Source of the DNA: Enoplolaimus lenunculus
Lineage: Eukaryota
Direction of reading: 5' to 3'
Length of the DNA stretch: 64,000 bases
Assembly (NCBI GenBank): GCA_030248215.1
Contig: JASANG010000932.1
Location: 434,001 to 498,000 of the forward strand
In this document: in pieces, positions 1 through 64,000 of the stretch
How positions within the stretch are numbered: position 1 is the first letter of the stretch
Layout of the letters: each line of letters starts with the position of its first letter
The notes under the pieces: model-generated
Database searches by the model: none
Seen by the model: only the letters and a program-made list of their open reading frames with translations
Told to the model about the DNA's origin: nothing
Made by a program: the position numbers and the translations under genes

Positions 1-334
1 TTTTTTGCTTGGCTTGGGCTTAGGCTTAGGCTTAGCCTTAGGAATATGCTCATTCTTACGCTTAGGTTTAGTCTTAGGCTTTAGGCTTAGGCTTAGGAAT
101 ATGCTTATAATACTGTTCCGTCCCGGTTCTTTACATTGGCCTGAAACTTTATACTCGTATCTGTTGGGTCTTTCAGCGTATATATTTCTACTAATCTTTA
201 TTGGGATAAAAATTATACCCTCGTACGCCACAAACAATGCGCCAATCCCGACTGTGTCCACCCTGGCACAATTTTTAAATTAAAAATTCAGGCGTTCGAG
301 GGTCACAAATTGGCATTTTAAGTATCCCAACGAC

Positions 335-3300
335 ATGGCTTCGTACGGAGTATGTCCAGCTGATCCCGTCACTGAACGGGACTCAGGTTTGGATCGGACG
401 TTTTGGCGAAAACATGATGTTTGCGGAGAAAGAGGGCTTTTGTTGCCGATTGTCTACGAAGCTGAATGGAACAAATACGTTCGCATTGCGTTGTATTTTG
501 TTGGGATGTTGTGGACGTTTCTTGGTATGATGGATGACTTTAAACGCTGGTCCCAATATTAAACATTCAATTAATGTTTAAAATGTCAAAGGTTGACCTG
601 TTTTTATGGTTGAGTCCAACCATCCGGCAGCAAGTAATACAACCAAGAGTGGATGATCACTCTTTATAACAAGAGTGTGCAGCTGGGTACATTCTGTGTA
701 TTAAAGAATGTACCCGGCACGTGTTGCGTTTTTGGCCTACCCCCCTTGTTTAGAGGGGTCTGTATGCAGTTTTATACCGTAGTAATGCTAGGAGCAAATT
801 GTAACCCCCTTGTTTAACGGACGGGGTAGGTGTACTGAAGCATACCGTTAATCTCTTGCTTAAACCCCCCGATTGAGTGGGGGATCGAACAAAAATGCAA
901 CGCGTGCTGGTACATTCTTTAATACACAGAATGTACCCAGTTGCACAGTCTTGTCAAAAAAAGGACCACCCCCCAACACAGGAACCCCCCAAAGAAACAC
1001 CCTGGCCTACCCCCCTTATTTGGGGAATGTTGAACCAATATTTTGAATTTTAGCTAGTCGCTCCGATTATATTTTACTCCTGTGTTTACTATGAGATTAG
1101 TGGTGACTACCCCCCAAAAAAATGCACGCGTGCTGGTAGATATTGTACCATGCACAGCCCACAGTTGCACACTCTTCTGCAAGGTGGACATCATCCACTC
1201 TTGATACAACCAAGAGTGGATGATTACTTTAACAAGGTTGTGCAACTACCGAAATTTGTGTGGTGCAAAATGTTCCACCGGGCGCTGCATTTTTGGCCGA
1301 CCCCCCTTGTTTAGAGGGGGTCGCTATCACATGAATACCTCTAAATTAAACTATAAGGGGAGCATGTTTGACGCCGCATAGATAAAGTACCGCGTTTCGC
1401 ACCTGTTGTACCCCCTTCTAAATAAAGGGGGTTGGCCAAAAACGCAACGCGTGTCGGATACATTCTTTTGTACACAGAATGTGCCCAGTTGCACACTCAT
1501 GTTAAATAGCGATTAACCACACTTGATAGAACCAATCACGCCGTTCATATTCTTGAATTCACTTTGATCCGGTACAGACAACCGAAATTAAATGTCCAAA
1601 GTAGTGGCTTTAAATTTCAAAATATTTACCTGACCTTCAGATGCAGGAACTAGAATTTTTACGGTTTTGTGGCAAATCATTCGTAATCATTTAAATATTG
1701 GAAACTTTGTTGTTGAAAAATCGTTATTTCCTAATGAGTGTTTTTGAAATTTGTTCAATTTTGTTAATAAACTGTTTCTTATGGCGTGGTTTCGCCAAAT
1801 TTGATGATAAAATAGCTGAAAATTAGCTTGAAGCCATTTTTGGCAAGTTTTCTAAAAAGTCCTACGATAATTGGTAATGACATTTATTTCAAATTCCGGT
1901 TCCAGTTCCTGTTCCAGCAAAATTTAATTTCTGTTGAAACCCTGATATAATATATAGTTGAATCTATATGAAGAAACATCTTAAAATGTTGGTTGTGGTG
2001 TTGCTTAGATTTCGTATTTGGCATCGTCTAATAGTAATTACAATTTTCGTAGGTTTGGGTAGCAAGCATCTAAAATGTTTCAAGTTGTTTCGGTCCGGAT
2101 AATGACCCATGTACAGATCAGGAGCGGAACGTTTCTCTGTGGGACTAGAAAACAATAAGTTTAAGCTTTAGACTAATTTTTTGCCTAGCTTAGGCTTAGG
2201 CTAGGGCTTAGGCTTAGGCTTAGGAATATGCTCATTTTTACGCTTAAGCTTAGGCTTAGGCTCAAACTTATACTTAGGAATATGCTTATAATACTGTTCA
2301 GCCCCTGTTCTTTACATTGACCCAAAAAATTAAAGCTAAGATCTACCGATAAACCATCGTTGCGTAGCGCCAGGATTTTAATTCGGGTTATTTAGCAATC
2401 TGGTTTACCTTAGCCTAAGCCTAAACAAAAATATAATCTAAAATCAAAACCTACTCTTTTATAGACCAACCAGAAACCTGGACGCCCCTGCAAGTAACAT
2501 TGGCCCGTCTTTGTATGCGCTGATGCAGGCATTGATTTTATTTCACAGGCATTTCAATTGCGGCTGATGTGTTTATGGCGTCGATCGAACGAATTACAAG
2601 CAAAAAGAACAAACACGGACGTTTAGTATGGAATCCAACGGTTGCAAACTTGACTCTGATGGCCCTTGGGAGCAGTGCACCAGAAATACTGTTATCAATT
2701 ATTGAAATTGTTGGTAAAAAGATTTGCGTCAAATTTCAAAATATGCAACTGATATCCTGTTGGCTTGCAGGACCTACTTATACACACAGAACCAGTTCTG
2801 AACACTCCACCAGACTGGAAACTTGTGAAGCTAAGCAACACGAGACCTGAGGGCGGCGCTGCTGTACTTTTGATGTGTTTCGGCGCCGTCCGTCACCGTC
2901 CAGCGCCGTCCGTCACTGTCCAGTGCTGTCCGTCACCGTCCAGCGCCGTCCGTCACCGTCGAGAACCGTCCGTCACCGCCCAGCGCAGTCCGTCACCGCC
3001 CAGCGCAGTCCGTCACCGCCCAGCGCAGTCCGTCACCGCCCAGCGCAGTCCGTCACCGCCCAGCGCAGTCCGTCACCGCCCAGCGCCGTCCGTCACCGTC
3101 CTGCGTCGTCCGTCACCATCCAGCGTCGTCCGTCACCATCCAGCGCCCTTCGTCACCGTACATCATCGCGCTGTATCGTATGTGAATTATTCACGTACGG
3201 TAAAGTATAGTGACTCACAGCGATGGACAGCGCCGAACGGCGCCACACGACGGCAATTATAGCGCAACCCTAAGTCTTAAAAAATACCCAAGCCTAAACG

Positions 3301-6300
3301 AAAATCGGCCAATGTAAAGAACAGAGGCGGAACAGTATTATACGCATATTCCTAAGCCTATGCCAAAGCTTAAGCCTAAGCTCAAGCCTAGCCGCAAGAA
3401 TGAGCATATTCTAAGTGCCTAAGCATACGCCTAAGCCTAAACCAAGCACAATAATGAGTCTAAAGCTTAAGCGTACTCTATTTCAGTCCCACAGAAAAAC
3501 GTTCCGCCCGTGATCTTTACGTACGCCAGAAAATCCAACTCGTTTGACACTTTGTTCCACTCTGTTTTGTCAACGGGACGCGGACAATCCAATCGCTGGT
3601 TTTTAGATGGTCAAATGTCCACAAACGATTCCTCGATATCGACTTTTATATAACCTGTCCGTCTTGTACTTGCGTTTTAATTTAACGAATTTCGTACTTT
3701 GAAGGGATTTGCAGCTATCATAAGCCTACAGAATTTTTACTATTTTCTGGAAACGAATGTCTAAACCCTAGTGAAAACCGTGATTGTTGCTGTATTTTAT
3801 TTGTTTTAGGGAACAATTTCAAAGCCGGCGCCTTGGGTCCGTCGTCAATAGTTGGATCAGCAGCATTCAATCTTTTAGTAATATCTGCCGTTTGCGTCGT
3901 TAGCGTCCCAGACGGCGAAACGCGTCGGATTAAACAAATTTTAGTGTTTGCGTTGACTGCGACGAGCAGTGTTTTTGCGTATTTTTGGCTGATTGTAATT
4001 TTGAAATTTTCCAGTCCAAATCAGGTACGCATTGAGGTACACCCTTGTATAAGGAGACAGGAAATAAAATTTAAAAAAGAACTTAGGTTTAGGCTTAGGC
4101 TTAGGCTTAGGCTTAGGCGTAGGCTTAGGCTTAGGCTTAGGCTTATGCTTAGGCGTAGGCTTAGGCTTAGGCTTAGGCGTAGACTTAGGCTCAGCCTTAG
4201 GTCTTGGCTTAGGCTTAGACTTACGCTCAGGCTTAGGTAAATTTGGCAAATTAAGCTGTCTGATACGCGAAAAGCGTTTATAAGTATATACAGGACCATA
4301 GCCAGCTCACCTTGCTAGGGGAGGGGGAAAATTTTAAAAGGATGAGCATACAAGGGTGTTCAATGACTTATAAGCAAGGCGGAAAATTTTCTAAAAGGGG
4401 CAACAATTTTTTCAGGGTTTCTGAGCCCGCCCGTGCACTCGTCATATTCATTATAGGCTAAATCTTTTAAGCTTAGGTTTAGGTTTTTTGAGATCTATTT
4501 TGAACTTAAAGGTTTAGGTTGGAAACTTTGGGGACGCTTAGGCATTTCAATATACTTACCGCTGTATTTGTTGGCCTGAAATGAAACGTTGACTTGAAAT
4601 ATAATACGAAATTGTGTTCAAATTTGACCAGGTTAAACACTATTTTAGGTTGATGTTTGGGAAGCTGTCGTCACACTGTTATTCTTTGCCGTCTTAGTTG
4701 TCTTAGCTTACATCTTAGACGTCCAACTATGTTGTCGCGGATGGCGTCGCCAAAGGCGAGTTTCAATCGAGTCGCGAGCAACTTATATTAGCGATTCAGA
4801 GTCGCATAGTTCAACCGTACCGAGTAGCGCAATCTATCCCACTCAGCGTGGTTCCTTGGGGCCAAGCGAGCAACAGTGGTCAAAGCTAAAACAGGAAGAA
4901 ATTCAACGTCGATATGCATTGCGGAACCCTCATATGTCAGCGAGAGAAATAGCAGCTTTAGTTGCTACAGAAATGGCTAGCGAAGCAAGTCATACCCGGG
5001 CGTATTACCGGATACAAGCCACGAGGTGGTTAGCGAACCGGAATCCAGCTAAGGCGGTATCCGGTGACGATGATCCGGCGGCGTGTGAAAACCTGTTGGA
5101 CGGCAAACGGCCGGGAGCTGAAAATGAAGATGGTCCGTCGGCGAAAACCGCCGGACTAAGTGTTGTAGAATTCGCTGCGGACCGATTCGCAGTTGTAGAA
5201 ATGGAACGCAAAGCGACAATCAGACTGGTTCGAAAAGGAAATACTCGCCAGCGTTGTAGGGTACATTTGGAAACAATAGATGGAACCGCGGTAGCGCATA
5301 AAGACTACGACCCTCTGTCGAAAACGGTCGAATTTGGGCCGCAAGAGACAGAAATTGATATTGCAATCGCCATTGTTGAAGATAATCCCGATGAAGTCGA
5401 TGAAATATTCTACGTCAAATTGGATCCGCCGACGTCTTCAGCGTTGTCTGACGGACCTGTGGGTGAAGGAAAGCCTGACGGAGGAGTGTCAGGAGTCGCG
5501 ATTGGAAAAACACACGTCGCTCAAGTGAAAATAATTTCCGGCCAGCGGCCAAGGTTGGTTGGATTTGAGTCGACAGCAATGATAACGCTGGAAAGTGTCG
5601 GATTACTGTCGGTTCCAGTTGAACGATGCGGCGGTTTCGATGAAACTACAGTAATCGGATGGGAAACGGTTGATAAGACGGCGAAAGACGGCGAAGATTT
5701 CATCGGAGGCAAAGCCGATTTGACATTTTTGCCTGGCGAATGTCGGAAAATGATAACGATTCCGATTGTGAACGATGTTGCCGAAGAAAAAACCGAGACT
5801 TTTGAGGTAAGAAAAAAGTGCAATGGGCACATGGGACAGTGAAGCTGGCAAAAATTAAATTTCTCAAAAAGCAACTCAGCGTCGAGGATTGCGGCTCGCG
5901 CTTAGGGTTAGGAATATGCTCAGGCTCTTGTTACACCCCTAACATTGGTCAATTTAACCCTTTCTCACATGAATATTTGCTATTATGTAGATATGAAAAC
6001 TCACTTCAAGCCAGGATTGAAATCGCTGCCTCACGAAGCCTAACCCTAAGCCTGAGCGTAACAATGAGTTTATTCTTAAGCATGAGCCTAAGCCAAAGCC
6101 TAAGTCAAGCAAAAAAAATAGTCTGAAGCTTAAGCTACCTCTCTTCTAGTCCCACAGAAAAACTGTCCGCTCCTGATCTTTACATGGGCCGCCCGAATTT
6201 AAACTTTTTAGGTATTGTGTGATCTCAACGTTTCGAGTTGAAGAGCTGATAAGCAATTCTTTGGCTTGAATGATGCGAAACTTTGTCTTACACCATCTAA

Positions 6301-8843
6301 GGCCGTACGCTTGCACTTGAATGTTATTCGCTACGAAATAAGAAATTTTTGATGTTTTTAACAATTATTTTCGCAAACAATAAATAATGAGTATCAAAAC
6401 TAAAATTGTAATTGCGATTCCGATTCGCGTTCCGATAAAAAAATATTAATTCCGACCTCCAATTCGGATTCCAAATAAAATTTCACACCCGTTACGACCG
6501 CGGTACAAAACGCAGAGACGACGGCAGCCTAAAATATTTCTGTGAGATATATAGTTTAAACTCTTGAAGTCGACACAAATTTGGGCAAATCCGTAGAAGC
6601 GGTTTTGGTTTCACTCCACAATCATTGAACCATTCCATTGTCCATAATCCCAATAATTACTCTTCTCAGCCATCTCAATTGGTGGTCAATTTCTTCAGAT
6701 CCGCCTGCGATCAGTGAAAAAAGGGACGTGTCACAGAAGCAAACCAGCGTCTCGGGCAACAATCACAATCATAAGCGACGAAAGCGCAGCGAGGTGGATG
6801 CACAACACCGCAGAGCTTTCGTCACGACTCCAGTCAGACCTGGCGACTGCGTCGTCTGGAATTCGCCGCTGGAGAGATCAATTCCGCCGGGCGTTGAACG
6901 TCAACAACGGCGATCTTGGCGACGCGTCTGGTGTCGACTACGCGCATCACGTGAGCGCGTTTGGATGGAAACTACTGTTCGCGTGTGTTCCGCCACCCAC
7001 GATTGCTGGCGGCTGGGTGACGTTTGTGGTCGCGCTGGCTATGATTGGTGTACTCACAGCGGTTGTCGGCGATTTGGCGTCGATTTTTGGATGCCTCGTC
7101 GGACTCGAAGATATGGTGACGGCGATTACATTTGTTGCGCTTGGAACCAGTTTGCCAGATTTGTTCGCTAGTCGCCTTGCTGCCGTTCAAGAGCCAACAG
7201 CTGATAATTCAGTTGGAAATGTAATGGGAAGCAATTCGGTCAACGTATTTTTAGGTATTTGAAGCCTTTTGTTGCAGATACGCAGTCAAAATTTTATTTT
7301 TGGCCAATGTATAGAACAAGTCCGGAACGTTTTCTAGCCAGACTGTAACAAAAGTAATGTTGACTAACTTTTTAGCTTAGGCTTAGGCTTTGGCTTAGGT
7401 TTATGTTTAGGTTTAGGCTTAGGCTTAGGATTAGGTTTAGGCTTAAATTTAGGCGTAGACTTAGGCTTAGCATTAGGATTAGGATTAGGTTTAGGCTTAG
7501 GCTAAGGATTAGGCTTAGGCTTAGGCTTAGGAATATGGTTATACTACTGTTTCGGCCCCGTTGTATACATGGGCCACATTTTTCAACTGGGTATAACGTC
7601 ATATACCAGTTTTTTTTGCGAATCAGCATAGCGAACCAAACAAAATTTTAAGCCAATAATCGTGCTTTTTTTCTCGTTTGTTCAAAAAATTGCGAGCGGC
7701 GATATTTTCGCCTTGTATATGTTATAGGCCAATCTGCTATTCAGGCCGATACCTAATTGGCCTAGGCCAATCTGCTATTTTGCGTAATAGCAGTTTCGCC
7801 TAAACTAAACTTCAATGAAACTTATATACCAATCAGAGTTGCTTAGACAGACGAAATGCCGTTAACCAATCAGCGTTTATTTTACATCACTGTTGTATTG
7901 CTACATCTTTACAACCGCTATTTGGCTTAGGTCAATCTGCCATTGGCTTAGAATAGCTGATTGGCCTAGGCCAATAGGTAATTGGCCGAAATAGCAGCTT
8001 GGCCTACGACATATATGTACGCCGCGCAAAGATTATCATTCATCTCGAAAGTCCAAGACGTATGCTATTAGATATTGAATATTTTGCCAGCTTGGCCGAT
8101 GTTACTTTTAGGGCCGTCGCAGTTTTTGATGACACCACAAAACCGTAGGCTTAGATTTCAGACTACAGTATTTTGGTTAGACTTAGGCTAAGGATGTACA
8201 CATTTATCAACACTTAGGTTTTCAAGCTTTATGCTTACGAATATGCTTTACTGTCACTGCCCGAAAAGTCATATTAATTCCGATTGAGTTGATTAATTAA
8301 CTCAGAATATTAAGTTCAACCAATTCACAATTCTGAGTTCAGGATTAAGACCTAATTCAAAGCTCAGACCCCTGAGCGGATTCAACTCATGTTCCGAAAG
8401 ACCTTTTCAAAACTCAGACCCCTGAGCGGATTCAACTCATTCTGAGTTAAAATCAACTCACTGAAATTTACAGTGTACTAAAATGCGGTAAGTAAAATGA
8501 ATATTGAATAATTAATCCAAAATTGTTCAAATCAGGTAAAAAATACCATTTTTCAGGCCTTGGACTTCCGTGGACAATTGCATCGGTTTACTGGTCGACA
8601 AAATCAAAAACATTTTGCGTCCCATCAGGAAGTCTTGCGTTCACTGTAACCATTTTCATTATAAGTGCAATCGTTTGCATTGCAATTTTAATTTCACGGC
8701 GTGCGTTTACAATTTTTGGCAACGCAGAGTTGGGCGGACCGAAAAATTGGAAAATTATCACTGCAGTGATTTTTGTTACTGAATGGTTTGTTTATATTAT
8801 TGTATCGTCGCTTCAATCAAGCGGGTATATTGATTCGTTTTGA
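335..8843 (+). CDS. ncx: Sodium/calcium exchanger (SLC8/NCX family), 6 exons, ~856 aa
   Basis: Exons 335-524, 2549-2713, 3810-4024, 4649-5806, 6699-7254, 8557-8843, all with GT..AG introns and consistent phases (2571 nt). Alpha-1 repeat [24 protein letters not shown] and [15 protein letters not shown]; two Calx-beta domains ([24 protein letters not shown]); alpha-2 repeat [34 protein letters not shown]-terminal ELGGPK motif. Confidence 0.95.
640..1530. repeat. Cluster of a dispersed inverted-repeat element (caagagtgtgcaactgggtacattctgtgta..) in NCX intron 1; homolog at ~24900-25180
   Basis: Segment 670-720 is inverted at 900-953 and 1445-1500; recurring ccccccttgtttagagggg hairpins. Confidence 0.6.
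2851..3270. repeat. TIR element (gggcggcgct/agcgcaaccc, TGA/TAA flanks) containing a 20-bp GC-rich minisatellite (ccgtcaccgcccagcgcagt)n, NCX intron 2
   Basis: About 14 tandem 20-mers at 2881-3160; these explain the repetitive ORFs 2765-3262 and 2875-3210. Confidence 0.65.
4082..4237 (+). repeat. Interstitial (TTAGGC)n telomere-type array, NCX intron 3
   Basis: About 26 mostly perfect TTAGGC units. Confidence 0.9.
7302..7575. mobile_element. Merlin-like MITE subfamily A with an expanded ~160-bp TTAGGC array (NCX intron 5)
   Basis: ggccaatgtatagaac..gttgtatacatgggcc termini, degenerate 8-bp TSD (ttattttt/acattttt), internal (TTAGGC)n. Confidence 0.75.
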
Positions 8844-8871
8844 AAATTAATACAATTGGGTCAGTATAAAA

Positions 8872-9330
8872 CACTGTAAATTTCCAATGAGTTGAATAAT
8901 TAACTCATCTACACTGCAAAAAATGGTGAGTCAAACTGACTCTCTCCGAAATAAGCTCTACGGGACTACACAAACTGAGCCAAATTAGACTCCAATAGAG
9001 TCAAATTTGACTCGCTAAATCGCACGTTTGACTCTGGTGGAGTCGAATTTTGACACAGTTTGTGTAGTCCCGTAGAGCCTATTTCGGAGGGAGTCAATTT
9101 GACTCACCATTTTTTGCAGTGTAGCGAGTGTATTTCTGAGTTAATAACAGTAAAGTCACTCTGAGTGGAGTTAATTTTCACTCTCCAGTTGATATACTTC
9201 CGGGTAAAAGTTGATGAGTTAACTCAGAATGAGTTCGATCAACTCACAATATTGAGTTCTGATAGTTCTAACTCAGTCTGAGTGATAAAACTTATTTTTA
9301 GTTAAAATCAATTCGCGGGAATTTACAGTG
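8872..9330. mobile_element. CAC-terminal MITE (cactgtaaatt TIR, 2-bp TSD AA; CMC/EnSpm-like) containing a nested palindromic MITE at 8912-9121
   Basis: aa|cactgtaaatt..aatttacagtg|aa, with inner ta|cactgcaaaaaatggtgagtcaaa..tttgactcaccattttttgcagtg|ta. Confidence 0.7.
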
Positions 9331-10279
9331 AATATGTACTGAGCGTACACTGCAAAAAATGGTTAGTCAAATTGACTCTCTTCGAATAGACTTATCTGAA
9401 CTACAGAAACTGAGATAAATTCAACTCCGCCAGAGTCAAATTCGCCTCATCCGAGTTGCTCAGTGAGTAGAGCTTGACTTTGGCGCTGGTTAATTTGACT
9501 CAGCTTGTGTAGTACCGAAAAGCCCATTTCGGAAAGAGTCAATTTGACTAACCATTTTTTGCTGTGTAACGCTTTTATTTAAAGCCTATTTCTAAAACCT
9601 GAACCTTGTTCGTAAGTCTATGTCAAGCAGTGCAAGTTTCATTAAACCTAATCCTACTATATGACTGTTTCGGGCAATGGTACTTTTAGCACCGTCTCGC
9701 ACGACTGCAATAGAGTAGGATTTTAGATTTTAGACTGTTTTTCGCTTAAGTTTAGACTTAGGCCCATATTCTCAAACATGTGTAGTGCCTATCACCAGCT
9801 GATGATAGGTCTTGTATCTTTCATTAAAATTCAGCACATTTTTCGCATATGATTTGCTCTGTTCCTGTACTAATTTTTAGTTCAACAGCTGCAATAGTTA
9901 GTGAATTTGAAAACCTATTACTAATTGATGATATATAGTTGTTATTCTCAATTGAGAATATTCAACTCCGCCAGAGACAAATTCGATTCATTGATTCGCA
10001 CATTTGAGTCTGGCGGTGCTGAATTTGACTCAAACTGCGTAGTCCCGTAGAGCCTATTTCAGAGAGAGTCAATTTGACTCACAATTTTTGGCAGGGCAGG
10101 TGAAACCAAACGTTTGCCAGGGTAAAACAGATTTTTGTATAAAAATCTAACACCCCACACCTCTTTGCTTCGTTTTGGCTACAGGCCACTTGTGTTTACG
10201 AATGAAAGCTTCTGGTTTTATTTTTCACAGTATTGCGTATTTATGAAATAAAACTGACCTTAATGTTGCAAACTAAACA

Positions 10280-10426
10280 GGTCCATGTATAGAACAGGGC
10301 CGGATGGTTTTCCGGAGGGGCTGTAATAGAGTAAGTTTAAGCTTTTTAGACTTAAACCTTTTTGCTTAAGCTTAGGAATACGAATATGCTTATACTACTG
10401 TTCCGCCCCTGTTCTATTCATGGGCC
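10280..10426. mobile_element. Merlin-like MITE subfamily A with TTAGGC-type internal repeats
   Basis: TIRs ggtccatgtatagaacagggccgga / ttccgcccctgttctattcatgggcc with a perfect 8-bp TSD actaaaca. Related copies at ~1-141, 2105-2322, 3307-3525, 6036-6190, 7302-7575, 38535-38701, 56632-56819, 57505-57670 and their mirrors. Confidence 0.8.
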
Positions 10427-10681
10427 ACTAAACATATATACAAAACATAAAAAAAGTTCAATTTAGAAACGGGAAGAAGAATAAAAATTTCAAATACCAT
10501 GGCTTTATTCTAGGATTTTATATGTAAAAACTGAACGAGAAAACTGTTTTCACCAGTTGAAATTGTTCGGGCTACCAACATTTACGGTAAAAACTGCGCG
10601 GTCGGAAAGTTTCTCTACGGGACAGTTATTACCATGACATATGCTCCGGTAGAATTACCGCATTTGAAATTGAGTAGGCTG

Positions 10682-10882
10682 CACTGCAAAAAATGGTGAG
10701 TCAAATTGACTCTCTCCGAAATAGGCTTTTCCTGACTACACAAACGGAGTCAAAATTCGACTCCGCCAGAGTCAATTTGAGTGGAATTTGACTCAGGGCG
10801 GAGTCGAATTTTGACTCAGTTTGTGTAGTTTGGAAAAGCCTATTTCGAAGAGAGTCATTTTGACTCACTATTTTTTGCAGTG
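10682..10882. mobile_element. ~200-bp palindromic MITE family cactgcaaaaaatggtgagtcaaattgac (2-bp TSD)
   Basis: tg|cactgc..gcagtg|tg, near-perfect fold-back. Other copies at 8912-9121, 9348-9566, ~29878-30075, ~55236-55443 and ~60295-60507. Confidence 0.8.
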
Positions 10883-11205
10883 TGTGAGTAAATCACGCTA
10901 TACAAATTGGATGATGACAAACCTCGAGGAAAGACCACATAGCGGTCATGCTATCACATACATTATACGTTCAAAATTATTTTCTTTGATATTATAACTG
11001 TAATTTTTCGCCTTCCGATTCCGATGAACGCTGGTCAACGACCATTGATTGTTCGTGCAAATTGCCAGAAAGGTGCTGATATCTTCCCCTATCTGAAACT
11101 TCATGCTTCAATTTGGCTGCCTCTTTGTGCCTTAAATCTGATTTCTCTTCAAATTATCAACAAATTTTTCACAACCGCTTTGCGATACGGTGCCGCAAAC
11201 ACTAA

Positions 11206-11882
11206 TGCGGGGTTCACGTTATAAACGGGGCAGCTTGGGACACGTTTTATCCGTATTAGATTTTTGGGTAACATTTTGTAAGCTTATAGACCCCATATTG
11301 TATTCAAAAATACAAATTTGTCTGCTATTATCATGTGTCGTTCACCTTTTGTCCTTCAATATCATATGATATTCGACGTATTGTCAGCGAATATCACATG
11401 ATATATTTTCAAATGTCTGCATACTTGATATAACATAACCAAGTTGTCCTATTGAATATCATATGATACTAGAATTTGAAATTTGGATTTTTGAATTACG
11501 ACACATTTTCTAAGCGGTTTTGTGTCGGAAATGAATTTGCAGACGTGTATTTGGTATTTTAAGCACAGCTGAGCCTCTGCCGACCGACTTTCCATTAATT
11601 TATTAGCACCCTAAGATTACACTGTCCCGCTGAATATCACATGATATTCATTGTAATTTTGGAATATCATATGATATTCGCATAAATGTCACTCAGCATC
11701 ACGTGACATACCGACGTTTGTACACATTGATCTTCTGAAAGCGGTGGTTTGTAAGTAAATGTCATATGACATTCGAGTTTTGTCTGTTCGCCCGATATGA
11801 GTGCTCGAATTTTAACGTTGACGTCGAATCAACATGGGACAAACCGTGTCCCGCATGCCCCGGTTATAACGTGAATCCCGCA
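11206..11882. mobile_element. Non-autonomous TIR element with 3-bp TSD (PIF/Harbinger-like), TIR tgcggggttcacgttataa..
   Basis: TAA on both sides, ~40-bp TIRs, many internal aatatcatatgatatt palindromes. Related copies at 36331-37007 and 39323-39973 (TAA TSD), and a fragment at ~37495-37613. Confidence 0.75.
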
Positions 11883-11917
11883 TAACAGCTTTATCAAATG
11901 AAATATTGCTTTATTAA

Positions 11918-12182
11918 CCCCTTCTCACATGAATATTTTCTATTTCCCCTGAGACCTACTTTTATGCTAGGATTCGAACTCCGGTGACGGGAGTGGGAGG
12001 CGTATACCATCACCACTCAGCTATATAGGAGCTTGATGCTCGAGCCCCAGAGGGCTCTCACATCTTGTGGTGATTTAGTACTATGTATACGTGTTGCAAT
12101 TGTTAAACACGGTGCGATATACTTTATTTAACGTATATATACGGCGATTAGTTGCCTATAGGCAACTCAATGTGAGAAGGGG
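11918..12182. mobile_element. piggyBac-like MITE (TTAA TSD, CCC termini) carrying a tRNA-like segment
   Basis: ttaa|ccccttctcacat..atgtgagaagggg|ttaa; the minus strand contains tagctgagtgg..ggagttcgaatcc (A/B-box-like). Confidence 0.65.
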
Positions 12183-13134
12183 TTAAGCTTGTGTTCATAA
12201 ATTTGGAACCTGCTCAATTGCTGTCAAACGTCTTAAACGGGACAAATCCTGCAATAAATTAAGTCGAGGCGAAGTTGATGTTTGCTTTGGAGATCAATCG
12301 ACGTGTGCATACGAAAAATGCGACAGACGTTGGACGGCGCTCTATTGGAAGTTGGTGAAACGCAGTTGTGGAATAGATAACATTTAGAATAATCTTGAAA
12401 TTACACAGAAGTTGCAGTTAATTCCGTCGTTTTGTGCAAAAAGCTTAAAAACTATGGTTTTTCGCATTATCTTCAATTGCTGGCCTTCAGTAATCAATGA
12501 TGTGTTGCCCTTTTTTTGTTTAACTGTTAAAGGCAGTATCGTTTCTTATTTATCGTTGTTGCAAATTAATTGAAGTTACTTTGTAAGAAATTTTCAATAC
12601 GGTTTGTGGTAGAACGTTGTCCAAAATACGTATGTGGGTCGTTAAAATAACAACATGGATTATAACATCAAAATAAAATAATTGACTAATATTGTGCTGA
12701 CATAAATAACTATATAGCTAGTTTAATAGTAACTAACAGAAGATATCCATGGTTGCTAGAATTATTGGACTGAATAACATTCTGTAAAAGATTTGAGGCA
12801 CTTCTGTTTCAATTTTGTATTTCATTGCTGATCCACGCTATTTAATTAATTTCCCTGCGTGCGTATAGAAGCACAATGAATTCACAAAATGTTGAAATGT
12901 AACTGTAAAAAAGTTTTTCATAAATTTGTCGTTCAGCGTTCATTTTAGCAAACTTTTTTGAACCCGTTTACTTATTAGAAAACTGAAATTTTGTGTTTTC
13001 TTTTAGAAAGGTCCGAATGTTTTAGACAGATTTGGTTAATGAGAAATTTACATACATATACCTAGTTAATTTTAAGTTTGTACATTGTGCTCTTTGTTTC
13101 TCATTTAGTTTACTTTGTATAAAAACAGTATTAA

Positions 13135-23608
<10,474 letters not shown>

Positions 23609-24289
23609 AGATGTTGATTTTTCAATATTGATGTACTGTAGCGCTACCGATAGAAGGGGGCATCTTATTCGATCATTCGTCCTGAAATGCTTAGTGAGAC
23701 ACATTATTAGCGATAGTTCGAGCAGCTGATAGGAAGTTATAAATTAATGAAAAAATTCTTAATTTTGAGACAGATCTTATTTTGGACTGAATGGTAAATT
23801 GTTAGTGTGAATTTCGTTTGACCTTAGATGGTTTTTGGAGCATTTAGGTAGGCCAAACCACGCTAGACTCTGCTTGGAAATTGGGAATCTACAACCAAGC
23901 CAATTAGTCAAACAATCAAATTCAATTTTTAATTAATTTCATCAGTAGTTGTCTAACAAAGCATATGCGCGAACAAGAAAGAGCGAAAATTACATAGCTA
24001 ATGGTGTAAAACGTAATGAACCAAAATGAGCTTATGAGGATTTGAAACTGAATTTTTGAAATTATACATCCCAGATGCGTAAGGTCATTTGCATTTTAGA
24101 ATAGCCGAATTGCGAATCATATTTAGGAGCACTATCATGTTTTTGAAGATTGCGTGATCTGTATATAGCTGAATTGTTAGTATTTTGTTTGTATTTATCT
24201 TTGTTGAATATATGTTTCTATCACATTGGATGTTTGAGTAAACTGTTGTCTGACCTAAAATCCTACATTGTACATACGGACTGTATATT

Positions 24290-24345
24290 AATTATTATTA
24301 TTATTATTATTATTATTATAATTATTGTTGTTATTATTATTATTG
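24290..24345. repeat. (ATT)n microsatellite
   Basis: Read directly. Confidence 0.9.
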
Positions 24346-26723
24346 TGTCGTTTTGTGTGTTATTTTTTGAGAATATTTGTTGATTACCCGGTAGGTTTGG
24401 TCGTCTCCCAGCTTTTTGAAGGATCCGGCGTTTGTATAGCTATCCGCTGAGGTATGTGATATTTTGATTGTAAACATACAACAGAGTGTGGTCCGATATT
24501 TACATGGCTAAAGGCGGTTTCGTTTTCATTGGTGGTCTCATGATTCGCAAGTTTAGTGTAAGCTCGTACGATCCTAATTATTACCTTAATAAAGTTTGGA
24601 TTCCATGTAATTTAAGCATCGTTTGAGCTATTGCAGATATAATTTTATGCAAACAAGTGATAGAACGAATTTAATGCGCAACCAATATTGAATGTTGCAG
24701 TACTGCTTCATTGCGTTGAAGTTGGTATTGCAGTTGCAAATATTGCAAACTGCGCTGTTTGCATCGCGTTAACGTTCAATGGACAAATAACCTGGGGTGT
24801 GAAGAAAGTGTTGGTAGAATTTTTGATTGAGAAAAGTTAAGAATTTTATATTATTTAATGTCCATTGTTATTATCAAGAGCGGACGATGCATACTTTAAC
24901 AAGAGTATTCAACTGGGTACATTCTGTGTAGAAATGAATGTACTCGGCACGCGTTGCGGTTTCGGCCGAGCCCACCTTTATTTAGAGGGGGGTACAACCG
25001 CTGTGAACCATGACACTTTATGTATCCGGCAACATAAAATGATCCGCTAATAGTTTAATTTAGGGGTATTGCATGTGACAGCGACCCCCAACCTATAAAC
25101 AAGGGGAGTCTGCCAAAAATGCAACGGCCAGTGGTACATTTTGTACCAGGCGGAACCCCAAGTGTTGCACACTCTTGTATCATGCACTCTTGGGGTATTA
25201 TTCTGTAATATATGTGTGAAGTTTGCTTTTTTTACTAACATAAAGTATGTCAGTAGATGTCCGTTCTATGAGAGTACGTACGCTGTATTTTGTAATGTTG
25301 TGGTTAATTGCCGAATAAGTTTTGTGGTTGCCACTGTTTGAACCAGGGACCAATCCGGAAAAATTGTAGGGATTTAAGACTGGTTCGCCTTTTGAGGTAC
25401 AAGGTTAAGGTACATACTGAATACGAATATAAGGAATATTCGATTCGAGCGAACGACGCAAGGAACGACCGGATAGCGATATCCGGCTACGGTTTTCGGT
25501 ATAAACCTACCGGATATTTACGGTTGTGGTGCCGAATATTATAAAGTTGCTTTTTGTACAAGTGAGCGTCTGTAACATCTTGCTGCGATAACATTTCTCT
25601 GGCCAAGTCAAGAAGTTAATTACGTCAGAATTAATTTCTGTTTATTAGCAGCAATTATAAAGCATATAACAGACACGAACATTAAGCACGCTAATAATGC
25701 GACGAAAAAATAAATAATTTTAACACATATAATATCCGGTTCCATTTCCGGTAAACCGTATCCGGTTCCGTTTCCGGTAAAAATTCGATATCCGTATCCG
25801 GTTGCGTTTCCGTTAAAAATTCGATATCCGTATCCGGTTCCGGTATCCGGTAAATTAATATACGGTCGCATCATGTGACGGCGTTTCAAAATTAACACAC
25901 GTGAATGATACGAAAGGGTGGAGGTAGACTTCACGGAAATAAACCTTCCCACGATCCACCTCTTTGAGTTATTGAGAGCCTGTTTTTGATTCTGAAGACT
26001 TCGACCCGGGTTGATTAAAAATAGGTTCGATTTGTAAGCGATGTTGAGCTGGTTCATACATCGGTTGCAAATGTACCAATTGACACAAATCCGCAAACGA
26101 AACGAACGAAACGCATAGCGAATGTGTTTGGACTCCAACTATTCGATTAATTTTAGCTTCGGTTCTAGAAAAGGTTTCAAATTGATTTTGTCTTTCAACC
26201 CCGGACCCATTTTAGTTAAGGCATCCATCTCTTTCCAACTGGGATGTTTGGGAGCGCTTACCACGGCCATAATACGCCGAATGACGTATGATGATGATGA
26301 TGGCCTGTGAGCCTGTTAACTTTGAAAAATATATATTTCGTAGTTATTTTGGTATCTTCGTATTTTTCAATTTATTAAATAATTAATGAAGACCACCTGT
26401 TAACCGTGTATGAGTTAGCAAATCAGATTAGGGTATGAAATCAGAACGGAACATGAGATCGGTAAGTCGAGGTATTTCGCTAGCTTAATGCCCTGGGATC
26501 AACCTGGTCGATTTGAGATGATTGGTCGGTGTTTTAAGAAAAATACCATCATTAAATTCGAAAGGTCAAAATTTACAGTTTTTCGCAATTTTTTTTTGCA
26601 TTTTAGCAGATTTTTTGCTAAAATTTGCTATTTATGAAATTAGGGATGGCGAAAATGTAGTTTTAGCTTTCAGTTTTGATGTGTATAAACAGAAGTTGTT
26701 GGTTGGCAGAGTCACCGGGTTCA

Positions 26724-27155
26724 CAGGGATGTGCGGTCTCGGTCTTGGTCTCGGTTTCGGTTTTTTGAGTCTCGGTACGTTTCAAACCCGAGACCAAAGG
26801 AGAAAGACAAGTACCCGTTATATTTTTTCTGCTCAACGTTCACAATGAACGGACGTCAGTTGTATTTATTGATTTTTGACTATAAATTTTTTGCTGTTTT
26901 TAGTATTAATATTGTTACTAGCAAATTTTTCAAAGATCTTTGTGTTTAATATTATAAATTCTGAGCAGATGTAACATCTTATTATACTAGAGTGACATAA
27001 AAGTACGAAAAAAAACATTCGAAACTTTTGTGAGAAAAAAATTTTATTTTTATGCTCGGTAACGGTCAAAAATTGACCGAGACCGAGACCAAACAGTCTA
27101 GGTGTCGGCTGTCGGGTCTCGGGTTTTGGTTTTTGACCGAGACCGCACATCTCTG
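26724..27155. mobile_element. hAT-like MITE (CAGGGATG..CATCTCTG)
   Basis: Subterminal ggtctc/gagacc repeats; degenerate 8-bp TSD cgggttca/ccggttaa. Confidence 0.55.
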
Positions 27156-27885
27156 CCGGTTAAGTTACCGTTTGTTACGGTGACGATAACTGGTATACTT
27201 TTCGACTGGTGCCATTGTGATTAAATAGCTAACACTTGGCGGAGTCGCTGTTGAAGTGCCCCAGGGTGATTGTTATGGAGTCGTGTTGGAAAATAGTCTC
27301 GGCTCGTTTGTTGTGTCAGCGTTAAGCCATGCATGTAGAACCATGATTTTGGAAACGCAGGGTTTACGATCTGTATCAAAGTTTCGAAGGGTGGCTATTT
27401 TGTGATACAAACTACAAAAACTACCTGCAATTTTAAAATATGTTTAATAAAAAACAAAGGGGTGTGTGTACCATGAACCCACCCCCCAAGTTTCCATGGC
27501 TACTACTTTATGTTAAGGATTGTTATACTTTTTATGTGCGAATAATTTTGTGAATGATGCGATGAGGCAATATATTGTTTTTGGTACAAATTGTGCTGTG
27601 AAATTTAATGTTTATGATGCTGTTGTAGTTTAAATAGCACCGAGTCCAATATGAACTCGCGTGGTTCGTAATAATTAAAATTCATGAATATATATATATA
27701 TTTGTAAGCCTAAGCCAAGCTTAATTAAATCAGACCAAACAAGACTTTTAGTATTCGTTTCATTATTACTCGGGAGAGAGTAACAAGTAAACATTTGGCT
27801 TTGGTTGGGTTGATAACAAATCTTGCCATGATTTTTAGGAAGTGAACTGTTTTTGTATATTTGTTGAAAATTAAAAAATTATAAT

Positions 27886-28294
27886 TAGGGATGCGCCGAT
27901 TTATCGGCAACGGCATCGGTAATAATCGGCAGTTTTCGTGAGTATCGGCAATAGAAAAAAAATTGCCGATTTATTGCCAATAGTTTTTGCAAATATAACA
28001 ATCAGTTGGAATGCTATCAGTGTCATTTCTGGGCGCATACCTATGTGTCTGGTCCGGAAAACTGTTTCTCTTTTGCGTTTTTGTTTGAAAAACTAATTTA
28101 AATGAACCATTCTTATAAAATTTTAATCGTTTGTGATGGTTAGAGTTTAAGTCTTCATATACTGATGTAATCTAGTATCCTATCTGTTTATTAAGAATGG
28201 GTTACTAAAGTTGGAATCGGCATCGGTTCGGCATTGGCAAAATTTCAAAATAAGAATCGGCATCGGCAAATATTTTAGTATCGGTACATCCCTA
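27886..28294. mobile_element. hAT-like MITE (TAGGGATG..CATCCCTA); inverted partial copy at 28753-~29015
   Basis: atcggc subterminal repeats; degenerate TSD attataat/attttgat; interior is reverse-complementary to 28800-29010. Confidence 0.6.
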
Positions 28295-31200
28295 ATTTTG
28301 ATTGTTTGTATCTTAAAAAATTTAAGTTCGGACCAGAAATATATTTTTTGGTTTATTGGAGTTTTTTTTTGGATTTTGGCTATCGCATGCATGTTGTTTG
28401 TATAATTGATGGAATATGTGAACGTAAGATTCTGAATCCAAATATTATAACATTATTGCTTTTGATAGCGGGTGGGGCGCTGCCAGAAATTTGTAAAAAG
28501 GATTACGTTTTATTAAAATTCTGAAGATGGTTGCGTTGTTGCCAACTAATAAGGTTCCTAGAAACCCCGGGGACAAAAATCATCGGGAAACGGGGGCTGA
28601 CTTGTTTTTGAACGGCGTGGTTTCAGACAACGAACAAACGATGCTGGAACTTTTCTCGGTAGCAAAAAAATTTTCAGGGGCAATGTTGAGCCCTCCCCAT
28701 TGGTCAACTGTAGCTACCGGCTGTCGCTTAGGTGCATGCATTGGGTATACACTAGGGATGTGCCAATACCAAAATGTTTGCCGATACCGATGCCGATTCA
28801 TATTTAATATACAGATAGGATACTACATTACATGATTTATATGAAGACTTAAACCCTAAACATCATAAACGAGTAAAAATTTATAAGAACGGTTAGTTTC
28901 AATTAAATTTTCAAACACAAACGCAAAAGAAATAACAGTTTTCCTAACCAGACACACTGGTATGCGCACAGAAATGAAACTGATCGCATTCCAACTGACT
29001 GTTATATGTGCCAAACCATCTAATATCAATGTTCGCCTTGTGGATCTCCGATAACCGATAGCTGATTAGTGTTACAGTGTATCCCCATATTTTATTTGAA
29101 GTTTAATTTGGTTGAATTCACTGAGCAGATGAGATAGAACATATAACTCTACGCTGGGTCGCACATTTTGAATTCATGAGTCGTATGTTCATTTATGTAT
29201 AGCACCCATAACGCTCTATTCACACGTGCAAGTTGCCAACGTCACAGGAAGCTGCTGCACTAAATTCACTGAAGTTGCATGGTTATTCACACATGTGATC
29301 TAAATTCCGAGCTATGATTTTTAATGAATTATTTGCAGCTGCAAGTTTTTCAAACTGGATTTTGGACAAAACTTGCAAGCGCACGTTGCAGCTGCAAGTT
29401 CTCGCAGCAAACACTTACACGTGTGTCACTAGGGCTTAAGATTTCTGGCAGGTTTTATGGCTAATTTTGAAACTAATAATCGCTTAAATGATTCTAAACG
29501 GGGTATTGTCGTTATAATCGTTTAATTTTGCACTGTTTTGAATTTCAAAAACACTAATTGTCATAGGTGGTCGAATGCTGCCTGTAAAAACAAGACATAA
29601 TTATAAATGATTTTTGCGTTTCAAACAGCATCTTTCAGTACGTTTAAAACAGATGGCGTTAAGGACTTGCCGATTAATCGGCATCGGTAATAATCGGCAC
29701 TTTGCGCAAGGATCGGTGTCGGCAAATTTTCAAAATGAACATCGGGATTGGCAAAAATTTTGGTAGCGCTATATTGCTAAACGGAACGTTTTTTTACTTT
29801 AATTTAAACGCGTTTGTCAAGATGCGAAAAGTGTTTTGCAATTTTGATGTGATTCGTACGCTGCAAAAAGATTCGTACGCTGCAAAAAATGGTGAATCAA
29901 ATTGACTCCGTTCGAAATAGGCTTTTCAGAACTACACAAACTGAGTCAAAATTCGACTCCGCCACTCAGTTAGTCAAATTTGACTGTGGCGGAGTCGAAT
30001 TGTAAACTTCACTTTGTGTAGTTCGGAAAAGTCTATTTCGGAGAGAGTCAATTTGACTCACCGTTTTTTGCGCAGGTAGTGTACGGTTGAAAATACCTGC
30101 GGTTTGTAATTTGAAAGCCTTGATTTGGAATATGCTCTCTAAAATTGTTTGATTATTATTGTATAATATTGCTTTGTACTATATTATTGCAACAAGCGTA
30201 TATTTTCATTAATTTCGAAAATTTACTTACTGTCATGTTTTTGGTAAAAATGTATATGTAAGTACTTTAGAGTAAACTTTTCATATTTGGTGGTATTTTA
30301 ATGCAGTGACGCTTACTGTAAACCTATCAGCGTGCAGCGATCGGAGGTAAAAATTACCGTAACCGAACGAATGGTGGATGCAATTTTTGAGGGCAGAAAA
30401 ATTTCCCTGCCAAAATTGCCGAAACCACCTGCCTAAAATTTGGCCATTGTCGGAGGCAGATGAGGTGTAACCTGAAACTTTCGTGTATTGAGCACGTTTG
30501 CGTTTAGGTTTTCAGTAGACAGTGTTGTTGAAATGTGTTCTAGAGAAGTTTGCGGTCATGAAGCGGAGCAAGTTTAAGCTTTAAACTAATTTTTTTCTTA
30601 GATCTTGTGGTTAGACAAAATGTGACAGGAGCAAATTATGACAGAGAAAATTTGGCACCGGCAACTATGGTACGACACCGGCCCCAAAGGTGTTGAAGGT
30701 GAAGTGTAACTGCCAAACGTTAGTTAATTCTACACAAATCCGAACTGTTCGTAACTATTAACAAGGATGTCAGCGAAATATTTCCGTTGATGACGTACGG
30801 TTGACATATTGCTAAAGTACTTAAAAGTGGTCACAAATCGGTTAGCGACTAGTTTTGAGTCAGGGTCAAGTAAATTTTTTTAATTTTTTATTAACGGCGT
30901 GGCTAACACACACGTGTACAGGGTTTGAGGCCGATGCTATTTATATATTGTGAACGGTGCATAATTGTAAATTTTGAACGTGATATAAATAGACACTGCG
31001 CAGCGCTTGGGATTACACGTACGTATGCGCAATGCAAAAGCTCTATAAGACGTCAAAGACCGTCACGTTTTGCGTCACAAGCTCTTTGTCAGTCGACTGG
31101 TGATGCTAAATGCCGTTCAGCCGAGTGGTCTGAATTCTTGTTGCAGTTAAACGTGAGACCAGTCGTACTGGAACTGCATGTATTGAGCGAAGCTTGAACG

Positions 31201-31782
31201 CACTTAAAGCTTATAAAGTACAAACACGCATATTTTGGCCCGCCGAGGTTCGTTTAATAATCAGTGAAATAATTCAAAAAGGTCTAGTTTAGGCTTGATT
31301 ATGCTAATATGGAAGTTAGCTAATTGCTATCTATCGCAATCACCGGTGTCAGAGGTTTGTAAACAATTTATTCAGATTTCTGGTTACCCAAAAACCATTT
31401 AGGACTGAAATTACACTGCTTGTAACCCAAATAATTTGTGAAATGCAGTAATATGTTCTAATTTAGGCTTAGCCAATTATGTAAATTAGTATGTAGCTAA
31501 TAGGCGACTTAAAAGTTTAAAATGCCAATGTGAGGTTAACGCTCCAGGATAATAAGCTTTGCAATAACAAAAGTTTATCAAAATCGGTCCAGTGGTTCCT
31601 GCGATTCTGTTCGGGCGGACGGACATCTACTTTTCAACCGCCGAATACAAATCATAACACGCTTCGCGAAACTCCGAGCTTCGCTTCGCTCAATGAAATA
31701 TGAAATATTCATACAGGAAATGGTTGATGTTTTAGGTTTTTCTGGCTTTACACTGGTTAAATTTGGTATGATATTTAGCAAA

Positions 31783-34700
31783 ATGGGATTCGATGTTAAT
31801 CGTTTCGAAGGCGATGTTGATGAAGAGCTTATGTGTCCGATTTGTAGCGGTGTACTTGAAAATCCAGTTCAGGTAGGTGTGTAGTGTTCATTTTTGATCG
31901 CCGAAATTTGGCACTGAAGCTGGTCTGTCTGTTTTTGTAAAATTTGCAGCAAAATAAGACGCCGAAACTTAAAGATTTTCTGCAATCGAGCGAGAAAACA
32001 GCTGTTAGCTTGGCAGACGATTGCTTGTAATACCTTTAAATCGCTATGCGGTTCCAGGTATTTTGTTTGAGTTTTATCTATGGACTGTTAGTTTGATAGC
32101 TGTTCGTTTGCGATTTGCAGGCTGAGCTGTGTGAACACGCATTCTGTCGCGTTTGTATTGAAACATGGCTGGAACAGTCGACAAGTTGTCCTGTTGATCG
32201 CGAGTCGTTACATCCACAACAGTTGTCGTCACCGCCAAGAATCTTAAAGAATCTACTCGCTCGACTGATGATTGCTTGTGATAATGAACGGTAAGTTTAA
32301 ATGTCTTATTCGTTAAGGGTTTCGAAGATTTATGCAGTTAAAAGGCGATAAAACTGGTTGTTCGCGTTATTTGTTGACGTTTGCTCACTGGGAGACTGGA
32401 GATTTAGCGATTAACAGATTTAGGCTTAGGCTTTGCTTATGCTTTGGATTAGTCTTAACCAAATGCTTATAATGTAGGCTTCGTGGACAGGCTTTTATTG
32501 CGAACACGGGCTGAACTGATATTTATGAAGCTCGCTCTTGTTGTGAGTACCAATTTATACATTTCATAGATTTTTAAAAGCTGGCGGCCGTTTTCTGTTG
32601 TAAAGTTTGGTTCAGCTGTACGAACCGTTCTATCGTGACAGTTGCAATTTTTTCAAAAACTTGCCATAACTCATAATCGCAATTATTTGAAACAAAAATA
32701 GATTTTTTATCGAAGTTAAATGGTAATTTTAGTTTTTTTAAATACATTGCTATCCTTTGCTGGTTTCGTTTATGAAACCCTTGACGTTCAGTAGAATTGG
32801 CGGTTCAGATCAAATCTAAATTTAGTCTCTTGACGTAGGGATGTCATCGCTGTGATATTGGATCGTATTCTCAACTATGTATAGCACTTATTGTCAGTTA
32901 ATACTCGATGTTGAAACAGTCGGTCAGCCGTAGCTGTGTATCTCAAATTCCACAAAGTAGCAGGGTTGATAAAATTAATGCTAAAATTACAGGATCTATC
33001 ATTGGTAACAGATTCTGACCACATTTGAGAATACGTGCAATTTTTGTTTGAGTTGTTTCATTCAGGCATGGCTGTGAAACTGTTGTACGATTAGATCAAT
33101 TAGAGGGACACACTCGTGATTGCCAGTTCAATCCGAATCGATTGATGCAGTGTCAACAAGGATGTGGGTTAAGTATTCGCCAGAATGAACTTGCGGTAAG
33201 TCACAGGCTTCGTATTTATCGGTGCATTCATAGAGTATATACTGCTATAGGCAGTGAAAGTACAAGTTGTGTACTTGAAATAATATATAATGTGCGGCGT
33301 GTAACGATGCTTGAGATTAAGTCTCAGATGAACAGAAGCTGTTCAATAAAGGAACGGTTGAAATGTTTTGAGGTTGTAAATGTGAAGTTTGATCGATGAG
33401 ACATTTTTTTGTTATGACACACAAGCACTATTCACTTGCGCCAGTTCTTGCAGTGATAATTTGCAACCGTATTGAACGTAAAATCAAAATTATTGTAGTA
33501 TGCAAGAAGCGCTTTGAGTATGCCTTTATAATATTATTTAACCTTGTGGGTTTTTCAGGAACACCGGTGTATTGAATCGTTAAGGCTTGCGTATGAAAGC
33601 CAACGGACAAATTTAGAATCGTTGATGAAGAAAGATGAAGATAAAGAGCGTAGGTTGGAACAATTGGAGCGTGATTATAAAGAGGTCAAGGTAAATAGTG
33701 TATAAACTTTTCTCATAAAATGTTCTACTAACTGAAACAGACTGAAGAATGGGAACTGAGTGATATTGGGTTTGCAGAAGAATTAATGTAATTTTGAAAA
33801 TTAATATTTGAATCGAGTTTTGGCTTCGACGTTTAAATTATGTTTAAATTCCAGGATACGCTGACTGCGCTGTTATCTGAACCTGGAACCAGCTCTGGGA
33901 TTAGCTCAAATACGGCCGCGTCGACTGATGAATTAGAAACTTGGGTTCGATCCCTGCCGCGAGCTAAAGTTAACCGGTGGGGTGGTATGATTTCGACGCC
34001 GGATGCAGTTTTACAGGTGGGTTGCGAAAGTTTGCAGGGGTAATTGCAAAGCTTGTGGCTTGTGCGTTTATCGACAAAACGTATTTTTTCCAGAAATAGT
34101 ATATTATGCGCAATGCGCATTAAGACGTCCACATACTGCAAACGAAACAACCTACCCGGACAGCAGTGTATGTGACATTAGGATTTTTTATTAATTTTTA
34201 AGGTCCCGGAATGGCGTTAAGTCAATGCTTGCCTCCACTTTTTCGTATAAAGCGGTGCCTTTAATCAAGGTGTTTTAAGTTTGGAAGACTTTTCTAGTCA
34301 AGAAGTACACATATTTTTATTTTAAGCGCTCACAAGTTCAACTATGTTTTAGGCTGCAATTCGAAGATCTTTGATCGAAGCCAGTTGTCCGTATTCCGCA
34401 GTGCCATCGTTGCTGGGGCGAGCTCATGAACGTGAATGGCCCCGTGGTTTACAATCGCTTGAGGTAAACTTTTCATTTGTTAAAGTTCATAAGAAAGTAG
34501 GTTTATAATTAAAGAAAGAATGTTGAATATACGTAATTTGATAATAGTATCAGCTAAGTGAACCAAATATGTGCAAATCAGTGTTCTTAGAGGAAAATTA
34601 GCATTCCAAATGTTGCAACCACTTTGACTAGTATCATTTATTTGCGTACTACTGCAATTATAGATGTGTATTTAAAACGCAAAAGTAAGGGTTGAGTATA

Positions 34701-35057
34701 CTTTTGAAAGACGCTTGGTGTCGATGGCTGACCACGACACACGACAAGTATAACGCCACCCTAAACGTTTCAGCGACTGTTAGTACGCGCTCGTATGATA
34801 GCGTATTTTTGCATTTCGGAAAAACGATCCAAGGCTTTCAAAGTATTTATGTTTAAGATATGCATAATTATAGTTTTTTTTGCTTCAAATTGCAGGTCAG
34901 ACAAAACAACCGAAATCAGTACAACCGATACGTATGCCGTCGGATTCCAAACCGTCAAGCTGTGCTAATTTTAGCTTCCGAAAATCAACACATGTCACGT
35001 GATTTGGTTGTTGAACCAGCGTTGGTTGTACTGTTTGCTAATGGAGTGGAAGGATAA
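31783..35057 (+). CDS. RNF41: E3 ubiquitin-protein ligase NRDP1/RNF41, 7 exons, ~318 aa
   Basis: Exons 31783-31872, 32121-32290, 33066-33195, 33559-33690, 33855-34016, 34353-34463, 34896-35057 (957 nt). MGFDVNRFEGDVDEELMCPICSGVLE, RING CEHAFCRVCIETWL..CPVDR, zinc-finger CQQGCG, coiled coil, USP8-interaction domain WVRSLPRAKVNRWGGMISTPDAVLQ..AHEREWPRGL..EPALVVLFANGVE. Confidence 0.95.
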
Positions 35058-36330
35058 AGGTTTCATTTTGCATTTTTGCAGTGGATATTGAGACGGGGCA
35101 ATATTTTCGGTATCCTGTTTAGTAGGGTGCTGGTAGACAGTATACGGAAGGCATTCTTTAAAGGAACCTGGAAGTTTCGGGTGTATATTGTGACCGGGGT
35201 TATATATGTGGTGTCGAGTGAGTTTCGTAGTTTGATGTGGACTTTGGTTTCGAAATCCGACCTGAAAAATTAAAACGACATCTTGACTGTTCGTGGGGTT
35301 AGAAAGAAGTTGGACACGGAAGAGGAATGTAGCGAACTGCTGGGTGTCGTAAATATTGAGCTGGTTTCGCAAGTGATCATCGTGGACTGGAAAGCAGATT
35401 ACCTGACCAACACAACTGGACTTCAGGTCATAGACGTCTGGCACTGATGATCCCAGCCCCACATAGGAATGAATATGCTATCTTCGGGTTCGTGAAATGG
35501 GTCTTCTTTGGTTCTTTCGCATCGAGAAATAGAAATCGATGACAGATCCATGTTGGGCACTTGTCAATAGATGTTCTACAGTTTCCTTTTCATTGCATGG
35601 CTGTGCCGACATAATGCTGACTCAAACAATAATATATGCATAACTTCGGTCCACAAAAAGCATATGCATCCCAAACATGTATGATCATAGACTTGATTGT
35701 AAGTTAAGTATGTAAATGATAGACCGTGAGATATATTACCGGTTACGGCATATGTCGCTTTTTGCTAATAATCGTATTAATCACATTACTGATCGACTTC
35801 CATGATCAACCCAGTTTATTTCAATGTTATGCTGATGGTATTCAGGTACACGAAGTTTATTTTCATATTTTATATATTAATTGAGAGTTGAGATACTTAT
35901 TTACCACTATGTTTACTCCGATTTTGAAAAATATAGCCAGATGAAAATGAATTAACGCTAACAGATTTGATATCTGGTAGGACCAGGCATTATGAAGTCA
36001 AAACATATTTCGTTTGATTATTCAGCACTTGCAGATAAGAGGAAGCTATGCAAAACATTAGTGTTATTTCAGTTCTCACAGAAAGTGTGCTTCAAAATCT
36101 TATAAAAGTTAATTATTCGTTGGTAAAGTGAAAATTGTTCCAAATTTTTGAACCGTTAGTAGTACATGCACGTCAACTGTAAGATTTGGTGGCTCATATT
36201 TAGGTCTGGGGCGGACCGCTTTTCCGCCGGACTTTAATAGAGTATGGTTAAGCGTCAGAAAAATTTTGTTAGCTTACGCATATGTAGAGGCGTATCCTTA
36301 CGTTTAAGCTTAGGAATATGCTTATACTAC

Positions 36331-37007
36331 TGCGGCGTTCACGTTATAACTGGGGCAGCTTCGAACACGTTTTGTCCAAGTTGATTCGACGTCAACATAA
36401 AATTTTGTGATCCGAATAGCGGTTATGTAGACCAAATGTGAATGTCATATGACATTGGCTTACAAATCACTGATGTCAAGCGATCATCGTATACAAATAA
36501 TCATTTGTCATATGATACTGCGGGACATTTATGCGAATATCATATGATATTCCAAAATTCTACTAAATATCATATGATATTTATACAGGACAATGGAATT
36601 TGTGCACGCTAAATAAAACAGTAAAAAGTCGGATAATGCAGCATTAAATGATTTCGCAAGTTGAATTAGTTTCTACCGTTCTGTTTCTCGCTAAGTTTTT
36701 CCCAAAATATATCCCTAAGTACAAATAATTCAAATCTGTAATTTTAGTATCATATGACATTCTACAGTACAATCAAGCTAGTTTACCACAACTTTGCAGA
36801 CATTTTCAAACATATCATATGATACTCGCAGACAATATTTGGAATATCATATGATATTGCAGTACAAACAGTAGATGTCACATCAGGATAGCAGACAATT
36901 CAAATTTTTTTCTCATAGCGGATAAACGGTCAGACAAAATGTTACCAGCTATAGTCATAGGGACAAAACGTGTTCCAGGCTGCCCCAGTTATAACGTGAA
37001 CCCCGCA
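36331..37007. mobile_element. Second copy of the TGCGG-terminal element, nested in a subfamily-A MITE (~36200-37048)
   Basis: tgcggcgttcacgttataactggggcagc..gctgccccagttataacgtgaaccccgca; splits the MITE consensus atactac|tgtt. Confidence 0.7.
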
Positions 37008-38920
37008 CACTGTTACGGCCGTGTCCTACACATTAACCATTTTAAAGCAAAAACAATAGTAGTACGGTAATGTTTTTTTATTGTTTTGTTTATCTTGGCC
37101 CTTGTAAACAATAGGGGGGTGCCTGCTAAAAAAGCATAAACGTAAACGACATGAACGTTATTTTTATTATATGATGTTTTCGTAATAAAAACCTGGGCGA
37201 TCACTAAAAACGAGCGAATCGGTTAAAATCTAAAAAGGTAACATGAACCGGAAGACAATACATTAACACAGACGTTGCATCAGTTTAGATTTGAAACAAA
37301 TTTTATTAAATTCATTTCCAAAAATATGCCATGGTAAATATAAGAATACGTATTTTTAACGATGTGTATCAGGGTGCAACCGGAGGTGGAAAAAATTTTA
37401 CCGGAGCCAGAAGTGAATCAGGAGTTGCGGCAAAATTAGGTACATTAAGGTGGTATAAAATGATTTCCTGCAAATGAGAAATTTGTAAGCCAATGTCATG
37501 GGACGTTCATATTTTGTCTACGTAACCGCTTTTCAGATCGCAACATTATGTTGATGTAGAAGGAATATGAACAAAACGTGTTCCAAACTGCCACAATTAT
37601 AACGTGAGCCTCGCTTAAGGTGCTATGTCTACCGGAGCCAGAGGGAGACCTTCGATTGTGCCCTGGTGTATATGGGATCTATCACCAGGGAATATGTCTA
37701 ACAAACAAGAAGTGAATCAAACTTTACAAACCTTGTACTGCAAAAGCTACACAGCAGTGTTAACATAGAGATTTGCATAAGTCGTAGGTAGTTAGCAGTG
37801 TACGATCGGTGGTCCGGATCCGGCTGAAAAACAACGTCCGGCTCTGGTATACTTTTTGCCAGGCGTTCGGGTGTTGTTGGAAACCTCAGACTCTCATGTG
37901 ATTTTTCCTAGTAAAGTGAATTTTACTACGAAATATCAGACCCTATGACTGTATACCTTCAGCTCACTTTAATACAAAGAATCGGACCAAAAATTAATTT
38001 TTGCTAAATTTAAGTTCTTTCACAGCTTTATACATGTTACGTAGTATCATATGATATTCAAAAGGAAAATTTGTTTAGACGAAAGAAAAGGTTCGGTTTT
38101 TAGTTTAGTCCTTCAAAAATACAGTCTGGGATTTATGTGAGAAATAGTAGGGCTGCAAAAATTGCTACTGGTTCAGCAGCGAGCTTGTATTTTGCTACAT
38201 GTAAACTTAAAAGTTTGATTAAGCGTATTCCTAAAGCCTAAAACCTAAAGCCTAAGCGTTGCAAAAATGTGTTCCTAAACCGAAACCTAGCCTAAGCAAA
38301 AAATGCAACCTGGAATCTTATCCTACTATTTTATAGACTCACCAGAAACCTGGACTCCCTTAAAGTAAACATGAGGCAAAGTTTAGGTTAAACTTTAATT
38401 ATATAAAATTTACTTAGGTGAAAAATAAGATTCATTGCCATAATTTTTACGTATACTTGAATGTTTTAGAATTTTCTGATTCAATTTTAAATAATTTACA
38501 TTTATCAGGAATAAATCAAGCCTTGCATTACTAGGGCCCATGTATAGAACAGGGCCTGATCGTTTTTCGGAGGGGCTATAACAGAATCAGTTTAAGCTTT
38601 AGACTAACTTTTTTGCTTAGGCTTTGGCTTTGGCTTTGGCTTAGGCTTAGGCTTAGGAATATGCTTATACTACTGTTCCGGCCCTGTTCTATACATGGTC
38701 CTATTACCAGGAACACGCGTTGCCTATAAAAATGTTTATTTTGGTAGCATAAACTGTTATCTTACAAATTCCAGTGTTATAGTCGCTGTTTTACTTAATT
38801 TTAGAACGAAATTTTCTACAAAACAATCCTTACTGACATTATTGGTTCGTTTCTTAAATGTGTTAAACGCAACGGTTATCTTCAAAATTCCAGAGTTACT
38901 CTGCTAACCGGTACGAAACG

Positions 38921-38931
38921 GGGGTATAAAA
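38921..38931 (+). promoter_or_regulatory. Candidate TATA box of the peptide-precursor gene
   Basis: GGGGTATAAAA lies ~125 nt upstream of the ATG at 39050. An acceptor (ttatttgttcag, ends 39032) sits between them, either a 5'UTR intron or a trans-splice site. Confidence 0.45.
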
Positions 38932-39049
38932 ATGGTTGCGCAGTTTTGATTCGGCTCAATATCCGATTGAAATATTAAAATTTACAGGGTCATATTTTTG
39001 TTTGTGTTTTAATTTCATATTTATTTGTTCAGTAACAACGTAAAAAATC

Positions 39050-42000
39050 ATGAACGTCGCAGTACGTCTGCTCTTGATTTACGGTAAGCGATAAGAAAAT
39101 AATTCGAGAAAAATATTAAAAGTACAAGACGAGTTTAAGTAATTTAAGAAGTTTTAAACCTTAGGATAACTAAACCGCTGGTCTTGAATACATTGACGCG
39201 ATTCAAGCTGACAGTTTTGGGCCAGTGTTAAGAACAGGAGCGGAACAGGATTATATACATATTCCTAAGCGTAAGCCTAAGCCTAAGCCTGAGCGTAAAA
39301 ATGAGCATATTCCTAAACCTAATGCGGGATTTAAGTTACAACCGGGGCAGGCGGGACACGGTTTGTCCCATGGTGGTTTGACATCAACATTAAAATTCGG
39401 GCTGTCATATCGGGTCCGCAGACATTACTCAGATGCCATATGACACTAACCTACAAAGCACTGCTCTCAGGTGTTCTTTGTGTACAAGAGACAGTATGTC
39501 ACATGATACTAGAGGACATTTATGCGAATATCATATGATATTCCAAAATTACAACGAATATCATATGATAATCACCGGGACAGTGCAATCTTCTATGTGG
39601 GATGACAGAGGCACAGGTGCACCTAAAAATATCAAAAGCAAGCCGGATTCATTTCCGGCACAAACGCGCTCAGAGCTATAGCGTGATATTCAAAAATTCA
39701 AATTTGAAATTCTAGTATCATGTGATATTCAACAGGACAATTTGGGTACCTCAACTGTGCAGAGAATTGAAAATATATCATATGAGATTCGCAGACAAAA
39801 TGTCGAATATCATATGATATTGAAGTACAAAAGGCGATCTACACTTGATGATTGCAGACAAATACGACTTTTTGAATATGATATGGAGTCTATAAGCAGA
39901 CAAAATGATACCCAATAGTCTGATAGTGACAAACCATGTCTCAAGCTGCCCCGGTTATAACGTGAACCGCGCATAAGCTTACACCTAAGTCAAAAGTCCA
40001 GCAAAAAATTAGTCTAAAGTTTAAGCTTGCTCTATTGTAGTCCCACAGAAAAACGTTCCGCCCTTGATCTTTGCATGGGCCCAGTTTTGGAACCGGCATG
40101 CTGATGAAGTAAAAAGCTCGGTTGTATTGTATTTGTTCAGTTAACCTTTGAAATGGATTAGATATTATTGTTTATATATTTTTAGTTATGCTTGTTGCCT
40201 ACGGTAGCGGATCTCCAGTCGGTAAGTTAGTAATAGTAATTGACATGCATTAAATTCGCGACGCTATTTTGCTATAGTTTCTTTACAATGCAAAATCAAA
40301 ACGAGGGAAACGTGAAATTGAGTTGGAACTATGAAGATAATGGCTCAAAGTTTATGAAAAGAGAACATGTTAATTATACAAAACTGCGCGAAATCTTGAA
40401 CTGACCAAATTTCACAACATTTATGATTTTTAATTATTACAAATGTTATATTCATTCGTAGTACAACAATTTGTTTCAGTGAAGAAACGGCAAGAATGTG
40501 AGTTTTAGTGTTTACATTGTATTTTCAAATAAGTTTTTTATATTTGTCACCAACATCCACCGTACATCCACCAGACAACTCGTAGACCGACTGAACGGCG
40601 TATACTTAGTCACATTATCGCACATACCCGTGCCACTATGTCAATATGTTATAGAAATGACAGCTGTTTTGCCCATAGTTTGTTAGAAAGGACTCCGCTT
40701 TTTGCATAATACAGAGTTTGTCCGAAGGCACTCTGTTTAGCGATTATGCAAAGTCCGTCCGTTGTACCGCCTTTACAGCCAAAGGTGTTGACGTTTTGCA
40801 GTAAGTTAGGCAGAATAATGTAAATGACCCAGAAGCTATTCATGCATACAGTGGAAAATTGCATTAATTATCAATGGAGCTAAAGATCATTTTAATAAAA
40901 AATGTACTAGGTATATCACTAAAGTAATCATGCCTATTTTAACATAAAAATCTCGAGACCTTCAACATACGTGATAAAGCATTGTTTTAGCAGATGTCAC
41001 TGTCAAATTTAATTTGTTTCACATTGGGCTAAATAGCAAAGTTTTAGTCGCGATAGATGTGTCACCCGTTTATGAATTCCGTCGCAGATCCATGGAGATA
41101 GTGTATGCAGAAAGTCTACCAGTTTAATCTCAAGATAATATTAATTGTATATAGAGTATACACGAATTCGCCGTATTTGATTTTAATCATACGAACAGAC
41201 GTTTGCAACCATATTGTTTTGTACATTTTAGGGTTTGCTTTACGCAGATTGCATGAGGTTACCCTAATGTTTATTAGGAAGCAAATGCCAGTAGCAAAAT
41301 TCACGATTTTTAACTAAACACTTCATGCGTACAGTGCAAAAATGCATTCAAATCAGTAGGACTAAGGATCATTGTAATATATAAACGTTTTATATTACTT
41401 AAGTAGTCATGCTTATTTTATAATTTTATCAATTTATTTCAGTGGCAAAACGAATTCCTTTGGTAATAGAAGGAGTCGGCACGTTTGAAGGTAAGGTCGA
41501 TGAAACTGTTTTAACAATAATGAAAAAATAGTTATAAATGCTACATTAAGGCTGTTTAAGTAATTTCAGAAATCACTAGCTCAATAGTAACTACTGTTTA
41601 AAGTATTTTATTTCGGGATTAAGGTTCTGTCTAAAAATAATTTGTAGTGGTTCTACTAAATTCCAAACTTCTATCGTTGCCACAAATTACCTATTCAAAT
41701 TCTTCGAGAGGGTTGCCGAATGAGAATGAAGAAGTATTTAAGGTATTGCTAGCTGTTTTTGCGGCATTTAAGCACAGATGGCTCAAAGTTTAGGACAAAA
41801 GAACCTGCTACTTAAAAAATTGCGCGAAATTTTGAACTGACAGAATTTAACAACATTTATGAATTTTAATTATTACAAATGTTATTTTCATTTGTATTAC
41901 AACAATTTGTTTCAGTTAAGAAACGACAAGAATGTAAGTTGTAGTTGTTTACATTGTATTATTCAAATTAGTTGTTGATATTCGTCACTCACATCCAACG

Positions 42001-45000
42001 TACACCCACCAGACAACTGGCAGACCGTCCGAATGGCGTATACGTAGTCACATTATCGCACATACACATGCCACTTAACACAGAGTTTGTCCGAAGTGAC
42101 TCTGTTTACCCATTTTGCAGAGTCTGTCCGTTGTACTGCTTTTACAGCCAAGTGTGTTGACGTTTTACAGTAAGTTAGGCAGAATAATGTGAATAACCCA
42201 TAAGCTATTCATGTACCCAGTGCAAAAATGCATTAATTATCAATAGAGCTAAAGATCATTTTAATAAAAAATGTACTAGGTATATCACTAAAGTAATCAT
42301 GCCTATTTTAACTTAAAAATCTCGAGACCTTCAACATACGTGATAAAGCATTGTCTTAGCAGATGTCACTGTCAAATTTAATTTGTTTCACATTGTGCTA
42401 AATAGCAAAGTTTTCTACTCGTACTAAAGCTTTAAAAACTATTAATAAAAGTGGCAATAGATGTGTCACCCATTAACGAATTCCGTCGCAGATCCATGGA
42501 GATAGTGTATGCAGAAAGTCTACCAGTTTAATCTCAAGATAATATTAATTGTATATAGAGTATACATGAATTCGCCGTATTTGATTTTAATCACACGAAC
42601 AGACGTTTGCAACCATATTGCTTTATGCATTTTAGGGTTTGCTTTACGCAGATTGCATGAAGTTACCGTAATGTTTATTAGGAAGCAAATGCCAGTAGCA
42701 AAATTCACGATTTTTATGTAAACACTTCATGCGTACAGTGCAAAAATGCATTCAAATCAGTAGGACTAAGGATCATTGTAATATATAAACGTTTTATATT
42801 ACTTAAGTAGTCATGCTTATTTTAAAATTTCATCAATTTATTTCAGTGGCAAAACGAATTCCTTTGGTAATGGAAGGAGTCGGCACGTTTGAAGGTAAGG
42901 TCGATGAAACTGTTTTAACAATAATGAAAAAATAGTTATAAATGCTACATTAAGGCTGTTTAAGTAATTTCAGAAATCACTAGCTCAATAGTAACTACTG
43001 TTTAAAGTATTTTATTTCTGGATTAAGGTTCTGTCTAAAAAATAATCTGTAGTGGTTCTACTAAATTCCAAACTTCTATCGTTGCCAAAAATTACCTATT
43101 CAAATTCTTCGTGAGGGTCGCCGAATGAGAATGAAGAAGTATTTAAGGTATTGCGAGCTTTTTTTGCTGCATTTAAGAGCAGGTGGCTCAAAGTTTAGGA
43201 AAAAAGAACCTGCTACTTAAAAAACTGCGCGAAATTTTGAACTGACAGAATTTAACAACATTTATGATTTTAATTATTACAAATGTTATTTTCATTTGTA
43301 TTACAACAATTTGTTTCAGTTAAGAAACGACAAGAATGTAAGTTGCAGTTGTTTGCATTGTATTTTTCAAATCAGTTGTTTATATTCGTCACCCACATCC
43401 AGCGTACACAGACCAGACAACTGGCGGACCGTCTGAATGGCGTATACGTAGTCACATTATCGCACATACGCATGCCACTTAACACAGAGTTTGTCCGAAG
43501 TGACTCTGTTTACCAATTTTGCCGAGTCTGTCCGTTGTACTGCCTTTACAGCCAAGTGTGTTGACGTTTTAAAGTAAGTTAGGCAGAATAATGTGGATAA
43601 CCCATAAGCTATTCATGCACCCAGTGCAAAAATGCATTCATTATTAATAGAGCTAAAGATCATTTTAATAAAAAAATGTACTAGGTATATCACTAAACTA
43701 ATCATGTCTATTTTAACTTAAAAATATCGATACCTTCAACATACGTGATAAAGCATTGTTTTAGCAGAAGTCACTGTCAAATTTAATTTGTTTCACATTG
43801 TGCTAAATAGCAAAGTTTTCTACTCGTACTAAAGCTTTAAAAACTATTAATAAAAGTCGCAATAGATGTGTCACCCATTTACGAATTCCGTCGCAGATCC
43901 ATGGAGATAGTGTATGCAGAAAGTCTACCAGTTTAATCTCAAGATAATATTAATTGTATATAGAGTATACATGAATTCGCCGTATTTGATTTTAATCACA
44001 CGAACAGACGTTTGCAACCATATTGCTTTATACATTTTAGGGTTTGCTTTACGCAGATTGCAAGAGGTTACCCTAATGTTTATTAGGAAGCAAATGCCAG
44101 TAGCAAAATTCACGATTTTTAACTAAACACTTCATGCGTACAGTGCAAAAATGCATTCAAATCAGTAGGACTAAGGATCATTGTAATATATAAACGTTAC
44201 AGTGCAAAAATGCATTCAAATCAGTAGGACTAAGGATCATTGTAATATATAAACGTTTTATATTACTTAAGTAGTCATGCTTATTTTAAAATTTTATCAA
44301 TTTATTTCAGTGGAAAAACGAATTCCTTTGGTAATAGAAGGAGTCGGCACGTTTGAAGGTAAGGTCGATGAAACTGTTTTAACAATAATGAAAAAATAGT
44401 TATAAATGCTACATTAAGGCTGTTTAAGTAATTTCAGAAATCACTAGCTCAATAGTAACTACTGTTTAAAGTATTTTATTTCGGGATTAAGGTTCTGTCT
44501 AAAAATAATTTGTAGTGGTTCTACTAAATTCCAAACTTCTATCGTTGCCAAAAATTACCTATTCAATTCTTCGTGAGGGTCGCCGAATGAGAATGAAGAA
44601 GTATTTAAGGTATTGCGAGCTGTTTTTGCTGCATTTAAGAGCAGGTGGCTCAAAGTTTAGGAAAAAAGAACCTGCTACTTAAAAAACTGCGCGAAATTTT
44701 GAACTGACAGAATTTAACAACATTTATGATTTTAATTATTACAAATGTTATTTTCATTTGTATTACAACAATTTGTTTCAGTTAAGAAACGACAAGAATG
44801 TAAGTTGCAGTTGTTTGCATTGTATTTTTCAAATCAGTTGTTTATATTCGTCACCCACATCCAGCGTACACAGACCAGACAACTGGCAGACCGTCTGAAT
44901 GGCGTATACGAAGTCACATTATCGCACATACGCATGCCACTTAACACAGAGTTTGTCCGAAGTGACTCTGTTTACCAATTTTGCCGAGTCTGTCCGTTGT

Positions 45001-48000
45001 ACTGCCTTTACAGCCAAGTGTGTTGACGTTTTAAAGTAAGTTAGGCAGAATAATGTGGATAACCCATAAGCTATTCATGCACCCAGTGCAAAAATGCATT
45101 CATTATTAATAGAGCTAAAGATCATTTTAATAAAAAAATGTACTAGGTATATCACTAAACTAATCATGTCTATTTTAACTTAAAAATATCGATACCTTCA
45201 ACATACGTGATAAAGCATTGTTTTAGCAGAAGTCACTGTCAAATTTAATTTGTTTCACATTGTGCTAAATAGCAAAGTTTTCTACTCGTACTAAAGCTTT
45301 AAAAACTATTAATAAAAGTCGCAATAGATGTGTCACCCATTTACGAATTCCGTCGCAGATCCATGGAGATAGTGTATCCAGAAAGTCTACCAGTTTAATC
45401 TCAAGATAATATTAATTGTATATAGAGTATACATGAATTCGCCGTATTTGATTTTAATCATACGAACAGACGTTTGTAACCATATTGCTTTATGCATTTT
45501 AGGGTTTGCTTCGTAGATTGCATGAAGTTACCGTAATGTTTATTAGGAAGCAAATGCCAGTAGCAAAATTCACGATTTTTATGTAAACACTTCATGCGTA
45601 CAGTGCAAGAATGCATTCAAATCAGTAGGACTAAGGATCATTGTAATATATAAACGTTACAGTGCAAAAATGCATTCAAATCAGTAGGACTAAGGATCAT
45701 TGTAATATATAAACGTTTTATATTACTTAAGTAGTCATGCTTATTTTAAAATTTTATCAATTTATTTCAGTGGCAAAACGAATTCCTTTGGTAATAGAAG
45801 GAGTCGGCACGTTTGAAGGTAAGGTCGATGAAACTGTTTTAACAATAATGAAAAAATAGTTATAAATGCTACATTAAGGCTGTTTAAGTAATTTCAGAAA
45901 TCACTAGCTCAATAGTAACTACTGTTTAAAGTATTTTATTTCGGGATTAAGGTTCTGTCTAAAAATAATTTGTAGTGGTTCTACTAAATTCCAAACTTCT
46001 ATCGTTGCCAAAAATTACCTATTCAATTCTTCGTGAGGGTCGCCGAATGAGAATGAAGAAGTATTTAAGGTATTGCGAGCTGTTTTTGCTGCATTTAAGA
46101 GCAGGTGGCTCAAAGTTTAGGAAAAAAGAACCTGCTACTTAAAAAACTGCGCGAAATTTTGAACTGACAGAATTTAACAACATTTATGATTTTAATTATT
46201 ACAAATGTTATTTTCATTTGTATTACAACAATTTGTTTCAGTTAAGAAACGACAAGAATGTAAGTTGCAGTTGTTTGCATTGTATTTTTCAAATCAGTTG
46301 TTTATATTCGTCACCCACATCCAGCGTACACAGACCAGACAACTGGCAGACCGTCTGAATGGCGTATACGAAGTCACATTATCGCACATACGCATGCCAC
46401 TTAACACAGAGTTTGTCCGAAGTGACTCTGTTTACCAATTTTGCCGAGTCTGTCCGTTGTACTGCCTTTACAGCCAAGTGTGTTGACGTTTTAAAGTAAG
46501 TTAGGCAGAATAATGTGGATAACCCATAAGCTATTCATGCACCCAGTGCAAAAATGCATTCATTATTAATAGAGCTAAAGATCATTTTAATAAAAAAATG
46601 TACTAGGTATATCACTAAACTAATCATGTCTATTTTAACTTAAAAATATCGATACCTTCAACATACGTGATAAAGCATTGTTTTAGCAGAAGTCACTGTC
46701 AAATTTAATTTGTTTCACATTGTGCTAAATAGCAAAGTTTTCTACTCGTACTAAAGCTTTAAAAACTATTAATAAAAGTCGCAATAGATGTGTCACCCAT
46801 TAACGAATTCCGTCGCAGATCCATGGAGATAGTGTATGCAGAAAGTCTACCAGTTTAATCTCAAGATAATATTAATTGTATATAGAGTATACATGAATTC
46901 GCCGTATTTGATTTTAATCACACGAACAGACGTTTGCAACCATATTGCTTTATACATTTTAGGGTTTGCTTTACGCAGATTGCAAGAGGTTACCCTAATG
47001 TTTATTAGGAAGCAAATGCCAGTAGCAAAATTCACGATTTTTAACTAAACACTTCATGCGTACAGTGCAAAAATGGATTCAAATCAGTAGGACTAAGGAT
47101 CATTGTAATATATAAACGTTACAGTGCAAAAATGCATTCAAATCAGTAGGACTAAGGATCATTGTAATATATAAACGTTTTATATTACTTAAGTAGTCAT
47201 GCTTATTTTAAAATTTTATCAATTTATTTCAGTGGCAAAACGAATTCCTTTGGTAATAGAAGGAGTCGGCACGTTTGAAGGTAAGGTCGATGAAACTGTT
47301 TTAACAATAATGAAAAAATAGTTATAAATGCTACATTAAGGCTGTTTAAGTAATTTCAGAAATCACTAGCTCAATAGTAACTACTGTTTAAAGTATTTTA
47401 TTTCGGGATTAAGGTTCTGTCTAAAAATAATTTGTAGTGGTTCTACTAAATTCCAAACTTCTATCGTTGCCAAAAATTACCTATTCAAATTCTTCGTGAG
47501 GGTTGCCGAATGAGAATGAAGAAGTATTTAAGGTATTGCGAGCTGTTTTTGCGGCATTTAAGAACAGATGGCTCAAAGTTTAGGAAAAAAGAACCTGCTA
47601 CTTAAAAAATTGCGCGAAATTTTGAACTGACAGAATTTAACAACATTTATGATTTTTAATTATTACAAATGTTATTTTCATTTGTATTACAACAATTTGT
47701 TTCAGTTAAGAAACGACAAGAATGTAAGTTGTAGTTGTTTGCATTGTATTTTTCAAATCAGTTGTTTATATTCGTCACCCACATCCAGCGTACACAGACC
47801 AGACAACTGGCAGACCGTCTGAATGGCGTATACGTAGTCACATTATCGCACATACGCATGCCACTTAACACAGAGTTTGTCCGAAGTGACTCTGTTTACC
47901 AATTTTGCCGAGTCTGTCCGTTGTACTGCCTTTACAGCCAAGTGTGTTGACGTTTTACAGTAAGTTAGGCAGAATAATGTGGATAACCCATAAGCTATTT

Positions 48001-49804
48001 ATGCATCCAATGCAAAAATGCATTAATTATCAATAGAGCTAAAGATCATTTTAATAAAAATGTACTAGGTATATCACTAAAGTAATCATGCCTATTTTAA
48101 CTTAAAAATCTCGAGACCTTCAACATACGTGATAAAGCATTGTTTTAGCAGATGTCACTGTCAAACGTAATTTGTTTCACATTGGGCTAAATAGCAAAGT
48201 TTTCTGCTCGTACTAAAGCTTTAAAAACTATTAATAAAAGTCGCGATAGATGTGTCACCCATTTTTGAATTCGTCCCAGATCCATGGAGATAGTGTATGC
48301 AGAAAGTCTACCAGTTTAATCTCAAGATAATATTAATTGTATATAGAGTATACATGAATTCGCCGTATTTGATTTTAATCATACGAACAGACGTTTGTAA
48401 CCATATTGCTTTATGCATTTTAGGGTTTGCTTCGTAGATTGCATGAAGTTACCGTAATGTTTATTAGGAAGCAAATGCCAGTAGCAAAATTCACGATTTT
48501 TATGTAAACACTTCATGCGTACAGTGCAAGAATGCATTCATATCAGTAGGACTAAGGATCATTGTAATGTATAAACGTTTTATATTACTTAAGTAGTCAT
48601 GCTTGTTTTAAAATTTTATCAATTTATTTCAGTGGCAAAACGAATTCCTTTGGTAATGGAAGGAGTCGGCACGTTTGAAGGTAAGGTCGATGAAACTGTT
48701 TTAACAATAATGAAAAAATAGTTATAAATGCTACATTAAGGCTGTTTAAGTAATTTCAGAAATCACTAGCTCAACAGTAACTACTGTTTAAAGTATTTTA
48801 TTTCGGGATTAAGGTTCTTTATAAAAAATAATTTCAGCGGTTCTACTAAATTCCAAACTTCTATCGTTGCCGAAAAATGACCTATTCAAATTCTTTGTGA
48901 GAGTTGCCGAATGAGAATGAAGAAATGTTTAAGGTATTGCGAGCTATTTTTGCTGCATTTAAGAACAGATGGTCAAAGTTTAGGAAAAACGAACCTGCTA
49001 CTTAAAAAAGTGCGCGAAATGTTGAACTGACAGAATTTAACAACATTTATGATTTTTAATTATTACAAATGTTATTTTCATTCGTAGTACAACAATTTGT
49101 TTCAGTAAAGAAACGACAAGAAAGTAAGTTTTAGTCGTTTACATTGTAGTTTTCAAATCAGTTGTTTATATTCGTCACCCACATCCAGGGTACACCCACC
49201 AGACAACTGGCAGACCGTCTGAACGGCGTATACTTAGTCACATTATCGCACATACCCGTGCCACTTGTCAATATGTTATAAAAATGAAACCTGTTTTGGC
49301 CATAGTTTGTTACAAAGGACTCCGCTTATTGTATGCTACAGAGTTTGTCCGAAGGGACTATGTTTACCGATTTTGCAGAGTCTGTCCGTTTTACTGCCTT
49401 TACAGCCAAGTGTGTTGACGTTTTACAGGAAGTTAGCCAGAATAATGTGGATTACCCATAAGCTATTCATGCATCCAGTGCAAAAATGCATTAATTATCA
49501 ATAGAGCTAAAAATCATTGCTCGTACAAAACCTTTCAAAACTATTAATAAAAGTGGCAATAGATGTATCACCCATATATGAATTCCGTCGCAGATTCATG
49601 GAGATAGTGTATGCAGAAAGTCTACCAGTTTAATCTCAAGACGATATTAATTGTATATAGAGTATAGATGAATTCGCCGTATTTGGCTTTAATCTAACGA
49701 ACGTGTGGTTGTTAAGATATTGCATTAAAAATCAATAGGGCTACAGATCATTTTAATGTAAATACGTACTATTCACGGACTAATAGTTATTTTCAGCAAA
49801 ATGA
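39050..49804 (+). CDS. Predicted secreted multi-copy peptide precursor encoded by micro-exons (16 coding exons, 163 aa): signal peptide, then SPV-VKKRQE-[L(A/E)KR-IPLV(I/M)EGVGTFEV-KKRQE]x6-TK*
   Basis: Exons 39050-39083 (MNVAVRLLLIY) and 40186-40221 (VMLVAYGSGSPV). Then alternating 18-nt exons (40480-40497, 41916-41933, 43320-43337, 44782-44799, 46242-46259, 47706-47723, 49106-49123) and 48-nt exons (41443-41490, 42847-42894, 44311-44358, 45771-45818, 47233-47280, 48633-48680), and a last exon 49797-49804. Acceptors are tttcag/ttttag, donors are gtaag/gtgag, every intron is phase 1, and the 492-nt frame is open. Differences inside the VKKRQE codons are synonymous (GTG/GTT/GTA, CGG/CGA). No transcript evidence is available here. 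Confidence 0.8.
39220..40081. mobile_element. Merlin-like MITE subfamily A interrupted by a TGCGG-terminal element (intron 1 of the peptide gene)
   Basis: Perfect 8-bp TSD cagttttg at 39212-39219 and 40082-40089, GGCC termini, insert at 39323-39973. Confidence 0.8.
40340..49700 (+). repeat. Tandem array of ~1.40-1.46 kb exon+intron units (about 6.5 copies)
   Basis: Spacings between successive 18-nt exons are 1436, 1404, 1462, 1460, 1464 and 1400 bp. Intron sequence is near-identical between units. A ~58-bp internal duplication (acagtgcaaaaatgcattcaaatcagtagg...) occurs in units 3-5. Confidence 0.95.
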
Positions 49805-49970
49805 ACGTCATGAGATGAATGACAATTACTGTTCGACACAGTCCTTAAACTGCTACTAAAATCAAATTGAATTTTTATTGGACGTAGAAAATATAACAGT
49901 GTTTATTGCAGTATGATTGGCTGAATTTTTATTTATGTTCTAATCGTTGATTTAAGCTGTTATAATAAAC

Positions 49971-50103
49971 CTAAGCCTATGGCTAAGCCTAAGCCTAACC
50001 CTAAGCTTAAGCCTAAGCCTGAGCCTAAGCCTAAGCCTAAGCCTAAGCCTGAGCCTTAGCCTAAGCCTAAGCCTAAGTCTAAGCCTAAGCCTAAGCCTAA
50101 GCC
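49971..50103 (-). repeat. Interstitial (GCCTAA)n telomere-type array
   Basis: About 22 units, between the peptide gene 3' end and the CYP 3' end. Confidence 0.9.
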
Positions 50104-50697
50104 AATATGACCTACAAAATCTTGAACCGTCGAACAAATGCTTGTAGTAAAACACGTTTTGATTGGTTATATTATACTTCATATGTACAAGGACATCCAT
50201 TATTTTATTCGTGTTTATTTTTGTCCTAACCCCAGTCTAAGGACTGTCCTCACGGGAAGACCCCAAATTGGGCTGGTGACCCCAAATAGACTCAATCTAA
50301 ATGTATATAGTCTTGAATTGCAAATGTAGGGGTCGCTTAATATTTTTCAGTGCTCCGCCCAAAATACATTTTTCTGCTGACGCCCCTGGGCTTTTGATTG
50401 GTTAAACTGTGCCGAGCTCTGTTAAAATTCAAAACAAGGTTCCGATTGTCGAATGAAATCAATGAAACTTAGTTTCGTGTTTAACGATTGGCTAAAGACA
50501 CAAATGATTACGGAAACGGAAGTCAATTTTTACCGGATATACAAATACTTATTCATTAGGCTTCTTTTAAAATTGTGAACAAAAAAGAGCGGATGCAGTT
50601 TTTATTTCATATCGAACAATTGCAGCATATCAACATTTTGCAAAATTTGATGATTTAGTAAATCTTAAAATATGAAGTAATAAATGTTGAAGAATAT

Positions 50698-50884
50698 GGC
50701 CAATGTTACTGTTAGGGGCGTGACAATAGATTAAGCGTATTTCTAAGCCTACGCCTAAGCCTAAGTGTTGCAAAAATGTGTGCCTAAGCGTATTAGCCTA
50801 AGTAAGAAGTTGTAATCTAGAATCTAAACCTACTCTTTTATAGACCCACCAGAAACCTTTACGCCCCTTAAAGTAACATGGGCC
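50698..50884. mobile_element. Merlin-like MITE subfamily B
   Basis: TIRs ggccaatgttactgttaggggcgt / acgccccttaaagtaacatgggcc; TSD aagaatat/aacaatat. Other B copies at ~2360-2505, 19015-19670, 38205-38376, 54570-54755. Confidence 0.8.
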
Positions 50885-51673
50885 AACAATATTATCACAC
50901 AGCTTTGGTGCTTGCCATCAATTAACATCTGGGTGTCATACGAACATGGAGACCATTTGCAGGACGCAATGTCAACTCAGAGACTGCGTCCACAGAATCC
51001 ATTGGCTCAACTGAAGCGATGTGAAAGTTTTTGACCAGCATTGAAACAGTTGTCAACATTTCGAGGATTGCAAATTTTTGACCTAAAAATAAAATGGAAA
51101 CAATTCTATAAAGTTTACTGAAGGATTGGTAGCATTTAAACTTTGACTCATTTTATTTCAAACAAAAATTACAAAAACTAAAATGACATCTGGTTGTGAC
51201 AGGATTTTTACGTTTATTCCGGTATTGCGAAATCGAAATTTTTCACACATTTGCGCATAAAAGTTGTGCCGTTCGTAACTTGGCGGATTAGTGTGGCGGA
51301 AGGCCCGGGTCCGACATGGCTAACAGTCGTTTTTAATAGCAATTATTTTATACAGCACAGCTTAAAGTGTAACACAGGGCCGGCGTTAGAATAAGGATAG
51401 TCGGCCGCCCCAAAACAGGTCAAATAGGCGTTCGCAATAAAATGCTTCACAGCTCTATATAAACTTTGTGATTCGGGAAAATTTTTTTTTCATGGCTTCT
51501 TATCCATTGAAACATGCCGTCGTTTTTTGGTTGGTGGGAGGCCCCTTTTTGGTGGAAGGCCCGGCGCCCGAGGTCCCTGCGCCCCCTTTAATCCGGCGCT
51601 GTTCGAAAAACAACAATAGTTCAAAAAGTTTTCTAATGAAATAAATCTTGATAAAATGTAAAGATTATAGGTA

Positions 51674-52099
51674 CTGTAGTGACCCGAATAAGAGGGGGGA
51701 CTGATATTTATTTGGCCTCTCGAGAGGGTAACCCCATTGTTATTCGGTTACGGACTGTTATTTATTTTAACCCAAGCTCCGCCGCCCTTCGTCGCTGAAA
51801 TATATCCGGTACTGCAATTATCCGTTGAATTAAACGTTTATTTGTCTTGTGTCAATAGCTTGAGCGATAATACAAGGTTACACTTAGGAATGTGCTTTCA
51901 AACTTTAAGTACGCTTTAAAGGTTCGACCTCAAATTATTTGGTCCTGGATTTATTTATGCGCTACAATTAGGATTAATGGATATTTATGGACTCTAATTA
52001 GGGTTTAGGGACTCTATGCGCTTACGGACTCTTATTAGGGATACGGAATCCAATTGATTCGGACTCAAAATGGGGACCCTCTTATTCGGGTCAATACAG
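51674..52099. mobile_element. Tc1/mariner/pogo-type MITE (TA TSD); mirror at 63573-64000
   Basis: ta|ctgtagtgacccgaataagagggg..ccctcttattcgggtcaatacag|ta. Confidence 0.7.
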
Positions 52100-54962
52100 T
52101 AAAACTTGTTAATTCAGCGTGATTTTAAATCATTTATTTTCGTTTATCTTCAAATCCAAAGCACAGTTCATACCTCAATTGTGTTGGCAGAAAAATAAAA
52201 CATTTTTGAAATTTTGAAATTACGCTGCAATATCTGTTTTCCGTTTCTGTTATTTTTACTATCTGTTTTAGAATTCTTAATCGACAAAACGCTATTACAA
52301 GTTGAGGGTTTAATATTAAGAATCTGCGGCATTATATAGGACTTTATGGCCCATTTACGGATTTTCTGAGGCGGATTAGGAGTCCTACTTAGCTCTATGT
52401 TTCTCTTATGCAGAAATTGTGGCCAGAATTTGCGTATTTCCCCTGTGACAATTGCGGTGTTTGCACGGCATCATAAAGGTTAATGTTTTACATAGACGAG
52501 TACTTCACTAAACCGAATATATACTTCGTTCAATGACATCATACGTCATCAAAATATAATTCTGAGTCGAAGCCTAAGCCTAAGCCTAAACGAAACCTAA
52601 TGGCGTACGAGCAAATGTCTGGTCTATGATATTATCGGTTATAATGCGAATCTCGGTCGATAGTCCTGGCGACAAAATGTCATTTATGCCGTTTTCGAAT
52701 TCATTTGTGAACCAATTTCTGATTGGCTAAGAAAATACCATTCAAAGGACAAACCGCCCCCGCCCCCTCAGGCCCGTAATCTGTAATTGGCTGCGCTGGT
52801 GATGTTCTTCTCGTTCTTACCGATACAATTTCGTGGGCCAGCTGCAAATGGAACGAATGAGTACGGATGTCGGCTCATATTTTCAGGATCGTCGTGAGCG
52901 AATCTGTCAGGTATAAATTTGTCAGGATATTCGTAGTAGTCTGGGTCACGATGGATCGACCACATCGATATCATTGCTGTACATCCGGCCGGTATGACGT
53001 AATCAGCTGAAATCCGTTTTAAATTTTCACTCATTCTCACTTGAATAGTTTCGGGCCATTTAAAAATCAGTGGCGGAACGTTTTTCTGTAGGACTGCAAT
53101 AGAGTAAAGCTTTAGCTTTAGACCATTTTTTTGCTTGGCTTAAGCTTAGGCTTAGGAATATGTTCATTCCTACGCTTAGGCTTAGACTTAGGGTTAGGCT
53201 TAGGAATACGCTTAATGCGCTTTGACGACTCTCAAAGTAACATTGGCCAAAAATATAGACCAACTCATTTTGGTGGCGTGTGGTAACGCGCGGCTGCGTG
53301 CGTCGTCATGCGGAAACGTGCGGCAAAATTTAAAAAATTTACCTGCTGCGGCGTCCGGCAGTGCCCCGCGGACATTGCGCAACCTAAAGAGTGAATGATA
53401 AATGATTGATATTATTTTGTTACCTGCAGTAAACGGTTCAGTCACTTTTCGACCCACATACGGTACAGGTGGCACATATCTCATCGATTCCATAATAAAA
53501 GTTCGCAGGACGCGAAGCGATTTAAGCTTCGACGGATTCAACCAATCACATTCGTCGCCTGTAAACAGCAGCTGAGTTGTGTAATACCCAATCAAAAAGT
53601 TTAAGAGTTGGTTGATTATAATACTTTTGGATAGAAAATGTGAGCATTTACACAAGCTGGGGTAAAACCGTTCCGAGGAACGGAGAGCAAAATTAGATCC
53701 AAAGCTTATATTTGGAAAGTTTTCGCAATCCTACAAACCCCTATAATCACAGCTGTCATTGTAAGTGTGAATGGTTAAAAATAGGACTTTTTTCACACGT
53801 TTCTGATTGGGTAATTGAAAACCTCTGAGTTAACAGTCGAAGTCGAAAGTTTTCTAACTAAAATATTGACTTTTCAAGTTTCAGTTGCGTCTTTGAAACC
53901 CAGCGAATAGCGCGTTTCTGAAATATTGTTCAAGTATTTACTTAACTTACGTACACTTTTAGAAACAATAAATTGATTAAACAAATGCATAGCAAATACA
54001 TATAAGCATAAAATTGTACTTAAGCAGGCTTTCAGAAGCCCAGCCATTGTTTATGGATCATCCTATTTATATAATCTGCTCGGATGTACAAAACAGAACT
54101 GTAACCTAAGAGTTGGTACAACGCAAACAGCGTGCTCTATCACAACAACGTGTCCTGAGTCTGTAAATCGGATACCGGAACAGTAATCACACATTTTTTA
54201 CAAAGTCCAGAAATCGAAACAAAATACAAACATACACATATATCAAAACATGAAGTCGTACTTAAGTAGGCTTTCAGAAACCTAGCCATTGTTTTTAGTT
54301 TTATGAAATTAGCAGGCTGATTCCTATGCTTTATGATTTAAGTTAAATCGGTTAAATGTTTTCCATTGAAATGTAAATTTTAACATTTTTTCTCATTTGC
54401 GTGTCTTGTTTCAACTGCCGTCACTTACTTGGAATACTTATAAATACTTTGATGCTACTTGAGAGCACGGTGTAACCGTTATTTCGACCACTATCCGTTT
54501 CCGTTTCCGTTTCCGTTTCCGTGATTTTTACTATCCGTTTACACCCTGCTTGAAAGTATTACAGTTATTGGTCCATGTTACTTTAAAGGGCGTGCCGTTT
54601 TTGCAAGCATGCAATAGAGAACGTTAAATCTTTTTAGAGTAACGGTTATGCTTAGGCTTAGGCTTGGTTTTAGTCTTGTCCTTGCATACGGAAGGTTAGC
54701 CTTAGACTGAGATATTTTCAAACGCTTACTGTTTACGCCCCTAAAAGTAACAATTGTAAGCATTGCTGTAGAAGGTCGTTTTATTAATAAACGTACTCAG
54801 AGTTTCTGAAATTTCTCGATAAATATGCTCCTGATACTCGGGAAAATGACCAAGGAAAAATATTGTCCAGCAAATTGCAGTTGCCGACGTATCTGTAGCC
54901 TGAAACATTTGAAACAAAATTGACAAACTTTTATTTTTGCGTTGCGGCTCTTTGAACATTTT

Positions 54963-55077
54963 CAAACAAACAGACAAACAAACAAACAAACAAACAAACA
55001 AACAAACAAACAAACAAACAAACAAACAAACAAACAAACAAACAAACAAACAAACAAACAAACAAACAAACAAACAA
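54963..55077. repeat. (AAAC)n microsatellite; shorter mirror (GTTT)n at ~60665-60723
   Basis: Read directly; the copy number differs about two-fold between arms. Confidence 0.95.
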
Positions 55078-55673
55078 TGCTATTAAGCTTCGTAAGCGCA
55101 AGTTCTACAAGACGTGAGACCTCCCTCGTGCTCGAGCATCTGCAGACCCTTAAAGTTGAGAGTGGTAAATGATGAGAACGTCTCTCACACCATGAAACTA
55201 CGATTCGAATCTTGGCTTGAAATTTAATTTGCATACAGTGCAAAAAAATGGTGAGCCAAATTGACTCTCTCGAAAATAGGCTTTTCCTGGCTACTCAAAC
55301 TGAGTCAAGTTCGACTCCACCAGAGTCAAATTCGATACACTGAGTCGCACGTTTGACTTTGGCGGAGTCGAATTTGACTCAGATTGTGTAGTCAGGAAAA
55401 GCCTATTTCCGAGAGAGTCGATTTGACCCCATTTTTTACGGTGTACATTTTAGTATAAATATTCATGTGAGAAAAGGTTCACAGTTGTCTTACTCCTTGA
55501 GTAAATGTGTCAACTTCTTCACGAATGTCACATTTGTTCATTTCATGCTTTGAAGCGAGTTCGAGTAGAATATCGAGGAATGTACATCGTTTTCGACCAT
55601 CAACACTGCGGTATGGACACTGAATTCGTGCTGTGATAATCTGCAAACAACAATAAATATTCATAAATTTCAT

Positions 55674-56444
55674 CGCCAATGTTAATTCCTAAGCCAAAGC
55701 CTAAACCTAAGCCTAAGCGTTGCAAAAGCGTATTCCTAAGCCTAAGCCTAAGCGTTGCAAAAGCGTATTCCTCAGTTAAGCCTAAACCTAAGCGTTGCAA
55801 AAGCGTATTCCTAAGCCTAAGCCTAAGCGTTGCAAAAGCGTATTCCTCAGTTAAGCCTAAACCTAAGCGTTGCAAAAGCGTATTCCTCAGTTAAGCCTAA
55901 ACCTAAGCGTTGCAAAAGCGTATTCCTAAGCCTAAGCCTAAGCGTTGCAAAAGCGTATTCCTCAGTTAAGCCTAAACCTAAGCGTTGCAAAAGCGTATTC
56001 CTCAGTTAAGCCTAAACCTAAGCGTTGCAAAAGCGTATTCCTAAGCCTAAGCCTAAGCGTTGCAAAAGCGTATTCCTCAGTTAAGCCTAAACCTAAGCGT
56101 TGCAAAAGCGTATTCCTCAGTTAAGCCTAAACCTAAGCGTTGCAAAAGCGTATTCCTAAGCCTAAGCCTAAGCGTTGCAAAAGCGTATTCCTCAGTTAAG
56201 CCTAAACCTAAGCGTTGCAAAAGCGTATTCCTAAGCCTAAGCCTAAGCGTTGCAAAAGCGTATTCCTCAGTTAAGCCTAAACCTAAGCGTTGCTAAAGCG
56301 TATTCCTAAGCCTAAGCCTAAGCGTTGCAAAAGCGTATTCCTAAGCCTAAGCCTAAGCCTAAGCAAAAAATGTAGTATAGAATGTAAGCCTACTCTTTTA
56401 TTGACTCACCACAAACCGGGACAGTCCTAATAGTAACATGGGCC
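55674..56444. mobile_element. Merlin-like MITE B with an internal 35/40-bp minisatellite expansion (mirror at 59287-60067)
   Basis: Perfect 8-bp TSD aatttcat. The interior is an array of gcgttgcaaaagcgtattcctaagcctaagcctaa (35 bp) and gcgttgcaaaagcgtattcctcagttaagcctaaacctaa (40 bp). Confidence 0.85.
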
Positions 56445-57754
56445 AATTTCATTTTAATATCTTAAAATTTCTTGAGATATATTTCATTCCAATTTAAAAG
56501 TGTATTAGGCTCTTGTATACTTACCCGTCATAAAAAAAGCTTAGACGTAAACTTAGGCAACGGGTTCGTAGACTGAGACTAAGGTTTAAACAAAAACATT
56601 AGGCTTAGGCTTAATGAATTTTTTCTAAAAATCGGAACAGTATTATAAGCTTATTCTTACACGTAAGCCTAAGCCAAAGCCTAAGCGTAAGAATGAGTTT
56701 ATTCCTAAGCATAAAACCCTAAGCCTAAGCGTAACCCAACCAAAAAATAGTCTAAAGCTTAAGCTTACTCTATAGCAGTCTCACAGAAAAACATTCCACC
56801 CCTGATCTTTACGTGGGCCAGCCCAACGAACCTGTGAATAAAAGTGAACAAGAGCCTTTTATGCAAATTTAAAATGTCTTTTAACTTTTAGTTTTTGTTG
56901 AAAATTTTCTCACATTTGAAATTTTTTTAAAAATCAAAAACTTTAAGCTGATTTTGGCTAAAGTTGCTGAATTCACTTCTAATCGCTCAGAACTTGAGCA
57001 AACTAACTTTTTCGGTAAACTCGTGTGCCGTTTTGATGGCTCGTGTTAAGGTAAAACCGTAGCCAAAGCAGTAAAACAACGGTCGAAACCACAGCCACGG
57101 AGAGCGTTCTTTGCGAACCATAAGCTCTGTGATTCTGAAATAAAAATAGGTAGTAAAATAGCGGAAAACGGATATTGAAGTATAAAAGTTTCAAAGATGT
57201 ATTATTCGGTCACCATAATTGCGGCATGTAGATATCAGTTGGCTTTCTAAACCTTTAAAGGAAAAATAACGGATGCACCAAAATTCTTTTATTATTTTGG
57301 ACGAATTTCGTTGCTAATGTTTCATACAGAACAATTAAAGCATATTTGTAATGAAATACTGTGATGTACACATGGGATTTATAACTAATTTTAAGCATAA
57401 AAATAGGGGAATTTCCGGTATTTTTATAACGGAAAAAAACGAACACCGATCTTTACCGGAAACGGAAACAGATATCCGGTTAATAGATGTATATATACTA
57501 AATAGCTTATGTATAGAACAGGGCCGGATCGTTTTCCGAAGGGGCTGTACCTGTCATACAGTCAGCTTGCGATTTAGACAAAATTTTTTGCTTCGGCTTA
57601 GGCTTACGCTTAAGTTTAGGCTTAGGAATATGATCATTCTTTCGGTTTTGCCAGGATTCATAGCAAAACCAAAGGTTTTTTAGCAACAGGAAAATACAAT
57701 TCCAGTATTCTCGTCATTACTTAAATCACTGCTTATAAAATTGCAATAATCAAT

Positions 57755-57975
57755 GGCCAATGTTACTTTTAGGGGCGTAACAGTAGATTAAGCGTACTCC
57801 TAAGCCAAAGCCTAAGCGTTGCAAAAATGCGTTCTTAAGCCTAAGCCTAAGCGTTGTAAAAAATGTGTTCCTAAACCTAAGCCTAAGCCTAAGCAAAAAA
57901 CGGTAATCTAGAATCTAAACCTACTGTTTTATAGACCTACTAGAAACCTGGACGCCCCTTAAAGTAACATTGGCC
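57755..57975. mobile_element. Merlin-like MITE (subfamily B) at the palindrome hinge
   Basis: 24-bp TIRs ggccaatgttacttttaggggcgt / acgccccttaaagtaacattggcc (1 mismatch) around internal GCCTAA arrays. The flanks are inverted (taatcaat/attgatta) rather than forming a direct TSD. Confidence 0.85.
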
Positions 57976-58595
57976 ATTGATTATTGCAATTTTATAAGCA
58001 GTGATTTAAGTAATGACGAGAATACTGGAATTGTATTTTCCTGTTGCTAAAAAACCTTTGGTTTTGCTATGAATCCTGGCAAAACCGAAAGAATGATCAT
58101 ATTCCTAAGCCTAAACTTAAGCGTAAGCCTAAGCCGAAGCAAAAAATTTTGTCTAAATCGCAAGCTGACTGTATGACAGGTACAGCCCCTTCGGAAAACG
58201 ATCCGGCCCTGTTCTATACATAAGCTATTTAGTATATATACATCTATTAACCGGATATCTGTTTCCGTTTCCGGTAAAGATCGGTGTTCGTTTTTTTCCG
58301 TTATAAAAATACCGGAAATTCCCCTATTTTTATGCTTAAAATTAGTTATAAATCCCATGTATACATCACAGTATTTCATTACAAATATGCTTTAATTGTT
58401 CTGTATGAAACATTAGCAACGAAATTCGTCCAAAATAATAAAAGAATTTTGGTGCATCCGTTATTTTTTCTTTAAAGGTTTAGAAAGCCAACTGATATCT
58501 ACATGCCGCAATTATGGTGACCGAATAATACATCTTTGAAACTTTTATACTTCAATATCCGTTTTCCGCTATTTTACTACCTATTTTTATTTCAG

Positions 58596-61500
58596 AATCA
58601 CAGAGCTTATGGTTCGCAAAGAACGCTCTCCGTGGCTGTGGTTTCGACCGTTGTTTTACTGCTTTGGCTACGGTTTTACCTTAACACGAGCCATCAAAAC
58701 GGCACACGAGTTTACCGAAAAAGTTAGTTTGCTCAAGTTCTGAGCGATTAGAAGTGAATTCAGCAACTTTAGCCAAAATCAGCTTAAAGTTTTTGATTTT
58801 TAAAAAAATTTCAAATGTGAGAAAATTTTCAACAAAAACTAAAAGTTAAAAGACATTTTAAATTTGCATAAAAGGCTCTTGTTCACTTTTATTCACAGGT
58901 TCGTTGGGCTGGCCCACGTAAAGATCAGGGGTGGAATGTTTTTCTGTGAGACTGCTATAGAGTAAGCTTAAGCTTTAGACTATTTTTTGGTTGGGTTACG
59001 CTTAGGCTTAGGGTTTTATGCTTAGGAATAAACTCATTCTTACGCTTAGGCTTTGGCTTAGGCTTACGTGTAAGAATAAGCTTATAATACTGTTCCGATT
59101 TTTAGAAAAAATTCATTAAGCCTAAGCCTAATGTTTTTGTTTAAACCTTAGTCTCAGTCTACGAACCCGTTGCCTAAGTTTACGTCTAAGCTTTTTTTTA
59201 TGACGGGTAAGTATACAAGAGCCTAATGCACTTTTAAATTGGAATGAAATATATCTCAAGAAATTTTAAGATATTAAAATGAAATTGGCCCATGTTACTA
59301 TTTGGACTGTCCCGGTTTGTGGTGAGTCAATAAAAGAGTAGGCTTACATTCTATACTACATTTTTTTGCTTAGGCTTAGGCTTAGGAATACGCTTTTGCA
59401 ACGCTTAGGCTTAGGCTTAGGAATACGCTTTTGCAACGCTTAGGTTTAGGCTTAACTGAGGAATACGCTTTTGCAACGCTTAGGCTTAGGCTTAGGAATA
59501 CGCTTTTGCAACGCTTAGGTTTAGGCTTAACTGAGGAATACGCTTTTGCAACGCTTAGGCTTAGGCTTAGGAATACGCTTTTGCAACGCTTAGGCTTAGG
59601 CTTAGGAATACGCTTTTGCAACGCTTAGGCTTAGGCTTAGGAATACGCTTTTGCAACGCTTAGGCTTAGGCTTAGGAATACGCTTTTGCAACGCTTAGGT
59701 TTAGGCTTAACTGAGGAATACGCTTTTGCAACGCTTAGGTTTAGGCTTAACTGAGGAATACGCTTTTGCAACGCTTAGGCTTAGGCTTAGGAATACGCTT
59801 TTGCTACGCTTAGGCTTAGGCTTAGAATACGCTTTCCAACCAACAAACCCAACCCTTAGGCTTAGGAATACGCTTTTGCAACGCTTAGGCTTAGGCTTAG
59901 GAATACGCTTTTGCAACGCTTAGGCTTAGGCTTAGGAATACGCTTTTGCAACGCTTAGGCTTAGGCTTAGGAATACGCTTTTGCAACGCTTAGGCTTAGG
60001 CTTAGGAATACGCTTTTGCAACGCTTAGGCTTAGGTTTAGGCTTTGGCTTAGGAATTAACATTGGCGATGAAATTTATGAATATTTATTGTTGTTTGCAG
60101 ATTATCACAGCACGAGTTCAGTGTCCATACCGCAGTGTTGATGGTCGAAAACGATGTACATTCCTCGATATTCTACTCGAACTCGCTTCAAAGCATCAAA
60201 TGAACAAATGTGACATTCGTGAAGAAGTTGACACATTTACTCAAGGAGTAAGACAACTGTCAACATTTTCTCACATGAATATTTATACTAAAATGTACTC
60301 CGTAAAAAATGAGGTCAAATCGACTCTCTCGGAAATAGGCTTTTCCTGACTACACAATCTGAGTCAAATTCGACTCCGCCAAAGTCAAACGTGCGACTCA
60401 GTGTATCGAATTTGACTCTGGTGGAGTCGAACTTGACTCAGGTTGTGTAGCCAGGAAAAGCCTATTTTCGAGATAGTCAATTTGGCTCACCATTTTTTTT
60501 GCACTGTATGCAAATTAAATTTCAAGCCAAGATTCGAATCGTAGTTTCATGGTGTGAGAGACGTTCTCATCATTTACCACTCTCAACTTTAAGGGTCTGC
60601 TGATGCTCGAGCACGAGGGAGGTCTCACGTCTTGTAGAACTTGCGCTTACGAAGCTTAATAGCATTGTTTGTTTGTTTGTTTGTTTGTTTGTTTGTTTGT
60701 TTGTTTGTTTGTCTGTTTGTTTGAAAATGTTCAAAGAGCCGCAACGCAAAAATTAAAGTTTGTCAATTTTGTTTCAAATGTTTCAGGCTACAGATACGTC
60801 GGCAACTGCAATTTGCTGGACAATATTTTTCCTTGGTCATTTCCCCGAGTATCAAGAGCATATTTATCGAGAAATTTCAGAAACTCTGAGTACGTTTATT
60901 AATAAAACGACCTTCTACAGCAATGCTTACAATTGTTACTTTTAGGGTCGTAAACAGTAAGCGTTTGAAAATATCTCAGTCTAAGGCTAACCTTCCGTAT
61001 ACAAGGACAAGACTAAAACCAAGCCTAAGCCTAAGCATAACCGTTACTCTAAAAAGATTTAACGTTCTCTATTGCATACTTGCAAAAACGGCACGCCCTT
61101 TAAAGTAACATGGACCAATAACTGTAATACTTTCAAGCAGGGTGCAAACGGATAGTAAAAATCACGGAAACGGAAACGGAAACGGATAGTGGTCGAAATA
61201 ACGGTTACACCGTGCTCTGAAGTAGCATCAAAGTATTTATAAGTATTCCAAGTAAGTGACGGCAGTTGAAACAAGACACGCAAATGAGAAAAAATGTTAA
61301 AATTAACATTTCAATGGAAAACATTTAAACGATTTAACTTGAATCATAAAGCATAGGAATCAGCCTGCTAATTTCATAAAACTAAAAACAATGGCTAGGT
61401 TTCTGAAAGCCTACTTAAGTACGACTTCATGTTTTGATATATGTGTATGTTTGTATTTTGTTTCGATTTCTGGACTTTGTAAAAAATGTGTGATTACTGT

Positions 61501-62860
61501 TCCGGTATCCGATTTACAGACTCAGGACACGTTGTTGTGATAGAGCACGCTGTTTGCGTTGTACCAACTCTTAGGTTACAGTTCTGTTTTGTACATCCGA
61601 GCAGATTATATAAATAGGATGATCCATAAACAATGGCTGGGCTTCTGAAAGCCTGCTTAAGTACAATTTTATGCTTATAAGTATTTGCTATGCATTTGTT
61701 TAATCAATTTATTGTTTCTAAAAGTGTACGTAAGTTAAGTAAATACTTGAACAATATTTCAGAAACGCGCTATTCGCTGGGTTTCAAAGACGCAACTGAA
61801 ACTTGAAAAGTCAATATTTTAGTTAGAAAACTTTCGACTTCGACTGTTAACTCAGAGGTTTTCAATTACCCAATCAGAAACGTGTGAAAAAAAAGTCCTA
61901 TTTTTAACCATTCACACTTACAATGACAGCTGTGATTATAGGGGTTTGTAGGATTGCGAAAACTTTCCAAATATAAGCTTTGGATCTAATTTTGCTCTCC
62001 GTTCCTCGGAACGCTTTTACCCCAGCTTGTGTAAATGCTCACATTTTCTACCCAAAAGTATTATAATCAACCAACTCTTAAACTTTTTGATTGGGTATTA
62101 CACAACTCAGCTGCTGTTTACAGGCGACGAATGTGATTGGTTGAATCCGTCGAAGCTTAAATCGCTTCGCGTCCTGCGAACTTTTATCATGGAATCGATG
62201 AGATATGTGCCACCTGTACCGTATGTGGGTCGAAAAGTGACTGAACCGTTTACTGCAGGTAACAAAATAATATCAATCATTTATCATTCACTCTTTAGGT
62301 TGCGCAATGTCCGCGGGGCGCCGCCGGACGCAGCAGCAGGTAAATTTTTTAAATTTTGCCGCACGTTTCCGCATGACGACGCACGCGGCCGGCCACCAAA
62401 ATGAGTTGGTCTATATTTTTGGCCAATGTTACTTTGAGAGTCGTCAAAGCGCATTAAGCGTATGCCTAAGCCTAACCCTAAGTCTAAGCCTAAGCGTAGG
62501 AATGAACATATTCCTAAGCCTAAGCCTAAGCCTAAGCTTAAGCCAAGCAAAAAAATGGTCTAAAGCTAAAGCTTTACTCTATTGCAGTCCTACAGAAAAA
62601 CGTTCCGCCACTGATTTTTAAATGGCCCGAAACTATTCAAGTGAGAATGAGTGAAAATTTAAAACGGATTTCAGCTGATTACGTCATACCGGCCGGATGT
62701 ACAGCAATGATATCGATGTGGTCGATCCATCGTGACCAAGACTACTACGAATATCCTGACAAATTTATACCTGACAGATTCGCTCACGACGATCCTGAAA
62801 ATATGAGCCGACATCCGTACTCATTCGTTCCATTTGCAGCTGGCCCACGAAATTGTATCG
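58596..62860 (+). pseudogene. CYP4-clan cytochrome P450, mirror copy in the right palindrome arm (5'-truncated; last exon expected beyond the window)
   Basis: Exons 58596-58722, 60101-60247, 60787-60889, 62124-62258, 62675-62860. Differs from the left copy at I/V (TARIQ/TARVQ), E/Q (KHEM/KHQM) and P/Q (RDPD/RDQD). Confidence 0.85.
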
Positions 62861-64000
62861 GTAAGAACGAGAAGAACATCACCAGCGCAGCCAATTACAG
62901 ATTACGGGCCTGAGGGGGCGGGGGCGGTTTGTCCTTTGAATGGTATTTTCTTAGCCAATCAGAAATTGGTTCACAAATGAATTCGAAAACGGCATAAATG
63001 ACATTTTGTCGCCAGGACTATCGACCGAGATTCGCATTATAACCGATAATATCATAGACCAGACATTTGCTCGTACGCCATTAGGTTCTGTTAGGCTTAG
63101 GCTTAGGCTTCGACTCAGAATTATATTTTGATGACGTATGATGTCATTGAACGAAGTATATATTCGGTTTAGTGAAGTACTCGTCTATGTAAAACATTAA
63201 CCTTTATGATGCCGTGCAAACACCGCAATTGTCACAGGGGAAATACGCAAATTCTGGCCACAATTTCTGCATAAGAGAAACAAAGATCTAATAATGACTC
63301 CTAATCCGCCTCAGAAAATCCGTAAATGGGCCATAAAGTCCTATATAATGCCGCAGATTGTTAATATTAAACCCTCAACTTGTAATAGCGTTTTGTCGAT
63401 TAAGAATTCTAAAACAGATAGTAAAAATAACAGAAACGGAAAACAGATATTGCAGCGTAATTTCAAAAATGTTTTATTTTTCTGCCAACACAATTGAGGT
63501 ATGAACTGTGCTTTGGATTTGAAGATAAACGAAAATAAATGATTTAAAATCACGCTGAATTAACAAGTTTTACTGTATTGACCCGAATAAGAGGGGTCCC
63601 CATTTTGAGTCCGAATCAATTGGATTCCGTATCCCTAATAAGAGTCCGTAAGCGCATAGAGTCCCTAAACCCTAATTAGAGTCCATAAATATCCATTAAT
63701 CCTAATTGTAGCGCATAAATAAATCCAGGACCAAATAATTTGAGGTCGAACCTTTAAAGCGTACTTAAAATTTGAAAGCACATTCCTAAGTGTAACCTTG
63801 TATAGCTAGAGCTATTGTGACACAAGACAAATAAACGTTTAATTCAAGGGATAATTGCAGTACCGGATATATTCAGTGACGAAGGGGGGCGGAGCTTGGG
63901 TTAAAATAAATAACAGTCCGTAACCGAATAACAATGGGGGTACCCCTTTCGAGAGGCCAAATAAATATCAGTCCCCCCTCTTATTTTCGGGTCACTACAG

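Follow-up and report, generated by a model that had tools for sequence, protein, structure and literature searches.

We found that a tandem array at positions 40340 to 49727 (plus strand) of the window, the 64,000-nucleotide stretch of DNA analyzed here, very likely conceals a real gene, judging from the reading frame that can be assembled across it. The array comprises six full units (u0 to u5, 1400 to 1464 bp) and a partial unit of 762 bp (u6). The gene model, rebuilt from exon coordinates, spans 39050 to 49804 on the plus strand, with 16 exons, 15 introns and a spliced frame that stays open over 163 amino acids. With somewhat better than even confidence, we read this intact 16-exon frame as a likely expressed nematode prohormone gene, which would yield six secreted, unamidated 13-residue peptides (13-mers), most likely neuropeptide-type signals. 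The product is thus most likely a neuropeptide-like prohormone of unusual architecture that carries an orphan peptide. An earlier note on this DNA had proposed a micro-exon gene hidden in an apparent satellite, with about 5% of the locus coding; the open frame bears this out, and we measured a coding share of 4.6%.

Two unique 5' exons open the gene. Exon 1 (34 nt, 39050 to 39083, donor rank 7 of 728) supplies the ATG and, for a predicted signal peptide, a basic n-region and the opening half of its hydrophobic core; exon 2 (36 nt, 40186 to 40221, donor rank 8, acceptor rank 26) contributes the rest of the signal peptide as judged by hydropathy, its small-residue c-region and the start of a short propeptide. 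Exons of 18 and 48 nt then alternate through the array. The 18-nt exon encodes only a KKR cleavage site and the start of a spacer, and is present as copies 0 to 6 at 40480 to 40497 (which differs silently from the inner copies at two positions), 41916 to 41933, 43320 to 43337, 44782 to 44799, 46242 to 46259, 47706 to 47723 and 49106 to 49123. The 48-nt exon encodes a KR site and the peptide, and is present as copies 1 to 6 at 41443 to 41490 (Ile form, with top-ranked donor and acceptor types), 42847 to 42894 (Met form), 44311 to 44358 (Ala to Glu in the spacer), 45771 to 45818, 47233 to 47280 and 48633 to 48680 (Met form). The coding part of the terminal exon (49797 to 49804) has the top-ranked acceptor of 680 and ends in the stop codon TGA at 49802 to 49804; all of these exons lie on the plus strand.

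Each of the 15 introns begins with GT, ends with AG and is in phase 1, and each of the 14 internal exons has a length divisible by 3, as the earlier note had stated for phase and length. Because both repeated exons are phase 1-1, added or skipped units keep the frame, and all skips left the product in frame. Two alternatives to the model were rejected: a 22-nt decoy exon present once per unit (43552 to 43573 type), which breaks the frame and whose donor is gone in u6, and an acceptor for exon 2 at 40141, which introduces an in-frame stop.

We ranked splice sites using matrices set by hand from general consensus. All 15 model donors fall within the top 18 of 728 GT sites and all 15 acceptors within the top 36 of 680 AG sites, which because of the repeat amounts to only four independent site types each. 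That the locus holds no functional gene, being a noncoding repeat, a dead gene in which selective splicing choices create the frame, or an array enlarged during assembly, seems to us quite improbable. This reading gains from the fact that every unit also offers strong rival acceptors and one rival donor, and from u2 and u4 differing at only 8 sites; nevertheless, individual units bear distinct indels and substitutions. The frame was also compared with chance, where a hit needed two strong exons, a repeating frame without stops and a pair of dibasic sites, on either strand. None of 3000 dinucleotide-shuffled units and none of 70 other stretches of the genome yielded such a structure, and an open two-exon frame of any kind arose once among the 3000 and once among the 70; the true P lies above these counts because the thresholds were chosen after the model scores were seen. 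The unique 5' exons carry the two best donors outside the repeat and, joined in the correct phase, make up a predicted signal peptide; this together with the rank of the terminal acceptor argues against a frame produced by selective splicing choices.

None of the 16 exons bears a lesion, the GT and AG sites of the model are intact in every unit copy, and all 21 indel blocks are intronic. The tests of purifying selection across units, none of which was significant for the exons, count in favor of the reading without a functional gene and against an active one. Exons were not significantly more conserved than introns (variable columns 5 of 66 versus 167 of 1303, P = 0.14), and 3 of 5 exon changes were silent (3 of 6 including a junction base, P = 0.10 to 0.16). 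The earlier note had pointed to silent substitutions in the VKKRQE codons; all three changes there are indeed silent, but the argument was selective, as both changes in the 48-nt exon alter amino acids.

Spliced and translated, the model gives a predicted signal peptide followed by six KR/KKR-flanked copies of IPLV(I/M)EGVGTFEV. Four copies have Ile and two have Met (copies 2 and 6), with monoisotopic masses of 1371.77 and 1389.72, and Glu replaces Ala in the spacer before copy 3. The N terminus has a basic residue, a hydrophobic core (9-residue hydropathy peak of 3.19 at residues 7 to 15) and a small-residue c-region. The peptides are acidic (net charge -2), short, hydrophobic and without Cys, in contrast to cationic antimicrobials, and end in TFEV before KKR rather than in the RF-Gly that serves amidation in FLP-type peptides. 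These features accord with what had been noted before: a signal-peptide-like N terminus, dibasic sites around six 13-mers without an amidation Gly, Met in copies 2 and 6, and LEKR in copy 3.

In the pathway that we propose, the gene would be transcribed from a TATA promoter, possibly with trans-splicing, and all 16 exons would be included in the transcript. The product would then enter the secretory pathway, with signal cleavage near Gly18 to Gly20, and a convertase of PC2/EGL-3 type would cut at the KR/KKR sites. A carboxypeptidase E (EGL-21) would trim the basic residues, also freeing the 4-residue spacers, and the released 13-mers would act on a receptor. It is quite improbable, in our view, that the protein is instead secreted uncut, as a basic (pI 10.2) structural or adhesive protein whose six repeats of 22 residues could each form a beta-hairpin. 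Val, Ile, Phe and Thr abound in the 13-mer around a central Gly-Val-Gly, a composition from which we infer hairpin propensity; however, KR or KKR stands on both sides of all six peptide copies (13 dibasic sites in total), one exon carries nothing beyond such a site and spacer, and solved structures gave no match to an exon-frame query at E up to 10.

PMC9881375 works with a signal peptide plus dibasic flanks as the definition of a nematode neuropeptide precursor. With KR and KKR around all six copies, the predicted product shares the dibasic flanks of neuropeptide(-like) precursors of the NLP class. Among the closest known systems are the precursors of NLP-8, NLP-14 and NLP-15, the pedal peptide/orcokinin type, which according to PMC8764417 (Table S7; Fig. 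S1 part 4) combine a signal peptide with numerous, nearly identical peptides of some 13 residues that are not amidated and lie between KR/KKR sites. The 13-mer has the [ILM][ED]G-x-G core of this type at positions 5 to 9; the same source gives [ILM]EG-x-G with I, L or M varying at position 5 for NLP-8/14 peptides such as As-NLP-8D, As-NLP-14C and As-NLP-14G. It differs in lacking A/S-L/F-D/N at positions 1 to 3 and F-G-F/L/M at positions 10 to 12 (0 of 6 match), and 4-residue spacers separate the copies here, whereas the NLP-14 rows compared mostly do not have them. The match to NLP-14 at 4 of 10 constrained positions has P = 0.013 for one family but about 0.8 over roughly 60 families, so that after correction the likeness to orcokinin-type peptides of NLP-8/14 loses significance. 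A point against the neuropeptide reading is that, according to PMC8764417, neuropeptides of long standing tend to be conserved throughout the nematodes.

The same gene and processing could instead supply an exocrine product (a pharyngeal or excretory gland peptide, a seminal or adhesive secretion, or one directed at host or prey), amplified for quantity; we hold this to be possible though unlikely. Because the amplification is recent and the peptide is an orphan, a gland product fits those two observations as well as a neuropeptide does: units u2 to u4 are 99 to 99.5% identical, and orphan status comes from single-exon searches. The TATA promoter also suits this reading, as do near-identical copies with spacers like those of fungal KEX2-processed repeat proteins (KEPs), and the account of schistosome micro-exon genes (MEGs) as gland products in PMC5825161. 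Against an exocrine product, the peptide is acidic, short and without Cys, and its length and core resemble NLP-8/14.

The MEG parallel had been drawn in the earlier note as well. Like MEGs, the gene has a predicted secreted product and small symmetric exons, and its frame survives skipping. By definition, about 80% of the coding sequence of a MEG lies in symmetric exons of 6 to 36 bp; here the share is 33% (162 of 492 nt), rising to 91% if the limit is set at 51 nt, and the parallel fails on that definition. The host is also not a schistosome, and the exons here are repeated, near-identical and furnished with dibasic sites. Fungal KEPs share the signal, a short propeptide ending in KR and repeated cores between dibasic sites, but this host is an animal: in the list of matches for the neighboring NCX gene, every named entry is an animal protein.

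Homologue searches were weak because the queries were only single-exon frames with intron-derived flanks (30 to 42 amino acids). A phmmer search of 1.84 billion representatives gave one match, the unrelated-looking KR-repeat protein P0004 (E = 1.2e-5), which we rejected as chance or analogy (44% identity over 17 residues in an amphipathic-looking repeat). P0004 itself has the KEP layout. A word-indexed search of longer proteins with single-exon queries scored 0 of 7 candidates, Pfam gave no match for two exon frames (12 proteins scanned), PDB sequences gave none for an exon-frame query at the E limit above, ESM Atlas gave no usable match for an exon-frame query, and two degenerate exon patterns matched 0 and 0 metagenome contigs. 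A suspected likeness of the 13-mer to the HU/IHF beta-hairpin motif drew no support from Pfam or PDB sequences. The text GVGTFEV was absent from the literature searched, a scope that leaves out bioRxiv supplements and most subscription papers, and short peptide parts returned only As-NLP-14C as relevant from the searchable supplements of PMC8764417, PMC9881375 and PMC8153747. The earlier note did not recognize the 13-mer as a known FLP or NLP family, and the nematode peptide tables searched gave no match to it.

The units record how the array was built. Units u0 to u5 are 92.7 to 99.5% identical among themselves and 88 to 91% identical to partial u6, with u2 to u4 the closest (8 to 16 differences). 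Each of the five inner units (u1 to u5) resembles u6 at its 5' end and u0 at its 3' end, and is thus a chimera of the two outer blocks, an observation that goes beyond the earlier note. For u2 and u4, 38 sites in the 5' part side with u6 versus 15, and 20 in the 3' part side with u0 versus 5 (P = 2e-5); P is under 5e-4 for all five inner units, with a boundary chosen after the unit differences had been viewed. Faster decay of each outer block close to its homology boundary could account for part of this middle-versus-end pattern.

This chimerism is the mark of unequal crossing-over, starting from what was likely a one-peptide ancestor; exchange between whole blocks of exon plus intron is the likely way in which copies were added. 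Growth by exon-plus-intron duplication had been suggested before, and the chimerism adds a signature in its support. In that ancestor, a single 48-nt peptide exon would have been flanked by two homologous blocks, each with an 18-nt exon, and the gene would have encoded about 53 amino acids and one peptide. Mispairing of those two blocks and unequal crossing-over would have made one chimeric unit, which was then amplified, most recently in u2 to u4. Multiplication of copies by unequal recombination is well known for multicopy invertebrate prohormones such as Drosophila FMRFa, to which this gene is alike in that respect (PMC2575521). Here, copy-number growth of a prohormone appears to be caught in the act: the crossover between the outer blocks is still visible in the inner units, so the textbook account becomes testable in one locus. 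On this account, relatives should have a gene with one copy and about 53 amino acids, and individuals should differ in copy number.

If expressed, the gene would contribute an orphan peptide, with exact masses, to the little-explored peptidome of what is probably a non-model nematode. It also exposes a blind spot, a gene that is 4.6% coding inside a kilobase-unit repeat, but on its own it points to no new signaling mechanism. A bolder proposal, which we regard as doubtful, is that the locus represents a new nematode peptide family in which the peptide and the 18-nt cleavage site have separate exons. Splicing would then set peptide number (one to six) and C terminus (the 13-mer with the small exon, a 14-mer ending in Ala without it), crossing-over would shift copy number between individuals, and repeat masking and gene finders would miss the class. 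Because the 18-nt exon is only cleavage site plus spacer, its omission would make the peptide one residue longer.

The surroundings are consistent with a self-contained gene. The TATA-like box noted earlier is a TATAAAA at 38925 to 38931 (plus strand), with an initiator-like TCA about 33 nt downstream (38956 to 38958), and an AATAAA lies at 49964 to 49969 (plus strand), the sole polyadenylation-type hexamer of four types in 49801 to 50400; both are consensus matches at fitting distances from the gene. The gene is separate from the upstream RNF41-like gene because the frame of the latter ends near 35058. An acceptor-like site at 39017 to 39032 (plus strand), 17 nt upstream of the ATG and ranked 16 of 680 AG, may serve in trans-splicing or close a short intron in the 5' UTR. 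The RNF41-like neighbor has a similar acceptor, 4 nt ahead of its ATG. Rfam and ARAGORN gave no matches over the window. Self-BLAST placed one or more dispersed repeat elements with TTAGGC-type ends in intron 1 (39215 to 40081), with relatives at 11202 to 11883 and 36327 to 37007. The host is probably a nematode, as judged from these repeats and the NCX tree. TTAGGC arrays are present in the window, and TTAGGC is given as the canonical nematode telomere motif in PMC10760449. In a quick tree with long branches and one named nematode among 50 rows, the neighboring NCX grouped with Trichinella and one other row (SH-aLRT 99).

The tandem array at 40340 to 49727 comprises six full units (u0 to u5, 1400 to 1464 bp each) and a 762-bp partial seventh (u6). 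Rebuilding the gene model from its coordinates (39050 to 49804, + strand) recovered the exon-intron structure proposed in the earlier note: 16 exons and 15 introns, all 15 with GT..AG ends and in phase 1. The reading frame stays open over 163 aa, up to a stop at 49802 to 49804. The coding share of the gene span is 4.6%. Downstream of two unique exons, each unit has one 18-nt exon, in which a KKR site leads into a spacer, and one 48-nt exon, in which the spacer ends and is followed by a KR site and then the peptide. Cleavage at these dibasic sites, with trimming, would yield four copies of IPLVIEGVGTFEV and two of IPLVMEGVGTFEV; these predicted 13-mers are hydrophobic, with a net charge of -2, and 4-residue spacers are predicted as further products. 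By composition, residues 1 to 20 of the precursor resemble a signal peptide (basic residue, hydrophobic core, small residues). The TATA-like box reported upstream is present as a consensus match at 38925 (+); together with an acceptor 17 nt 5' of the ATG (+, splice-site scoring) and a single AATAAA 160 nt 3' of the stop (+, consensus match), it fits a complete transcription unit. All exon skips keep the frame, and a transcript lacking the 18-nt exon would encode a 14-mer with a C-terminal Ala. Directly after its acceptor, at 49800 to 49808, the terminal exon carries the same nine bases that open exon 1 (39050 to 39058), ATG included; this is probably chance but may be a relic of an earlier duplication.

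We scored every GT and AG in 38900 to 49960 with hand-set matrices based on consensus splice sites. All 15 model donors fell within the top 18 of 728 GT and all 15 acceptors within the top 36 of 680 AG, although the repeat means that only four independent donor types and four acceptor types are represented. The terminal acceptor had the best score of all acceptors (rank 1), and the two unique 5' donors came 7th and 8th. For comparison on the same scales, five donors of the neighboring sodium-calcium exchanger (NCX) gene scored between -1.5 and 6.4, and five of its acceptors between 3.6 and 6.9. As null sets, we used one unit shuffled 3,000 times at the dinucleotide level and 70 stretches from elsewhere in the window, on either strand. 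Two strong exons that together kept a repeating frame open and carried two dibasic sites occurred in none of the shuffles or stretches, and an open two-exon frame alone in one of each; because thresholds were chosen after seeing the model, these counts are strong but give no clean P value. Competing splice sites occur in the array. One is a strong acceptor within the 425-bp intron; others bound a decoy exon of 22 nt, which we rejected as a real exon, since it breaks the frame and its GT is lost in the last block.

Among the array copies, we found no significant signal of selection on the exons in either exon versus intron variability or silent versus altering changes. Variable columns numbered 5 of 66 in exons (P = 0.14 against introns), 1 of 28 in splice sites (P = 0.11), and 167 of 1,303 in introns; these totals leave out 141 columns, every one in an intron, in which fewer than six letters were present. 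The 21 indel blocks also lie exclusively in introns, yet exons make up <5% of the length. The earlier note had pointed to silent substitutions in the VKKRQE codons, and all three changes there are indeed silent (P = 0.011 taken alone), but the 48-nt exon has two changes, each of which replaces an amino acid, and the pooled silent excess has P = 0.10 to 0.16.

We compared blocks over the span common to all of them, with the 5'/3' boundary picked after viewing the alignment. The inner units, u1 to u5, are u6-like in their 5' part and u0-like in their 3' part. In u2, the 5' part has 38 u6-type and 15 u0-type sites and the 3' part 5 and 20 (P = 2e-5); the counts for u1 are 34 and 16, then 6 and 19 (P = 5e-4). 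Unequal crossing-over in an ancestor whose single peptide exon lay between two homologous 18-nt-exon blocks would be expected to leave this pattern, provided that the resulting chimeric unit was then amplified into the inner units; faster decay of the outer blocks near their edges could have contributed as well. The chimeric units agree with growth by exon-plus-intron duplication, as had been suggested. The inferred ancestral precursor, of about 53 aa and with one peptide, would be hard to spot in any annotation. Units u2 to u4 differ mutually at only 8 to 16 sites and carry a 59-bp tandem duplication (44139 to 44257, 45599 to 45717, and 47061 to 47179) that marks them as the youngest clade of the array. 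Growth of prohormone copy number by unequal recombination is already known, mostly inside one exon, according to passages of PMC2575521. Among the papers listed by a literature search on exon-wise duplication in precursors, none showed a nematode case, and the passages of PMC11658156 covered do not mention exons.

It is very likely that the array holds a real gene, and the absence of any gene is improbable. Overall, the precursor is likely cut into the 13-mers at its dibasic sites, and there is only a slight chance that the product is an uncut repeat protein. As to function, a neuropeptide-type signal is the most likely reading, held with modest confidence; an exocrine role for the 13-mers seems rather unlikely. 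With a predicted signal peptide and dibasic sites on both sides of all six peptide copies, the gene agrees with the working criteria for nematode neuropeptide precursors in passages of PMC9881375. The nearest look-alikes are NLP-8/14/15, which share the length, the lack of an amide, and [ILM]EG-x-G at positions 5 to 9 (part of PMC8764417), but the candidate misses 6 of 10 constrained positions, and the likeness has P = 0.013 for one family and about 0.8 across roughly 60 families. NLP-14 and NLP-15 belong to the pedal peptide/orcokinin family, as stated in part of PMC5656890. We regard this resemblance as a lead, not as evidence of membership. The gene falls outside the definition of schistosome micro-exon genes, which the earlier note had cited: symmetric exons of up to 36 nt hold 33% of its CDS, against the ~80% given in part of PMC5825161. 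The prohormone logic is ordinary and the peptide an orphan; the two-exon cassette is unusual, with its crossover history visible.

Homologue queries were single-exon frames only, so blank results are weak. With such queries, phmmer against 1.84 billion representatives gave one match (E = 1.2e-5), P0004, a KR-repeat protein of 593 aa laid out like the fungal KEPs. This protein is secreted-looking, and its KR sites separate about ten amphipathic repeats that are nearly identical. The match covers 17 residues at 44%, and we read it as chance or analogy. Searches of single-exon frames against Pfam, PDB sequences, the ESM Atlas, and longer proteins were blank, as was a search of metagenome contigs with two degenerate exon patterns. 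GVGTFEV was absent from the papers searched by text, and of its peptide only EGVG, in As-NLP-14C, occurred in three nematode peptide supplement sets, in keeping with the earlier note, which did not recognize the 13-mer as one of a known FLP or NLP family.

Elsewhere in the window, the NCX gene (335 to 8843, +, sequence match) has a 1.16-kb exon, and in its conserved part the best 120 of 240 matches include no relative above 73%. A quick tree built on 50 rows, of which 49 came from those 120 matches, places it with Trichinella and one further row (SH-aLRT 99), on long branches. Taken with the TTAGGC arrays described below, this grouping points to a nematode as the likely host. An AMPK catalytic alpha subunit gene lies at about 14900 to 24000 (+; first kinase exon matched, later exons by eye). 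The gene at 31783 to 35058 (+, frame read from sequence) is putatively RNF41/Nrdp1-like, a name that a search did not confirm; it has an acceptor 4 nt 5' of its ATG, as trans-splicing would be expected to give. Self-comparison revealed a 6.1-kb inverted duplication (51674 to 57778 versus 64000 to 57952, 96.2% identity), whose arms lie about 170 bp apart and both contain cytochrome P450 exons; the duplication runs off the window end. Self-comparison also revealed dispersed elements with TTAGGC-type arrays (39215 to 40081, 11202 to 11883, 36327 to 37007, and many shorter sites), with copies 69 to 78% identical and one inside intron 1 of the peptide gene. TTAGGC arrays are frequent in the window, and the motif is described in part of PMC10760449 as the canonical nematode telomere motif.

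Follow-up and report, generated by a model that had tools for sequence, protein, structure and literature searches.

Is the palindrome of more than 12 kb at the right end of the 64-kb window (the whole stretch of DNA analysed here) a heritable structure seeded by the transposable element on which it turns, or was it made in the course of amplification and assembly? We confirm the palindrome as an assembled sequence, identify the TIR pair of one MITE as its hinge, and argue that it is probably an assembly artefact, in which a fold-back chimera joins two haplotypes of one single-copy CYP locus.

Geometry of the palindrome

Self-BLAST sets the left arm (version A; 51674–57778, minus strand, read outward from the hinge) against the right arm (version B; 57952–64000, plus strand) in inverted orientation around a non-palindromic spacer of 173 bp (57779–57951), which element analysis identifies as the MITE interior. 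The symmetry is carried by two inverted matches, 55019–57778 against 60723–57952 (96.5 %) and 51674–55021 against 64000–60665 (97.4 %), for which chance is excluded (BLAST E = 0.0). The span of 12,327 bp has an outer limit set only by the window end; that of the left arm is merely the mirror of this end, and the locus continues leftwards. The flanks of the hinge MITE match at 10 of 10 positions in inverted and at 0 of 8 in direct orientation, and the order across the junction is reversed flank, one whole MITE, flank. An earlier note had described just this, namely a palindrome of over 12 kb hinged exactly on the TIRs, with inverted flanks, one of them a reversed copy that had taken the place of the original, and the arm comparison bears it out, with the TIR pair setting the hinge. 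This geometry exactly matches the product of TIR fold-back priming, whether in the cell or in the tube.

At its right end the window closes with a second TIR element with TA flanks (63573–64000, plus strand; left copy 51674–52099), the terminal base of which is the window's last base, a coincidence expected in about 0.5 % of cases by chance (71 termini, reckoned post hoc). The last full 250-bp bin holds 13 arm differences against a mean of about 3.4, and some right-arm differences are error-like, comprising a garbled 35-nt satellite unit present in this arm only and homopolymer changes at the tip. The window end on a TIR terminus and the differences piled up there resemble a contig tip, a sign favouring an artefact.

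The hinge element and its family

The hinge MITE (57755–57975, plus strand; 221 bp), characterized by sequence comparison and folding, has Merlin-like ends and an interior of degenerate TTAGGC units, a repeat described as canonical (PMC10760449) and the ground for taking the source as likely a nematode, and it folds on its own TIRs at −37.2 kcal/mol (z −5.0). From the arm comparison, the left TIR (57755–57778, plus strand) and the right TIR (57952–57975, minus strand) are each 24 bp long, perfectly complementary over the outer 15 bp, with a single mismatch at position 16, where each keeps its own base, as does the sister copy at 50698–50884. TSDs were checked in three independent sister elements with both ends located. 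The earlier statement that sister copies have direct 8-bp TSDs holds for two of these, 50698–50884 (plus strand; 7/8) and 55674–56444 (plus strand; 8/8; mirror 59287–60067), the interior of the latter having grown into a 35/40-bp satellite, and fails for the third, 19015–19670, the flanks of which are degenerate (5/8).

Non-autonomous Merlin elements are defined by 5'-GG termini, a TIR of at least 24 bp and an 8- or 9-bp TSD, and their autonomous partner has the same TIRs and an IS1595-type DDE transposase (PMC8101967). The present family resembles them in its terminal 5'-GG, its 24-bp TIR and the 8-bp TSDs of two of the three sister copies, the hinge copy itself being without a TSD, and differs in an interior that has TTAGGC units and is able to expand into satellite. 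The family is highly abundant, with 27–36 contigs per short-read run that join unrelated flanks to the TIR at position 57755, and for this reason the locus's own hinge junctions are not separable in short-read contigs. Among the listed contig pieces no read or contig bridges the hinge, and in JGI metagenome contigs the flank–TIR junction was found at 0 loci.

Divergence and gene content of the arms

Overall the arms differ by 62 SNPs and 21 indels. They are perfect over 401 bp at the hinge (15 bp of TIR and 386 bp outward), and the first SNPs outward lie at 57369/58361 and then 57261/58469, in agreement with the earlier description of some 400 identical bp followed by SNPs. The proximal zone (56540–57754, mirror 57976–59191) is near-identical, with two SNPs and no indels in 1231 bp, outer TIR included (change-point P 0.006, clusters merged); in the distal arm SNP divergence is 1.23 % (50 in 4063 bp). 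Short-read contigs were available from two samples, S1 (runs X1 and X2) and S2 (run X3). The distal divergence is about 10 times the S1 baseline heterozygosity (six SNPs over 6335 bp, corrected to 0.13 %, in the one baseline region tested) and four times the difference between S2 and the window (11 differences in 3833 bp). The near-identity over the 1.2 kb next to the hinge belongs to the DNA itself: the covered 761 and 711 bp show 0 and 1 non-arm variants, where a concealed divergent haplotype would have contributed about six. Of the 12 non-satellite SNPs that could be polarised, nine have the derived state in the right arm (P 0.15), and word shares of 0.91, 0.82 and 0.78, set against 24 % left-specific words, do not tell alleles and paralogs apart.

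Both versions of the arms occur in the short-read contigs, and since they do, most arm differences are not errors: contigs contain the right-arm state at three of four testable sites (56503, the insertion at 56531 and 57261; not seen at 57369), and the left-arm state likewise at three of the four among the listed contig pieces. Additionally, one X2 contig (depth 32) lacks a single base at 57154 that both arms have, and an X3 contig begins at 57370, one base past the arm SNP at 57369, a hint that both versions are present in S2 as well.

Depth was taken as that of the listed arm contigs relative to the baseline region 12001–18900; contig depth is not copy number, and the measure is a weak one. 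By this poor measure the arms together reach 1.37 of baseline in X1, 0.86 in X2 and 1.01 in S1 pooled, and 3.3 in the uneven X3 of S2, where a homozygous palindrome predicts 2.0 and a palindrome plus an intact third copy 3.0. The earlier note had held that half-depth arms would speak against a real palindrome; S1 leans to that outcome (pooled 1.0 against 2.0 expected) and S2 does not (3.3). Depth in X3 ranges from 0 to 18 within 6.9 kb, as expected of amplified DNA, though this is a hint only. The TIR-adjacent flank (about 57679–57731 and 57997–58020) has almost no contig cover in the three runs, an observation from filtered records that we count neither way.

Five open 3' exons of a CYP4-like gene lie in both arms, those of the left arm on the minus strand at 57005–57136 (closest to the hinge, from about residue 200–250 onward of full-length homologues; mirror 58594–58725; bounds approximate), about 55503–55630 (reaching into the I helix; mirror about 60100–60247), about 54800–54900 (I helix; mirror about 60788–60890), about 53425–53568 (K helix; mirror about 62115–62260) and 52819–53010 (haem-binding cysteine motif; PF00067, E 2.5e-21; mirror about 62669–62862). 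The mirror of the last exon (50928–51086, minus strand) would fall past the window end, and the 5' half of the gene is absent from the 64-kb window. Between the arms these exons show three synonymous and three non-synonymous differences and no indels, a pattern that tilts towards divergence between functional copies (P 0.17 and 0.11, neither significant). Used as a query for longer proteins, the haem-binding exon found seven matches, the best 60 % identical, and hence no full-length product of this gene. Separately, the best protein matches of an NCX exon are 26–33 % identical, too distant to narrow the taxon.

Origin of the palindrome

Starting from three direct observations (the geometry, the TIR hairpin and both arm versions in short-read contigs), we suggest that a fold-back chimera was primed, likely on the MITE TIR stem, during DNA amplification, and that the assembler turned back at the MITE and then appended the other haplotype of this single-copy CYP locus in reverse orientation. 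A displaced single strand would pair its TIRs (15 perfect bp, or 24 with one mismatch, around a 173-nt loop), an unpaired tail, if any, would be trimmed, and the polymerase would copy the flank back. The TIR being a preferred site, the junction would be common to several reads and hence accepted by the assembler, and consensus and polishing may have separated the haplotypes, A into the left arm and B into the right. The CYP 5' exons and the rest of the true continuation would then lie on another contig or be lost, and the right arm is probably a contig tip of about 6 kb. Two haplotypes mis-joined through an amplification chimera had been raised before as compatible with the arms, and we take this as the best explanation, a probable one.

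MDA is known to generate such molecules. Its chimeras are 85 % inversions, primed on 2–21 complementary nt (PMC1855051), favour overlaps of 12–13 nt lying 80–280 nt apart (PMC5372508), and account for 8.8–30.9 % of reads in single-worm MDA (PMC10450198); as inverted duplications they have found their way into an assembly (PMC6218980). The hinge is likewise an inverted junction whose priming stretch would be short and nearby, with 15 perfect bp (24 with one mismatch) separated by 173–191 nt, so that both the 15–24-bp stem and the distance are at or just above the reported ranges; by this analogy the match of stem and loop size to known MDA hotspots favours an artefact. It differs in that a single chimeric molecule has identical arms, whereas the two real versions here would need haplotype sorting by the assembler, and in that amplification is known there and is itself something we infer for the source DNA. 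The open 3' CYP exons in both arms with no 5' half in the window, and the variant at 57154 that is in neither arm, also favour an artefact, and the pooled S1 depth of 1.01 does so weakly, as do, short of significance, the lean in the exon differences and the excess of derived SNPs on the right arm. Counting against it are the roughly tenfold excess of distal divergence over S1 heterozygosity (one baseline), the real 1.2-kb near-identity, which requires a haplotype-block boundary coinciding with the hinge, and the depth of 3.3 in X3 and 1.37 in X1 alone, together with the possible presence of both versions in S2.

Most of these observations are what an unlikely alternative would draw on, that A and B are real head-to-head CYP paralogs with the same MITE in the same intron, and that the middle, with both 5' halves, was lost at the TIRs; in a head-to-head layout the TIRs form direct repeats. 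The loss could have come about by an assembly or amplification jump or by a recent deletion in the animal, with the central identity arising from gene conversion, and the junction sequence would be the same as that produced by fold-back. The tenfold divergence with a true identity gradient towards the hinge, the open exons in both arms with their mild purifying lean, the X3 depth and the possible branch at 57369 in S2 all fit such paralogs; the pooled S1 depth of 1.01 and 0.86 in X2 do not, since twofold depth is predicted, and the window end on a TIR terminus and the noisy right tip are left unexplained.

Quite doubtful, in our estimation, is a real heritable palindrome made in vivo by TIR-primed fold-back synthesis, in which the DNA broke at one TIR or immediately outside it (a transposase cutting at a single end, for instance, would leave the 3' end flush with the TIR edge) and resection, TIR pairing and fold-back synthesis followed, the arms later drifting apart while conversion kept the centre alike. 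The junction is the exact predicted product, and an old palindrome could show both the identity gradient and the excess divergence. Moreover, a 15-bp stem was the fold-back hotspot in yeast and large loops were possible in wild-type cells (PMC7467729), and the Tetrahymena rDNA palindrome arises from a 42-bp inverted repeat beside a break (cited in PMC3734650). Such an origin, however, requires either that all sequence past the MITE was lost, predicting 2x depth, or that a second switch produced three copies, predicting 3x, and the depth of about 1x in S1 agrees with neither. Throughout their divergence the arms would both have been pseudogenes lacking the 5' part, yet the five shared exons have neither stop nor indel; further, the yeast fold-backs all required a second rearrangement (PMC7467729), and none is visible here. 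It is improbable that high-copy Merlin-like MITEs acted as germ-line fold-back primers, giving a heritable multi-kb palindrome with the MITE as its whole spacer, and similarly doubtful that germ-line arms persisted to 1.2 % divergence while conversion kept 1.2 kb at the hinge alike. The earlier proposal of MITE seeding stands for the TIR pair having set the hinge and not for MITEs as palindrome seeds within the genome; its interpretation as a whole is partly supported.

A pure one-molecule fold-back read, with every arm difference a sequencing error, would suit the garbled satellite unit and the tip homopolymers and is largely refuted by the right-arm and left-arm states each recurring in contigs at three of four testable sites, which makes it highly improbable; the earlier note had likewise argued against a simple read fold-back. 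Origins by transposition were also considered and rejected on mechanistic grounds: in hybrid-element or sister-chromatid transposition an element end becomes linked to a fresh target site, whereas here it meets the precise mirror image of its own flank, and after a hAT-type flank hairpin the palindrome centre would contain no element.

Comparison with known palindromes

Sex-chromosome-type palindromes, which are kept alike through arm-to-arm conversion, share with this locus long inverted arms and a short spacer. They contain whole genes at double depth (gorilla Y, PMC6218980), whereas here the gene is without its 5' half and the S1 depth is not doubled. Fold-back palindromes from short inverted repeats, for which we compared Tetrahymena rDNA (42-bp repeat), yeast inversions and engineered mammalian amplicons (PMC3734650, PMC7467729), retain the short repeat at the centre with its interior as sole spacer and have one flank replaced by the reverse of the other, and the hinge has this same organization. 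They are known on real molecules, begin with arms that are identical and owe their stability to an added telomere or a further rearrangement, whereas the present palindrome is known from assembled sequence, its right arm runs to the window end, and its seed is a transposon TIR. Among titles and abstract openings, with the subscription literature mostly outside this scope, we found no direct precedent for MITE TIRs as the hinge of a natural large palindrome, nor one for palindromic contigs.

Implications

If the palindrome is an artefact, then the TIR pairs of MITE-rich small-animal genomes share the geometry of amplification-chimera hotspots, and false palindromes can recur at one site and survive assembly. 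They would look old because two haplotypes end on opposite arms, and they would also split genes in half. If, on the other hand, the palindrome is real, it would represent a natural animal germ-line case of transposon TIRs seeding a large palindrome via the Tetrahymena/yeast route, with the centre-biased homogenisation still visible in its arms, and the many sister copies would allow a test across the genome.

Results

In the assembled sequence, self-BLAST pairs 51674–57778 (left arm) in inverted orientation with 64000–57952 (right arm) at 96.5–97.4% identity, which together with the TIR positions bears out the earlier note, where a palindrome hinged on the TIRs of a MITE had been described. 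What separates the arms is the 173-bp interior of this hinge MITE (57755–57975; 221 bp, 24-bp TIRs), and the order is reversed flank, one whole MITE, then flank. From TIR position 15 outward the arms match perfectly over 401 bp (about 400 bp had been claimed), the first SNPs met from the hinge being 57369 and 57261; in total they differ by 62 SNPs and 21 indels. As also claimed, the hinge flanks are inverted (10/10 matches, against 0/8 in direct orientation), whereas direct 8-bp TSDs occur in two of three sister elements of the family (7/8 and 8/8; 5/8 in the third).

Judged by its sequence features, the family (GG termini, 24-bp TIRs, 8-bp TSDs) appears to fit the definition of Merlin (PMC8101967). 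It is extremely abundant, with a summed contig depth over the element of at least 10^5 in most bins versus ~13–33 for single-copy sequence. One member (55674–56444, mirrored at 59287–60067) has its interior expanded to a TTAGGC-based 35/40-bp satellite with higher-order periods of 75/115/190 bp, its TIRs and 8-bp TSD intact; this points to a way in which members of the family may give rise to satellites. Interstitial (TTAGGC)n of 23–26 units lies at 49966–50103, 4082–4237 and 7375–7531, several within or adjoining MITE fragments; such units suggest a nematode (PMC10760449), but protein searches found no close relative. Five copies were seen of a second, fully self-complementary MITE family of ~200 bp (8909–9124, 9342–9573, 10682–10882, 29882–30071 and 55243–55437).

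As a single strand, the hinge MITE folds via its TIRs (−37.2 kcal/mol, z −5.0). At position 16 the two hinge TIRs still differ, each with its own base, and the sister element at 50698–50884 shows this too; the strand switch is therefore placed at the end of a TIR or within its outer 15 bp. The structure is what TIR-primed fold-back is expected to yield, by a cell or phi29 polymerase alike: a 3' end lying at one TIR would pair with the other and then copy the flank back.

The hinge lies inside an intron of a CYP4-like P450 gene, five exons of which run outward in both arms, the sixth and last being at 50928–51086. These span homologues from ~residue 200–250 on; in tblastn searches of the window, four homologues, three of them full-length, picked up no CYP 5' exons. 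Between arms the five shared exons show three synonymous and three non-synonymous changes (by eye), no indels and no stops, which leans towards copies diverged under selection, neither test being significant (P 0.17, 0.11). Compared with the usual CYP4 form, the I-helix motif is atypical in both arms (55503–55520 and 54880–54900; mirror 60225–60247 and 60788–60810), including the acidic residue position that links haem in many CYP4s, and the enzyme may be atypical.

Divergence is uneven: the 1231 bp nearest the hinge hold two SNPs and no indels, the distal 4063 non-satellite bp 50 SNPs (1.23%) and 14 indels (change-point P 0.006, clustered differences merged beforehand). Over the baseline (12001–18900), sample S1 (runs X1 and X2) shows six SNPs and three indels in 6335 bp, ~0.13% SNPs allowing for dropped alleles, and S2 (run X3) 11 SNPs in 3833 bp. 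Relative to this one baseline, the proximal arms are at an equal level and the distal arms ~10-fold higher. A 36-bp deletion (14781–14816) and a 23-bp insertion (18201) segregate in S1; the deletion, common to S1 and S2, touches the start of an open frame in the kinase gene.

Three public DNA runs contain the locus, in each case only as short-read contigs; they stem from a single study and represent two samples. As the assembly may derive from one of them, they are not independent support. None of the listed pieces aligned to 56460–58020 bridges the hinge. Of four testable sites, listed contigs carry the right-arm state at three and the left-arm state likewise at three, with both versions in S1; both are therefore real DNA, and the earlier argument against a simple read fold-back stands. 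A 1-bp deletion at 57154 in X2 is absent from both arms, and a SNP at 56926 is private to X3. Across 761 and 711 bp of the proximal zone, the listed contigs hold 0 and 1 variants, respectively, that belong to neither arm, where ~6 would be expected were a divergent haplotype hidden, and near-identity at the hinge therefore belongs to the versions, not to consensus calling. Arm-to-baseline depth is 1.37 (X1), 0.86 (X2), 1.01 (X1 and X2 pooled) and 3.3 (X3, whose baseline ranges 0–18), from 7, 4 and 4 listed records taken as single-locus pieces with repeat-derived pieces excluded; we give these ratios modest weight because contig depth is no copy-number measure.

A further TIR element with TA flanks, whose left copy is 51674–52099, has a right copy that ends exactly with the window, its terminal base being the last one; with 71 termini in the window, the chance of this coincidence is ~0.5%, reckoned post hoc. 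In the last full 250-bp bin the arms show 13 differences against a mean of ~3.4, one of them a right-arm homopolymer gain that breaks the element's TIR, and a garbled 35-nt satellite unit (59825–59859) is confined to the right arm. These signs fit a thinly covered contig tip.

Elsewhere, 40340–49518 is a tandem array of about six non-coding units of 1.37–1.47 kb (longest open frame 96 codons; inner units 98–99% alike, outer 93–96%; a nested 59-bp duplication in three). Three genes lie at 279–8843, 14777–23608 and 31540–34177: respectively, an Na/Ca exchanger, a kinase that by eye resembles AMPK alpha, and a RING/Sina-finger gene with weak Pfam matches, presumably like RNF41. The exchanger has a Calx-beta match (E 2.5e-35) and one very long exon with just 26–33% identity to its best matches.

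Discussion

We consider it probable, though well short of assured, that the palindrome is an amplification chimera in which fold-back joined two haplotypes of one CYP locus in reverse, amplification of the source DNA being itself presumed. This would account for the hinge geometry, for a gene cut in half whose exons are open in both arms, for a depth in S1 equal to that of a single locus, for the variant found in neither arm and for the contig-tip signs. Heterozygosity is often blocky, and the tenfold excess divergence and hinge-centred identity are covered only if one haplotype block happens to give way to another 1.2 kb from the hinge. Inversions primed on 2–21 complementary bases make up most MDA chimeras (PMC1855051); these chimeras favour 12–13-nt overlaps 80–280 nt apart (PMC5372508), a geometry to which the hinge MITE comes close but not quite, are common in single-worm and tardigrade libraries (PMC10450198, PMC13265396) and were carried into one assembly as inverted duplications (PMC6218980).

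Two real head-to-head CYP paralogs, their middle dropped at the TIRs, would explain both the excess divergence and the identity centred on the hinge, but predict double depth, and we regard them as unlikely. We doubt still more a real palindrome folded back in vivo, for which the same junction is expected and which is known in Tetrahymena rDNA (PMC3734650) and yeast (PMC7467729), but which requires either three copies or the loss of part of a chromosome, as well as exons long dead yet still intact. Were it true, the mechanism would be a known one on a new kind of hinge, as the literature searched gave no direct precedent in which MITE TIRs form the hinge of a natural palindrome. On the best-supported reading, the chromosome carries no such palindrome, and what produced it in the assembly is a process already known.
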